A DNA stretch of 64,000 nt, from NCBI GenBank assembly GCA_965153355.1, contig OZ231126.1:21576001-21640000 (forward strand), in the 5' to 3' direction. This document shows, piece after piece, positions 1-64,000 of this stretch. The notes beneath the pieces were generated by a model. That model had not been told where the DNA came from. It worked only from the letters and a program-made list of their open reading frames with translations, and made no database searches. This DNA comes from Flaccisagitta enflata. Lineage: Eukaryota. Numbering within the stretch: the first letter of the stretch is position 1; every line of letters begins with the position of its first letter. The position numbers and the translations under genes are program-made.

Positions 1-879
1 AAGAATATTAGGTCTTTCTTTTTTTTCAAATCAGGGTTCGAGACTTTCTTTTCATGTTTGTTGGGAGAAGTTAACGAGTAACTCTGTACATCTGTCTTAA
101 TGGCCTGTAATTCCCCTTTCGACTCTTCTCCTTGGCAACCCCATAAAATGGGTCTTACTGTTCTCCGTCTAAAATCATCAAAAATATTCTAAGTCCGGGA
201 TTTTCTGACTAGCTATCTGTCTCTCTGAATTGATCTCTGACTTACCAGCAACTGTCACGGTTTAATTTCCTATCATTAGTCTGTCGATAGCCTCTTTTGA
301 CATGAAAACACCCCAGCCTTCCCACGAATGTCTCAGCATCCCCATACCACACCACGGAAACTGGAGGCTAAAATAAATTCCTTTTTTAATGAAACAAGAT
401 ATTTTTTGTACGATTGAGATTTTATTCAATAAACAGGAAGATGAACTTTAACAAAAGCAATGCGCGGTATGCAATGGCACAATTTTCTCCATTTGTCGGT
501 CTTTCTTGGTTCGTCTGTCTCTCTCTCTGCCCTGCCCACTCACACGCTACTGGGATAGCCGTGTATCCGGCCTTGATACCTATCCAATTTAACGCCTCAT
601 GTTAAATCAATATCTATACTACTTACTAGGTTTAAGGATAATGAAGTTTAATGGCGATTGGAATGTTAAAGCCATCCCTTGCTTAAAAGAGCATCTCCAC
701 AAATGACCTGTACGGAATACTGGGTTAAGAAATATTAGGACCTGTAATGCTGTTTGAGATGATGTTGAGAGGATGTTTCAGTGAAGTCCATTGTCCAATC
801 AAGGTCCCAGAGAAGAAATCGCCATGTTTTCTCCAGCCGTTGTTTCTCTGTGTTAGAAAAAAAGATTGATCATGTTTTT

Positions 880-1151
<272 letters not shown>

Positions 1152-1534
1152 CGGCGTGATTCTAGTGAAAATAAACAAGGCCAAGTAGGCCAATAAGGTG
1201 CGACGTGTGGATCGTCGAATGAATGCGTTACCAACCGACAGACCGACCGACACGCCGACGGACATAGCCAGTTATAGAGGTGCTTTGTCGCACCTAAAAA
1301 CGCGTTTCTTCCCGTTGAACGCGTTTACAGCATGAACACATACTTTTCAATTTCACTGTCCCAAGAGGGAGTGAGTAAAATGAGTGAGTGAGCCCGTGAA
1401 CGGAGCAAGATAAGCGAGCTGAGCAAAGCGAAGCGCTGCATAGTGAGTGAGCGCTGCATAGTGAGTGAGCGTTGCGAGCGAATGAACGTAACAAGCGGCC
1501 AATTTCAAACGCGATTGTCTCTGACTAGAAATTT

Positions 1535-1662
<128 letters not shown>

Positions 1663-2580
1663 TCTCTCTCTTTTTTTTTGTCACACAAACCTCGTCAGAA
1701 CTCGTCAATGCTCGCAAGCGTTTTCTGCCGCTTTTCCAAAACTGAAAATCAGCGGTTTTGCATTGCCGTTGCGTTTTTTGTCTCGTTGTTCATGATGAAG
1801 ATGCAGCCATGAACGTAGACGTTATTAAAGCTGTCATTAGCTGGAATAAAACATAATATCTTTGATCATTTTTCACTGCGAGTTACACGTGTACGCGTCT
1901 ACGCATTCCTCTCATGTGCATAAGCGAACCAACTGACAGAAAAAACGATGGAAGGCCAGATGGTTCGACATAGCAGGGTGCAGAGTTGTGTAGCACGGAA
2001 CTAAAAACTTGTTGCTTATTTAAAGATAACATTTCCATTGAACTTTAGCGTCCTCGCACATCAATAATAGGCCGAGTCTCCGCTAATCAATTCATCGGTT
2101 GGTTGATCGCAACTGTTACGTCTCAATGGCAAATCGTTAATCACGCAACAATAAAACTTGCTGTGTCAGTCGTTCGGTCTGTTGGTCCGTCCAAAACCAA
2201 AATAAAGTACGAGCATTTTTCTAGCTATTCCGCTCCTGCCCACCCATCTGCAACTGTGTACTTGGCATTTTTGTCAGTTGTGCTACCTCAACATTTTTCT
2301 TGTGATTGTCCAAGAGAGAATCTCCCACTCGTCGCAGTTCCAATCAATTTGACAATCCACGTCTTCATTGTGATTGATCTTGCTGGCGATAACTGATGGC
2401 AAATTAGTGGTGAAAATGTCCGTGCGGTCGTGGGCAGCACAAGGGATACTCGAGTTCGTGTTTTTTATCCAGTTAATAAGCTATAAGTTCCTAATTTTCA
2501 AAGGAAAGTCAAAGATACTTTGACCACCCCCACCGGCTAAAGATGTATAATTATGATTAATCAGTATTTCTTGGAAAAGG

Positions 2581-3155
2581 TACAGTAGATCTCATCTAGA
2601 CTTAAGATAACGGGGGCAAGCGTTAAGAAAAAAAAATTAAGAGGTTGATATTAAGAATATAAACTTTTAAAAAATGATTTATTCTCTATGATAATTAATT
2701 GCCATAGAAACTTATTTCCATGTTTTCCCGTTATAATAACAATATTTTTAAGGATTTTTTCAGAGAACATTGTTTAGAATCAAATTTGTCACAATTTTCT
2801 TGCAAAATATTCTGTTAGAATATGGCTGGTTTGGCCATTGCTAGGGAACATCATAGGACTGTCACACATGGAGCTTATCCATGTGTGGCAACCCTGTGAT
2901 GGTCCCTTGCAACAGCTACAGAATATGTTGAGGGGAAAGTTATTGCAAATTTGATTTGAAGCAGTGATCCCTCAAAAAAAATTCTCAAGATATTAATTTT
3001 CAGGAAGATTACATGGACATATATTTTTAGGGAAACTATCATAGGCAATAAGTCATACTTTCACAAGTTTATATTTAAAATATCAATTCCCTTACTTAAT
3101 TTATTTTTCCATAACACTTGCCCCTTTATCCCAAGTCTAGACGAGATATACTGTA
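2581..3155. mobile_element. TA-flanked MITE family B (CAGT termini, pogo/Tigger-like)
   Basis: TA-CAGTAGATCTCATCTAGACTT...AAGTCTAGACGAGATATACTG-TA with long imperfect inverted arms. Confidence 0.8.
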
Positions 3156-3988
3156 CTCTTAGGGGACATTTTTCTCATTTAGTCATTAATTACTAGTGCC
3201 TTTTATGACATGAAGTCATTAGGCTTTTTTTTTGGTCGCGTTCTAGGCGTCTCTAGTGCCTACCCGCACGCGAGTGGAGTAGCCGTGTAATTCGCCTTAT
3301 TCATTATAAAAATCTTAAGCTATTGAAAAGTGTAGAGATAACTAAAAGTAAATAAACAACTTCGTTCTTAATTTTGGAGTTATTATAAGCATTTCTTCGC
3401 TGTTGGTGGACTAATCATTGTCTTTCATGGGTCATGATGCGGAGGAATTGTTTTTTATTGTTGTTAGCAGAGTTTCGCTTTGTCAGTTGAGGGTGATGTG
3501 GCGTCGTGATTGTAGTTTCCATCTATGTTTACTCCATAGTTAATCCAATAACGGCGTATTAGGAAACTTATCTGGCCTTAAGATTTAGATACAGAATTAT
3601 TCCGCTTGAAAACAGTTTCTCCGGATTCCGTTCATTTGGGTTTTATTCCTCTTTCGACTTTCTGGCTTTTATTTAAAAAAATATCGCCTCTGAAAAAAGA
3701 GTCGCTGCTGCAGCACGCGATCTAAGATAGCTAAATCGCGAAACTAGGAGACTCGCCTATTACATTGTTTCTCTTCAGATGAGTTGGATTGCTCTTACGT
3801 ACGCCAATTTTTTTTCCAGGTCGATTGAATAGAGTTCTTTGTCCCCTTTTCTCATTGCACTGGCCATTTCCTGGCTCCCTTCCCTTAGACTGGTTCTTCC
3901 CATTAAGCGATAACATATTTGCATCACAAACAACCCAATGACGTCGGTCAGTCAAGATTTTTCGATTCTCTGGCTCCATGGATGCATC

Positions 3989-4045
<57 letters not shown>

Positions 4046-4764
4046 GACACAGACAGAGAGACTTTTTTTATCAGACACTCATTATATTTATAGATACACA
4101 TTTAAACACGAGTCAAAAATATGTAAACGTGTCCTTTCTATCATTTTGAACATGATTTGCTCGAACAATTGCATCTTCCCCATCATAGAAATTACCATGC
4201 AATCTGTTTAGTCGCCGCCTGCGCAATGTTGTAGGCGCCATTTTCTATTTCATATTCATTCCACCGTTGCCACCCTTTTTAGTCGCGTGCTATGCGACTC
4301 TGTCGGTTCGTCCGTCCGTCCTTCAGCCCGTCCGGCCATCGGTCGCTTATAACATATATTGATTTCCTAGCTATTGTCATTTTGGGGTTCCTTTGGGTCA
4401 ATTTCAACTTCAAGGTCCTGTTTAACTATTTGTCTTCTGCCCTTTTCCTTGTTGGTCCTCTTTTTTTTATTTGTATTAAAGATCTGACGCACGCGACGTC
4501 GTTCTAATGAATTCGTTCTCGCCCGATTTAAATGATCTTTTTTTCCCCTGTTCCCTCTTTCCTCTCTTTGTCATAGTTGTGGCGACAATATAATTATGAG
4601 ATTGATGCAATGCTGCCACATGTGACCAACCACGCCAATCCGCTTTGATGGATCCATTCTCCATCATCGTCGATTAGCGTTTATATGCAATCGTCCTCCA
4701 TAACGTTATATAAAACGGAGCCAGATACTAATTAATTACAGATACTAATTAATACAGGGTCACA

Positions 4765-4947
<183 letters not shown>

Positions 4948-5848
4948 TGCTTGAACCTAAAGCACGTGCTGTACTTTTCATACGGGTATTTCGTGAATGA
5001 TTTCTTCTTATTTTATCTTCCTCTTAACACGATCATCAAATCAAAATTTGAATTTTTAGCTTTGTGAGTAGCTTCAGGTATTTGCTAGTGAGAAAATGGA
5101 CATTTGCGTACTTGTGTTTGTTTGTTTGTTTTGTTTTTTTTTTTTTTGTACGAATTCAGCTCTTCCTCTTCTGTTTCTAGTAGCTATCTTCCTTCCCTCT
5201 CAGTACACGTGTGTCTGGCGGAACTCGCTAAGAATGGTTTCGACTGATGGACTGAGGGAGGAAATAACTTATCTAGCGTCTGCGTCACCACCTATCCCCC
5301 CTCCGCTCCTATCTAACTTTACCGAGCAATGTTGCCGTTGTGCCTATAAACTTCATCCCCCATCGGGGATATTCATCAACAAGCCCGTATAAACCTCGTG
5401 CAAACGAAGGTCTTTTTTTATATAAGGTCTTTAAGGAAGAAGACGAGAGGACGCCGACCAGACCTTATTCAATATTCATGCGTCTTGTCGTCTCGATCTT
5501 TGCTTGGTTAGTTGGTTCTAGGTACAAAAAGAAAAAGAGTGAAATAATGTTGTGAAGTATTTTCAAAAAAAGAATTCTTCGTACACGTAGGCACGTTGTT
5601 ATGAAGTAACGTGATACATGAGAGGTGAGGTATGAAATGACTTTTTTGTTCTCCAGCGCTAAACAACCCTCAGCGTAAGATGATCATTAGCTCTCTCGAC
5701 CCAACTTTCCTCCTTTAGTATTCTCCCTTTAATCTTTTCAACGTCGTGGGTACTCAGTTTTGCTTTTTTTTTTTTCAAAATTGCCTCTTTAATCTCTCTG
5801 TCTCTCTGTCCCTTTCTCTGTCTCAGCTTCTCTGTCTCTATCTCTTTC

Positions 5849-6037
<189 letters not shown>

Positions 6038-6267
6038 GGCTTTTTCTCGCCTTTTCTTCTTGTAATAGCGTTAGCGTTCGCTCATTTATGAAAATGGGTT
6101 TTTAAAAAAGTCACAGCAACGTAAATCAGAGCTCGTTTTTTTCTCAAACTTCCTCCTCTTTTTTACCCATCGGCACTCCTCAGCTTTTGTTTCTAACTCT
6201 CTCTCTTTCACTTTCTCTAGGCGCGAATGCATGTTCATGAAAGTTAAAGCACATATGAGAGAGAGTG

Positions 6268-6368
<101 letters not shown>

Positions 6369-7470
6369 CTGACTCCGATCCGCGTGTTCGTTTAAGAACA
6401 AAAAATGACAAATCGAAAAAAAAGAAGGAAAATAGTCTGCAGATGAGGGAAGCCAACGAAGTTGAAGGTGAGGTGAGGTTCTACGCCAGACGAACGCGGG
6501 GGACCAAACAGAACTTCAATGGACACAATCCATATACGGATGTAGAGAGAGGAGAGAACATGGGCTAATAGGGGAGAAGGGGAGGAATTGATTCTTAAGG
6601 CCTCTAAAACCCAATGGCTAGATAGAATAGAGTCTAACAATGTTTGTGAATTGGTTTTGCTCTTCTAGCTCAAAAAGTGACGTGGATTCACCATATCATT
6701 GCGGACCTCCATCCACACACCACCTCCCCCCTCCCAAGTCACCCCCACACGACACATACAGAAAACAAGGTCATTAGACCTTAGTCGCGTGCGTCGGCAC
6801 TTCCAAAAAAAGTTAGGCAGACAGACAGACAAACTTTTTTTTTCAAAAAGACATTTGTAATGGCTGTTTACTACTTTAAGTATCTTCTCCACTTTTCAGA
6901 AAACGCGATAAAAGGCCTTTAAAACGACTTTGTGACGAACTGACGGACCGACGGACCGACGGACCGACTGACCGACCAAAAAGTGGCTTATAGAGTCGCG
7001 TAGCACGTGACTAAAAATATCTAAAACGCTAGTTTTTCAATTTTTCAACTTGTGCTAATGGATGAATGGACCGACGGACGGAATGTTCAACAAACGGACG
7101 GACAAAGCCTCTTGGAGAGCTGCGTGTCCGCGACTAAAGAAAACTTCGTTTTACGGATATTACGGATATTAAGAATATAATTAAATTCGAAAATTCTCGT
7201 GGCCGAGCATCTGTTTTAAAAACATCTTTGAATTCGTAGCAAGCTAGGATGTTATCGAATTCTAAAAATAACGTGCCTCAGTAAAGTTCCTGGATTGCGA
7301 AAGTGAAAGTAAGAAAGGACTGTGAAAATTACTCATCGTCGCAATGCTCAGCTGAAAACCAAACTCCCATTTTTTTATGTTCGTAAAAGAACTCTTGGGT
7401 CAAGTTTGATTCAAATATTATTTCCAAAGGAATCATTTGTTTAGAGCGTGCCGAAACCATCACCGTAAAA

Positions 7471-7944
7471 ATGTGTTGCCGACAATGCCACGGCCCTTTC
7501 CCGAGTCTTAAGGCCGGACAGGTCATCGTGAACGGCCTCATTCAACTTTTCTCAACTCTCATCGCCGTCATCTGTATCGTCGTCATCCTGAGTTGCTTTA
7601 CCTTCCCACCTCTTCAAGTCATGGGCTTGTCTTTTATCACCGTCGGCTTCAGCGTCTCGTTTTTCATCGGCGGCATTCTGATGGTGTTGGCCGGTGCCAA
7701 AGGGAGTTATTGCTGCGCCGTCGCCGCCCTCGTCTTCGCCGTCTTTAACTTTTTCTTCGCCGTTTACAACTTCTTTTTCTTCTTTTGGGCTATGCGGACG
7801 CTTCCTTTAGACGAAGACTGCTCCGAATCCAGTTACGCGAAGTTGGTGTTTCTGGTCGCCGTCGTGAACTTGGCGACTTTGGCGCAGCTGTTCTCCGTAG
7901 TCTGGGCTTTGCCACTAGTTTCCAGAGCCATCTACTCAAGATAG
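7471..7944 (+). CDS. Four-transmembrane (MS4A/CD20- or tetraspan-like) membrane protein, 157 aa, single exon
   Basis: ATG in aaaATG context, coding-like GC-richer composition, four hydrophobic segments (VIVNGLIQLFSTLIAVICIVVILS; LSFITVGFSVSFFIGGILMVLAG; AVAALVFAVFNFFFAVYNFFFFFW; LVFLVAVVNLATLAQLFSVVWAL). The family assignment rests on topology only. Confidence 0.7.
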   Translation: MCCRQCHGPFPSLKAGQVIVNGLIQLFSTLIAVICIVVILSCFTFPPLQVMGLSFITVGFSVSFFIGGILMVLAGAKGSYCCAVAALVFAVFNFFFAVYNFFFFFWAMRTLPLDEDCSESSYAKLVFLVAVVNLATLAQLFSVVWALPLVSRAIYSR

Positions 7945-9548
7945 CGCGGTAATGGTCAGGACGGTGACGAAGAAACCCACCGTGATGTTCACTCACGTGA
8001 CAAATGGCTACTCCGATACTATTGGATGCTTCAATTAACAACGACGATCGTCTCCATTGTCAGTAATATCGTAATCCTCTTTATCGTCGAAGAGGGAGTT
8101 CGTAGTAGACTTCACGATCGAGGAGATCTCCATAAACACAAAATTGGAGACGTAATTAAACTAAGTAACAAAGAAACAAAGAAACAAAGAAACAAAAAAA
8201 AACAAAGAAACATAGAAACAAAAAGATCAAAGAAACAAAGAAACAAAGAAAAAAAAGAATCAAAGAATTAAAGAAATACAGAATCAGAATTTATGAAAAC
8301 TAAAGTATGAAAAAGATATCCTGCGCGCATCAAATTGGGAAAGTAAGAGCACCATTAAATGTATAATTTGTGCATCTTTAGTATGATTCGGTATCAAGAA
8401 GTGTCTTAATTTACGCCTAGCGGTGCTGAGAAAAATTAGAGCAAAACTAAGTACACTTTTTTTTTTTATAAGAACCAAGTTTATAAGAACGTTAGGCTTC
8501 AAAACGTTAAAAATTTAAGAACATGCTAAGAACATTGGAAGGCTTCATTTTTTCAAAAATTTAAGAACATTAGGCTTAAGATCTTAAAAATTTAAGAACA
8601 TTTTTTTTTCTGTGCTTTTCTTAATCGATTGTACCTTGTCAATGGATAGACTGTGTATCTTTTATATTGAGCAAATCATGTCTCACTTTAAATAGCGTAT
8701 ATTTTTCTACTTCCATTGATCTTAAAACACTTAAAACATTTAAATCTGCTAGTTTGTTGTTTCATTGATATTTTCCTTTATTTTCTCCTTTATGTCAAAC
8801 TTGAAACTAATTAAGAACATTCTTAATTGAAGGTTAAAAATGCGTTCAAATTAAGAACAATTTAAGAACGTTCAAGCCTTGAAACTGCTCAAAATTTAAG
8901 AACATTGAAGGCTTGCTCAAAAAATGACGTTCTTATAAAAAAAAAAAAAGTGTATTCTCTGTTCTTCCGACCTTTCCTTGCCATACTAGTTACCTCGGAT
9001 TCCGCGCATCGAAATTCGGCGAAAATTCGTCTCTCATTTCCTTCTCGCTTCTCAACACGCTCCAACTTGTTTTGACTCCGTGGAAAATCGCCGATTCTGC
9101 CGTGGCCATCGACGATCGGTACTCCATGGCCGTGATGGATTTAATCGTTAAGTCACCTTTTGAATACATCTACTAACTCGCCAAACACGGGTGCCGCTTC
9201 GAACCGGCGTTGGTCGTCTTCCGCTCTTTCAGCATCGTCGCCGCCGTCATCCATTTCCTCTCCACGATCTGGGGCATCGCCGCCTCCACCATCGCCATTC
9301 ATCGCGACAACGCCTGCAATTACGGACGAAGATGTTGCTGTTGCGGCGACGATTGCTGCTGTAATCCAGTTTGTTGTTGCGGCGTTGGTGGGTGCTGCAG
9401 TTGCGGGGAGGAGTAGGGAGAGGAGGAAAGACAACGAGGACGTGGACGAGGATGCTTTGATGATGACGCCGATGTTCGATTTTTCGTCGTGAAGGCGGCG
9501 ACGGCATCGGGAGAAGTGGTTGAATTGATCCCCGGCAGACGAAAATGA
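7945..9548 (+). pseudogene. Second, stop-interrupted four-TM unit in frame with and homologous to 7471-7944
   Basis: After the TAG the frame continues RGNGQDGDEETHRDVHSRDKWLLRYYWMLQLTTTIVSIVSNIVILFIV, which matches TM1 (LIQLFSTLIAVICIVVIL). A candidate exon from 8990 reads YLGFRASKFGENSSLISFSLLNTLQLVLTPWK...EYIY*LAKHGCRFEPALVVFRSFSIVAAVIHFLSTIWGIAASTIAIHRDNACNYGRRCCCCGDDCCC...GEE*GEEERQ...IPGRRK*. The TM2 exon and its junction are unresolved. Confidence 0.55.
8452..8954. mobile_element. TA-flanked MITE family A (Tc1/mariner-like)
   Basis: TA-CACTTTTTTTTTTTATAAGAAC...GTTCTTATAAAAAAAAAAAAAGTG-TA with internal AAGAAC motifs. Confidence 0.8.
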
Positions 9549-10418
9549 TTTGGTATTTAACTTTATCCCCGCCTATTAAGAGTCGCTGCCAGCAAGGGTG
9601 TAGCAATGAATTTGCTTGAGTACTCGAAAGGTATTCGACATGTGTCTAAAATTGACCAGAAATGAGGTTCGCTGAATCGTGGTCTTTTATCAGTCTGTGA
9701 CATGACACTATCGTAATTTGCCGCGTTTTTTCTCGCAAAAACACTGTAAGCAGGCCGCTGTTATGTGTCAATTTTAATTTTAGTTATGTGTCATCAGCTC
9801 AGTCAACATGTTTGAATAAAACATTGTTTTTATGTGAGCGCACTCTATTTTCGTATTTAGAAATTATGAGAGTGAAACAAGAAGTAATATTTTCTAATTT
9901 TTGACCAATTGGACCAGTCCGCATTTTTGATTTCTAAGATCAAAAGCATGACTGAAGAAAAATCTAACCGGTATGTCCATGAACGACTGGTCGTTATTTT
10001 CTCTCGCTCTGGTATTTCTAACTTCCTCAACTCATAGACCACCCCCAAATTGTACATCGTCATTCTCTCTCGTCTAAGATTCAAAGAAAGAGAATGGAAT
10101 TGGACCTTGTCAATGTCATGTTTTCCAAGCCTCAAAGACGGCGATAGATCATGATATCATAAATGATAAGGTCAAACTTGATCTGCGTCCTTTTCTTTCA
10201 TTTTGGCGGCCTCTATACCATCCGACACGTCAAAAAAAGCATTACCTTTAGAACTTTAGAAAGCTTCAACATATTGGGTCTATTTCATAAAGTTGTTTTT
10301 AAGCATTCATTTGCGAACAAACTGTGGTCAGTAGCTCAATTTGTTTAGGTGCGGCATGTTTCTGAAGTTGATACTTCTCTTCAGGTGTCCGTATATTCAC
10401 GAGCTAGATAGTAAAATA

Positions 10419-10496
<78 letters not shown>

Positions 10497-10720
10497 AGAG
10501 ATTAAATGTTTTCTTTTCCTTTTTTCCTCCCTCTTTTCTTTTCCCCTTTTGTATTCGTTTGATCGTCCTGGTTTCTCCTTCCCTTTTCTTTCTTCCCATT
10601 TCTCTTTCCTTTTGTCTTCTTTTGTGTGTGTGTGTGTGTTTTCCTTGGTCATGGATTTGGTTGCTCACTTCCTGTCGTGTCGCAGTTGCCGGATCTTCTT
10701 CCCTCTCTGTCCTTCTTCTC

Positions 10721-11614
10721 TTTTTTGGGCAGCGGCCCCAGAGGGGCCGATGACCTATGATTCCACATAGGGCAAATTTTCCGGTATCCGTCCGTCCGTC
10801 CGTCCATCCGTCCGTCCGTCTGTCCCCCCCCGGCCTAGAAAATAACCTCCTGGGCCTCAAAATAGGCCCTTCAGACCCCAAATCAGGCCTATCAGATCCT
10901 AAATCAGAGCTTCCAAACCCCAATCTAGGCCTCACAGGACCTCAATCAGGCCTCTTAGATCCCAAATCAGACCTTCCAGACCTCAATTTAGGCCTCTCAG
11001 AGCCTCAATCAGGCCTGTCAGACCCAAAGTCAGGCTTTCCAGACCTCAAGTTAGGCCTCCTGAATCCTAACCAGGCCTCTAAGAACCCCAATCAGGCCTT
11101 TCAGATCTAAAATCAGGCCTTGACAGACCCCTTATCAGGCCTTTTGAGCCACTGATCAGGCCATCCAGACCTCAAATCAGGCCTCTCAGACCCTAATTTA
11201 GGCATTTCAGTACTTAATTCAGTTCTCTCAGATCCAAATCTGGCCTTTCAAACCAAAAATCAGATCTTTAAGACCTCAAACTAGGCCTATCAGACCCACA
11301 TCAGCCCTTCCCAGCCTACAAACATGCCTCCGACCCTGAATTAGACCCAAGATCAGGCCTCTAAGCTCCAAAACAAGCTTCTGAAACCTCTCAGACCTCA
11401 AATCAGGCATCTTAGATCTTAAATCAGGCAACTAAGACCTCAAATCAGGCTATTTAGACCCAAAATTAGGTATCAAAGACCCAGCAATTGTACAGCATGC
11501 AATCATAGGTCATCGGCCCCTCCGGGGCCGCTGCCCCACTCATCATCTAATAACAAAATAAACCAACATAGGGGCATCGGGTACCGCTGACCATGTAACG
11601 CTTTTGCGACTATT
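10721..11614 (+). mobile_element. HINE-like family 2 with internal ~21-bp minisatellite
   Basis: 5' ttttGGGCAGCGGCCCC-aga-GGGGCCG, (GTCC)n, (CCTCAAATCAGGCCTCTCAGA)-like array, 3' GGGGCCGCTGCCC subTIR, terminal CGC-TTTT-GCG hairpin then TATT. Confidence 0.7.
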
Positions 11615-11769
11615 AACTTCGTTCTCTTTCATCTTCATTTTTTCTCTCCTTCCTTCCTCCTCTCTTCTTTTCATGTGTCTTTCTTTCCTTCATTTCTTGT
11701 TTTCCTATATCTCTGTTTCCGTGTAGCCCTTCTTCCTTGTTTCCTACCTTCTTTCCTTCTTTCCTTCCT

Positions 11770-11828
<59 letters not shown>

Positions 11829-11893
11829 AAAACTTTAACACAAACGGCTCACAAGCTGCATTTAACACCACGCTCTTACACCCCATAATCTGG

Positions 11894-12143
11894 AGTGAGA
11901 TTAAACCCCGGGGGTTGCTCGGGGTTGCTTGGGGTAGCTCGGGGTAGAACTCCAAGTAAACCCCAAGTAAACCTCGAGCAACCCAAGCTCGGGGTTGCTT
12001 GGAGTTGCATTGTTAGAAGCAATGACTTCACTACGACAAACAATAATATCAACCCCGAGCAACCCCAAGCAAACCCGAGCAACCCCAAGCAACCCCAAGC
12101 AAAACCCGAGCAATTCCGAGCAACCTCGGGGTTTAATCTCACT
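11894..12143. mobile_element. MITE-like element with 10-bp subterminal repeats
   Basis: AGTGAGATTAAACCCCG...CGGGGTTTAATCTCACT TIRs; internal GGGGTTGCTC/GCAACCCCAA repeats. Confidence 0.65.
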
Positions 12144-13021
12144 GTTTTACGTTACAGATTACCTGGTGTCTTACCTCCTTGTTGTAATCCACCCAATTCG
12201 TCTCACCTGTCTTTGCTTTCAGTCTGTTTCAGTCTTTCGTCGCCATCACGCTTCGGCTTTATCTTCTCTTAAAATGCTGTGAACATTTCCCCCTTTTTTG
12301 GGTCAATCTCTTCCAATCTTTTTCCCCCCTTCAGTCTTTCTCTTTCTCTTTCTCTTCCTCTTTCAACATCCTTGAAGTTAAGCCTTGAAATTAGCTTTCG
12401 ACGGTCTCGGGTTCGTTTTCTCTGGTGCAACCGACTGTACGAATTGCTTGAGCGGTTTGTCGGTATGTCCGACTGTCATTCGGTCAATCAGACTCTCTCT
12501 TTCTTGACTCGGCCTCAAGTAGCGTTCTCGACCTTACTAGTTACCCCGCGCATCACTCCTTGTTTCTCAAGTAGCAAATCGATCTGATTGCATCACTACC
12601 CCTGCCAAATGAGCAAAACAGCATCTGAATGAATAAACCTGCCCACCCACACGTGACCTATACCTGGAATTGAGCCTGTCCTTTATCCGGCCTTGTTCCT
12701 GTTTTCCTACTCCGCTCATCTTTCTCTCTCCTACCATTCCTGAAGCCATTAGATCGCTCTTCCCATTAACCGATTGGGTGACAGATAGGAATCATTTCCT
12801 TTTTTTTCTTCCTTTTTTCTTCTTTTGAAAATGAAGTCAACTTGTCTCATCTTTTCTAATTGTGTGTCGGTTGGTGTGGCTCTCAATGGTTATCTGGAGG
12901 ACAAATCTCGATCACGTCTGTTAAGTCCCTTTTAATTTAACAAGAGTGTCAATCAGCTTTAATCTCTTTTAAAGATGACTTCCTCTTCTCGAGGTAAAAG
13001 TGGGGAAATCATTAGAAACTC

Positions 13022-13748
<727 letters not shown>

Positions 13749-14378
13749 AAACAGCGACCGCCGGTAATCACATGACCTCACTCAACTCCGAATTCCCGGC
13801 CTTTTTTCAAACACTTCTCAACGCTTTGCCTTTGGTCCCGCCCACATTTGCCTTTACTCTGCCTTGTACTGGCTTTTCATCACTTTCTTTTTTTTTCTAC
13901 TCTTTTGTTTTCTTTTTTTGTCTTTTTTTTCTGTTTTGTTTTTTTCATTTTTTTCTCTATCATTTTTTTTTCTGTCTTTAGGTCTATCTATCTGTAAATC
14001 TTGCTGAATCTAGTGATTTGTGAGAAAATATCTTCATATAATTTGTTTTGTCATATTTGTCATATTTTGTATATCTTTTAATCGTGTGCAAGCGACTCTA
14101 CACCCCGCTTTGTTCGTCTGTCCGTCGGTCTGTCTGTCCGTCGGTCTGTCTGTTGGTCTGTCACACTTTTACTTTTTTTATCAATTTTTTTTTTTCTTAA
14201 GTCTATTTTCTTAAGTCAGTTTAAGTCCTTTTAGAGTATAATAAGTCATCCTAAGTCATTCTAAGTCATTCTAAATCATTCTAAGTCATTATGTAAGTCT
14301 CGCACGCGACTTATAGGTGTTGGCCTTGTTTTGCAATTTTGCTAATCTTTCTCTTTGTCAATTCTTTATGGCTGCTGT

Positions 14379-14449
<71 letters not shown>

Positions 14450-14563
14450 GGATGGCCAGTAACATGGGCAGAGAGGCACCATATTCATTTAGATTACTCC
14501 CACTCCGACCCATCTTCCTCAGTGACTAGAAGAGGAAGAGATAAAGGGTGGGGGTTCTGAGAA

Positions 14564-15503
14564 TACACTTATTTCTTTTTTTAAGAACGTCATTTTTTGG
14601 GCAAGCCTTCAATGTTCTTAAGTTGTGAGTAGTTTCAAAGCTATAATGTTTTTAAATTATCTTTAATTTTATCACAGTTTTTAGTCGCGTGCACGAAACT
14701 CTACACCTTGCTCTGTCAGTCCGTCTGTCCGTCCGTCCGTAACATTTTTAAAATTTTTATAGTTTTTAACATCATTTAACATTTTTTAACTTGTTTTAAC
14801 ATTTTTTAACATTTTTTAACATTTTACCTTTTTTAACCTTTTTTAACCTTTTTGAATTTTTTAAACATTCTTTAGCATTTTTTAACATTTTTTAACATTT
14901 TTAACATTTTTAATATTTTTAACATTTTTTTAAACATTTTTTTAACATTTTTTAACATTTCTTAATATTTCTTAACATTTTTATCATTTTTTAATATTTC
15001 TTAGCATTTTTTTATCATTTTTTAACATATTTTAAGATTCTTTAACAGTCTTTAACATTTTTTAACATTCTTAACATTTAAACATGTTGTTGCTCTTTTG
15101 TTTGTCATTTCCAGACGTATGCGACTGTTGCCCTCTTGGGCTTGTTAACTTTCCATTAAGTACGTTCTTAATTGGTTTGAGTTTGTCGTTTAAGAAAATA
15201 AGGGAAAATGTCAATGAAACAGCAAAGCAGCAGGTTTAGAATTCTTAGTGAATGTAAATAGAGTAAAACATTAAAAAAAAAGGCGAAAAAAATACATGAT
15301 CATGCCCTGGTTCATTATTTTCAATGGAAAAATGAAACGAATATTTTTAGCATGTTCTTAAATTTTCAAAGATTTTAAGCATAACGTTGTTAAATTATTT
15401 GAAAAATGAAGGCTTCCAATATTCTTAGAATGTTTGTAAATTTTTGAGGATTTTAAACCTAACGTTCTTATAAACTTGGTTCTTATAAAAAGAAATAATT
15501 GTA
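14564..15503. mobile_element. MITE family A (reverse) interrupted by a HINE carrying a (TTTTTAACA)n array at ~14677-15148
   Basis: tacactt...aagaacgtcattttttgggcaagcc start and gttcttataaaaagaaa end; nested ttttagtcgcgtgc...cttgtt element. Confidence 0.65.
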
Positions 15504-15619
15504 ACTCGCTATATCTTAACGGACAAAATACGGAAGGAACGAGGAAAATAAGGAACAAAAGAACAAAAGAACAAGGCAACAAAAAAGCGAGGGAAATAAG
15601 AAACGAGGAAAGCAGAAAA

Positions 15620-15635
15620 AGAAAGAAAGAAAAAA

Positions 15636-15697
<62 letters not shown>

Positions 15698-15714
15698 AAA
15701 AAAGAAAAAAAGAA

Positions 15715-15794
<80 letters not shown>

Positions 15795-15798
15795 AGGA

Positions 15799-15852
<54 letters not shown>
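15620..15852. repeat. (AAAG)n microsatellite
   Basis: Direct inspection. Confidence 0.95.
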
Positions 15853-15854
<2 letters not shown>

Positions 15855-16417
15855 CGAAAAAGTGACTTAAGAAAGAAATATATAGAAAGATCGTTTTAAC
15901 ATTAAAAGGAAGAAGCGCTACATTTCATCGTCCTGAAACTAGAAGCGAAAATGTTGTCGGGTAGGCTTGGGTTTTCTGCCTCTAATGCGCCAGCTCTAGA
16001 AATGCGGTTTAGATGGGAGGCTGACGAAGCTTAGCGCCATTACGACTCCTACGTTCTCCGACAGCGAAAGAAGGGGATGGGTGGGAGGGGGTTTGATACA
16101 ACAATGATGATAATACAAGGATCAAAAACTACATAAAAACTAGCACCCAAATAGTCATTGTACAATTAATTAGAAATTTAGCAGATGATTCTTTTGAGCA
16201 GATGATTCTTTTCTTGTGCACTGAATTACCCACAGTCAAATCACTCAACTGCATATCTTATCGTGTGGAAGTGAAACCTTAGCGCCTAGTCCTAACGATG
16301 ACTCACGTTTTCCTCAGCTATCCTTTTGTAAACAAAAACAATCTTACTGCAGAACCCTAACGTCCTCAGTTCAGATAACTCTCTCTTGGTGAAAAGTTTT
16401 TTTTTCTACTTCGGAAA

Positions 16418-19283
16418 ATGCGCCTTCAATTAATCGTCCCATTGGTTTTCTTCTGCGCCTTGGCTTCGAGGTAGGTACTTATTGGTTTGTTTAGTTTAAA
16501 GTGCAATGAAACCCATGAGCGCGAGCACTGTCTCTGCAGAAATTGTTCCTCGATTACCGATCTATACATTAATAGACATTCATATCCAAGAAATATAAAT
16601 AAAACAAACTGAAACGCTTCTTTCTTCTTTGAAGAGTCGATTCCAGAGGCGTTCAAGAGGAAGCGAAGGCGATTCAGAATGAAGAAAAAGTAAGGGGGCG
16701 TCTCGCACGCACCGCAGGTTCGCTATTTTACGTAATTGATGGTAGTCTTTAGAACATAAACGTAAAGTTTTTTTTCCTTTTTCGGCGTTTTTGAGCTTTT
16801 TTAGCTCACTGCTCCTGCCCAAATGCCCTGGTGACCTTTTTAACTGGGGTAGCCGGGCATCCGGCCTTGTTATAATTCAATTTTACCAGGTTCATTGGTA
16901 ACCTTTGGTACAGGTGGATACGGTTGGAACCCAGGACCTCTAGATAGCCTTGGCGCAAGTGCACCAGGAAAGAAGAAGAAACGTATGGAAGGTGAGCTCA
17001 AACTATCTAGAAGATTTGTATTATTTAGGATATGATTTCCCCTGATATCCTGAAAAACTGAAACATTCTTGTTTTGAGATGTGCTAATTGACCTTTAAAG
17101 GCTTTATCAAATCTATGGAGGCAAACTGATGCAATTTTTACAATTTTACTGGGTTAATTGGTATCATTTGGTATAGAATTGTTTTGAAAGAAAATTTAGC
17201 ATTCTAAGAAGTAATCATCAATTATTGCAGATGACGATGGTGCACCTGGTTGGAACCCAGGACCCCTGGATAGTCTTGGCGGAGGAGTCTTAGGGAAGAA
17301 GATGAAACATATGGAAGGTGAGTTCATATCTAGGAGTTAAGTATTATTTAGGGTATAACTTCCCCTATATATCTCAGAAAACAGCAGCATTCTTATTTTG
17401 AGCTGTGCTGAAAGTCCTTCATCATATCTATGGAAACAAACTGAAGCAATTTTTACAATTTAAGTGGGTTAATTGGTATCATTTGGTAAAGAATTATTTT
17501 TATAAAAAATGTAGCATTCTAAGAAGTAATCATCAATTTTTGCAGATGACGACGGTGCACCTGGTTGGAACCCAGGACCCCTGGACAGTCTTGGCGGAGG
17601 AGTCTTAGGAAAGAAGATGAAACATATGAAAGGTGCGTTCATATCTAGGAGTTAAGTGTTATTTAGGATAAAACTTCCCCTTATATCTCAGAAAACTGAA
17701 GCATTCTTATTTTGAGCTGTGCTATTTGACCTTTATCAAATCTATGGAAGCAATTTTTACAATTTTTACAATTTTTACAATTTTTACAATTTTTACAATT
17801 TTTACAATTTAACTGGGTTAATTAGTATCATTTGGTATAGAATTGTTTTGAGAGAAAATTTAGCATTCTAAGAAGTAATCAGCAATTATTGCAGATGACG
17901 ACGGTGCACCTGGTTGGAATCCAGGACCCCTGGATAGTCTTGGCGGAGGAGTCTTAGGGAAGGCGATGAAACATATGGAAGGTGAGTTCATATGACATAT
18001 CTAGGAGTTAAGTATTATTTAGGGTATAACTCCTCCTATATATCTCAGAAAACTAAAGCATTTTTATTTTGAGCTTTGCTGATTGGCCTTCATCATATCT
18101 ATGGAAACAAACTGAAGCAATTTTTACAATTTAAGTGGATTAATTGGTATCATTTGGTAAAGAATTGTTTTGATAAAAAACATAGCATTCTAAGAAGTAA
18201 TCATCAATTATTGCAGATGACAACGGTGCACCTGGTTGGAATCCAGGACCCCTGGATAGTCTTGGCGGAGGAGTCTTAGGAAAGAAGATGAAACATATGA
18301 AAGGTGCGTTCATATCTAGGAGTTAAGTATTATTTAGGGTATAACTTCCGCTTCCCCTTATATCTCAGAAAACTGAAGCATTCTTATTTTGAGCTGTGCT
18401 ATTTGACCTGTATAAAATCTTTGGAAGCAAACTGATGCAATTTTTACAATTTCACTGGGTTAATTGGTACCATTTGGTATAGAATTGATTTGAGAGAAAA
18501 TTTAGCATTCAAAGCAGTAACCATCAATTTTTGCAGATGACGATAGTGCACCTGGTTGGAACCCAGGACCCCTGGATAGTCTTGGCGGAGGAGTCTTAGG
18601 GAAGAAGATGAAACATATGGAAGGTGAGTTCATATCTAGGAGTTAAGTATCATTTAGGGTATAACTTCTCCTATATATCTCAGAAAACTAAAGCATTCTT
18701 ATTTTGAGCCGTGCTGATTGGCCTTCATCATATCTATGGAAACAAACTGAAGCAATTTTTACAATTTAAGTGGGTTAATTGGTATCATTTGGTAAAGAAT
18801 TGTTTTATAAAAAATGTAGCATTCTAAGAAGTAATCATCAATTATTGCAGATGACGATGGTGCACCAGGTTGGAACCCAGGACCCCTGGATAGTCTTGGC
18901 GGAGGAGTCTTAGGGAAGAAGATGAAACATATGAAAGGTGCTTTCATATCTAGGAGTTAAGTATTATTTAGGGTATAACTTCCCCTTATATCTCAGAAAA
19001 CTGAAGCATTCTTATTTTGAGCTTTGCTGATTGGCCTTCATCATATCTATGGAAACAAACTAAAGCTATTTTTACAATTCAACTGGGTCAATTGGTATCA
19101 TTTGATACAGGTTTGTTTTGAAATTTTTTTTGGCATTCTAAGAAGTAATTATGAATTGTTGCAGATGACAACGATGCACCTGGTTGGAACCCAGGACCCC
19201 TGGATAGTCTTGGCGGAGGTGTACTAGGGAAGAAAATGAAACGTATGGGGACGATTTCAGCGAGAGGCTCACACGTCATATAA
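16418..19283 (+). CDS. Secreted multi-copy neuropeptide precursor (pedal peptide/orcokinin-B-like), 10 exons, 292 aa
   Basis: Exons 16418-16470, 16635-16717, 16890-16991, 17231-17317, 17546-17632, 17895-17981, 18217-18303, 18537-18623, 18851-18937, 19165-19283. All introns are GT-AG with compatible phases; 879 nt open through to TAA. Protein: MRLQLIVPLVFFCALASRVDS (signal-peptide-like) RGVQEEAKAIQNEEKVRGRLARTAGSLVTFGTGGYGWNPGPLDSLGASAPGKKKKRME, then 7 copies of DD(D/N)(G/S/D)APGWNPGPLDSLGGGVLGK(K/A)MK(H/R)M, ending GTISARGSHVI*. Gly-Lys-Lys is the classic amidation/cleavage signal. AATAAA lies at 19422. Confidence 0.88.
16890..19250 (+). repeat. Tandem array of ~315-350 bp exon+intron units (8 units) with alternating A/B intron types
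   Basis: Near-identical units of the form ttgcag|ATGACGATGGTGCACCTGGTTGGAACCCAGG...ATGGAAG|gtgagt. The repeat exons start at 17231, 17546, 17895, 18217, 18537, 18851 and 19165; a diverged first unit starts at 16890. Confidence 0.95.
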
Positions 19284-19421
19284 CCAAGACCAACGCAAGG
19301 TTGGCAGGGCAATTTAGGTACATGAGGGACTTGCAATCGGTATCATTGCTATCAAATGTTCGGGGAGGTAAAATTGCTTGAAATTAGGCCGGTAAAAACG
19401 GGCAGATATTCTCTTATCACT

Positions 19422-19427
19422 AATAAA
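19422..19427 (+). promoter_or_regulatory. Putative polyadenylation signal of the neuropeptide precursor gene
   Basis: AATAAA about 140 nt downstream of the TAA stop at 19281-19283. Confidence 0.55.
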
Positions 19428-21056
19428 CGTGTCCACCAAAGGGGGCTTTCGCCCTTTTTTTTCCTGTAACAAATTGTAACAGTTGTTAATTATCAGTTTT
19501 CTTGAGGCCCAATGAGTTGTTTTCGCGACCTTTGATATTCATTGTGGCCTTTTGGTCACATTTGATTGAAATTGTCCCGCTGGAAACCTTAACTATCCGG
19601 ATTTGGACTTTTTTCGCATCTGAAAGTGACAAAGGAAAATAACGCAATTTCGGACAAATTTGAAGGGTATGGCAAATAATATCAATTTCATCCTTTTTTT
19701 AAGTGAGAGAGCGGGCAAATTTGGGTTCGGGTAAGCCCCCATTTCACATGGAAGACAGTAAAAAAAAAATTGCGCGAAAAAATTCGAAGACGGAATAGTT
19801 ATGATGAAATCTTGAATTTCGGACAACTACGGTTTTTCTACATTTTAATTGTCCCACCCGCGTTCACTTAACATAACTGACATATATCTTTCAGAAAAAG
19901 TGTTTACTTTAACAGCAACGACCCTGCACTTGTTGGCCCAAACTAGTAAATTGTTATTGAGATGAATTTGGCTAGGTTCGATCGAGTTTTCACACTCAAA
20001 GGGGAGGAGGTTGAATTTCGGACAACTACGGTTTTTCTACAATTTTCACGCGAACCGCCAAATTCTGTTTTTGTCCACGTCGGTAATGATATCTCGTGAA
20101 CGCCTCAACCGATTCTCATGAAATTTTGTATAGAGACTCACCAAAGCTTAACCTAATACACGCGAATGAATAGAACAAAATATATTCATCTTGTCTAGCC
20201 CAAATGGCCCAGAAATGGCCCAAATTTGGCCCAAAAATGAAAAAAATTGCAACTACTCGGGTGTTTCTCATCTGATTTAGTTGAAACTTTGCGTGGGGTC
20301 TCTCAATGATAAATCTTAATGTGTGCGTTCAATTTTTGAAAATATGAGTAATCAGACCGGCCACTACTGGCCAGTACTGGCCAGAAACTGGCCAAAATTG
20401 GCCCGAAAATGATGAAAAATGGATTTTCTCAGGCAGTCTTTGCGCAACTTTGATCAAAAATGGTGAAAAATCTTAGAAAAATGGAATCTAACAAATGCAC
20501 ACTATTCATAAGGATTTTAGTCATGCAGATCGCCCCAACAGGCCAAGAACGGTTAAAAATTAAGCCAAATATGATAAAAAGTGTAACTGCTTCCGCAATC
20601 TGATTTCGATTTTGATGAAACTTGGTTTGAAGTCTCACAAAGGTCAAACTTATCACTCCATACTTGTTTAAAAAAACTTGAGTAACTCAGACCAAGGAAA
20701 AAAAAACTGTTATTTTGGCTGTTACTGACCAGTAATGAAGTGCAGCACTTGCATGATATGTTTGAAAACGCGATAAAAAATCACAACCAGCCTATGATAT
20801 CAGCGCTAATTATCTTTTTTTGTGAATTCTGACAGATCTCAAATTTTTCCTAAGAAATGATTGTGATGCGCTCGTTAGTACAGGATTATCAACAAAGATA
20901 CAAAATATTTGTATCAACATTCACATAGACGGCGGAGAATTAATCATAACACAGAAGCGACAAGGGGCGATCGAGGCTCTTTACAGAGTTGGCATTTTTT
21001 AGGGGGGGGGGAGAGAAAGCCGGCATCATATTTAAAACTCTCCGGGGACATTATTT

Positions 21057-23969
21057 TCAAAATAGGTACTCCGCAACAAGAGAAGGAAGGTCACTGTCAT
21101 GAATGTCTAAAACAGTATGTTTCTTCCCAGATATGGTGACAGCTTTTTGTTCAAAGGCAAGTGGTGGTGAGCGAACTATGTCTGCGTCGAAAGAAAGTAA
21201 CTTGGCGCCGGTTGAGGTAAAATAAGTTGGGCTTCCCTGAACTTTGGTCAAAATTTTCCCTTTGAGCAGTTCGTTGGTGCGATGTTCCGTGATGAGAATG
21301 AAGTTAAGCTCTTGCCTTTGGCCCCGCGTAATCGCTATGACTGAACCAGGTTGAGCCAAGTCTGCCATCTCATTGCGATGTCGCCCTTGACTCTGTCTAG
21401 TCTTTGAGGCAGCTTTTGCATTGGCAACAGAGCCAGAGGGACGACGTTGAACTTTTACCAGCGTAAGTGGACCCAGATCCTCTGTACGCCGACACTCAAC
21501 GAAATTGCCAAATTCACATGCGGCACAAGAGAAACAGGAGGACTCACGGACAAGAAGCTCACCAGGGACCTTGGTTGTATGCAGTTGATGGAGACCCCGT
21601 GAGCCTACAATCGGGTCCCAATCAGTCTGTGGCGCACTGACGTCAGCAGCTCTCACAACCTCACCATGGAGCGCACTGTAGAAAAACCCTTTGCTGTCCT
21701 CTCGTCCTTTGCGTGTCCTTTGCAGGTCAATGAAGTTGAGAGTCTCAATATGAGCAGCAACATTGGTGATGTTCCGAAGAGGACGGTTGAACCGCTCTTC
21801 TTTGTGCAATTCCGTCTTCCACAGAGCACCATCATGATCATGCTCTCCCTTTCCATGACCTGCGCAGGTAAAGTGAAGAGAAACCTGAGGACAGTTTGGG
21901 CACAGTGGCTCTGCAGTTTGGTGTTGTAGGCACAGATTTCGCCGAGTTTCTGCCAATGATCCGAAGACCTTCCTCGAACAGAACTGTTCCGCGCATTTGT
22001 CAGATCCAAGGATAAGTCGAGAGAATTTGAGACTAAATTGTTCCTGGATCCAGAGGACGATGCGACGAAAACAGAAGGCAGCCATGTGACGATCTTGATC
22101 TGGTCGCTCAGAGAAGAAGCCGAAATAGACTTTAACTTTCTTTAGGTTGCCCGTCTCAGGATCGATAGCAAGAAAATAGGCCACTGTTGTGAAAAGAGTT
22201 ATCAGTTTGCTATGCCAGTGTATCGACTGCACTTCCTCGAACTCCTTCAAGGCATATTTTTCGGCATAGTCGCTGAGAAGGACAAGGGTTTCAGGATCGA
22301 TGTTGATAAGGAGTTTGTCAAATTCTTTCTTTTGGTTTTCGGCAACCCATCGATGCAGAGCAAAACCGCTTAGTTTGTCTTTGAGATGAGACGCGAACTC
22401 CGCCGGCGAAGCTTCTTTCTCTTGAACTCCAAGTCGTCCAGATTCATCTTTTTCAACGGAACGGAATTTGAAAAGAGTTTCTGTGTTCCATTGTTTGGTT
22501 GTTTCATCAATCCGTTTGAGCCCACAGTTTCCACACTTTTCCTTCAGGCATTCCCTCGTTCGCTCATCAGTCGGGCAAAGAAGTGATTCAACGAATTCCA
22601 CATAATGTTCAAATGGAGGCAGGGGAAGGGAGCAGCGTTTGCAGTTGGAGATGGCGTCTTCATATGCGAATTTCACATTGGTGTGTGCCGAGCAAAGACA
22701 GACCTTCAAAATCAAATTTTAAACATTCTCTTAAAAGACTGGCAATTGATGTTTTTGCAGAAATTACTGAGTATGCTTTTGCTCATTTTAATTAATTACA
22801 CACAGCTGATTGCTGGCCGATACTTACTTTTCGATCACTATCCTTTGGTGACACGATCCACTTTGGTCGAAGTGAGGAGAAGAGACCAGTGGAAACATGT
22901 CCGTGCTTCTTGACATACTCCCGATGTAACTTGGTTACGTTGTCTGTCAAGAACCTCCGTTGATGCGTTTCCTTAATGCCATTGTTCTGTGAGAATGAGG
23001 ACTCATTCTTAGCAAACCCTTGAGTCATGGTCACGCGACCATTTACGATACTGCATCCATCAGTGAGTGTCACATCTTAAGTAATGTGCTATGCAACTAC
23101 ACCCCACTTTGTCCGTTTGTAGGTCGGTTGGTCATAATTCTTTTTATTCGCGTGCACGCGACTCTACAACCTGCTTTGTCGGTTGGTCGGGCACACTTCA
23201 CTTTTTTTTTTTATCACTTTTATTTTTTAGGTCATTTTTGGTCATTCTAAGTAATTTTAAGGCATTCTAAGCAATTCTAAGTCATTTCAAGTCACTTAAG
23301 TCATTTTTGGTCATTTTTGGTCATTTTGTCATCTTAAGTCCTTTTTGGTCATTTGAAGTCATTCTAAGTCATTCTCAGGCATTCTAAGTCATTAATAGTC
23401 ATTAATAGTCATTTCAAGTCTGTAAGTCTCGCACGCGACTTAAAGGTGTTGGCCTTGTTTATTTTTTTTTCCCGGTTTTGGCCTCACTGCTCCTGCCCAA
23501 ATCTCATGTTTCTGATCTGTGTAAGCTCAATGGCCGAACATTTTGTAATTATTAAAGCTCACCTGGACATTCACGACGTCTCGTCGTCGAGAAGTAGGCA
23601 TTGAGTTTTCTTCATAAAACTTTCGAATGAGGTCGCGTTTTTCAAAGAACTTCGTCGTTTTTCTTTTCCTACTCAATGCATTGGAGACGGCATTTGAAGT
23701 CGGAGAAATTCCGTTATCGTCGGCAATCGCTTTAGCTTCTTTAATAGCGCGACGTGCATCAGACACCATGTGCTCGCTTATTCCAAAGAGACTGTGTATT
23801 TCTCTTCGGGTAAGCGGATCGGGACCTTCCACCATAGTTTCCGCGATGAGACGTCGAAAGGCGCGCTCTTCTTTTCGCATGGTTCCTTTACCTAACCACA
23901 AGGATTTCCGGAAAAAATCATGTGTCAAGAAATGAGACCACCTTTCACTCGGCTTCTCTGCCTCTGTAC

Positions 23970-24048
<79 letters not shown>

Positions 24049-25746
24049 TTTATTCTCTCTCTCTCTCTGGTTTTATTTTCCCCTTACCCACCCCTTGTCT
24101 TGGACGATGAAGTAATACCACGGTTTTCAGGTGCGCCAGGGCACCTCTGAGGCTTTGTCCGTTGGTCGGTGGGTTGGTCTGTCTGTTGGTTGGTAGGTCT
24201 GTCTGTTGGTTGGTAAAGTATTTGTTGGACGATCCACGTGCGGCACATACTGGCCTTGTTCAATGTTCATTTCAAAAGCTTACCAAGATTCTTATCCAGA
24301 CGCGCTCTCAACTTTGAAATCGCTTTAAGGGCGAGTTGAAATTGCTGCTGCTGCTGCTGGTCTATCCTCATTTCCTCCTCTTCTTTCTTCTTAGTTTGAC
24401 GATGCAAAGCTACTCTTTCGCGCACTCTTTTTCTACCTTCTTCTTCCTCCTCTGCCACACTCTCCTCACTTTTACGAATGTTATCTCTATATTCCCTCTT
24501 CCGGAGTCTCTCTTTCTTCCGCCTTCCATTTCCCCCAATTGCTTCCCTTTCTCTTTTCCTTTTTGGCCCTGGCCGTTTCTTTGGTGTTGAAAGAAACGGC
24601 GCCGATTCGGATGAAGAGGCGCGACTTGAAGAGGGAGAGGAAGCACGAGAGGTTGATGGGGTTGAGAGAGGAGACACGGTCACTGAAGAGCAAGGAGAGG
24701 ATGAACGACGACGTTTTGTTGCAAACGTCGAGAGGGCTGAGTCTGGCTTTGGCGTCACATCATCGGTGGGACGAACTGCGCGATTTTCTGCCTCCTTTGA
24801 CGGAGACATCAACAAGACGCTGCTGTTACGTTTGGTACTCTGTAAAAGAAGGTTGGGAAGAAAGTGTTAACGTTTATAGTCGAGTCGCAACAACGCGACT
24901 CCACCCCGCTGTCGGTTGGTCGGTCTGTCCCCATTTCACTTTTTCAGCGTTTTTTTTTGCTCCTGCCCACCCGCACGCAATTGGGGTAGCCGTGAACACG
25001 GCCATATTATTATCACTGAATATTTTTTAGTCGCGGACACGCAACTCTACCATGCCGTTTCGGTCAGTCTGTTGGTCGGTCCGTAATATTTTTGAATTGC
25101 TGCGATTTTTGTACTATACTACGGCCCCTGCCCAACCGTCCGCGACTATTTTGCTGTTATCCGGCCAATTTCATTTATCCATTTGATTCTTTCAAATTAT
25201 GCTCTACAATTTTTTTCCCGTATTTTCCTCCACCCTTACATTAAGCCTTACGTTTGATTCTCACTCCTTGCTTTGTCCTTGTCTTACCCGAGAAGGCGTT
25301 CTCAAGATGGGTTGGACGCCCAGCTCGTCGGGAATATCCTCGGCGGCGTCAGAATTGTCTTCAGCCCCGATTGGAATTCTGTTGTCGGCGTTGGCAGAAT
25401 TCTCAGTCACTACCCTTGCTTTGAGAAAAGGCAGAGCTAATGACAGTTTCTTAGATTTCTCCTTGCTACGACGGTGTTGCTCGAGACGCTTTTCCTCGGA
25501 TTCGTCAACTCCCTTTTTACGCGGCCTTCCTCTCTCTCTCTTTTCCTCCACATTCCGCCTTTCATTTTCCTCTCTCCACTTGTTCAGTTTCTTCTCCTCC
25601 CCTTCGTCAACTCCTTCCCGCCATTCGGGACCTGGCTTCTTCTTCTCCTCTCCGCTCTTTCGCCTTTCATAGCTTTCTCTCTTCTGCTGTCTCCTTCTCT
25701 CCTCTTTCTCACTCTCACTTAGTGCCCTTGGGCGCCCGGGTGGCAT
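21057..25746 (-). CDS. Sola2-like DDD transposase (possibly domesticated), 5 exons, 1049 aa
   Basis: Exons 25746-25288, 24839-24284, 23891-23563, 22986-22828 and 22703-21057 join in frame with GT-AG introns (3150 nt, ending TGA). Motifs: FSSLRPKW...RKVCLCSAHTN, ECLKEKCGNCG, SDYAEKY...EEVQSIHW, GSDKCAEQF, AGHGKGEHDHDG, GSRGLHQ...SCFSCAAC. From memory these match the Sola2 transposase pattern (DF.ENY..Q.E.QS.HW / SDG..Q / HGKG..DG). The N-terminus is basic and low-complexity with AT-hook-like PGRPR and RGRPRK motifs. Confidence 0.85.
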
Positions 25747-27110
25747 GTCTATCGATCGAGCTAACTGGTGGAAGCTTAATGTTTCACCTAAAATACGGAA
25801 CATATTGGGCGAAGCTATCAATTTAACGAGCAGAGTGGATAACTACTTAACTTTTGAATAACAAATGTGATGATTCAGTAGAGAATAAATCGGTAAATAA
25901 ATCGGTAAATAACTAAGAAGACGCGAGTTTGACTGGTTACTAACGGCGTTGCCCTATGAAATAATGCATCTTAACCATAGAATATGTGTAATACGAAGGA
26001 AAACAAACTGTGCACTATCCAATCAAAAGAGGCAATCCACACTTAGAAATAGAATCTTTTATCGGGTTCTGGCGCAGCAACAACATAACTTGTACGAGAA
26101 TTTGGAAAAACAAGGCCAAGCAAGCCAATAGGCGCGCCGGGCAGATCGTCAAGTTGGCGTGACCCACTAACCAATGGTAACGACCGGATATAGAGGCGCG
26201 TTAGAGTACCTCAAACACAATGGTTTCAATTAAATTGTTTACTAATTAAATTGTTTACATAAACAATGTTGTTCAATGGGACGCGGACAGAAAAATAGAA
26301 TTCCATCTGTAGGTAACAGTTGACAAAAGAGCATTGATATGCGCTGACAAAAGAGCAATGGAATTGTGATTTTAGTGGGTTTTACATTACAAACGCCAAG
26401 ACACATAAGATGTTTAGCTTCACAGTACTAGATTTCAAGAGCAATGGGGAAAATACTGTTCATCTTTAGTCATATTCGAATGGAAAAGACCGCAGAGCTC
26501 AACTTCGGCTGATTTGTATATGATGGTTAATTTGGGCTCTCCCGGTCAAACCGAAGCCCATTAAGGAATACTAATTATGGTTTCCTACCTCTCAAACATT
26601 ATATTATCACCTCAATTAATAAAAAAGTGACATTTCCCACTTCTAAAATTATGAGTTTTGCAGCTGAGGCGGTGAGCCTGTTGCTGAAATCGTCCAAAAA
26701 CGCTAAAAATCCATTTTCTTATAAAATGAAAAGCGCTAAAAATCCATGTTCTTATAAAATGAAAAGCGTGTACAATTTAACAGGCGCAACAACTAATGAC
26801 TTGCAGTTGCGGGGCCGCCTGCTCAGGATAAAAATAGTACAACGCCGTGTTTTCCCACTTCTGGTAGCGAATCTGTCAAGATATGTTTAAGATCGGGTCT
26901 TAATTTACTTTCAGCTTATATTTCAGTAGAGATGTTGGATTGTCTAGACCATGTTAAAAAATCTGTGTATGATGAATTCATTTATTGACTGAATAACTGA
27001 CCGGCTGACTGAAAGCCTTTAGTGCACAAAGAAATTTGAAAGAATCATAAAAACAAAAAATCTGTCTGTCTCTGTCTGTTTCTCCGTCTCAGTCCATTAG
27101 CCAGGCTAGC

Positions 27111-27198
<88 letters not shown>

Positions 27199-27633
27199 AC
27201 GTGCGCGTACATGGATACATGGACGGATGCACTCAAGCATGTAAGCGCAATCGCAAGCTCTTTCTCTCCTTCAAATCATTGCGATTTAATGTTAACATTT
27301 TTCGGAGAAATTTCTCAACATAGATGGAGATATGTAACAACACCTGCGTCTTAGCACTGGACTATGACCAGCTCAATCGCTTCTAACGAAAAAGGCAGCT
27401 TTACAAAAAGTGCGAAGATTCTAATTGTGCGAGATTCTAATTGTCGTCCAAACGCTGCCAAATGAGAAAATGTTTCATAAACATTCAAAGGTCGGATTTT
27501 TAAGGTTTCAGGTTAGGGTGGTCGGATATATGAGACAAAATAAGTCACAATACTTTCTTTTCTTTCTTGGTACATTAAGGGAAGAAGACCTATGCGGCTG
27601 TGCAATTGACAGTGTAAACACACGCACGCAATC

Positions 27634-27673
<40 letters not shown>

Positions 27674-28147
27674 CCACTAACTAACGACCATCGGGGGAAA
27701 ACATGAGCTCCATAACCCATATCCGTCCACGCACGCCCACAGTTATGCCGATGGTCGTGCATTTGACAACTGTGGCCGCTTCTGACCCTCGACTGTGTTC
27801 TCGGTGACCTCGGCATCGGTCCAAGACGACCTTTGACCTCTTTTTAGGTCACGGCTTGAGACCCGCGGACGACATCTTAGGGACGCCGAGGAAAAACAGA
27901 ACTTGCATTTGACTGTAAGATGCCTATGCGGATATGTGTGGGGCACTTGCACACATGGGATGCTTTGGAATATGTGCAGTGTGCACACGAGCCGCTTCAG
28001 ATTAATCAATACTTCTTTAAATGATGAACAATAAGCCGTTGACATAAGATGTGTATCCCTATACCTCTCTATTTTGACCATCAGATCACGAATCTTTTTG
28101 CATATTGACAAACCTAGGCACAAACGGTTATGCCGTACAGTTATCAG

Positions 28148-28332
28148 TTTTTTTAGTCGCGTGCTACGCGAATCTACATCCCGCTATGTCGGTCAGTCAA
28201 TTCGTCACACTTTTCTTTTCGGCGATTATGGGATTTTCGCCTTTACTGCTCCTGCCCAAATGCTCCACTGACCTCAATTATGGCCCCTGCCCACCCACAC
28301 GCGACTGGGGTAGCCGTTTATCCGGCCTTGTT
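28148..28332 (+). mobile_element. HINE family 1 copy
   Basis: ttttagtcgcgtgctacgcga...cacgcgactggggtagccgtttatccggccttgtt. Confidence 0.7.
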
Positions 28333-28411
28333 ATTAACTATAATGGCAAAAAGAAAGTAAAGAAAGAAAAACAAGTTCGTGACAACAACGTTGCGTGCGA
28401 TTGTTTTGAAC

Positions 28412-28579
28412 AACAAGGCCGGATACACGGCCACCAGTTGCGGACGGGTGGGCAGAGGCGGAAATGCGCGTTTTCCCACTTTTCAACTCAAGCGTGACGC
28501 ACCACCGGACCAACGGACCAACGGACCGACGGACCGACGGACAAAGCCTCTTATAGAGTTGCATGTCCGCAACTAAAAA
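28412..28579 (-). mobile_element. HINE family 1-related copy (reverse orientation)
   Basis: aacaaggccggatacacggc...(GGAC)n...gagttgcatgtccgcaactaaaa; near-identical to 55380-55533. Confidence 0.7.
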
Positions 28580-30662
28580 GTTGCAAAGGAAACGCAGCTG
28601 ACACAACGGGCAAAAGTTAAACAATCCCCTCCAAATTTACAATGAAATAAGCAAGAATCTGTCAAACCCAAATCGTAGTCTTTCAAGATGATTTCGCTAA
28701 CCCTGAAAGAGCCTAAATATTGAAAACAAGTAACGCGGGGTCACAATATCTTTGCGGACGGGTTGGCAAAATAATGCTTGATAAAAGGCTACCCAATTCA
28801 TGTACAAGTAGGCAGAGGTAGTGACATTGGCTAAAAAGAATTGGGGCATGAGAGTGACATTAAAATCACTTGTAAACGTGAAAAAAACAGTCTCACTGAT
28901 CAATAGACCAACAGTTAGACTGATGTATAGACGGATTAATGGGCGGCAAGACCAACAGATGGTCAGACCGCGTAACGTAGTGGGTTACAGAGTTGCATGC
29001 ACACAACTTGAAAAACTGAATATTTTTGCTCTACTGTTTTTGTGAGCCTCATGATACTGCCAGCTTACAATGGTAATTTTTCACCTCTCTCAAAATAGAT
29101 ATAAAATGATTTTTAAGAAACCAGAAATCTTCACATGGTAACTTTTAATACCATCATTATTTGACACATTTACATAAAAGAAATGCTGTATTTGTTGATT
29201 GTTTTACATTTGAGGAGTTGACTGTGGACGAAATTCATTTTAGTCACTCTTAACTTGTGAACTAGGTTTTATTTTTATGATTTTACTAGAAATATCCAAT
29301 CCATTGTGTTCGAAACATGGGGTAAGATTTGAGAGAGCCAGCCGGGGTCAGAGCCAGCAAAACATGAGAGCCCGACAGCAAAATAGAAAGCCATGGGCTC
29401 GCGAGCTCGCGCTAAAACAAGGTCATTAGACCTAAGTCGCGTGCGTCGGCACTTTCAGAAAAGTCAGGCAGACAGATAGATGATCAGACTAAAACATTTA
29501 AAAAAGACCTTTGGACTAACAACAAAATGCCTTTAAAACAACTTTGTGACAAACTAATGGACAGACAGACAGATGGACGGACCAAAAAGGGACTTTTAGA
29601 GGTGTATGAATAACAAAAAAAAAACACATTCAAAAACAGGTAAAATGTCTTTAAATTGGCTGAAACACCCTTTAAACAAATTTGTGATGGCCAGACAGAC
29701 AGACAGACCAACAGACCAACCAAAAAGTGGCGTATAGTGGTTTTTAAATGCCTTAGAAACATTTAGAAACATTTAAAATGTCTTTATTTCGTGTGTAACG
29801 CCTTTTAAATAGTTTTGTGACGGACGGACCGACACTGAATAGAAATTTTTCGTGTCATCCGATCATCTTCATGTTTTATGGAGATGTTATCTAACCCAAC
29901 TTCACCTAAAATTTGAGCTCACTGCGACAAATAGTTGCGAAGATATTAACGCTCAAAGTTTTCTGGTTAGAGAAAAATCAGCTAGATTTGCTTTTTGGCC
30001 ATATTTGGGCTTGCATAAAGCTTTCTTTTTTTCTTTCATGTACCACATTTTTTGCTGAAGTTACTCAGGTTCAAGCATATATTCATAATCCTAAATTTCA
30101 GACCTGTCTGTTAAGCCGTCTTTGATTTATGATGGTTCAAAGTTTGAAAAAATGCCAATTTTTCGGCATCCATCAGATCAAGTCAAAACATGGGAAAATA
30201 TGTGTTTTAGAAGCTTTTAGTGTATGTGTCCGTGTTTGGAAGGGTGGGATGTTGGGTCTGGATGGGGGTTAGCCACCCCTGCGCACCCATATTGTGACCC
30301 CGCTTCACTTGTTCTTTTGAATGCCCATTTTGTGCCCATCCTAATGCTCATGATACCCTTGCCATTAATTCAATGAATTATGATAATCTTTTATTTTTGG
30401 TCTCCCACAATTGAAGAGGTATGGTATATCTAAGTTGAGAAGTTCAGATCGTTCCATGTTCATGCAATTGTGTTAACAAATTAGATACTGATGTCTATCA
30501 TGAATTGGTAGACCACTGCGGCCATAGGATGCAGGGTAAGAGGTGTCTCTTGTTTTTTGTTAAAATGTTAGTTCCTACAATGTCCGTTAGAAGCAGGACC
30601 AATAAGAGAGCAACTAACAAAAGGCAAACCAAGCGTTTCAACACGCAGCAAAAATTGGAAAA

Positions 30663-31075
30663 TACACTTTTTTTTTTATAAGAACCTAGTTTATAAGAAC
30701 ATCAAGGCTTCGAATGGCCCCAAAATTAAGAACATACAAAGGCTTCAAATCTTGAAAAAAAAATTGGCATCAAGTAATATTTAAAGAACATGAACAAAAC
30801 ACTAGCATCTTAGTATAATTAAGATAAAATCTTTTAATTTTTAATAAAAAACCAAAAAATATCCCCAGACATTAATGTTTAGCATTTGTTTTAATAGTAT
30901 TCAATAGAAATATATTTGATATAATCAAATAATAGTATATTACAAGGTTCTTTATAGTTCATATAGTATTTTGAATTAAAAACGCTCTAAGAACGTTGAA
31001 GGTTTCATTTGGCCTCAAAAATCAGAACATGAAGCCTTTGGAAAAAAAATGACGTTCTTATAAGAAAAAAGTGTA
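30663..31075. mobile_element. MITE family A copy
   Basis: Same TIRs and TA flanks as 8452-8954. Confidence 0.8.
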
Positions 31076-31221
31076 TAGCTCAAAGGATTACATGTCAAAA
31101 GGTCTGCAAAAGTTACATATCTCTGCATAGAACACTTTTCTTTTTTATTAGAACATCATTTTTTTCGTCAAACCTTCAATGCTAACCTAACATTTGTGAT
31201 TTTCTATGTAATATAGTATGA

Positions 31222-31651
31222 TACACTTTTTATTTTTTATAAGAATCTAGTTTATAAGAACATCAAGGCTTCAAACGGCCTCAAAATTAAGATCATCTTA
31301 AGAACATATAAAGGCTTCAAATTCTGAAAAAAAGATCTTGCAAATGGTAAAACTTCAAAACGTTGATAAAATACTCATTATTAATATGATTACTATGATA
31401 TTTTATTATTTTCAATCAAAATACTAAAACAGTTTCCTCAGATATGACATTTTAGTATCTATTTTAGTAGTTATTGGTAAGTATGTATTAAGTATTATCA
31501 CAGAATAATGAATTATAAGGTTTTTTTTAGTTTATATAGTATTTGAAATTAAGAACGCTCTAACAATGTTGAAGGCTTGATTTAGCCTTCAAAATAAGAA
31601 CGTGAAGCCTTTGGAAAAAAAATGACGTTTTTATAAAAAATAAAAAGTGTA
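31222..31651. mobile_element. MITE family A copy
   Basis: Same TIRs and TA flanks; diverged relative of 30663-31075. Confidence 0.75.
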
Positions 31652-31858
31652 CATATATATTATGGAAGAATCATTCAATGGATTAGACATGGTCAAAATT
31701 AACAAGGTGAAAATTTATTTGAATAGCTTCCTTGAAAATTTTCAAACAGAACTCTGCTCTTCATCAGTCGGAATGAAATAAGGCAATGACAAGAAGGAAA
31801 GACATAGACATATGGAGGAGAAGAGAGAGAGGAGAGACAATAGCCAGAGAGACAATTG

Positions 31859-31894
<36 letters not shown>

Positions 31895-32299
31895 AGTGAA
31901 GATACACTCAGGGAGTCCCTGGGAGTCCAAAATATGAGCACGCATTATAGAGTTGATGGTTGGGCTAGCTGGTGACGGTAGCGAATCCTTTGAGATTGTC
32001 TTTGAGGTTGAGGGCGTATATTGTCCAATTCTCGATTAAATATTATTCCATACTAACTTATAATGGTGGAATATAGATTAGTAAACATGTTTCAAGCAAT
32101 ATGGTACATATCATAATACAAATTATAAGGAAAAAAAATGAATGATTCTCTGCACGATTTTGTTTGGGAGTTTAATGCTGCCGAGAATTCTTAGAATTCA
32201 CGCTACCGAGAATCGGGGATTTTCACGCTACCGAGAATTCTCGGTAGCGTTAAATTAAGGATTAATAGAGAATTGTTTATCTTTTGTTCCATTGCTATT

Positions 32300-32311
32300 T
32301 TCTTTTCTTTC

Positions 32312-32400
<89 letters not shown>

Positions 32401-32820
32401 TCTTTTTTTTTTCACCATTTTTCTTTTTCATTTCATTTTTTTTCATTTTTTTTCTTTTTTTTTCTTTTTTTTTTCTTTTTCTTTTTTTTTCTATTGTTTT
32501 TTCTTTTTTACTTTCTATGTTTTGTTTTTCTTATTTTCTCTCCTTCTTTTTTCTTTCTCTCTTTTTCTCTTTTATTCAATCGTCCTCTCTTCCTCTCTTT
32601 TTTTTCCTTTCTTTGTTTTTTCTTCATATTTTTTTTTGTTTTCTTCTTCTTTATTCTTTTTCTTTTTGTCTTTGTTCCTTCTTTGCTTCCTTCCATTCTT
32701 CCTTTTTTTTTTGTTCCTCCCTTCCTCCCTTCCTTCTTTTTTTTCTTTTTTTTCTTTCTCTTTCTTTCTTTTTTTTTATTCATTCCTTCTTTTTTTCTTT
32801 TTTTTTTCAATATCTTTTTC
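32300..32820. repeat. (CT)n plus T-rich low-complexity tract
   Basis: Direct inspection. Confidence 0.9.
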
Positions 32821-33324
32821 ATCTCTTTATTTGAGTGCAATATGTCTTTTCATTAGTGCAACAAAAAATCAAAGAACAAAATAATTCTAATTCAAGACAG
32901 GCAATGATTAACAATTGAAAAAACAAATTAACTGCCTTTGAAGATAATGGCTTTCTCAATATAATCATCAAATATGTTTATGAAAAAATATTTTTGACAA
33001 TGAAATTCATAAATGTACACATGAAAACAAATCATTGAAAATTCTTTCTGATCAGAAATTACTCCTAAATAAATGGAATTTATCTTTAATATTTTGATAA
33101 CGAAGATGAAATGAAAAAGATTTGACAAAAAAATCTATAAAACTTTGTTTGATGAAAAAACATTTTCTATGAAAAAACTTGTATGAGAAATGATATCAAT
33201 TTTTCCATGAAAAATTCATCGTAATATTTTTATCTTCTTAAGGTTTTGACATTTTTTTTAAGGCGTTCCGTCCCACTGGAAACTTGTTCATCAAACTAAC
33301 ATGAGAGAGAGAGAGAGAGAGAGG

Positions 33325-33366
<42 letters not shown>

Positions 33367-33725
33367 TATTCTCAGTAACGACTATTTTTTACAATAATCA
33401 TCATAACTGAGAATTGATTTTAATGCTATGGAGAATATATATATATATATATGAAAACATAAATGAAATCGTTAATGCTACAAAGAATTCTCCTAACAGC
33501 ATTACCCTCTTTGTTTTCTTTGCGAATCCTCATGAACGAATTTAATTCGGAATAGCTTCGAGCGTAATCTATAAACCCAGCCAACCCTTAGCCCTAAAGC
33601 TAACCCTGTCCCTACCCCTAACCCTAAAACAATCCCCAACCCTAATTCTAACCCTAAACCGTCCCCTGACCCTCCGATGATCGTACAATTGCACCACTAT
33701 AAGTATAACACTGTATTCTGTTATA

Positions 33726-34134
33726 TACTACGCGAGTAAAGAAAAAAGCCGCACCCTATTGTAGGTGAGTGGGAGAGACAGAAAAAATCATTTTAAATAT
33801 TTTTTGTTCTTCTGATATTGAAAATTTTTGAATTTTTTTTTTTATTCTAGACCAATCCCAGTTCTGTATCTCAAACCATTTAAAAGTTAGAGCTTGTCAA
33901 AGTGTACCACTTTTCTAGAAAAATGCTCATTTTTCACTAAGATGGCAAAACTGAAAATGGCAATGTTCCCACTCTTTTTTATACCATTTCTAAACGAATA
34001 AAGCTAAAGATTGGAGCCAAATAAAAGTTCTCTTTGTGAGCTTTAAAATGGTCTAAGATTTTAATCAATTATTTTGAAATTCAATATGATAAATTATCAT
34101 TAAAAAATGCGGTTTTTTATTGATTCGCGTAGTA
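33726..34134. mobile_element. TA-flanked MITE
   Basis: tactacgcgagtaaagaaaaaagccgca...tgcggttttttattgattcgcgtagta. Confidence 0.65.
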
Positions 34135-34414
34135 TATATTTCAAAAATGGAAAGTTATAAGAACAACATTCAACTTGTTGATCCTTTCCAGACATTTCCA
34201 GACATCCATCCGTCATTCCATCCTTCTGCGCGTCTTTCTGTTCGTCCTTCCGTCCGTCCCCCCCCCCCCCCCATCATTGGCCATTGGGACTATGTGCGAT
34301 CCTTGGATGTCTGGTACCTCTTAATTTCTGTGACAAATTAGGCTCCTCCGCCCCCCCCCCCTGAGGCCCGGGCCTTATAATTTGTATAGGTTGTCTCTAC
34401 AGGCCACTAACGAT

Positions 34415-34864
<450 letters not shown>

Positions 34865-35942
34865 CTTTTCTTTTGTTTTTAAGAACAGTGTGTTTCAGAA
34901 AATTCCGCTAGAGTCTTTTTGCCGTTTGCTTAGAAACAAAAGATAAGTTTAACATGTTCAGAGTTACCAAAAAAATTAAACAAGGTAACTGCCAATGCAG
35001 TGATCAATGACACTTTACGGCCAGATTTGTTAACATATGAGCTTGGTTCTGTTGATCATCAACAAGACAGATTACAAGCAGGCCTTTTTTTAGTGATTTT
35101 TTTGACAGAGCCAGTCGGGCTCTCTCTGCCCAATTTTACAGAGCCCGACGGAAAAACAGTGAGCCCGGCAAAAATAACCATTTTTGCCAATTTCCTGATC
35201 ATATGAGCCTACCTTATAGCATTATAGCAGTGTTAACGCTGGCATAAAACAATGGCTTTTCTTTATTCTGTAAACAGAAATAAAGGGTACTACGAGAATA
35301 TCAATATCTGTATACTTTTACTATCAACATCAAGATGCATTTGCAAGTACGTATTTAAGTATTTGGGCAGAGGCAGTGATGCTTTTATGTCCCGTAAACG
35401 CCTACAGAGTTATCAATGGACCAATTGACTGAGTTATCAGTTATCAGTTACCAATTGACTGAGTTATCAATGGACCAATTGACTGAGTGGGGAAGCGTAG
35501 AACGCGACTAAAAGATGTTTAGCTCATTTATCTGATAGCTGTTCATATCTTATGATAGAGACAGTGGAAGAAATGCATTCGCTTTCTTACTTTATACTTT
35601 TGAGTAACTCTTAACTCGCAAACATCGCGCTCTCTTGAAATTTTACAAGAAAGATCAATCAAATCCACCAAAGTCTAACAAGTTTCACCAAATCAGAGAG
35701 AGCCTGCTGGGCTCAGAGCCAGCAAAAAGTGAGAGCCCGACAGCAAAATAGAGGGCCACGGGCTCGCGGGCTCGCTCTAAAAAAAGGCCTGAGTACAGAG
35801 CAAGACAGTCGCGGACTTTTGGGCAGGGGCCGTGATGCAAAAACCGCTCGAAATTCAACAATATTTGTTACCGACGTACCGACCGACACGGAAAGGTGCA
35901 GAGTCGCGTGTCTGCCACTAAAAATGCCCTAGGCTCTCACTA

Positions 35943-36552
35943 TTTTTAGTCGCGTGAACGCGACTCTAGAAGCCGCTGTGTCGGTCGGTCTGTCGGTCGG
36001 TCTGTCGGTCACGTAACTTTTTTGAAATATGGCTCTAATCTTCATTTTAAAGGTACTTTAGGGTACTTAAGGGTACTTAAGGGTACTTTAGGGTAATTCA
36101 AGGTACATTAGGTACTTAAGGGTACTTTAGGCTAGGAGGTACTTAAAGCACCTAAAGTACCTAAAGTCCTAAGGTCTTAAGGTCTTAAGGCCATTTAAGT
36201 CATTTTGAATGTAAAATAAATCATTTAAAATTAAATTCAGTCATTTCAGGTCACTTAAGTCACCCCTTAAGTCACTTAAGTCACTTAAATCACTTAAGTC
36301 ACTTAAGTCACCTCTTAAGTAACCTCTTAAGTAACCTCTTAAGTTACTTAAGGGTACTTTAGGGTACTTTAGGTACTTAAGGGTATTTTAGGGTACATTA
36401 GGTACTTAAAGGTACTTTAGGGTACTTCAGTCTACTTTAGGTATAAAGATAGGTATTTTTAGGTAATTATTAGTAATTATGTAATTACCTTGAGTACCTT
36501 AATTACCTTTATTACCTTTATTACCACGCGACTAAGGTTTGTTGACCTTGTT
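35943..36552 (+). mobile_element. HINE family 1 copy with expanded internal 9-10 bp tandem repeats
   Basis: tttttagtcgcgtgaacgcgact, (GTCG)n, (GGGTACTTAA)n and (AAGTCACTT)n arrays, ending cacgcgactaaggtttgttgaccttgtt. Confidence 0.7.
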
Positions 36553-37512
36553 TTTTTTGCTTCTTCTTCGTCCCTATCTCACAACTGCATTAAAGCCCAA
36601 TTCTCTCTTTATTTAACGCCTCAAAACTCAGTCTGGGGGTCCATATCTCAGCCTTGTGGCCAAGATGTCTGTGAGTGAGGAACCAGGGCAGTAAAGAGGA
36701 CGAAGTCCTATAGGCACACAGGGGGACTTTCATTCATCTCTCCTACGATCGATTTTAAGATGAGAAGATAAGAGATTGAACGAAAGTACTGAATATAAAT
36801 CAAACTAACAGACTTTGTTTATCTCTGCAGTATTTGGTTTGCCAATCCGTCAATGAAATTCCTTCCAAACTTTAAGTCCCAAGTATTCAGATTTGCGTCG
36901 GATCGTCATTCTTGATATCTTCATTGAATTTGTCAAATTATGTTTTTTTCAGTTTTTCACCACTTTGTCAGTGACCTGGCAAGTATTTGATTATGATAAT
37001 ACTTAGAAAAAAAATCTCATTCTCATTCTTTATGTTCATAGATTTGTTTTTGTTTTGAATCTTCATCTGTTAGTTGATTTTTTTTAAAGTTTTGTTTGAA
37101 TAGCTTACTTCAAATGTAAAACATATCAAAGCTTGAATGATAACTTATGATGACCTATGCTTTCACACATATGCAGAATTTTCTCCTCCTTCTTCTCCTC
37201 CTTCCCCTTCCCCTTCAAATCCCAGCCTCAAGGCCCAAATCCCAGCTTCGAGGCCCAAATCCCAGCCTGGATGCCAAAATCCTTGCCTCAAGGACCAAAC
37301 CCTAACCTGGAAGCCCAGATTCCAGCCTTTAGGCCCAAATCCCAGCCTTGAGGCCTAAATCTCAGCCTTGATGTTGGGATCTGACTTGTCAATGGCTAAG
37401 TCACTTGATTCCTTCAAGAAACGCCTTGATGAGAGGATCCTGAAGGCCAATTGACATGGTAAAGAGGTTTAATGGAACCCCTTAATAGCAGGTTTTTACC
37501 TGATTTTGTTGC

Positions 37513-38073
37513 TACACCGTCTTCGGATCGGACTGTGAAATGCAAAACTTTTATAGCTCCTAAACTATTTGGAAAAAAATCATGAAATTTTCAGTGAATA
37601 TTGGTAACATATGACGGTTTTTGCATGTCAAAGCTCAGATCATAGTATAGAAAAGGTGTAGGGGAAAAAGATATTGAAAGAAAACCCATTTTTTATCAAG
37701 ATCAATTTTTCCCCATTTCCTTAGAAAGGAGTTGTCTTTATCTGCTTGAAATTGCTTTGCATTTCAACAAAAACTTATGGATTTATTTTTAATGACAGAT
37801 TTTAACTTATGTATTATCGATTTGCTGCATATTCTGAGAAAAAAACAACACCTACCAAAAAAAGAATAGGTATAAAAAACGATTTTGCTTAAAAAATGGA
37901 TGTTTTTTCAATATTTTGTTTTCCCTACACCTTTTCTATACTATGATCTGAGCTTTGACATGCAAAAACCGTCACATATTACCAATATTCACTGAAAATT
38001 TCATGATTCTTTTCCTAGTGGTTTAGAAGCTATAAAGGTTTTCCATTTCACAGTCCGATCCGAAGACGGTGTA
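37513..38073. mobile_element. TA-flanked MITE with long (~180 bp) inverted arms
   Basis: tacaccgtcttcggatcggactgtgaaatg...catttcacagtccgatccgaagacggtgta. Confidence 0.85.
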
Positions 38074-39931
38074 GTGACTTGGTAAAGGTAATACCAAGAG
38101 TAAGCAAGGTGTCTTTTTACCCCATTTTTGGTCTTCTGTTTTTGGTAGAGAATACCAAATGTCTTGGTGTACTATGAAAGGTTTTATGTGTTACGTTTAC
38201 GTGCGAAAGCAGATGAGTGACGGATTATCCAGTTGAGTTGAACTTGAACTTGAAGAGGGCACGATGCAAAAATTCATCACTTTCATTTTGATCGAAAAAC
38301 CCAATTCCTGGGATGGTTACTGTGTATGAAATGCATTGACTTTTATCAGGGGAAAAAGAATTTAAATGAGAATTAAGATTTTTAAATCATCAAACATGGG
38401 TAAAAAGAACTACAGCATCAGTGGACAGGATGAATGTTATTTTATCTTCTTAGATTAAGCTGGAAAATTATAGTCAATGCTTGTTGAACTAGTAGATGTT
38501 GAATAAAAGAATTGGCTGTTCTGCCTTATGATCTGTCTGTCTATGCGAAAAATTGCATTTCTGCACTGTCATTATTAAGAAAGCGATAATTTTTAACCAT
38601 GATTTATTCCTTCAAATCCTTAGGCAGGATGAAATCGAGAATAGGACCACGGTTAAGATTCTTTTTATTTTCACCAAATCATCAAATCACCAAATCACAT
38701 TCGTGACAGTATTTACTTTCAAGATATTTTGTGTAGTACACATTCACGTAAATTACAACGTGAAAATCGCGGAAAAGATGTAGCATCCCCCCCTTGCAAG
38801 TCACGTCACCATAGCTACATTGATATGTGTGGTATCATTTGTTAGCTTGTCTTAACACAATTTACGCCAACATGGAGATTTTTTGAATGCATCTTCATCC
38901 TCAAGATAGTCACCCCAAGAGGGGGATTTTTTGATCCTCCGAGGGATGTCCAGTGTCCATCAGTGAATTTGAAATACAGTGTGTTTTTTCACATTTGTAA
39001 AATCATATGACGACATATTTCAAAAAGTAGTACAGGTAATTGACTTCTGAAAAAAGTTCATGGAAGGTATGAGAGATGCATTTTCTGATATGTACCTTTC
39101 TGGACTTTTTGACAAAAATCTGAACCTCTTGAAACAGGAAGAAATTTTGATCAAAAACAGCAAAAAAAGCCGTTATTTTGGGTTTTTGGTGGGACTTTTT
39201 TGTTTAAGTTTTTTTTATTTCTAAATGAATTGAGCTACAGATACCAGATTGGTCTCAAATTAGATCTTGTTTACAGTATTTTTAAGAAATACAATGAGGA
39301 AAACTTTTTTTCAACAGAATACCACATTTTGCATGAAGAAAATTTGTTTCTTTATCAAACTGCGGATCAAAAGTTGATTCATTGTTCACGCAATACTCTT
39401 AGATGTCAGATGAGTATTTCAACTAAAGTTATCCTCAAAACTACTTCAAAATACCTTTCATCCTAGACCAATCTGGTGTAAGAAGCTCAAACCGTTAAGA
39501 ATTGAGAGCAATTTAAAAGGAGACAGTACATTTGACAAGTTTTTGCGAATGAATACTTTAGATATGATGATATCTTGCTCTGAATATATTCAAAGGATCA
39601 GATTTTTAGATAAAAAATCCTGGCATTTACATATCATAAAATGCATCTTCTATACCTTACAGGGACATTTTACAGAAATCAATTATCTCAACTACTTTTT
39701 GAGTAACGTTGTCAAAGAATTTTACAAACGAGAAAAAACATACTGTATTTCCTCGATGGCGTAAATTGTGTTGAGACTTGCTACAGAATAATACCCCTAT
39801 GGTCCCTGTAGTGGCGGAAGCTGTTGGTGATGTCCTTTTTTGCTGCTTCCGCGATCTGCACGTTGTTATTGAACCTGAGTGTGTAGCTTTATGCATTTTT
39901 GCCTTTCATCAAGTTTTTTCATGTTCCTCAC

Positions 39932-42900
39932 TCAAACAGAAACATGAATAGTGCAGCAATCAAACTGATATCGTGCAGTATTAGTGTCGCACCGGACAAA
40001 ACGGAATTTTCGCAGGACTTCATTTTCGCCGCATTCAATTCTTTGTCTGTCCAAATATTCCAGCTTGTGATGTTTTCCACCTCCAAGAGCACATGGTGTG
40101 TATTTGGTCGTGCATGACAATATCGCTCCTAAGAAAAAGTAAGGTGATCTAAAGGCGTCATGTCATCGGTTAATCGCAGTTAAAACACATTTTTTTCCTA
40201 CCTGCTACTTTCCAATGACCTAAATACGAGTGACTTTTTGCACTGTGATGACATAGGGTGATGTGTGCCCTTAGATCAGTCTTCGTCATGGGCTCATCAC
40301 ATCAGTTTGTTTCTTCATCAGGAAGCCTATTCATCAAGATACACCGCTACCCAAAATGCGTGAGGTTAAGTAACGGTAGTGATGTAAAAGGCAAACCAAA
40401 TATTTTGGTAGGAGCAGTAATGCATAAACTGACCATAAACGCAAAAAAAAAAGAAACTAGTGTGACCGACCGACTAGTCGTCCGACAGACAGAGGATTTT
40501 GGTACTATGCGCCTGACTAAAAGTAAAAGAGGCAATCGCGGCACATCGAATGCCACATGCCACCACTTTTTTAGTCACGTGCACGCGACTCCACAACCCG
40601 CTTTGTCCGTTGGTTGGTTAGTTGGTTGGTTGATTGGTCGGTTGGTCGGTCACACTTTTTTTATGATTTTATTTCTTTGACCTCACTGCTCCTGCCCAAA
40701 TGGTCTGGTGACCCGCACGCCACCCGCCACTGCCCACCCACACGCAACTTCGGTAGCCGTGTATCAAATATTCCGTCACTTAAGCAAGATGAAAGCATGA
40801 AATCTTTAGCAGATACAGATTATATCAAATTCTTTCATGGGTAAAAATTTCATTTTGTTATTTCGTACCATTTTCAAGTTATAGGCTTTGAAATATGGTG
40901 ATAAAAACAAAGAATTTAAGGAATTAAACATGTGATTAATAAGCAACTTTGGGACTGTGAAGGTGTGGAAATGTTTACACAACCTTTTAGCATGAAATGC
41001 TTCGATATAGTACAGTAGATGTCGTCTAGACTTGGAATTACGAGGGAATTCATTACAGGAAGACAAATGAATTTAAGAGACTGATATTTGGAAAATAAAT
41101 TGATAAAAGGATGCTTTATCGCCCATGGGTGTCAGTTGCCATGAAAACACATTTCCATGTATTCACACTAAAGTATCAATTTTTTGAGAAATTTTTTGAG
41201 GGAACATTGTTTAAAGAAAAATTTGCTAGAACTTTCCCACATATATACTTTGGCGTGAATACGTGAAAATGTGCTTCCAGGGCAACCAACATCCATGGGC
41301 AATAAACCATCTTTTTATTTGTCTATATTCCAAATATCAGTCTCTTAAGTAGATTTGTCTTACAGTAATAAATTCCCCCTTATTTCCAAGTCTACACGAC
41401 ATCTACTGTAACTACTGTAACTATCTAGATAACAATTTGCAACATCATATCTTTTTTACATATCATGTGATTGCTAATTATGACGCACTTGTTTTTCAAA
41501 TTTTCAAACTCATTCCCTGTGGCGTGACCTGATCAAAAGATAGAGGGAGTATACAGTGGATCTTGTCTAGAATTGAAATAAAGGAGGCAAGCGTTGTCGA
41601 AAAACAAATGAAGCTAGGGGAGTGATATTTGAATCATAGACTAATAAAAGGAAGCTTTATTATCCATGATATCTAGTTGACACAATTGCATGTATTCTTG
41701 CTTAAATATCAATATTTTTAGATCTTCTTAGAGAATATTGCTTAAAATCAAATTGGCTACAACATTTCTGTAAGAATGTTGCTCATTTTGCGGTTGCTAG
41801 GGAGCATCACAAGGTTGTCACACATAGATATGCATATGCTCCCCGTCAACGGCCAAACAAGGGATGTTTTTGCTAAGAATATTGTGGGAAAGTTGTAGCA
41901 AATTTGAATTTAAGTAATATTTCCTCAAAAAATCTCCACTAAAATACTGATATTTTAGTAGTCGGAATAAGTTGTTATTTTATCAATATCAGTCCTCTAC
42001 CTTCATTTCTGTTCCCATAAAACTTGCCCCCGTCATCTCAAGTCTAGACAAGATCTACAGTACTGAAAGCCAGTGTCAGAAGCATTTAATGCAGCCCAAG
42101 GGCATGTGTCAGTATTGACTGCATCGGGATCTGACCTCGCTAAAACTTACATGGGAATTAAGAATACAGAATCTGAATGGCAGAAAAATGAATCTGTTAA
42201 AACGTTCGAGGTTTTTGACTTGGGCTCACTTACGGTGAGGACTCGTCTTCAGAACTTCGATTTGCTTTTTCAGGGCCTCCACTTCCGACTTCAGTGGATA
42301 CAATCCTTTCAAATATTGGAGTAAACCGACCTCGCCCACTTTCACTTTTACGTCGGGCTCTGTTAAGTGGAGTCAGAAGTCTATTTGATAAAATCATCCT
42401 CGTAGGCTCCCAATGAATAACTGAATCATTGAAGGATTACACCATGGTGAGGTATTGCCCTTGAGTGACTTCCCAAAAAAATTGTTATCATGATTCTTTA
42501 TTAGGGTCTATCATATGCGCATGCAAAATTTTTTGGCCATATTGCAACTTGCCTGTGACTGCTGTCACTCAAGGGCAATACGCAGTCTACGATACCCTTT
42601 GCCCCGCTGTTTATGATTGTGATTGCAAGTGTAAGGAGGCAGGGAAGCGGCTCCAAAGGGGAAGAAGTCTTGTAGAACACAAAGGATTTTCATATGTTCA
42701 GCCAAATGGGCAGACAGATGGACGGATGAATGGTTGATCAGATGGACACACGGATGGATGGATAAATGAATGGATGGACAAAGAAATGGTTGGATGGATA
42801 GCTTTGCATTTGTTTAAAAGGAACTCTTACCCTTTTGGAGCCGCTGCCCAAAAATGAACTCATTGTGATAAGACTTCGTGTATAGATACAAAAACACGAC

Positions 42901-43065
42901 ATGACGTAAAAGAACCTAAAAAGCTTGAAATTGATGTCAAATGACAAATGTCAAATGTCAAATGATCATCACATGAATTGCAGTACTTTGCGCCTCTAGG
43001 TACTTACCTCCGTGAAGACAGGCCACAGACAAAGCCAACAACAGAAAACCAAATATCTTTTTCAT
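39932..43065 (-). CDS. Small secreted protein, paralog A (signal peptide + helical/coiled-coil segment + 6-Cys EYLDRQ domain), 3 exons, 126 aa
   Basis: Exons 43065-43008, 42359-42234 and 40128-39932, both introns phase-1 GT-AG. MKKIFGFLLLALSVACLHG EPDVKVKVGEVGLLQYLKGLYPLKSEVEALKKQIEVLKTSPH RAILSCTTKYTPCALGGGKHHKLEYLDRQRIECGENEVLRKFRFVRCDTNTARYQFDCCTIHVSV*. Homologous to paralog B exon by exon. Confidence 0.85.
41011..41410. mobile_element. MITE family B copy
   Basis: tacagtagatgtcgtctagactt...aagtctacacgacatctactgta. Confidence 0.8.
41552..42062. mobile_element. MITE family B copy
   Basis: tacagtggatcttgtctagaattg...aagtctagacaagatctacagta. Confidence 0.75.
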
Positions 43066-44698
43066 TTTGATGGCGAATCTAGATGTGAGTCTTTCGACAT
43101 CAGATTCAAATTTCGTGAAAAAGGTTTCAATGAAATTGGTAGCGTCTCTTGATTTTGATGATAAGCTCTTTTTAAGAAAAAGGATCAGTTACGAAATCAT
43201 TTTTAGTCGCATGCTTCGTTACTCCGCAACCCGCTGTGTCCATCCGTCCATCCATTGGTCGGTCAGTCGGTCGGTTGGCCCGTCACACTACTACCTTTTT
43301 TATGTTTTTTTTTACTACCTCACTGCTCCTGCACAAACGGTCTAGTGACGCCAAATATGGTCCTTGCCCAACCGCACGCGAATGGGGTAGCCGTGTATCC
43401 GGCCTTGTTGAAACGGAAAGAGTATCAATTCAGATATTGGAATATTAATGAGTATACGGAACTAAAAAGTCTGAACCAGGACCACTGGCTTATCGTCTTT
43501 CTTTTCTGGAACAGTGAAAAAGAATATGAATGTGTCCTCGAAAGACAAGTTGACTAAATTTTTAATTTTGGCAGTAATCCCCGCAAGGCTGATGACCGAA
43601 AATCCTCACGACCGTCTACTTCATCAAATACTAAAACTCACAAGCTGGGCTCCACAGCCAACTCTGAAATCTACCATTCAAGATTTATTTACCACGTCTT
43701 GGGAGGAAATTTATCTTGGCGTCTTGGCATTTGCTGTGCTCAATTTAAGTTCAACCAAAATACCTGCTTCTTTGTATAAACCCTATACGTAGAAGCGACA
43801 AAATCATTGCACGCTTATAACTATGATCAATCCTGTATCATATTGTTTAGCAACTAGACACCTAATAACACCAATTGTTGAGAGGGCAGTGCTAAAACGG
43901 TGCCTGCTTCATTTTAGGTGGTAGGTAACAGTACGAATCCCTAATATTGGACATTTTGTAAGTATTTCCTGGTATGTTAAACAAGAGTCAATAAATTTTG
44001 CTCTTTTTTAGTTGCTTCTTGTTTACTTTACCACCTCTTAACCATTAGCTTGCGACACCCAGGTATCAGTTTTTACATAACTTTGGCTTGAATTTTGAAA
44101 ATCTTCATCTTTGAAAAATCGATCAAAATTTATGGGCAAATTTGAAAAAAAACCACTAATCTTCAGCTTTTTAGTCGTGAAATCCGCATCTGAACATCTA
44201 TCTTTACATAGACTTTTAGCATGTTAAATAGGTCTTTCCGGTATTTTGCAGTGATATGCATGGGGGGTGTTTTCACTGTTTTACTGTACTTGTCTTAATA
44301 ACTGCTGGACAGACGTTACCTAGAAGAAATGGGTACCGTTGAGCTCTCAATAATTTTGTGGTTTCTTTTCCTTTAGGCTGAAGCAATATGACAAAGTATC
44401 TAGTGGTTACCAGTCACCACTAATAAGTTAAAGTCACAAAATATTATTAAAACAAATACCACAGAGATCGAAGCTTAGGACTCCTTATCATTCATATCAA
44501 ACTTCTTGAACTCATCAATGTCAAAGTGACATTTCGTTTTAGTCGCGTACTACACTATGTCTATTGGATTGTTAGTCCGTCATTTTGTCGATCTGTCTTT
44601 CCAACCCTGTTCAATACATTTGCGTTTAAGAACTTTCCGCCTCTCTCTTCAAGTCCACCAATACTTGACTAGGGTAGTCATGTAACAGGCCTTGTTCC

Positions 44699-45146
44699 TT
44701 TTTGGGCAGCGGCACCGAAGGGGACAAAGTCCTGTAGAACACATAGGATTTTCGTTCATTTATTCATCCGTTTGTTTGCTTGTTCATCCCCCCCCCCAGG
44801 CCCTCTCAGGCCTGAAATCTGCCCTCTCAGGCCTGACATCTGCCCTCTCAGGTCTGAAATATGTCCTCTCAGGCCTGAAAACTGCCCTCCTAGGCCTGAA
44901 ATCGGCCCTCTCAGGCCTGAAATCTGCCCTCTCAGGCCTGAAATCTGCCCTCACCAGCCTGAGAGGACAGACAGATGGACAAATGGACAAATGGACAAAC
45001 GGACAAACGAACAAAAGTCCCCTGTGTTCTACAGGACTTCGTCCCCTTTGGGGCCGCTGCCCTGCTTTCTCTCACTCCAATTCACAATCATGCAAAGCAG
45101 GGCAACGGGTATTGCTGACCACATATTGCCCTTGGGCGACCTGTTT
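44699..45146 (+). mobile_element. HINE-like family 2 copy with a 21-bp repeat array
   Basis: ttttgggcagcggc...(GCCCTCTCAGGCCTGAAATCT)n...ggggccgctgccc...ggcaacgggtattgctgacc. Confidence 0.65.
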
Positions 45147-45657
45147 CATTTCTTTCGGACAAAAAAAATCGTTAAAAAATGCAGACAACGGGAAGGCTCC
45201 AATAATCAATCATTCTTTTGTTTTTGAAACTTCGATTTCGATAGTCACATTCTTTTTTTCTTCTCTGAGAAATAGGAAAAAAATGACAAACAAAATGCTT
45301 GCTAGTATGATATCTTAGATGCTAGCCTCTGTAAATCAAACATATGTGTGCACAGTGCTGTCATTGGCTTGAGGATATCTGAGGATCATCATGAATAATC
45401 ATTCCTCTAGCTAGACTAAGATGTTGTCTTTGGCAGCAAGTCTGATCTAGCCTGAAGAAAGTAAAGCATCAAATACTCATTTCACTTTTTTTTTAAATTG
45501 CAGCCTAAATTCCGAATGAGAAATGCGTGCAGGAAGTGGCAACAAAAGTTCTTGAGCCGCTTAAGTTAGTAATGCTTTATTATGAAAATATCTCTTTCCA
45601 TATCAAAGGCTCCACGACGGTGTGGTGCTATAATCAGCGATAGATTGTGATGCGCAA

Positions 45658-48600
45658 TTACAAAAGAACTTTGCAACATTTGTAAATGTATCTGGCCTTG
45701 TCATCTCCACAACGGTTAAGTCTGAAGTAAGACAGGATTTTGTTGGAAGGGCAGTAGACCGACTGCCTGTCCAAGTATTCCATACCACCATGCTTTCCAC
45801 CTCCAAGGTCGCATTTTGTGTAGTGCGTCGAGCAAGACATTTTCACGCCTGTAAAATGAGAGGAAAAGAGGCCAAATACGTTGCAAATTAATTGCGTGCG
45901 AATGTGCATGGGCAATTCTATGTGTTAATTGCTGTATTTGTCTGGAATGTGTTTGTTACTTCCCTTATTAGTGTAACACTTTTGATATTTTTGAACAAAA
46001 CCCCCTTTGCATTACTTTACTTCTCAGTCAGGTGGTTCACAGCCTTCAAGTGGTCAACAACTTCGATGTATCAAAGCCATCTTTCTTCTACGAATCAAAT
46101 TATTTCAATGCAATTATCTTCTATTCATCACGGAGATAGCACATATATGCACACAGGCTGACACAGCACTGCTTTACTGGATTAAGCATTAAAAATATAT
46201 CGTAGACAAACAGACAAATTTCGACGGCTTTTGATTTCTTCCCCCCCCCCCTCCTCCCCCCCCCCCCCCCGCCGTTGATTCTCGTCCCAGCGTCGCGTCA
46301 CGTTGCAAAATCTTGATTTTCTTTCCCATAAAGCAATAAAGAAGCTAGTGTTGAATTGTGTTGTTCTTATTGGGTTTTATCATTTGGTACTGCCAAAATT
46401 GAAATTTTCCTTAAATTTTAGCCCTTGAAATAAAATTTCTAGTCACGAGAAACAGTTCTGATTTTGCTCTAATTTCGAATTCAACTACCTGTAAGATAAC
46501 ATCGGCATTGCCAAACGCTGACCTCTACAGTTTCGGAGGTGGCACCAATGGATAGAGCTTGAAATTCTGCTTTGGATCTCAACGGAATAATAATTGATTA
46601 AAGCAACCCCGATTTTTAGTATTGAATTAACTGACATGATGTTTGATATAATTTTCTGTTCTTACATTTGGAGTTAGAGTCCGGGGACATAAAGGTCAAC
46701 CTAAGCACAGACAATTACATTTCTTTTTAATCTTAAGCATTTCATGTATATTATGGTCATGTTTGTTTGCATCGATGTCACCCAAATAGTTAGGAAGATA
46801 TTTCACTTTTCCTTCTAGATCTACTTCTTTACTCGGATGAAGATGTATGTAAGGGTGATTTTTATTGTGCAATTTTCCTTGTCATCATTGCTGTTTCACT
46901 ATGCTGTAGTGAGTTAGGCATTAGCATTTACTCTTACCAAAACAATTTTTCTATGGAGCTAAATTGCCTGTTACAGCCTGTTGCATGCAGTCGGATCCAC
47001 CATTGGTATAGTGATGAACTGTCTGCGCATCTGTGTATCCGTCCGTCTATTTATTTGTTGGTTTTAGTCAGCCTGTCTTTCCTCCCTGAGGCGCAATGAT
47101 ACATTGCAAGGTTAACTCTGACTTAGAAAAAATGTCAGTGGAGATGAGTTTTAGAATGAAGTCGTAGAATAAGTGTTACTTTTTTTTCCCCATTTTTATA
47201 AAAAAAAAGTTTGTAAAACACCAAAACGAGTAATGCTAAAGACTTATGATTTCCACAGTTTGATTCAGCGTCCTCACTTTAATCAAACTGCCAAAAATCT
47301 TTTTCGAGCGAGCTTTTTAACCCCCTCTGATATCGCCGCCTATAAATTTTCTTTTTTGCTATTTTTCCCCCCTTCCTTCCCCTTCCCCATTATCAAAACC
47401 CAGCCGCGTTATAAAGGGGAATAAGGTGTTTGGGTGGTGATTGGTGGTTTTAATCGGTTAGTGCTGCTGGGTAGTAATATCAGCCCAGTGTGAGCCGGGG
47501 AGGGGGAATATGCAAGAATATACACTCTCAGTCTAGCATATACCTAAATGACTAAAACCAATAAAACGGGCATTCTACGAGCAGATCATGTTGTGGGGCT
47601 GTCTCAGGCTTCTATTGAAATCAATTTTGGGTTTGAAATTCTGCTTTAAGGTTTCCGCACCTTACCCTCTGTAAACCCTACCTCTATAGGAAATCCAAAA
47701 TTTCAAAGCACTAAAACCCCAATTTTGACAGAAGATATGGAATCTGCAGAAAAAAACTGGCAATTGAGAGTGTTTTCCTTTTTTCGATATTCCAATCAGA
47801 AGGTTGTTAAAAGTGGTGTCAAAGTTCATGAAACATACCTTTCCTATCGATTTCTTCGTAACCTTTTTCTTAAATCTTTAGCGTGGATTTTGATAATGAT
47901 CCCGAATGAATTTTGCAAAAAGAAAAGCACTTTCAACAGACAGTTTTTCATGCAGATTTCAAATCTGCAGTAAAAACTTTAATTTGAGCAACTTGAAAAT
48001 TTCGGTTTTCTATAGACCCTAGAGAAGTTCAAGGTAAGGCGCGGCAACCAAGATGTAAACTTTTAAAGCCAAAAATGGTGGCAATAGAAGCCCAAGACTG
48101 CTCGTAGAATCATGATTTTTTTTTGTTTTAGTCATTTCGGTACAAGCTAACTCTTACCCATGCCCTTAGCCACAACTCAAGAACGATAAAGGTTCAAGAT
48201 CTGGATTTACTATAGTCATGAGAAAATAAAATTCTTCATTTGGGTATTACACATATGTATTTGCAGAAAGAAATCCAAAGAATATTTCGATAAGCTGAAT
48301 GATGGTAAGCCAAAGCTTATCGAAATATTCTTTGGATTTCTTTCTGCAAATACATATGTGTAATACCCAAATGAAGAATTTTATTTTCTCATCTAACTCA
48401 CCATATGTGCAATGACTTTAAAGCAATTACTATAGTCATGTCCATGTCAATGAACATGGCGTCTTATGCACTAATGATTAGGCGTCTTACAGACGACTTT
48501 ACCCCATTGACGCTTTTGCTCTGGCGCACCTGTGTAGTATCATGACATAGAGTATTGGACTAACCTAAGCCTTTATTAAAGACTTGGTTGATTCCAGATT

Positions 48601-48862
48601 CTACCCAGACAACTCCCACCATGCCTTTGCCTTTGGCATCTGCGACCCCCACACGCTCACCCATCGACTTGAGCTTGTTGACGCTGTAAGAGGCCGATTG
48701 CCCGATCCGAGCCATGGCTTTGGCATTCTGCGCTTTGAACGAGTCGAAAGCACTCTTCAGGGAAGCGAAGTCATGCTTCGATGGGTAAACCTCGTTCAGG
48801 TACTCGAGCAATCCCTCCTTTCCAACCTCAACTTCAGCGTGAGGTGCCGGATGTTTGTCTGT

Positions 48863-48919
<57 letters not shown>

Positions 48920-49850
48920 AGAAGAGAAGAGACAAACTTGTACATATGCAGAGAGTTAAGGGGTTGTCGCATTGGGAAAATTACCGAGATATCACAAAGG
49001 GAATATCTCGATGATATCTAGATAATACGCCCAATGCGAAAACCCCTTTATAGGGCAAACAAAATTTCAACACGGGTAAGGCCGGGTTATTCAGCATCCA
49101 AATGAACCAAATAAAAGTTCTTTCGAGGGGCTTTACATTGTGGTATGTGCAACAATTCATCCTATATAAATCTCATACAATCATTGTAAATTACAACGGT
49201 CTGGAATTTTGATTGCTTCTGCTGAGTTTCTATAGCGTCTCGTTTTTTATCATTTCATACAATCATTGTAAATAACAACGGTCTGGAATTTTGAATGCTT
49301 CTGCTGAGTTTCTATAGCGTCTCGTTTTTGGGCAGCGGCCCCGAAGGGGCCGATGACCTATGCTTTCACACAGGAGAAATTTCTCCTTCTCCTCCCTGTA
49401 CCCCCTCCCCCCGCTTTCAGCCTTGAGACCCAAATCCCAGCCTCAAGGCCCAAATCCTAGCCTCAAGGCCCAAATCCCAGCCTTGAGGCTCAAATTCCAA
49501 CCTTGAGGCTCAAATCTCAGTCTCGAGGCTCAAATCTCAGCCACAAGGCTCAAATCCCTGCCTCTATGCTCAAATCTTGGCTTCAAGGCCCCAATTCCAG
49601 CCTCCAGGCTCAAATAAAAACAGCATAGGTCATCGGCTCCTTCCGGGCCGCTGCCCCTCTCACCATCTCACACCCTCATACACTCACTTAGGGGCAACGG
49701 GTACCGCTGACCATCTAACGCTTTTGCGACTATTTATCATTTTTTCCCCTTATTTCTGGTACACGTGATAAGAACTGTCTACAATGCCTTACCGTCACCC
49801 AGGCAAAGACCCAAGGAGGCCACGAACAGGAAGAGACCAAGTCGGTTCAT
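45658..49850 (-). CDS. Small secreted protein, paralog B (same architecture), 3 exons, 148 aa
   Basis: Exons 49850-49793, 48858-48661 and 45848-45658, with phase-1 introns. MNRLGLFLFVASLGLCLGD DKHPAPHAEVEVGKEGLLEYLNEVYPSKHDFASLKSAFDSFKAQNAKAMARIGQSASYSVNKLKSM GVKMSCSTHYTKCDLGGGKHGGMEYLDRQSVYCPSNKILSYFRLNRCGDDKARYIYKCCKVLL*. The first coding exon is 58 nt, as in paralog A. Minus-strand AATAAA at 45581-45576. Confidence 0.85.
47530..48153. mobile_element. Palindromic MITE-like element in intron 2 of paralog B
   Basis: aaatgactaaaac...attctacgagcag and ctgctcgtagaat...gttttagtcattt inverted arms. Confidence 0.55.
48218..48392. repeat. Perfect 79-bp inverted duplication with a 17-bp spacer
   Basis: 48218-48296 is the exact reverse complement of 48314-48392. 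Confidence 0.9.
49172..49329. repeat. Tandem duplication of an ~82-bp unit
   Basis: tcatacaatcattgtaaa...ctatagcgtctcgttttt occurs twice. Confidence 0.85.
49325..49735 (+). mobile_element. HINE-like family 2 copy in intron 1 of paralog B
   Basis: Same termini as 10721-11614, with a 19-bp (CCCAGCCTCAAGGCCCAAA)-like array; inserted into a T-run. Confidence 0.7.
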
Positions 49851-50040
49851 TTTGAGGTAGAAGAAATTGTCACCCAGCAAAGAGAAAGATCAAGTACTGG
49901 CACTGAATGTTTCCCGGCACGCTAGCTCTTTAAGTACTAAATGGTTCGGCTTGCGCTTACGTAAACGGCTACCGTTCCATTCTAAGATTTCTTTTTTAGG
50001 CTGTTTAAACTTTCGTATTTTGATACTTTTAGTATTTTGA

Positions 50041-50659
50041 TACAGCACCTTCCGAGCAAACCTGGCTAAAACTGGAGGATTAATTATTGTAACCTTAATT
50101 TTATTTCCTTATCTTTATTTTTTGTATCTAACCTAATTAAGGGATACTTAATTCCTTAAACATATTTGAGTGTTAAAAAAATTAACTCTTGAAATCAAAG
50201 TCTATGAACATATCATTTTGAAGTGTTTTAAGCCAGACCTTTAGATTTGGCAGAAAATTTTACCCTTCTTAGACAACAAAAACAGTTCAATCAGACAATT
50301 TTTACAGGTTTTGCAGCTATATTAAGTTTTTAAGCACAATTGTCTCAAAATGATTTAGGACAATTGTCCTTAAAAACTTTAAATAACCATAAAATCTGAA
50401 ATAATTATCTGATTGAGCTGTTCTTGTAGTTTAGGGTAGGTAAAATTTTCTGCTGAATCCAATAGTCTGGGTTAAAACACTGGGTTAAAACACTCCATAT
50501 TGATGTCTTCATGCACTTTGATTTAACAAGTTATTTTTTTTGACAGAATTAAGTATCTTTTAATTAAGTTAGCTACAAAAAATGAAGATTGGGAAATTAA
50601 ATTAGAGTAACAAAAATTAATCCTCAAGTTTTAGCCGGGTTTGCCCGGAAGGTACAGTA
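50041..50659. mobile_element. Near fully palindromic TA-flanked MITE
   Basis: tacagcaccttccgagcaaacctggctaaaact...agttttagccgggtttgcccggaaggtacagta. Confidence 0.75.
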
Positions 50660-51398
50660 CTTTTTTTTTGAGCAACCCTACCAATTCAACGGCTGTGGCA
50701 TTTTCGTTATTGTCTTACGGCAAGATCCATGTAAATTCAAAAGTTCTTTGGCGTTTGTCTGTACCAATAAAGGCGGCTAATCACCATAGGAAAATTCTGA
50801 GAGAAAGAGAAAGAGAGACAAGCAGACAGACAGACAAAGAAAGAAAGAAAGAAAGAAAGAAAGAAAAAAAGAAAAAAAGAAAAAGAGAGAGAGAGAAAGA
50901 GAGATACAAGCTGGTCATCATCAAAAACCATGAGCAAGCTAGGTAAAATGTGAGTGACTTGAAAGATAGCGTCATGAAAGGAGTCAATGTGCGTAACATG
51001 ATGGCTTTTCTTTTTTTGTTACATAGAGTGTACAAAATTAGGATCAATGAAAAATATTGATCATCGCAAAAGATGAGAAAGATGTGAAAAAATAAAAAAA
51101 AGATTAAAAAAAAATCATAGCTCCAGAACTATTGATCGCAGAGAATTCTGCTTGGCGCCATTTGAAAGAGGAAAATTAGCTCTTCCTTAGCTATTGATTT
51201 CATGTTTAGTCTCATTTGGCTCCCAAAACTTACCAACATCCTCAAACGCCCTATGAGAAAAAGGGAAAATCATTTTTCTTTGCGGAACTCAAAAAGTCTT
51301 CGAATCTGTGGATCTTCGACTTTTTTCCAAATGATCGGGCTCAGTTGATTTTTGTAATGGTTCTTGTCATGTTGTGTTGTGTTGTGTTGTGAGGTTTC

Positions 51399-51457
<59 letters not shown>

Positions 51458-51796
51458 CGCTTGTTATTGCGAGCGTGTGCAATAGGCAATGACATGTAAT
51501 TAGGATATAGGACTGAAAAAGAATGTCACCGTTCAAACCTTGTTACTCCGTTTGACGCACGACCAGGTTCTCCAGGCTTAGCCTTGTTCATTGCAAAGAA
51601 TTCTTCTAAAAACAAAGATCTGAGGATTCGAATTCAGGACGAATGTCTCGCATTTCAATGATTTGCAAAGTTGGTAACGCGACAAAATCAACCCTAATCA
51701 AACATTAATTCGATAGAATCTGAAACTCAAGACGTGGTTGCTTGAAACTTGATGGCACTGGTGGTGTTGCTCCCCTTTTCTGTCAGACTGAATCAC

Positions 51797-51877
<81 letters not shown>

Positions 51878-52200
51878 GCAAATGTTAAAAAAAACCTATA
51901 CGGGGTGAACGATCTCAAATACAGAAAAGTATTGAGCTTATTTTTCAAATAGAAATAAAAAAAAATTTTGATCCCTTACTAAATAGTGCAGCATATGAGG
52001 AATAAGATTTTACTTTCCTCCACTTGAGGTTGATCACCCTGTAGTATGCAATACAGTATGAAATAGAATACATTAATGAATATACGCAGTATGAAATATA
52101 GATCGTATATTTCATCGTCATGAAAAGAATTTAACATTAATATCTTGATTAAATGTAAACTGTTTCAACGCTTTTGTCAATATTTTGGTACACCATTCCC

Positions 52201-53218
52201 TTTTTGTCCTCGACGATCAGTTTACGTCGAGGACTATAACATAGCCTTGATCGTATAGTGAGTCGTTTGTTGTTTGTTTGTTGTTTGTCTCAACCCTTAA
52301 AAACTTAAGAACCACAACTCAGATGTTGATGAAACTCGGTCAGTGTTATTTTGAGGGCATTACTAACCTGTGTACCAACTTTCAACAACAACAACAATAA
52401 ATATTTAATACCCTTTGCCTATTATATTTGTAGTAATATTAATTCTTGGACTTGTGCAATTTACATAGGGGAAGGGTAGTAAAGGTTCACCAATGTTGTT
52501 CAAACTTGTTGTGAAGGTTTATTGCATCAATTAAAGCTCCCCTGCAAGATTTCAGATAATTCTGAGTATTGGTTTAGAAGATATTAGGGTATTTTGCTAG
52601 TAATATTGATTCCTGGACTTGGGCAATTTACATAGGGGAAGGGTAGTAAAGATTTCAGTAAATTCTGAGTATTGGTTAAGAAAATATAAGGGTATTTATG
52701 ATGTTTCTAGTAACATTATTTCCTGGACTTAAGATTTTTTTTTTGATTTTTTTCTTTTTGAAATTTTTTTTTTTTGAAAATTTTTTTTTTTTTGAAAATT
52801 TTTATTTTTTTTGAAAATTTTTTTTATGTATCTTTTTTATTGTTGGATTATAAGGTATGCTTTCATGGACTTCAAGGAATGCCATCATGGACTTCAAGGT
52901 ATGCCAGCATAGGCTGCAAGGTATGCCACCATGGACTTCAAGGTATGCAATCGGTAGCTGGGTCAGACTGAGTAGCCGGGTCAGACTGAGTAGCTGGGTC
53001 AGACTGAGTAGCCGGGTCAGACTGAGTAGGCGGGTCAGACTGAGTAGCCGGGTCAGACTGAGTAGGCGGGTCAGACTGAGTAGCCGGGTCAGACTGAGTA
53101 GCCGGGTCAGACTGAGTAGCCAGGTCAGACTGAGTAGCCGGGTCAGACTGAGTAGCCGGGTCAGACTGAGTAGCCGGGTCGGACACCAAATAGACTACAG
53201 TCAAGGACTGTTGGTTTT
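52201..53218 (+). mobile_element. HINE-like family 3 carrying an 18-bp tandem array
   Basis: 5' ttttGTCCTCGACG...CGTCGAGGAC hairpin, (TTTG) microsatellite, 3' ACAGTC-AAG-GACTGT hairpin then GGTTTT. Confidence 0.55.
52954..53180. repeat. 18-bp minisatellite (GAGTAGCCGGGTCAGACT)n, ~12.5 copies
   Basis: Direct inspection. Confidence 0.95.
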
Positions 53219-53822
53219 AAGCTTTTTGTGCTTGTTTTTATCTCATTTCATAGAGATAACTTGTAATTAACAATATTATCATATACTAATTGGATTTCAA
53301 ACGAAATTGCACACTAGAAAAAAGTGCGCGTGGTCTTCACCCGGTCTTGAAAACCAAGGGGGACCTGGCGATTTTGGAAGCACAAATACCCCTTTTGTTA
53401 CCCTCTAATGAATGACGCTGATACATGAATATAATTTGTTTTAAACATTCAAGGCTAATCTCATTCTGGTTATGTCAGCATGTTTAAGCAACTAAACGCT
53501 AGTCATTTGTTTCCAAGCAAACATACCACGTGGCAAAAATCGTCATAAAGAAAAAAAAAAAGACAATGGAACAATTATCCTCATGCGTGGTACCCTTTTC
53601 AGTCGCGTGTTACGCGACTCCATAGCTCAGGTCTTTTTTTTGTAGATTTGTCGGTCTGTCTGTCAGGTCTGTGAAACATGTCTATTTTTCTGCATCTTTG
53701 TATGTCTAAGAAGCTCAACAGGCCAACAGTCATCTGCTCCTTCCTTCTTCCCTCCCTACTTTCCTTCCTTCTCCTTGCTCCCTCCCTTCCTTTCTCCCTT
53801 TGTTCCATTTAGACCTTCCTAC

Positions 53823-55741
53823 CAGAGGTGTCACTAACCTATCAACTGGTTGATTAATCGGGTCGATTTTTAGCGTTTCAGAATAATCTTCCTGAGTCAC
53901 CAAAACTCAAATGTACCGGGTCAATTTTTTGTCTTTTTCTCTGGCTAGCGTAGATTCGCTCTGACGATGAGACTGATTTAAATTTGCGTTAGAAGTAAGC
54001 ATTAAGCTCGTAAAATAGAATTCTTGTAATATGGAATATTAATAAAGGGCAAAATTGTTCATAAAATGCATTGCATAAGTATACATAGATGTCAGAGAGG
54101 GATTTTGATGGATATAAGTGAAGAGAATCATGATAGTATCGTTATGTTTTGATATTCCTTTGTACATTTGATTGGCAATGTTTTCCCATTGTGTCTACTG
54201 ATTAATTGATGATTCTCTGCCCAAATGAGTATCAATTTGCAAATGCTCTGAAACTGTCTCTCTTTCTGTGTAGACAGATTCGGGGGCTCTGATGCGTGTG
54301 CTATTCAATCCGGGCCGCCTACTTAAACACAGTTGAACCTTGCTCTAACGGAGCTGCCACCAACGGAATTCCGCCTTTAACAGATGCAAATTTATGGTCC
54401 TTTCAAGTTAATTTCCTTTATTTTCTTTATTGGCAATAATAGAAATCCGCCTATAACAGAAGAAAATTTTTTGTCCCCTGAAATCCGTTAGAGCGGGGCT
54501 CAACTGTACTAACATCATTTCATCCATATCCCAGATAGTCAGCCAAATGACCTTAAGGAATAGCATAACAAGAGTTCATGCAAAGTCATAGGAAAGTTCT
54601 CTATCAAAGGAATATGACTCAAAATCATGTACACAGATAACCCAAAACAAAAATTTGGTCCTGGGACCTCTAGAAAATACCGCCGCCACCCCCCTCATAT
54701 CTCATAGAAAATGTACAGGAAAATTTTTTTGCCTATATTCTATTATGGGAAAGGGGGTAGGTGGCGGCGCCAATTTATAGGGGTTCCAGGGCTAAATTGT
54801 TTTCATGGACCACCTGTAAACATGATTTTGGGCCATATCCCTCCGATAGAGAACTTTTCTATGACATCGCATTTTTTGTTGTTAGGCTATTAAGGAATGA
54901 ATACATTGATGGAACTTTTGAAAGACTGCATATGCGCTTGAACACTAGGCTGGGCACATTTTGGGCTTTTAAAAAAAAGATTGTCTCCAAGCAATTTTCA
55001 TGTACCATTTGCATAATTAAAGGCTTGTCTACTTACAAAATCAATTTGGACTTGATCTAGTGAGAGCGTCATCAATGCTGTAGTTATATAGAATTGATTG
55101 ATGTGGTTGACTGAGAAATTTCTTCCATAGTAATTCTATACAACTACACCATTGATGACATTCTGACAAGATCAAAGGCAAATTGATTTTGCAAGTAGAT
55201 AGGCCTCTAATTATGCAGATGGAACATGAATATTGCTCGGAGACAATTTTTTTTTCATAGGCCCATTTTGAATCCAGCCTATTGAACACAGAGTAGAAAA
55301 GTATTCTCCGGCTAATTGGGGATTTGATGGGAAATCTTGCAAAATACATGTAAATTAATTTATTGGCCCTTTTTTCTTTTTAGTTGCGGACACGCAACTC
55401 TATCAGAGGCTTTGTCCGCCCATCCATTGGTTGGTTGGTTGGTCCGTCACGCTTGAGTTGAAAAGTGGGAAAACACGCATTTCCGCCCCTGCCCACCCGT
55501 CCCCAACTGCTGACCGTGTATCCAGCCTTGTTTCATTTTATTACATGACTACAAAGTGGATAACTTATTTTGTAATATAGAATGGCTTCTGAAACATGTT
55601 GTTGTGACTGTAAATGATAGTTATCTTTTCTTGGTAAAAGGGCTTACTGTCAAAACAATCGACCTATGGTCGATTATTGGTCGATTTTTTGGGGGGGTCA
55701 ACCCGGTCGATTTTTAAAATCAGTACTTTGTGACACCTCTG
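53823..55741. mobile_element. Non-autonomous hAT-type DNA transposon with nested MITEs and a HINE
   Basis: TIRs CAGAGGTGTCAC...GTGACACCTCTG flanked by a perfect 8-bp TSD, CTTCCTAC (53815-53822 and 55742-55749). Subterminal GGTCGATTTTT motifs. No transposase ORF. Confidence 0.85.
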
Positions 55742-57007
55742 CTTCCTACCTTCTTTCCTTCCCTCCTTCTATTCTTCCTTCCTCACTTCCTTCCTTCCTT
55801 CCTCCCTTCCTTGTTTCCTTCCTCCCTTCCTTGTCTCCTTCCTCCCTTCTATCCCTCTTTCTTTCCTTCCTGCATTCCTTCCTTCAAATCTCTCATTCCT
55901 TACTTTCTATACCTCCATCCCGTCTTTCCCGCTTTCTTTCCTATCTCCCTACCTTTCTCCCTTTCTTCCATTCCTCCCCTCCTTCTTCCTTCCCTCTTTC
56001 TGGCTTTCCTCTATTTCTTCCTTCCTCCTTTTTGGGCAACGGCCCAGCAGGGGCCGATGACCTATACTTTCACACATATGGTAGATTTTCTCCTTCTCCT
56101 TCCCCTCCTCCTCCTCCTCCTCCTCCTCCTCCTCCTCCTCCTCCTCCTCCTCCTCCTCCAAACCCGGCCTCAAGGCCCCAATCATAGCCATAAGGCCCTG
56201 ATTCCAGCCTCAAGGCTCCAATCCCAGCTTCAAGGCTCCAATCCCAGCCTAGAGGCTCTAATCTCTGCAAATGAGGCTCTGATCCCAGCCTAGAGGCTCC
56301 AATACCAGCCTCGAGGCTCCAATCCCAGCCTCAAGGCTCTAATTCCAGCCTCGGGGCGCCAACCCCACCCCAAGGCTCCAACCCCAATCTCGAGGCTTCA
56401 ATTCCAGCGTGGAGGCTCTAGACTTGTTCATCTCCTTCAGCCTGGTTCATCTGCAGATTCTGTGGCCGCACCTTGAGGTTGATAAAGGTACATAAAATAA
56501 CCCACGGACAACATTTAGACACTTATTGGACAACTTGGGGGCATTTCCCGACAACCCTCACAAAACCCTTTTTAAACCTGATACCTAAAACAAAACTTCA
56601 ACTATTGAACACCATATAAATACAAATTGACACCTTAATTCTTTGAACTACACTCTACAGCGTTATTTAGGATGGATATAATTTTTTTGAAAAAATATCT
56701 GCAAACAGCATTGTTATACTGCTCAATTCACAAGTGTAGAGGCGAGTACAAGCCCTTTTGTCCGCGTAATTATTGTTAGTCTTGGACTCTGGGTATTTCA
56801 AATCCCAAAATAATGATGTTTTTCCATGCGGCAGAAAAAAGGTCATTATTTCAGGTCATTATTTCAGGTCTTACAGTGCTGAACAACCTTAGTATTGCAT
56901 CTCACTGAAGAGGTACCGGTTTTAAACGACTGATGTTTTCACCAGAATTCTTATACAGGAAACTCCCATTACAGAAGGAAAAGAGGTTAAAAACTCATTT
57001 TGTAAAA

Positions 57008-57935
57008 AACAAGGCCGGATACACGGCTATCCTAGTCGCGTGCGGGTGGGCAGGAGCAGTGCTGGAGAAGATCACTAGGGCATCTGGGCAAGAGCCGTAT
57101 GCTCAAAAAGCTCAAAAACGCCGAAAAAGTAATAGTCGCAAAAGCGTTAGATGGTCAGCGGTACCCGTTGCCCCTATGTGAGTGTATGATGGTGTGAGGT
57201 AGTTAGAGGGCCAGCGGCCCCGAAGGGGCCGATGACCTATGCTGTTTTTATTTGAGCTTCAAAGCTTGAGGCTGGCATATGAGCCTTGCAGCTGGGATTT
57301 GAGCCTTGGGGCTGGGAATAGAGCCTCGAGCTAATATTTGAGCTTCAAGGCTGGGATTTGAGCTTTGAGGCTAGAATTTGGGCCTCAAGACCACAATTTG
57401 GGCCTCAAGGCTGGGATTTGAGTCTGGAGACTGGGATTTGAGCCTGGTGACTGGGATTTGAGCCTCGTGACTGGGATTTGAGCCTCGTGACTGGGATTTG
57501 AGTCTCATGACTGGGATTTGAGCTTAGAGGCTTGGGTTTGAGCCATGAGGCTGGGATTTGAGCCTCATGGCTGAGATTTGAGCCTCGAGGCAGGATTTGA
57601 GCCTCAGGGCTAGATTTTGGGCCTATTGGCTGGAATTTGGGCCTCAAGGCTAGAATTTGGGCCTCAAGGGTAGAATTTGGATCTCTGGGGTGAAATATAG
57701 GCCTTACAGCTAGAATTTGGGCCTCGGGACTAGAATTTGGGCCTCCAAGCTGGGGGGGGGGTACGGACGGACGTAGGAGGAGGAGAAGGAGAAATTTCTG
57801 CATATGTGAAAGCTTAGGTCATCGGCCCCTTCAGGGCCGCTGCCCAAAAAGGGGACCGACCAACCAACCGACCGACCAACCGATTGACCGACCGACCGAC
57901 AAAGCGGGGTGTAAAGTCGCGTAGCACTTGACTAA
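57008..57935 (-). mobile_element. HINE family 2 (57131-57850) nested inside a HINE family 1 copy
   Basis: The family-1 3' end (57008-57130) and 5' end (57851-57935) are split by a complete reverse family-2 element carrying a (GAGGCTGGGATTTGAGCCT)-like array. Confidence 0.7.
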
Positions 57936-58172
57936 CAATTATTAGTCTGATAAAACAACAATAGAGCCTTCAAAAAAGAACTGGTCCTGATGTTGCGACT
58001 GTGTTGTCACAGGTAGTGGTGACCTGGCTTGGTTACACTGACCAAGTCACGGAACTGATGTGTGCTTTACTGTTGAAGGAACATCTAGACGTTATCAGTT
58101 CGAGAAAAGTATCGGCGTTATTTTTTTCAATCACAAAATCTAGTTCTTGTTTGCACAATTCGTGTTGGTTCA

Positions 58173-58396
58173 TTTTTAGTCGCGTGCTACGCGACTCTAC
58201 ACCCCGCTTTGTCGGTCCGTCGGTCCGTCCGTCGGTCCGTCCGTCGGTCCGTCCGTCCGTCCGTCCGTCACACTTTACTTTTTCGGCGTTCATGGGGTTT
58301 TTGGCTATACCGCTCCTGCCCAAATGCTCCACTGACCTCAAATATGGCCCCTGCCCACCCGCACGCGACTGGGGTAGCCGTGTATCCGGCCATGTT
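58173..58396 (+). mobile_element. HINE/DINE-1-like non-autonomous Helentron, family 1 (reference copy)
   Basis: 5' T-run plus AGTCGCGTG-CTA-CGCGACT hairpin, (GTCC/GTCG)n microsatellite, 3' CACGCGACT subTIR, GCCG-TGTATC-CGGC stem-loop and TGTT end. Related copies at ~530, 1190, 4278, 6770, 14080, 14680, 16780, 23147, 24878, 25025, 28148, 28412, 35945, 40568, 43200, 55380 and 57008. Confidence 0.75.
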
Positions 58397-59203
58397 CTAA
58401 TACGGAGCTCTATCATTTTTACGAGGAAAACAAAAACGTAGGTTTGTATGGTTGACTTTTTTTTTCTTAAGTAGGCTATATAACGGACTGATCTAACCAA
58501 TTGTTTGTAAGCGACATTCACCACTATGAGATACATTTTATTGAAAATTACAGTAGACTTTTTTTCCCTATGCTTCATCCCAAAAGAAGCTCAGCAAACG
58601 TCCCGTGTTACAGAAAATAGCCGGAACATACTGTCTTACCGACTTACCCCCAAAAAAGTTTCCTTCTAAAAACAACTTTGAAAGAAAATTGCTCCTAAAC
58701 AAATGAAGCAACATCATTTTAGCTTGGTCCCATCGTTAAGAATTGTTCAAACTCCTCAAAATTATACAAATCTCGGTTTGCGCGTTAATTTGTTATGGAG
58801 CACTACTCTTTAAAGCTGTTTTCAAGTGGAAACCTTTTTTTCTGAGATTAGTACAGTAAAATCCGGCTCTAATGGATTTCATGAAGAAAAAAATTCTGTT
58901 TCAAGTGGAATTTCGTTTGAGCCACAATAAGAAATTAGAAGAAACATGTTGAAGGGACTATGAATTTAAGAATTTGCATCCATGAATTCCGTTGATGGCG
59001 GGTCCGTCAGAGCGAGGTTTAACTGAATTTGGAGCATCTCCTAACGGCATCAATGCTGTCATATGAGAATTCATCACATTATTTGATTTGGTACATTGCA
59101 GCGAAAAGAAAAAGAATATTGTCAATAACCAATCCAATGGTTGAAAACTAGGTTGAAAAATCTTCGAATAACTAATGCTTCTTAGTGATTTAGTGATACA
59201 TGA

Positions 59204-61385
59204 CTATGAGTCGCTAGATTGACTAGATTCGCATCGGAAGCGAGTGCAGAAGTTGACAAAGGCCCTTTTAAAGCTACGAGAAAAAGCGAGATAGATGAAT
59301 AAATTGAAAGTAGAATTGGCCATTATCATGAAATTGGTCAAGATAGCCAAAGTCTTGATTCTTCCTTGATTCTTTAGAAATAGAGAAGTGAAATAATCGA
59401 TGATAAACGGAATTTGACATAAGCAATAAACGATCGCCACGGACGCGACTAAATTCGAAAATTGTTCTATGGATGACGAAGACGAAAAGATGAAATTCCC
59501 GCCACTGTCGTCGTTGTCGTCAACGCCGCGACAACAACGACATCTTCCGGTTTTGTAGAGAATAAACGCCGCCAAAGTCGTCATGACGGCGATGATGACG
59601 CCCAAGTAAACAAGGAGAAATACAGTGGCGCCGATCGCGTGGCCCCGCGTCATCAATTCACGAAAAATGACCCACAACGCCGCCGGCGACAACGCCTAAA
59701 AGCAGCGTCTCGGTCAGAATCCGGTGCGTGGATTTGCGGAGCGAATTTTGAGCGCCACGGAAGCTGGAAACGGCGGCGGCGCGGGCGGCAGTGATAAACA
59801 GCGTCAACCATCGATTGTTGCCTACGACGCCTTAATAGTAAGGACGGGAAGGGAAGATATGCATGGGGTTGGTTCCCATTTCCTTAACGTTAATGTCTGA
59901 TGGATAAATCATTATGATGACAGGAAAAGGGATATTGAATGTCGCATTCAAAAGAAATCGCTTAGTGTTTCCCGATGCCATTATTTCTCATCTACTTAGT
60001 TACTAGACATTGCATCTAGGTTAATGAGGCAGCGGCCCCGGAGACGCCAATAACCTTTGATTACTCTCCGACAAGCTGTAAAATGAGAGGGCTTGCTTGT
60101 GACGTGGGAGGGCGGGCTAAAGGTTTGATTTGAGGCCTGGGAAGTCTGATTGGAAGGTTCAACCGGCTGATAAAGCCCTAGTAGAGCTAACACGAGGCAT
60201 AAGAGGTATCTGAGGCCAGGGAGGGTCAACATAATGCTTTGAGGCCTGGGGGGCTGATTTAAAGCCAAAGAGCTTATCTTAGGCATAAGGGAGCTGATTT
60301 GAGGCATGAGGGCCGAGGGGGCTGACTTGAGGCATAGGAGGGCTATCTTGAGGCCTGAGAGAGCTGGCTCAAGGTTTTTGGGGGGTGATTTGATGTTTGG
60401 CTGAGAATATTTAACATCACGCAAGACCTTGGAAGGCTGATGGGAAGCTTGAGAGCTGATTTTAGGCTTGTGTGATTTTGATAAAGGCTTGGGGCCTTCA
60501 GGGCCTGATTGAAGGTCAAAAAAGACTGGGAATGCTCATTTGAGGCTTGAGAGGGTGTATCTTAAGGCTTGAGGGGCTGGGAGGCCTGTTAGATCCTCTT
60601 TTTGGGCAGCGGCCCCAAAGGGCCGATGTCCTGTAGGACACAGGGGTGAATTTCCAGACGTCCGTCCATACGTCCGTCCGTCTGTCCATCCGTCCCCCCT
60701 CATGTTAATTTGCGGCCTTCAAATTATATGTAAGGGAAAGGCTTGAGGGGGCTAATTTCAGGCCTGAGAGAACTGACTTGAGGCCTGGGAGGTCGGGCTT
60801 GATGACTGAGAGGGATGACTTGAGGCCTGGGGAATGAGTTGAGGTTTGGCTGAGTATATTTATGATCAGGTTGGGCATATTTGGAGTCTGGGAGGGCTGA
60901 TTGGAAGCTTGTGAATTGATTTGAGGTCTTGAAGACCTGGGAGGGCTCATTTAAGGTCAATCTGAGGCTCAATGAATAATCATCATAGATTCTTCTGGTT
61001 TGTCCCACTTGAAAGAGAAAATCCAATTCTTTCTTAGCTTTTAACAAAAATTTTTTTTTATTCATGGTTGGAAAATGGATCAACTCGCTAAAATTGTCTA
61101 AAATCAAATTGATTAAAAACTTTATTGTTACCCCACGTTTCAAAAAGTCGGGTTTTTTCTTCAACATTCCTTTTAGCTACCTGTGAGGGTGTAAAACCAA
61201 CAACGGAATGACGCTGAATCGCCGAATGAATCCGGAAGTAAACTGACGTCACCGAGGGACTGATAAAAGACGCCGAGACTGAGATACACGACACCAACGG
61301 CCAAATCGGAAAAGGCCAAACTCAAAAGGTGAATCTGAGCTTGAGCGCGAGGATTGCGACCTGACGTTACGGGGCGCAATAAACG

Positions 61386-61462
<77 letters not shown>

Positions 61463-61676
61463 GAAATGCCGTGGTGGAGGCGTCTTGTCGACGCGTAAGT
61501 CGCCGTTGATTGAAGATGACGGCGATGATGAGCGAGTTAAAGATGATGGAAGCGGACGCCAAAGTCAACGTTGACGGATGCCCGATCGAAGAAAGGATCT
61601 CCAAGGCTCTTGTCTTGGACGTTGAGTTGGAAGATGATTTGAACATTGTTGAGGCTGTTGACGAGTTGGTCATCAT
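59204..61676 (-). CDS. Rhodopsin-type (peptide-receptor/Srw-like) GPCR, 2 exons, ~373 aa, with a 1-nt frameshift (pseudogene or sequencing error)
   Basis: Exon 1 is 61676-61181 (N-glycosylation sequons NSS/NST, TM1 SIIFNSLIIAVIF, 26-Gln tract, TM2 HLLSLAFSDLAVG). Exon 2 is 59830-59204 (TM3 NNRWLTLFITAARAAAV, TM4, TM5, TM6 VAIVYCLCQIPFII, TM7 ANSTFNLFIYLAFSRSFKRAF). One extra base between ~59698 and 59659 shifts the frame after TM4. Confidence 0.8.
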
Positions 61677-62259
61677 GCCAACCTGTCGCCAAAAAAAATT
61701 TCCCTTCCCCTTCTACAATTTCAATGGAACCTCGCTTAGTCTGGAATCAATTTCATAGGGGTCTGGAATTCCAACTGTGTAATCTAGTTTTAGCCTATGA
61801 AGAAATCATGTAGATATATTCGAGGTTTAGATGGATCCCAACAATTGGCAAAATCCTACGAGCACTCGCGTACGACTGTTCGAATGAAACATTGCTTGAA
61901 GCATTCCTGGACAAACATGCGGGTTTTCTAAAAAAAAAATGGAATGACACCCAAATTGACTTTATCGAATTATTGACTTGTGAGTCATCATCAAAGTATG
62001 GTCCAACACATAAAAGAAAGAAAAGAATTAATGGAGGAATTTTGAAGACTTCATGATCCGACCTTGATGTCACCAAGAGCTGACCCGAAGCTGTCCTAAA
62101 TGCTAAATATCAAATATGTCATAAAATAATATCAACCGTCCAAAGACCAACTGTTCTTTTGTTTCCGTCAATATTTTTTCCAATTCTTCCGTCATTTTTG
62201 GACGTCGCTTGTCCTAGGTTCACTTGAAACAAAAGGTTCTGTCCTATGAGAATCCAAAG

Positions 62260-62740
62260 ACACTTTTTTTTATAAGAACGTCATTTTTTTGGGCAAGCTT
62301 TCAATGTTTTTAAATTTTGAGCTGTTTCAAAGCTTAAATGTTGTTAGACTGTTCTTAATTTAAACAAAGTTTTTAACCTCAACTAAGAACGTTCTTAATT
62401 AGTTGAGTTTGTCATTAAGGAGAAAATGAAGGAAAATATTAATAAAACAACAAAGCAGCAGGTCTAAACATTTCAACTAAATAATAATATCAATAAAAGT
62501 AGAAAGATACAAACTATATAAAGTGAGACATGTGTCGCTGTACAGAAAAGATACAACATCTGTCTATTTACAAATAACAATTGATTAAAAAAAAGCCTAG
62601 AAAAAATGCTCTTAAATTTAAAAGATTTTAGGCCTAATGTTCTTAAATTTTTGAAGAAATGAAGCATTCCAATGTTCTTAGCATGTTCTTGAGTTTTGAT
62701 GGTTTGAAGCCTAACATTCTTATAAACTTGGTTCTTATTA
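62260..62740. mobile_element. MITE family A (reverse), with its end abutting a HINE
   Basis: acactttttttataagaacgtcatttttttgggcaagc...ggttcttatta followed by aacaaggccaacacctataagtcgcgtgc. Confidence 0.7.
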
Positions 62741-62849
62741 AACAAGGCCAACACCTATAAGTCGCGTGCAGGACAAAAATAACTGAACTGACTTGACTCC
62801 TTATTGTATCTTTTTATCGAAAATCAGACTTAAACGCAACCCAAAAAGA

Positions 62850-63388
62850 CCCAAACCAGACTCAAACCAGACCCAAACCAGACTCCAACCAGACTCAAAC
62901 CAGACTCAAACCAGACTCAAACCAGAATTAAACCAGACCAAAACCAGACCTAAATCAGACATAAACCAGACATAAACCAGACATAGACCAGATTTAAGCC
63001 AGACTCAAACCAGACTCAAACCAGACTCAAACCAGACTCAAACCATACCTCAAACCAGACTCAAAACCAGACTCAACCAGACTCAAACCATCAAACCAGA
63101 CTCAAACCAGACTCAAAATCCAGACTCAAACCAGACTTAAACCAGACTGAAACCAGGCTCAAACCAGGCTCAAACCAGGGTCTCCAAAACCAGATCTCCT
63201 CAAACCAGACTCAAACCAGACTCAAAAACCAGATTCAACCAAGAATTAAACCAGAATTAAACCAGACCGAAACCAGACTAATCAGACATAAACCAGACAT
63301 AGACATGTTCAAGATTTAAGCCAGACTCAAACAGACTCAAACCAGACTCAAACCAGACTCAACCAGACTCAAACCAGACTAAAACCAG
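62850..63388. repeat. 11-bp minisatellite (AAACCAGACTC)n following a HINE end
   Basis: Direct inspection; preceded by the HINE terminus at 62741-62770. Confidence 0.9.
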
Positions 63389-64000
63389 TTTTCCTGATAT
63401 GATTACGCTAATGATCGAATTAAAACATAATATTTCACCATCGATCATCAATAACTCCATATGGCGCTGAGATAATAATTTGATACCAGATAATTGTTTT
63501 TGAAGATATTTATCACTGGTTGGTAATATCGAGGTTAACTGAAATAATTAATGGCAGGAAAGAACGACCATCACCATCAGGACTCGTGATTTATCCAATT
63601 TGGTAAATACGAAGTGAAAAATGTTTTGAAAAATATCAACGATGACTCACATTGTAATTTGTATATCCACAAACGTTTGTGATAGGTAACTGGATGATGA
63701 TACAATAAACCGACCGTGAGGCTATGAACCTGCCGTTTCATTTGCATGCTGTTCCAGCCGACTATGCTTTACTGTACTTTGGTATGATATACATGGATGA
63801 AACGTATTATTTTGAAACATTATCATGTTGAGAGACTTTTCACTAATTGCTCAACAGAATGAGACTCCTCTTATATAAGATAAACACAAAAACTAATTAT
63901 TGAATAACAATTTAAAACCATATAATACAACTATAATTTTCACTAAAAGTTTAATATTTACGATGCTCGTGAAATTTCTGCCACTTGTAGACCTCTAACC

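What the first reader, a model, noticed from the sequence alone, without database searches (positions are those of the whole stretch)
16418..19283. A 'satellite' that is a neuropeptide gene: one amidated peptide per tandemly duplicated exon
Seen in sequence: the ~320-bp tandem array is built from acceptor(ttgcag) + 87-nt exon + donor(gtgagt/gtgcgt) units. All repeat exons are phase 1-1 symmetric and splice to an upstream signal-peptide exon and an acidic pro-region ending RLAR. The result is a stop-free 292-aa precursor with 7 copies of ...APGWNPGPLDSLGGGVL-G-K(K/A) plus one diverged copy (...GYGWNPGPLDSLGASAP-G-KKKKR). The ORF track misses it completely. Established knowledge: G-KK directs convertase cleavage and C-terminal amidation; insect orcokinin-B peptides carry an LD(S/G)(I/L)GGGxL core and molluscan pedal peptide begins PLDS. 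Inference: this is an amidated pedal-peptide/orcokinin-like (or new) neuropeptide family whose copy number grows by whole exon+intron duplication rather than by intra-exon repeats. A repeat masker would likely hide it.
Basis: partly seen in the sequence, partly recalled or inferred. Interest (0 to 1): 0.9.

Follow-up and report, generated by a model that had tools for sequence, protein, structure and literature searches.

The report
Peptide-hormone gene hidden in tandem repeat
What looks like a 320-base satellite is a real animal-type gene in which each repeat holds one small exon for one copy of a secreted, probably amidated, orcokinin-B-like signalling peptide.

Summary
Window 16418-19283 (+) carries a signal-peptide exon, a pro-region exon, one diverged peptide exon and seven near-identical peptide exons. 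Six are 87 nt and phase 1-1; the seventh ends the ORF. All lie inside a 315-320-bp tandem array. Two contiguous ORFs from short public contigs (P0004, P0005) match the spliced product at 99 of 102 and 98 of 102 residues without gaps, across four exon junctions. So introns are removed as predicted, with one correction: exon 3 starts at 16914, not 16890, giving 284 aa rather than 292. Between copies, the 18-codon core APGWNPGPLDSLGGGVLG shows 7 of 7 synonymous changes. The core holds DSLGGG, which a cuttlefish study calls characteristic of orcokinin B-like peptides. Distant multi-copy relatives share LDSLGGGV(L/I)G.

Not shown: expression of this very copy, cleavage, amidation, or neural expression. 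P0004 and P0005 continue into two more peptide units and a VWC domain, which the window lacks. This copy may therefore be a truncated paralogue. I rate it a new variant of a known kind, of moderate interest.

The parts
16418..16470 (+). Exon 1: ATG and signal peptide (MRLQLIVPLVFFCALAS + 2 bases); donor AG|GTAGGT
   Evidence: 17 of 17 residues are identical to P0004 and P0005. Residues 3-16 have a mean Kyte-Doolittle value of 2.48, and an A-L-A motif precedes Ser17 (inspection only, no SignalP).
16635..16717 (+). Exon 2: pro-region ...VDSRGVQEEAKAIQNEEKVRGRLAR-TAG; acceptor ttgaag|, donor CAG|GTTCGC. The GTAAGG at 16690 is read through, not used as a donor.
   Evidence: ending at 16689 breaks the frame; 27 of 28 (P0004) and 28 of 28 (P0005) residues are identical, including KVRGRLARTAG.
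16914..16991 (+). Exon 3 (78 nt): diverged copy GGYGWNPGPLDSLGASAP-G-KKKKR-ME; acceptor ggtacag|, donor AAG|GTGAGC
Evidence: P0004, P0005 and P0044 (3 of 3) read RTAG-G(F/Y)G with no insertion. The 16890 start is also in frame and could be an alternative acceptor.
17231..17317 (+). Repeat exon U1, 87 nt, phase 1-1, donor GTGAGT
17546..17632 (+). Repeat exon U2, 87 nt, phase 1-1, donor GTGCGT
17895..17981 (+). Repeat exon U3, 87 nt, phase 1-1, donor GTGAGT; the only copy with G-K-A instead of G-K-K
18217..18303 (+). Repeat exon U4, 87 nt, phase 1-1, donor GTGCGT
18537..18623 (+). Repeat exon U5, 87 nt, phase 1-1, donor GTGAGT
18851..18937 (+). Repeat exon U6, 87 nt, phase 1-1, donor GTGCTT
   Evidence: The U6-U7 order (..MKHMK|DDNDAPGW..) is reproduced in P0005.
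19165..19283 (+). Last exon U7: seventh copy, no donor. Homology to the repeat ends near 19248. The ORF runs on as ..MKRMGTISARGSHVI and stops at TAA 19281-19283.
19422..19427 (+). AATAAA, a possible polyadenylation signal about 140 nt after the stop
   Evidence: sequence only; its use is not shown
16922..19248 (.). Tandem array (period 315-320; higher-order unit of two exons, about 635 bp) holding the eight peptide exons and their introns
17751..17810 (.). (CAATTTTTA)x6.7 microsatellite inside the intron before U3; it makes that intron 262 nt instead of 227-239

Best explanation
The region is a ten-exon gene of an unidentified eukaryote, with animal-type GT-AG introns of 164-262 nt. It encodes a 284-aa secretory prepropeptide.

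Shown:
- The exon joins are used in near-identical transcripts.
- The peptide core is kept unchanged by selection.
- The array grew by duplicating exon plus intron.

Inferred from established knowledge of prohormone processing:
- The signal peptide is removed, probably after A-L-A.
- Convertases cut at RLAR and at the KK / KKxK(R/H) clusters.
- A carboxypeptidase trims the basic residues.
- Peptidylglycine alpha-amidating monooxygenase turns the exposed Gly into a C-terminal amide.

The expected products are one TAGGYGWNPGPLDSLGASAP-amide and up to seven ...GWNPGPLDSLGGGVL-amide peptides. The N-termini of the seven are uncertain, because no basic site lies just before them.

The core belongs, by motif, to the orcokinin B / FLGamide type of invertebrate regulatory peptides. 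The products would act as extracellular signalling peptides on a receptor that is not known here. Because all repeat exons are phase 1-1, gaining, losing or skipping a unit changes the peptide dose without breaking the frame.
For: (1) Splicing. P0004 (294 aa, contig 1187 bp) and P0005 (271 aa, contig 902 bp) are contiguous ORFs on contigs far too short to hold the introns. They match the spliced window product at 99 of 102 and 98 of 102 residues with no gap, across the joins e1/e2, e2/e3, e3/U1 and U1/U2. A more distant paralogue or orthologue, P0044, matches 54 of 71 residues.

(2) Selection. Among the 7 copies there are 18 variable nucleotide sites. The 7 that fall in core codons 4-21 are all synonymous, where 28-31% would be expected; treating sites as independent, p is about 1.3e-4 to 3e-4. 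The other 11 variable sites lie in five spacer codons (2, 3, 23, 26, 28), each of which shows an amino-acid difference.

(3) Introns against exons. Between the two intron types, introns are 83-88% identical while the matching exons are 93-98% identical (9 cross-type pairs among U1-U6).

(4) Precursor features. There is a hydrophobic N-terminus with A-L-A. Gly followed by a basic residue comes after the core in 8 of 8 copies.

(5) Family. DS[LIM]GGG occurs 7 times in the six-frame translation of all 64 kb, always in the predicted exons. PMC9410093 (Discussion passage) names DS(L/I)GGG as characteristic of FLGamide/orcokinin B. In 17 distant proteins from public transcript or contig sets, 43 copies of the motif could be scored. 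A basic residue lies within 3 residues upstream in 33 of 43 and within 8 residues in 42 of 43. This is the layout of a multi-copy peptide precursor.
Against: - No read evidence for this copy: laying reads failed.
- P0004 and P0005 are not products of this exact sequence. They differ at 3-4 of the first 102 residues. After the U7-like unit they continue with two more peptide units and a VWC-like domain, which tblastn does not find anywhere in the window. The window copy could therefore be a truncated duplicate or a structural variant.
- Within the same intron type, the youngest duplicates have introns as similar (93-96.5%) as their exons (94-97%). Nucleotide conservation alone does not separate exon from intron there.
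- Seven of 8 copies have no basic site directly before the peptide.
- Only 6 of 43 motif copies in distant relatives have a G-[KR] amidation signal. Amidation is therefore not a conserved trait of the wider family.
- Relatives that carry Ig-like or VWC domains are unusual for neuropeptide precursors.
- Homology to named orcokinin B precursors rests on a short motif. None of the retrieved relatives with the LDSLGGG motif (P0004-P0057) bore a source name; the single named hit was a tick 'glycine rich superfamily member' (P0058, E = 2.5e-3), whose sequence I did not fetch.
Confidence: 0.65

Rival explanations
1. The window copy is a non-functional or mis-assembled derivative of the full gene seen as P0004/P0005 (peptide array plus VWC domain). 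On this reading it is a 5' partial duplicate, or a rearranged haplotype, that lost its last exons. Its array has since expanded as neutral satellite-like DNA.
For: - U7 lacks the donor that the matching unit of P0005 must have. Repeat homology stops at about 19248, and the ORF ends 11 codons into unrelated DNA.
- No exon for the two further peptide units, the VWC domain or the Ig-like domain exists in the 64 kb.
- Dispersed repeats, and a 552-aa ORF that resembles widespread eukaryotic hypothetical/DUF7869 clusters, lie on either side.
Against: - All 10 exons keep frame, splice sites and start codon. There is no stop or frameshift in 855 nt.
- All core changes among the copies are synonymous, including 3 that are private to U7.
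- A stop followed by AATAAA gives a plausible 3' end.
- Selection could, however, predate a recent truncation.
Confidence: 0.2
2. The repeats are not cut into peptides. The GWNPGPLDSLGGGVL units would be modules or linkers of secreted extracellular proteins, built by shuffling phase-1 exons together with Ig and VWC modules. Possible roles are matrix, adhesion or defence.
For: - Close relatives combine the unit with a CCN-like VWC domain. P0004 gives Pfam VWC at E = 0.1, and its best library hits are IGFBP-VWC-TSP1_CCN proteins.
- Another relative, P0044, combines it with a weak Ig-like stretch (Ig_3, E = 0.0094, below the Pfam cut-off).
- Phase 1-1 exons are the classic shuffling modules (established knowledge).
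Against: - A basic cluster follows the core in 13 of 16 copies in the close clade. Basic residues bound 42 of 43 copies in distant relatives, although their spacers are otherwise unrelated.
- The conserved part is an 10-11-residue core, as in peptide precursors.
- The window product has no folded domain at all.
Confidence: 0.12
3. It is a non-coding satellite whose open frame and splice-like motifs arise by chance.
For: The array is tandem, A+T-rich between the 'exons', and would be masked as a repeat. The antisense strand is also open over each exon for 46-65 codons.
Against: Contiguous ORFs from three independent contigs reproduce the + strand product across the joins. The core shows synonymous-only variation.
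Confidence: 0.02

Closest known systems
Orcokinin B-like peptides (So-orcokinin B / 'FLGamide' of Sepia officinalis; insect orcokinin B)
   Same: - DS(L/I)GGG hexapeptide in 7 of 8 copies.
- Several paracopies per precursor.
- Some cuttlefish members are C-terminally amidated (FLGa 3-5), and cephalopod members have N-terminal elongations (PMC9410093; Introduction and Discussion passages).
- Locusta NLDGLGGGHLLRQT and Tribolium SLDGIGGGNLVG are quoted in PMC4237046 (passage).
   Different: - A conserved N-terminal extension (A/V/G)(P/S/F)(G/S)WNPGP, with no basic site before the motif.
- The peptide ends ...GGGVL-amide.
- No orcokinin A-type sequence in the window (regex with a recalled motif).
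- The likeness is at motif level only; no statistically supported alignment to a named precursor was obtained.
- I did not see the exon layout of known orcokinin genes. Veenstra & Ida 2014 is not held, and supplements are closed.
Unnamed multi-copy precursors with (Q)LDSLGGGV(L/I)G from public transcript/contig sets (P0017, P0022, P0036, P0045-P0057)
   Same: The core LDSLGGGV(L/I)G is identical or nearly so. They are multi-copy, with basic cleavage sites between copies. P0017 and P0022 also have G-K(K/E) after the core.
   Different: Most start the peptide right after KR, RR or R, and extend it C-terminally with acidic residues instead of amidating it (G-[KR] in 6 of 43 copies). Their spacers are unrelated. 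Their gene structure and organisms are unknown.
P0004 / P0005 (near-identical transcript-like ORFs)
   Same: Signal peptide, pro-region, diverged first copy and canonical copies match at 98-99 of 102 residues, with the same exon joins.
   Different: They have fewer canonical copies (3 and 2, which short-read assembly or exon skipping could lower). They carry two extra peptide units and a C-terminal VWC-like domain, all absent from the window.
Molluscan feeding circuit-activating peptides (FCAP) and pedal peptide
   Same: FCAP GLDSLGGFNVHGGW shares LDSLGG (PMC8735849, Table 2 passage). Pedal peptide shares only PLDS (recalled; no call).
   Different: The sequences differ after the first 6 residues. 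These peptides are not amidated and have no GWNPGP extension.
Same-phase exon duplication in insect neuropeptide genes (periviscerokinin, sNPF, allatostatin CCC, DH37/47)
   Same: An extra peptide-coding exon is added without a frame change, because the flanking introns share a phase (PMC6585902, passages). The same author notes alleles that differ in paracopy number (PMC4888303, passage).
   Different: Those cases involve one or two extra exons, often alternatively spliced. Here there are seven tandem copies that form a satellite-like array with a dimeric higher-order unit.

Membership tests
Multi-copy amidated peptide-hormone/neuropeptide precursor (general class) | N-terminal signal peptide | tested here: met
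   M-R, then 14 hydrophobic residues (mean Kyte-Doolittle 2.48), then A-L-A|S. By inspection only; no signal-peptide predictor was available.
Multi-copy amidated peptide-hormone/neuropeptide precursor (general class) | Repeated peptide copies bounded by basic cleavage sites | tested here: inconclusive
   On the C-terminal side, 7 of 8 copies have KK or KKKK and 1 of 8 has K-A. On the N-terminal side, only the first copy has a site directly before it (RLAR). The other 7 are preceded by a 9-10-residue spacer (M-K-H/R-M-E/K-D-D/N-x) after the previous basic cluster.
Multi-copy amidated peptide-hormone/neuropeptide precursor (general class) | Gly directly before the basic site (amide donor) | tested here: met
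   8 of 8 copies. Amidation itself was not observed.
Multi-copy amidated peptide-hormone/neuropeptide precursor (general class) | Spliced, expressed mRNA | tested here: inconclusive
   Met for near-identical relatives (P0004, P0005: contiguous ORFs on 1187- and 902-bp contigs).
Multi-copy amidated peptide-hormone/neuropeptide precursor (general class) | Expression in neurons or endocrine cells; mature peptides detected | not testable with these tools
   Needs in situ hybridisation and peptidomics.
Orcokinin B / FLGamide type | Hexapeptide DS(L/I)GGG (PMC9410093, Discussion passage) | tested here: met
   DSLGGG in 7 of 8 copies; the eighth has DSLGAS.
Orcokinin B / FLGamide type | Peptide begins 1-2 residues before the motif, right after a basic site (as in 33 of 43 copies in distant relatives) | tested here: not met
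   The window copies carry the extension APGWNPGP without a basic residue. Cephalopod members are said to have N-terminal elongations, so this does not exclude kinship.
Orcokinin B / FLGamide type | Significant sequence homology to a named orcokinin B precursor | not tested
   None of the relatives with the LDSLGGG motif retrieved or 54 carried a name. The one named hit (P0058, a tick 'glycine rich superfamily member', E = 2.5e-3) was not fetched. No named orcokinin sequence was available to compare.
Orcokinin B / FLGamide type | In insects, shares a gene with orcokinin A through alternative splicing (PMC4237046 passage) | tested here: not met
   No orcokinin A-like motif in any of six frames of the 64 kb. 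The motif was recalled from memory, so this is a weak test, and the trait is known only for arthropods.
APGWamide | APGW followed by Gly and a basic site | tested here: not met
   APGW is followed by N-P-G-P in 7 of 7 copies.
Pedal peptide | Alignment beyond PLDS (sequence recalled) | not tested
   Only PLDS is shared with the recalled Aplysia peptide. No pedal-peptide sequence was fetched.

The most novel reading that the evidence does not exclude
A lineage-specific gene family in which a 29-codon, phase-1 'peptide exon' behaves as a free module. It amplifies together with its intron into a satellite-like array, here seven copies built from a two-exon higher-order unit. In paralogues the same exon is combined with CCN-type VWC or Ig-like domains. 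Regulatory-peptide paracopies and extracellular-domain exons would then be shuffled within one family. The peptide itself would be a new, N-terminally extended, amidated offshoot of the orcokinin B type.
Probability: 0.35. Interest if true: 0.65.

Novelty: new variant of a known kind. Interest (0 to 1): 0.5.

Why it matters
- Gene finders that rely on long ORFs would lose this gene. No repeat-exon ORF exceeds 42 codons. Repeat maskers could also remove it, though that was not tested.
- The locus shows in one place how the dose of a signalling peptide can grow by duplicating exon and intron together, with symmetric phase keeping the frame.
- It gives exact peptide sequences to look for by mass spectrometry.
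- Together with the unnamed relatives found here, it points to a widespread and almost invariant LDSLGGGV(L/I)G peptide core. That string is absent from the searched literature.
- The paralogues with VWC or Ig-like domains raise a question I could not settle: whether peptide precursors and extracellular-domain proteins exchange exons.

Tried and rejected
- **Reads.** The run search listed 6 RNA runs from 4 studies, each holding only 5-8% of the sampled words.
- **Other collections.** Scans of metagenome contigs with P0004 and with an exact 31-nt exon word found nothing. No whole genome is held. Rfam gave 0 matches in the window. The protein atlas gave no usable hit for P0004 residues 1-215. 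Earlier findings: none.
- **Neighbours.** Pfam on 10 neighbouring ORFs gave 0 credible families; only sub-threshold low-complexity hits on one ORF.
- **Promoter scan.** A bacterial promoter/terminator scan of the 5' flank does not apply to a eukaryotic gene.
- **Rejected gene models.** Exon 2 ending at the strong-looking donor 16689|GTAAGG breaks the frame, and the transcripts read through it. Exon 3 starting at 16890 is absent from 3 of 3 transcript-like proteins.
- **Rejected readings.** APGWamide is excluded because APGW is followed by N. The antisense ORFs of 46-65 aa over the exons are excluded because the proteins match the + strand.
- **Missing exons.** VWC, Ig-like or further peptide exons elsewhere in the window: none; the best outside hits have E of 0.5-9.
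- **Organism.** It could not be identified. The atlas hit of the neighbouring 552-aa ORF is spread over Cnidaria, Mollusca, Chordata and plants.
- **Literature.** 0 papers for PLDSLGGG, GWNPGP, LDSLGGG, DSLGGGVL, WNPGPLD, GGGVLamide, QLDSLG or PLDSLG. LGGGVL and SLGGGV hit only two unrelated papers. 0 papers hold both 'neuropeptide precursor' and 'VWC domain'. A search for exon-per-peptide precedents gave nothing relevant.
Full report
**1. What is in the sequence**

The region 16.9-19.25 kb is a tandem array. Tandem Repeats Finder gives 16922-19248, period 315, 7.2 copies, score 2663; the cleaner part, 17796-19248, has period 320 and 87% matches.

Each unit holds the string ttgcag|ATGAC. A pattern search finds it 7 times, at exon starts 17231, 17546, 17895, 18217, 18537, 18851 and 19165. 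In 6 of the 7 a GT donor follows exactly 87 nt later: GTGAGT three times, GTGCGT twice, GTGCTT once. The seventh unit has no donor. Repeat homology ends near 19248, and the frame runs 11 codons further to TAA at 19281-19283. An AATAAA lies at 19422-19427.

Upstream lie an ATG exon (16418-16470, donor GTAGGT) and a second exon starting at 16635. A diverged copy of the repeat exon ends at 16991.

**2. Gene model**

Ending exon 2 at the strong-looking GTAAGG (16689|16690) breaks the frame. An acceptor 24 nt further on (16914, tacag|GTGGAT) is also in frame and gives 284 aa. All repeat exons start and end in phase 1.

No stop-to-stop ORF on the + strand over a repeat exon is longer than 42 codons. 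The antisense strand is open for 46-65 codons over the same exons.

**3. Evidence that the introns are really removed**

A search of the large protein collection used the last exon as a contiguous 42-codon reference. It returned two proteins: P0004 (294 aa, on a contig of 1187 bp) and P0005 (271 aa, on a contig of 902 bp). ORFs of that length on contigs of that size must be contiguous, whereas the same coding sequence spans 2.9 kb with nine introns in the window. These contigs are therefore intron-less, as cDNA is. I could not check that they come from RNA, and a processed gene copy is the remote alternative.

The first 102 residues of the 284-aa model match P0004 at 99 of 102 and P0005 at 98 of 102, without gaps. 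That stretch crosses the joins e1/e2, e2/e3, e3/U1 and U1/U2. Both proteins read ...RLARTAG-G(F)GWNPGP..., as does the more distant P0044 (54 of 71 identical). P0005 also reproduces the window's U6-U7 order (..KKMKHMK|DDNDAPGW..).

**4. Selection on the peptide**

Across the 7 copies, the 28 full codons show 18 variable nucleotide sites. Seven of these lie in the 18 codons for APGWNPGPLDSLGGGVLG, and all 7 are synonymous, including three private to U7. The five codons with amino-acid changes (2, 3, 23, 26, 28) are all in the spacer or the basic cluster. In this core, 28-31% of single-base changes would be synonymous. Seven of seven therefore has p of about 1.3e-4 to 3e-4 if sites are independent.

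At the nucleotide level the picture is mixed. Introns fall into two alternating types: those after E-type exons with GTGAGT donors, and those after K-type exons with GTGCGT or GTGCTT donors. Within a type, introns are 84-96.5% identical. The three introns before U2, U4 and U6 are 93-96.5% identical, no more diverged than the exons that follow them (94-97%). Between types, introns are 83-88% identical while exons stay at 93-98%.

The alternation shows that the array grew mainly by duplicating a two-exon block of about 635 bp. The older comparisons show exons better kept than introns, and the youngest do not. Gene conversion cannot be excluded as a contributor.

**5. What the product looks like**

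- The N-terminus is M-R plus 14 hydrophobic residues and A-L-A|S, a signal-peptide pattern (inspection only).
- The pro-region ends in R-L-A-R, directly before the first copy, TAGGYGWNPGPLDSLGASAP-G-KKKKR.
- Seven copies of ME(D/K)D(D/N)(G/S/D)APGWNPGPLDSLGGGVL-G-KK-M-K-(H/R) follow. One copy has K-A instead of K-K.
- Gly followed by basic residues is the standard signal for convertase cleavage, carboxypeptidase trimming and amidation (established knowledge).

None of these processing steps was observed. The N-termini of copies 2-8 are uncertain, because no basic site lies next to them. The extension GWNPGP is conserved among paralogues (APGWNPGP, VPSWNPGP, GSGWNPGP, GFGWNPGP, APSWNPRP), so it is probably part of the mature peptide.

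**6. Relatives**

The HMMER scan of 1.84 billion representatives with P0004 gave 39 hits at E <= 1e-3. Most of them match only its last 60 residues. Five that I scanned are VWC proteins, three of them with the CCN-type TSP1 domain (P0006, P0008, P0009). P0004's own C-terminus reaches only E = 0.1 against Pfam VWC, but it has the ten-cysteine pattern.

The informative hits are of two kinds.

(a) A paralogue or orthologue type: P0007 with P0011 (both on contigs of 1042 bp, possibly the same one), and P0044. It has the same signal peptide and RLAR pro-region, a degenerate first copy, a weak Ig-like stretch (Ig_3, E = 0.0094, below cut-off) and one further copy.

(b) Distant multi-copy precursors whose only shared part is (Q)LDSLGGGV(L/I)G: P0017, P0022 and P0036, and after a profile search P0045-P0057. 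In 17 such proteins, 43 motif copies with full context were counted. A basic residue lies within 3 residues upstream in 33 of 43 and within 8 residues in 42 of 43. Only 6 of 43 have G-[KR] within 6 residues downstream. In the close clade (16 copies) the figures are 3, 3 and 13.

The window's clade is therefore a derived form: extended at the N-terminus and amidation-ready at the C-terminus. None of these motif-bearing relatives has a source name, and the one named hit (P0058, a tick 'glycine rich superfamily member') was not fetched. I did not pursue the origin of any of them.

**7. Comparison with what is known**

- The exact peptide strings are absent from the searched library: 0 papers for 8 strings, and two further strings hit only unrelated papers.
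- Looser strings led to PMC9410093 (passages and Introduction read). Cuttlefish 'FLGamide' peptides, for example an antigen ending FDSLGGGSFLG-amide, are renamed there as orcokinin B. The hexapeptide DS(L/I)GGG is called characteristic. Three of the six peptides are amidated, and cephalopod forms have N-terminal elongations.
- PMC4237046 (passages) calls orcokinin B an old peptide present in myriapods, copepods and remipedes. It quotes NLDGLGGGHLLRQT and SLDGIGGGNLVG.
- PMC8735849 (one table passage) lists FCAPs beginning GLDSLGG.

The window peptides meet the hexapeptide criterion in 7 of 8 copies. That motif occurs nowhere else in the six-frame translation of the 64 kb. This is a motif-level assignment, not a demonstrated homology.

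Growth by same-phase exon duplication is described for several insect neuropeptide genes (PMC6585902, passages). The same author notes that multi-copy precursors are hard to assemble and that alleles can differ in copy number (PMC4888303, passage). For that reason, the lower copy numbers in P0004 and P0005 should not be taken at face value. From memory only, the Xenopus caerulein genes also carry one peptide per small duplicated exon; I saw no paper on this.

**8. What remains open about this copy**

P0004 and P0005 go on after the U7-like unit with GGSGWNPGPLDSLGASAS..., DDSDVPSWNPGPLDSLGGGVLGKSRKR... and the VWC domain. tblastn finds none of this in the window; the best hit outside the gene has E = 2.4. 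It finds nothing of the Ig-like part of P0044 either.

The window gene is thus either a distinct paralogue with its own stop and a possible poly-A signal, or a truncated duplicate or structural variant of the VWC-bearing gene. The intact frame, start codon and splice sites, and the synonymous-only core changes, favour a working gene. Selection could predate a recent truncation, however.

**9. Surroundings**

The flanks hold microsatellites, including (AAAG)59 at 15618-15854, and short dispersed repeats. A 552-aa ORF on the minus strand at 21057-22715 has no Pfam family and resembles widespread eukaryotic hypothetical/DUF7869 clusters. No RNA family was found. The organism could not be named.

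**10. Verdict**

It is unproven on neural function and amidation, and it missed that the nearest transcripts carry a VWC domain.

The finding is a new variant of a known kind: an orcokinin B-type multi-copy peptide precursor that grew by same-phase exon duplication. I rate its interest as moderate (0.5).

Noticed in passing
window 15618-15854: (AAAG)x59 microsatellite about 560 bp upstream of the start codon. Further simple repeats lie at 14116-15079: (CT)32 and a 10-mer TAACATTTTT x35.
   Followed up: no
window 21057-22715 (-): A 552-aa uninterrupted ORF, 1.8 kb downstream on the other strand. It has no Pfam family. The protein atlas places it near 'hypothetical protein' clusters of many eukaryote phyla and a DUF7869 cluster. 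It is probably a mobile-element protein.
   Followed up: partly
window 14076-15514, with copies at 8452-8959, 23141-23460, 57847-58283 and 62264-62793: Short dispersed repeats (about 50-150 bp, 73-88% identical) lie on both sides of the gene and elsewhere in the window. Their type was not determined.
   Followed up: no
The acceptor of the diverged exon therefore seems to be made from former intron sequence after an internal deletion.
   Followed up: partly
P0044, P0007/P0011 (not in the window): A related gene has the same signal peptide and RLAR pro-region but carries an Ig-like stretch between two peptide units. P0007 ends in a frame-shifted reading of the peptide unit and P0011 continues it; both sit on contigs of 1042 bp, possibly the same one.
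   Followed up: partly
window 19440-19470: A G+C-rich hairpin-like string followed by a run of T (GGGGGCTTTCGCCC + T8) lies just after the AATAAA. Its meaning is unknown.
   Followed up: no

Follow-up and report, generated by a model that had tools for sequence, protein, structure and literature searches.

THAP9, PGBD5, SETMAR/Metnase and RAG1 are catalytically intact domesticated transposases for which syntenic orthologues, expression and activity have been documented. Sola-type elements are, to our knowledge, among the least studied eukaryotic cut-and-paste transposons, and we know of no Pfam model and no solved structure for them. The Sola superfamily was reportedly defined by Bao et al. 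in 2009, with the groups Sola1, Sola2 and Sola3. [quoted passage not shown] Three papers describe Sola TIRs down to 11 bp (PMC10741241), an absence of Pfam similarity that is a Sola trait common to six other superfamilies (PMC5751038), and 482 DNA/Sola copies in the Caligus genome (PMC7878743, Table 6).

The window analyzed here, a 64-kb stretch of the Flaccisagitta enflata genome, carries a transposase gene on its minus strand, spanning positions 25746 to 21057 in five exons. Joining the exons by script yielded a spliced frame of 3,150 nt (1,049 codons plus a stop) with 0 internal stops, and all four introns have GT..AG boundaries, which bears out the intact five-exon, 1,049-residue gene proposed in the first-pass annotation. 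Exon 1 (25288..25746, 153 codons, ATG at 25746-25744) encodes a basic/acidic stretch that contains two GRPR motifs. An alternative in-frame ATG lies upstream of this start, at 25803-25801, and would add 19 residues. Exon 2 (24284..24839, 556 nt) is of low complexity, being Ser-rich and Lys/Arg/Glu-rich, with a KRPGPKRKR motif and a Q6 run. The AT-hook-like motifs reported earlier exist as strings (GRPR twice in exon 1, KRPGPKRKR once in exon 2) but have no Pfam AT-hook match. Exon 3 (23563..23891) holds a conserved N-terminal region with, by its appearance, a putative helix-turn-helix, and exon 4 (22828..22986, 53 codons), also conserved, ends just before a CLC motif. A different acceptor for exon 4, at 23050, was ruled out since it breaks the frame, whereas the 22987/22986 boundary restores the 1,049 residues. 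Exon 5 (21057..22703, 548 codons plus the stop at 21059-21057) encodes a first zinc cluster of the Cys4 type, an RNase H-type catalytic core, a second zinc cluster of the His/Cys type and a C-terminal beta-barrel.

The introns are laden with repeats, as had been noted from the letters, and those in introns 1 to 3 have a summed DNA depth of 10^4 to 10^6. Intron 1 (24840..25287) contains pieces of high-copy SINE-like repeats, such as 24959-25012, and the summed DNA depth of its repeat bins reaches 89,000 to 286,000, versus 230 to 490 over the exons. In intron 2 (23892..24283), a (TC)n tract at 23971-24068, the CT tract of the first-pass annotation, is accompanied by GT-rich tandem repeats of 16 to 20 nt at 24156-24215. 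Intron 3 (22987..23562) has a 10-bp minisatellite at 23225-23420 and SINE-like pieces, with a summed depth of 4.1 million in the bin 23138-23504. Intron 4 (22704..22827) is 124 nt long.

Independent homologue support covers the first 18 residues of exon 1 and exons 3 to 5. Residues 1 to 18 match those of a Caligus gene model, P0164, at 12/18 positions (E 0.002), and both proteins start at Met1. Exons 3, 4 and 5 align contiguously to the homologues P0029 (45% identity, E 2e-75; phmmer), P0115 and P0019, all of which are aligned through junctions 3/4 and 4/5, and P0027 likewise spans exons 4/5. Met343 of the model (ATG at 23879-23877, exon 3) aligns with Met1 of P0029, relative to which the window protein has a 4-residue gap just before the 3/4 junction. 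Close homologues probably also have an intron at the intron-4 position, because P0001, P0003, P0004 and P0009 have what appear, from their protein sequences, to be read-through N termini that end like polypyrimidine-AG acceptors directly before VCLC. Exon 2 is defined by its open frame and splice sites only. A profile of the N-terminal regions of 27 relatives found neither exon 1 nor exon 2, filters off included; the Lys/Arg/Glu-rich N termini of the relatives are therefore a compositional resemblance only. Shuffles for ORF length in the N-terminal exons gave 0/500, a figure that is biased because the regions were cut at ORF ends. Among 6,016 candidates, no longer homologues were found.

The three putative catalytic aspartates are present in the motifs SDYAEKY (D150), GSDKC (D240) and HGKGEHD (D294), numbered along the exon-5 ORF, with codons at 22271-22269, 22001-21999 and 21839-21837 on the minus strand. 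They lie in a core of residues 131 to 349 (21672..22328, minus strand), have the spacing D-90-D-54-D and are flanked by two Cys/His clusters. Across 41 aligned family members, D240, H288, D294 and K301 never vary, and at least 90% have D150; in the close subfamily of 13 members all three aspartates are invariant. Nine Cys/His columns of the family alignment are likewise invariant (C48, C57, C62, C65, H377, C395, C398, C401 and C409), so that both the triad and the Cys/His motifs of the earlier reading hold up, the former on a predicted RNase H-type fold.

That fold comes from a high-confidence predicted structure of exon 5 (pLDDT 89.8) with a core of the integrase/transposase type. The model matches the secondary-structure order beta1-beta2-beta3-alpha-beta4-alpha-beta5-alpha with an acidic triad: D150 is placed on strand 144-156, D240 directly after strand 234-239, and D294 opens helix 292-309. 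In this predicted structure, D150, D240 and D294 occupy the canonical RNase H catalytic positions. The top structural match is Rous sarcoma virus (RSV) integrase (7jn3_A; Z 9.6, rmsd 3.3, 155 residues aligned), followed by IstA (Z 8.5), TnsB (8.0), Mos1 (7.9) and Hermes (7.0). An RNase H-type core is thus common to the window protein and to retroviral and retrotransposon integrases and the IS21, Tn7, mariner and hAT cores (7jn3, 1asu, 8b4h, 8aa5, 4mdb, 8edg), the acidic residues being placed on strand 1, after strand 4 and in the helix that comes next. The similarity extends over 132 to 172 aligned residues at Z 7 to 9.6, and over 143 to 167 residues with an rmsd of 3.1 to 3.9 for the cores at Z 8 to 9.6. 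However, identity to these cores is merely 7 to 13%, and the window family has no rve or other Pfam match. Used alone, Foldseek matched nothing at E≤0.001, and when the family profile was run against PDB sequences the best E was 0.12, all hits being chance-like.

A small beta-barrel (residues 447-545; 21084..21380, minus strand; model pLDDT 86.8) comes after the core, an order also found in integrases, and its conservation in the close subfamily runs through to the final residue. Its best structural matches are Tudor/BAH/chromo/SH3-like barrels at Z 6.3, with nothing at Z≥8, and the barrel is therefore assigned to a general fold class and to no specific reader-domain family.

No match to a Pfam transposase family was found in the five exon ORFs, 18 distant relatives or 41 aligned members. 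DUF7869, which appeared at rank 5 (score 0.94) among unnamed eukaryotic clusters when the ESM Atlas was queried with the homologue P0005, was unconfirmed by Pfam scans. Rfam returned 0 matches over the whole window. The lack of Pfam similarity, being a trait of six other superfamilies too, is compatible with Sola and not diagnostic of it. With the Sola superfamily, the window family has in common a DDD triad in an RNase H-like domain without Pfam similarity, as well as a length of about 700 to 1,050 residues and a wide but patchy metazoan spread, as given in PMC10741241 and PMC5751038. The gene thus belongs to an intron-bearing DDD cut-and-paste family that fits the published description of Sola. 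The name rests on superfamily-level traits (DDD, no Pfam match), which the protein fits, and Sola2 is at most a putative label for its group. The terminal motif of two bivalve Sola2 consensus sequences has 3 matches in the window versus 6.5 expected and is not enriched.

In contrast to Sola elements, the locus has no detected TIRs or 4-bp TSD, and it is therefore classed as a Sola-like transposase gene and not as a complete Sola element. No TIR of 10 to 16 nt (0 to 3 mismatches) with a perfect 4-bp TSD was found between 19300-21056 and 25746-28300, a search that reaches 1.7 to 2.5 kb on each side of the gene and requires intact TSDs. BLAST and repeat scans agreed with the earlier impression that no TIRs are visible, giving one marginal pair and no TSD. 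Repeats aside, no other inverted pair was found to bracket the gene; the arms of this 24-nt pair agree at 22/24 positions, with E 0.01 in a 15x15-kb search. Its left arm (19249..19272) falls within the neighboring tandem array, in the final and degenerate unit, and its right arm (26672..26695) lies beside a 33-bp tandem repeat (26696-26768). The pair was rejected as a TIR, as it has no matching 4-bp flank and its left arm belongs to the array. That array consists of peptide-like units, and its stop at 19281-19283 is 1.77 kb from the stop of the transposase gene, in agreement with the roughly 1.8 kb estimated before. The direct repeat described at 19812 and 20011 is real as well; it measures 35 nt at 97% identity, and not 31 bp.

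Read depth was used as a guide to copy number. The summed depth over the exons is 230 to 490 in X1 and 305 to 770 in X2, next to 246 to 535 and 393 to 805 in neighboring non-repeat bins, while repeat bins in the same stretch reach 10^4 to 10^6. Exon depth therefore resembles that of unique DNA in two individuals, X1 and X2; being summed over contigs, this depth does not count copies, and it would allow for a small number of additional ones or for copies less than 90% identical. A second copy of the gene is absent from the 64-kb window. The many near-identical copies with TIRs and TSDs that the first-pass annotation associated with an ordinary active transposon are thus not what the unique-like depth and the single window copy suggest.

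Contigs that are 3 to 8% diverged from the window were compared with it piece by piece. The exon 5 pieces (217, 283, 269 and 350 nt), the exon 3 piece from X3 (245 nt) and the exon 1 piece from X2 (252 nt) contain 0 gap letters. In X2 as in X3, the exon 2 pieces, which include 15 to 20 nt of intron 2, have 6 gap letters, a number divisible by three. Pieces with non-coding DNA have 2 to 11 gap letters, except X3 25254-25853 (exon 1 plus its edges), which has 0. Substitution differences amount to 8.0-8.3% in exon 1, 8.6% in exon 3 and 3.2-6.0% in exon 5, versus 3.8-8.4% in flanks and introns. Exon substitutions are not clearly below those of the flanks, and as a sign of constraint they are weak at best. 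Flank variants at about half depth in X1 are common to X2, as would be expected if the diverged contigs were alleles and not further copies. An X2 contig also continues through the SINE-like piece of intron 3 (22681-23163), an insertion that is therefore shared. In the poly(A) RNA run X5 of the same organism, the depth over the gene is 0 except for two bins at about 0.1, with 12.2 million reads sampled (about 6% of one run; tissue not given). The neighboring peptide-like array is likewise at zero in X5.

Searches of protein collections returned 905 relatives at E≤0.001. The named ones, from a sea urchin, a hemichordate, a scallop, a gastropod and a moth, are all "uncharacterized," and the taxonomic spread is patchy. 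The nearest relative is 69% identical, with none at 90% or above among the matches. One distant metagenome contig (L001, 24% identity) was the only related locus detected; none was found in the genome-contig or viral-contig collections. In the tree, the branch of the window protein (0.23) is no longer than that of its sister (0.26), and the protein deviates at 5 of the 123 positions that are invariant in eight other full-length subfamily members, all conservatively. In Caligus rogercresseyi, five loci on five scaffolds encode proteins that are 96.5 to 99.8% identical, and the subfamily is therefore mobile in Caligus. Caligus, where DNA/Sola copies have been catalogued, is thus also where the subfamily of the window protein is multicopy.

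An apparently single copy, no recognizable ends and an intact frame together make the gene a candidate domesticated transposase. We assign a probability of roughly 0.45 to the reading that it is a stranded single-copy transposase gene kept intact by selection, which gives domestication only a slight lead over an ordinary low-copy transposon that is autonomous and has no host function, its short or degenerate ends having gone unrecognized. The latter is a realistic possibility at somewhat less than even odds. It would explain the intact frame by sufficiently recent transposition, or by the diverged contigs being other copies under selection for transposition. It draws on the mobility of the subfamily in Caligus and on the full set of catalytic and zinc-binding residues, and Sola TIRs as short as those in PMC10741241 (11 bp) would be unfindable in a single copy. 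The lack of X5 reads is as expected of a silenced element, the diverged contigs are as distant in exons 1 and 3 as in the flanks, an inverted pair brackets the gene at E 0.01, and the X3 depth is 4 to 8 on the gene versus 1.6 to 2.7 on the near flanks. However, exon depth equals that of unique DNA in two individuals, no TIR is combined with a 4-bp TSD (the inverted pair has none, and its left arm sits in a tandem array), and the nearest protein relative is 69% identical. The X1 half-depth flank variants shared with X2 look like alleles at one locus, and an X2 contig shares the SINE-like insertion in intron 3. An ordinary autonomous transposon would be expected just as much to have an intact triad and a mobile sister lineage, and to that extent these features speak against domestication.

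Two further explanations carry little weight. It is very improbable that the family consists of old host genes that have an integrase-like fold but no transposon origin. For this view speak the lack of a Pfam family, the label "uncharacterized" on every named relative and the absence of visible TIRs in the members examined, but the near-identical Caligus copies on five scaffolds, a 20-member cluster at 90% identity made up mostly of sea-urchin records, the variable extra domains of distant relatives (OTU in 2/18, C2H2 in 1/18) and the patchy spread are typical of mobile elements. A currently active multicopy transposon in the Flaccisagitta enflata genome would account for the intact ORF and for mobility of the family elsewhere; against it stand exon depths orders of magnitude below those of the repeats, the lack of a second copy in 64 kb and of any TIR/TSD, and the absence of proteins at least 90% identical among the matches. 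The long residence under selection proposed earlier gains indirect support from the frame-preserving differences between diverged copies, while the missing X5 RNA reads and the mobility in Caligus speak against it. To the question of domesticated or active, the active multicopy transposon is the least likely answer.

Under the domestication reading, the N-terminal region would bind DNA, and the three aspartates would hold two metal ions for DNA cutting and joining, in the manner of integrases and DDE/D transposases. The protein would have no element of its own to move in the Flaccisagitta enflata genome, so its frame would be preserved by selection on the host locus and not by transposition. 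By analogy with catalytically intact domesticated transposases, a DNA-binding or DNA-cutting host role with restricted expression might be expected. The most specific form of this proposal, a Sola-type DDD transposase domesticated as a single-copy host gene, under purifying selection across deeply diverged haplotypes and with its whole integrase-like machinery kept, from a DNA-binding head through two zinc clusters and the DDD core to a Tudor/SH3-like barrel at the C terminus, appears rather unlikely on present evidence.

The candidate appears to resemble THAP9, PGBD5, SETMAR/Metnase and RAG1 in being single copy, without transposon ends, and with a full triad and DNA-binding parts. Unlike those four, the candidate is known from its sequence, its depth and its predicted fold. 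No paper describing a domesticated Sola transposase was found in the literature listings searched. As a mere stranded copy of a transposon, the gene would be ordinary genome content. If the domestication reading is true, it would be the first described exaptation from the Sola superfamily within that searched literature, and a candidate for DNA cutting under host control. Should the gene prove to be selected for by the host, one more superfamily would join the few that have given rise to domesticated transposases with intact catalytic residues. As a complete and well-modeled member of the family, with a predicted integrase-like layout in three parts (zinc cluster, DDD core and C-terminal barrel), the protein offers a concrete object for biochemistry.

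The gene lies on the minus strand between 25746 and 21057, where five open stretches are joined at 25288/24839, 24284/23891, 23563/22986, and 22828/22703 into a sequence of 3,150 nt. All introns are GT..AG, and the spliced product contains 1,049 codons plus a stop with zero internal stops, confirming the uninterrupted five-exon protein of 1,049 residues proposed in the first-pass annotation. This frame is obtained when the exon 4 acceptor follows the tract that ends in ...TCACAG; an acceptor at 23050 was ruled out, as the frame breaks there. An alternative in-frame ATG is located at 25803, 19 codons upstream of the modelled start.

Support for the individual exons was assessed against homologous proteins. 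A word-indexed search with exon 5 (548 codons) yielded 13 homologues with an E value of ≤0.001, the full-length ones showing 47 to 69% identity and covering 98 to 100% of the ORF. Exons 3 and 4 are backed by three homologues (P0029, P0115, and P0019) that each cross both junctions. P0029 shows 45% identity to the gene (E value, 2e-75), with its Met1 opposite model Met343; relative to P0029, the window's protein lacks 4 residues immediately ahead of the exon 3/4 junction. At the start of exon 1, 12 of 18 residues are identical to the first 18 of a Caligus rogercresseyi gene model, P0164 (E value, 0.002). For exon 2, which is predicted from its open frame and splice sites, a profile built from the N-terminal regions of 27 relatives gave no match in the window. 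The open frames of exon 2 (199 codons) and exon 1 are longer than in 500 shuffles, a comparison that is biased because the regions were cut at ORF ends. Four close homologues carry read-through N termini that finish in an acceptor-like manner directly before a VCLC motif, suggesting that the last intron is probably common to these proteins.

No Pfam family was matched by any exon of the gene or by more than 2 of the 41 aligned family members. An exhaustive search retrieved 905 relatives at an E value of ≤0.001 and 110 at ≤1e-10. In the 41-member alignment, D240, H288, D294, and K301 (numbered along the exon 5 ORF) do not vary and D150 hardly does; nine Cys/His columns are likewise invariant, in agreement with the retained Cys/His motifs noted previously. 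In the alignment of the 13-member subfamily, D150, D240, and D294 are all invariant. An AlphaFold2 model based on this subfamily alignment (pLDDT, 89.8; pTM, 0.76) has the predicted element order of an RNase H core, with D150 on the first strand, D240 just past the fourth, and D294 at the start of the helix after the fifth. The three putative catalytic Asp residues are therefore kept, both as invariant subfamily columns and at RNase H core positions in the model.

Foldseek returned weak matches (best E value, 1.3e-3), which were RNase H-like proteins without exception. The top ranks of an exhaustive structural aligner were retroviral integrase cores, namely, 7jn3_A (Z, 9.6; rmsd, 3.3; 155 residues aligned), 1asu (Z, 8.9), and 6qbt (Z, 8.8), followed by IstA (8.5), TnsB (8.0), Mos1 (7.9), Hermes (7.0), and Sleeping Beauty (6.8). 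Residues 447 to 545, modelled separately (pLDDT, 86.8), form a small beta-barrel that most closely resembles Tudor, BAH, chromo, and SH3-like barrels (Z scores of 5 to 6.3); as no structural match reaches a Z of ≥8, it can be named to fold class alone. Integrases share the layout of the model, in which a zinc cluster is followed by a DDD core and a barrel, and the predicted gene product functions in the manner of a DDD transposase or integrase. Among 18 distant relatives queried against Pfam, 14 had no match and 1 had a sub-threshold match, while P0103 and P0152 have an OTU cysteine-protease domain at the C terminus and P0032 has N-terminal C2H2 fingers. The family acquires accessory domains, as transposases do.

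In other organisms, the family consists of mobile elements. C. rogercresseyi encodes four proteins of one 90% cluster that are located on four scaffolds of 19 to 28 Mb and are 99.7 to 99.8% identical, and a fifth on a 21-Mb scaffold shows 96.5 to 100% identity. The five near-identical copies are P0005, P0013, P0162, P0163, and P0164. Of these, P0005 (557 amino acids) shares 54% identity with the window's exon 5 ORF across 99% of its length; its public-record name, "(S)-beta-bisabolene synthase," looks like a misannotated transposase. These copies disfavor the reading that the gene is not a transposase at all, which we consider very unlikely. The cluster of one distant relative has 20 members, mostly from sea urchin, and further named relatives are uncharacterised proteins from a hemichordate, a scallop, a gastropod, and a moth.

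[quoted passage not shown] Their cores are described as lacking Pfam similarity, and a Pfam model is likewise absent for Academ, Kolobok, Zator, Novosib, Dada, and KDZ (PMC5751038). For the Caligus genome, 482 DNA/Sola copies are listed (PMC7878743, Table 6). The DDD residues, the absence of Pfam matches, and the Caligus copies all agree with Sola as known from published descriptions rather than curated proteins, and membership of this superfamily is rather likely. The assignment to group Sola2, which comes from the first-pass annotation alone, is tentative and less likely than not.

A scan from 1.7 kb downstream to 2.5 kb upstream of the gene revealed no TIR of 10 to 16 nt with a perfect 4-bp TSD (shuffled controls yielded 0 to 2), consistent with the earlier impression that TIRs are not visible. 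In this respect the locus differs from a Sola element, and the gene is therefore classed as a Sola-like family transposase gene and not as such an element. The sole non-repeat inverted match is a 24-nt pair at 19249 to 19272 and 26672 to 26695 (22/24 identical), with an E value of 0.01 in a 15-by-15-kb search and a score matched by 0 of 300 local shuffles. It was rejected as a TIR because a TSD is lacking and the left arm falls within the last unit of the adjoining tandem array. The direct repeat reported as 31 bp is present and spans 35 nt (19812 to 19846 and 20011 to 20045; 97% identical). No inverted partner was found for it, and the surrounding stretch is moderately repeated (summed depth of ~11,000 in DNA run X1 of the same organism); a small dispersed repeat is probably present here twice.

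No second copy of the gene is present in the 64-kb window. Public reads were mapped to 18000 to 29000, giving summed contig depths, which do not equal copy number, of 230 to 490 (X1) and 305 to 770 (X2, a second DNA run) for the exons, compared to 246 to 535 and 393 to 805 for adjacent non-repeat bins and 59,000 to 4.1 million for intronic repeats. Depth excludes only a high-copy family at ≥90% identity. An active multicopy transposon in Flaccisagitta enflata is the least credible of the readings considered.

Several other features were observed in the window. The tandem array (16922 to 19283, plus strand) comprises ~7 to 8 units of 315 bp, each with a short open stretch finishing in ...APGWNPGPLDSLGGGVLGKKMK(H/R)M, next to which most units have a GTGAGT-like donor; the last unit has no donor and reads on to a stop at 19281 to 19283. 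Judged by its sequence, the array, the "neuropeptide gene" of the first-pass annotation, looks like a multi-copy peptide precursor of repeated mini-exons. Over 18000 to 19467, the portion examined, it has no reads in X5, a poly(A) RNA run of the same organism. Intron 3 contains a 10-bp (TTTTAAGTCA)n minisatellite (23225 to 23420; ~20 copies), whose summed depth of 4.1 million in X1 and 89,000 in a seawater metagenome (X3) marks it as a very abundant satellite of F. enflata. An interspersed repeat of SINE-like character (28200 to 28660), provisionally called HINE in the first-pass annotation, has a tail of the (ACGGACCA)n type and recurs in pieces at 530 to 575, 16808 to 16873, 23476 to 23505, 24959 to 25012, 43322 to 43410, 55376 to 55532, 56996 to 57054, and 58203 to 58396. 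It reaches a summed DNA depth of 8.5 million in X1 and has no Rfam match. On the minus strand, open stretches at 59204 to 59695 and 61173 to 61712 resemble, by eye, rhodopsin-type receptor exons, with transmembrane-like runs, an NLFIY motif, and a long (CAG)n/polyQ tract breaking one of them.

Diverged contigs provide the main, albeit indirect, argument for selection on the frame. X2 has 21% of the gene's exact words. Its contigs differ from the window at 7/217 and 9/283 positions in exon 5 and 21/252 in exon 1, with no gap letters, at 31/521 in exon 2 (6 gap letters), at 16/423 in the 3' flank (10 gap letters), and at 20 to 22 per 316 to 489 in pieces across introns 3 and 4 (4 to 6 gap letters, one of the gaps, at 23513 within intron 3, being an inserted GATC). 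For X3, the differences are 10/269 and 21/350 in exon 5, 21/245 in exon 3, and 48/600 in exon 1 and its edges, all without gap letters, and 25/456 in exon 2 (6 gap letters), 16/270 in intron 4/exon 4 (7 gap letters), 26/309 in the flank (2 gap letters), and 39/656 across the stop codon (11 gap letters, including 3 at 21002, beyond the ORF). In both data sets, gap letters are absent from exons or a multiple of three. Variants in the flank (20164 to 20930) are full in X2 and at about half depth in X1, as expected for two alleles. If the diverged contigs are alleles, the locus predates a 3 to 8% haplotype split, and a neutral 3.1-kb frame of such age would, by rough estimate, have gained several disabling changes, assuming that ~4% of substitutions create stops and that ~1 indel occurs per 10 to 15 substitutions, as in non-coding pieces. 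The earlier proposal of a frame kept under selection is indirectly supported by the gap pattern; substitutions in exons 1 and 3 are scarcely below flank levels. Of 123 columns that do not vary among the other eight full-length members of the subfamily, the window's protein deviates at 5, always conservatively (0 to 17 deviations in other members), and its terminal branch measures 0.23 versus 0.26 for its sister P0001; at such divergence, these tests cannot tell weak from strong constraint.

In X5 (12.2 million reads sampled, ~6%), the gene has zero reads except for two bins of depth 0.1, and the only other reads within 18000 to 29000 fall on the adjoining SINE-like repeat, at a depth of 76 to 85. 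This single sample counts against broad expression of the gene, not against any.

The gap pattern that spares the frame, depths resembling those of alleles, and the failure to find transposon ends lead us to favor a host-retained transposase gene, at a probability of roughly 0.45. A low-copy transposon of the ordinary kind, its ends unrecognised, is only slightly less likely; the missing RNA, exon substitutions at levels similar to the flanks, and the subfamily's mobility in Caligus speak for it. A search of titles and abstracts found no report of a domesticated Sola gene, and to our knowledge, the superfamily has had no confident structural model so far. The interest of the gene thus lies in its possible domestication and in the confident structural model that it provides for a superfamily without one.
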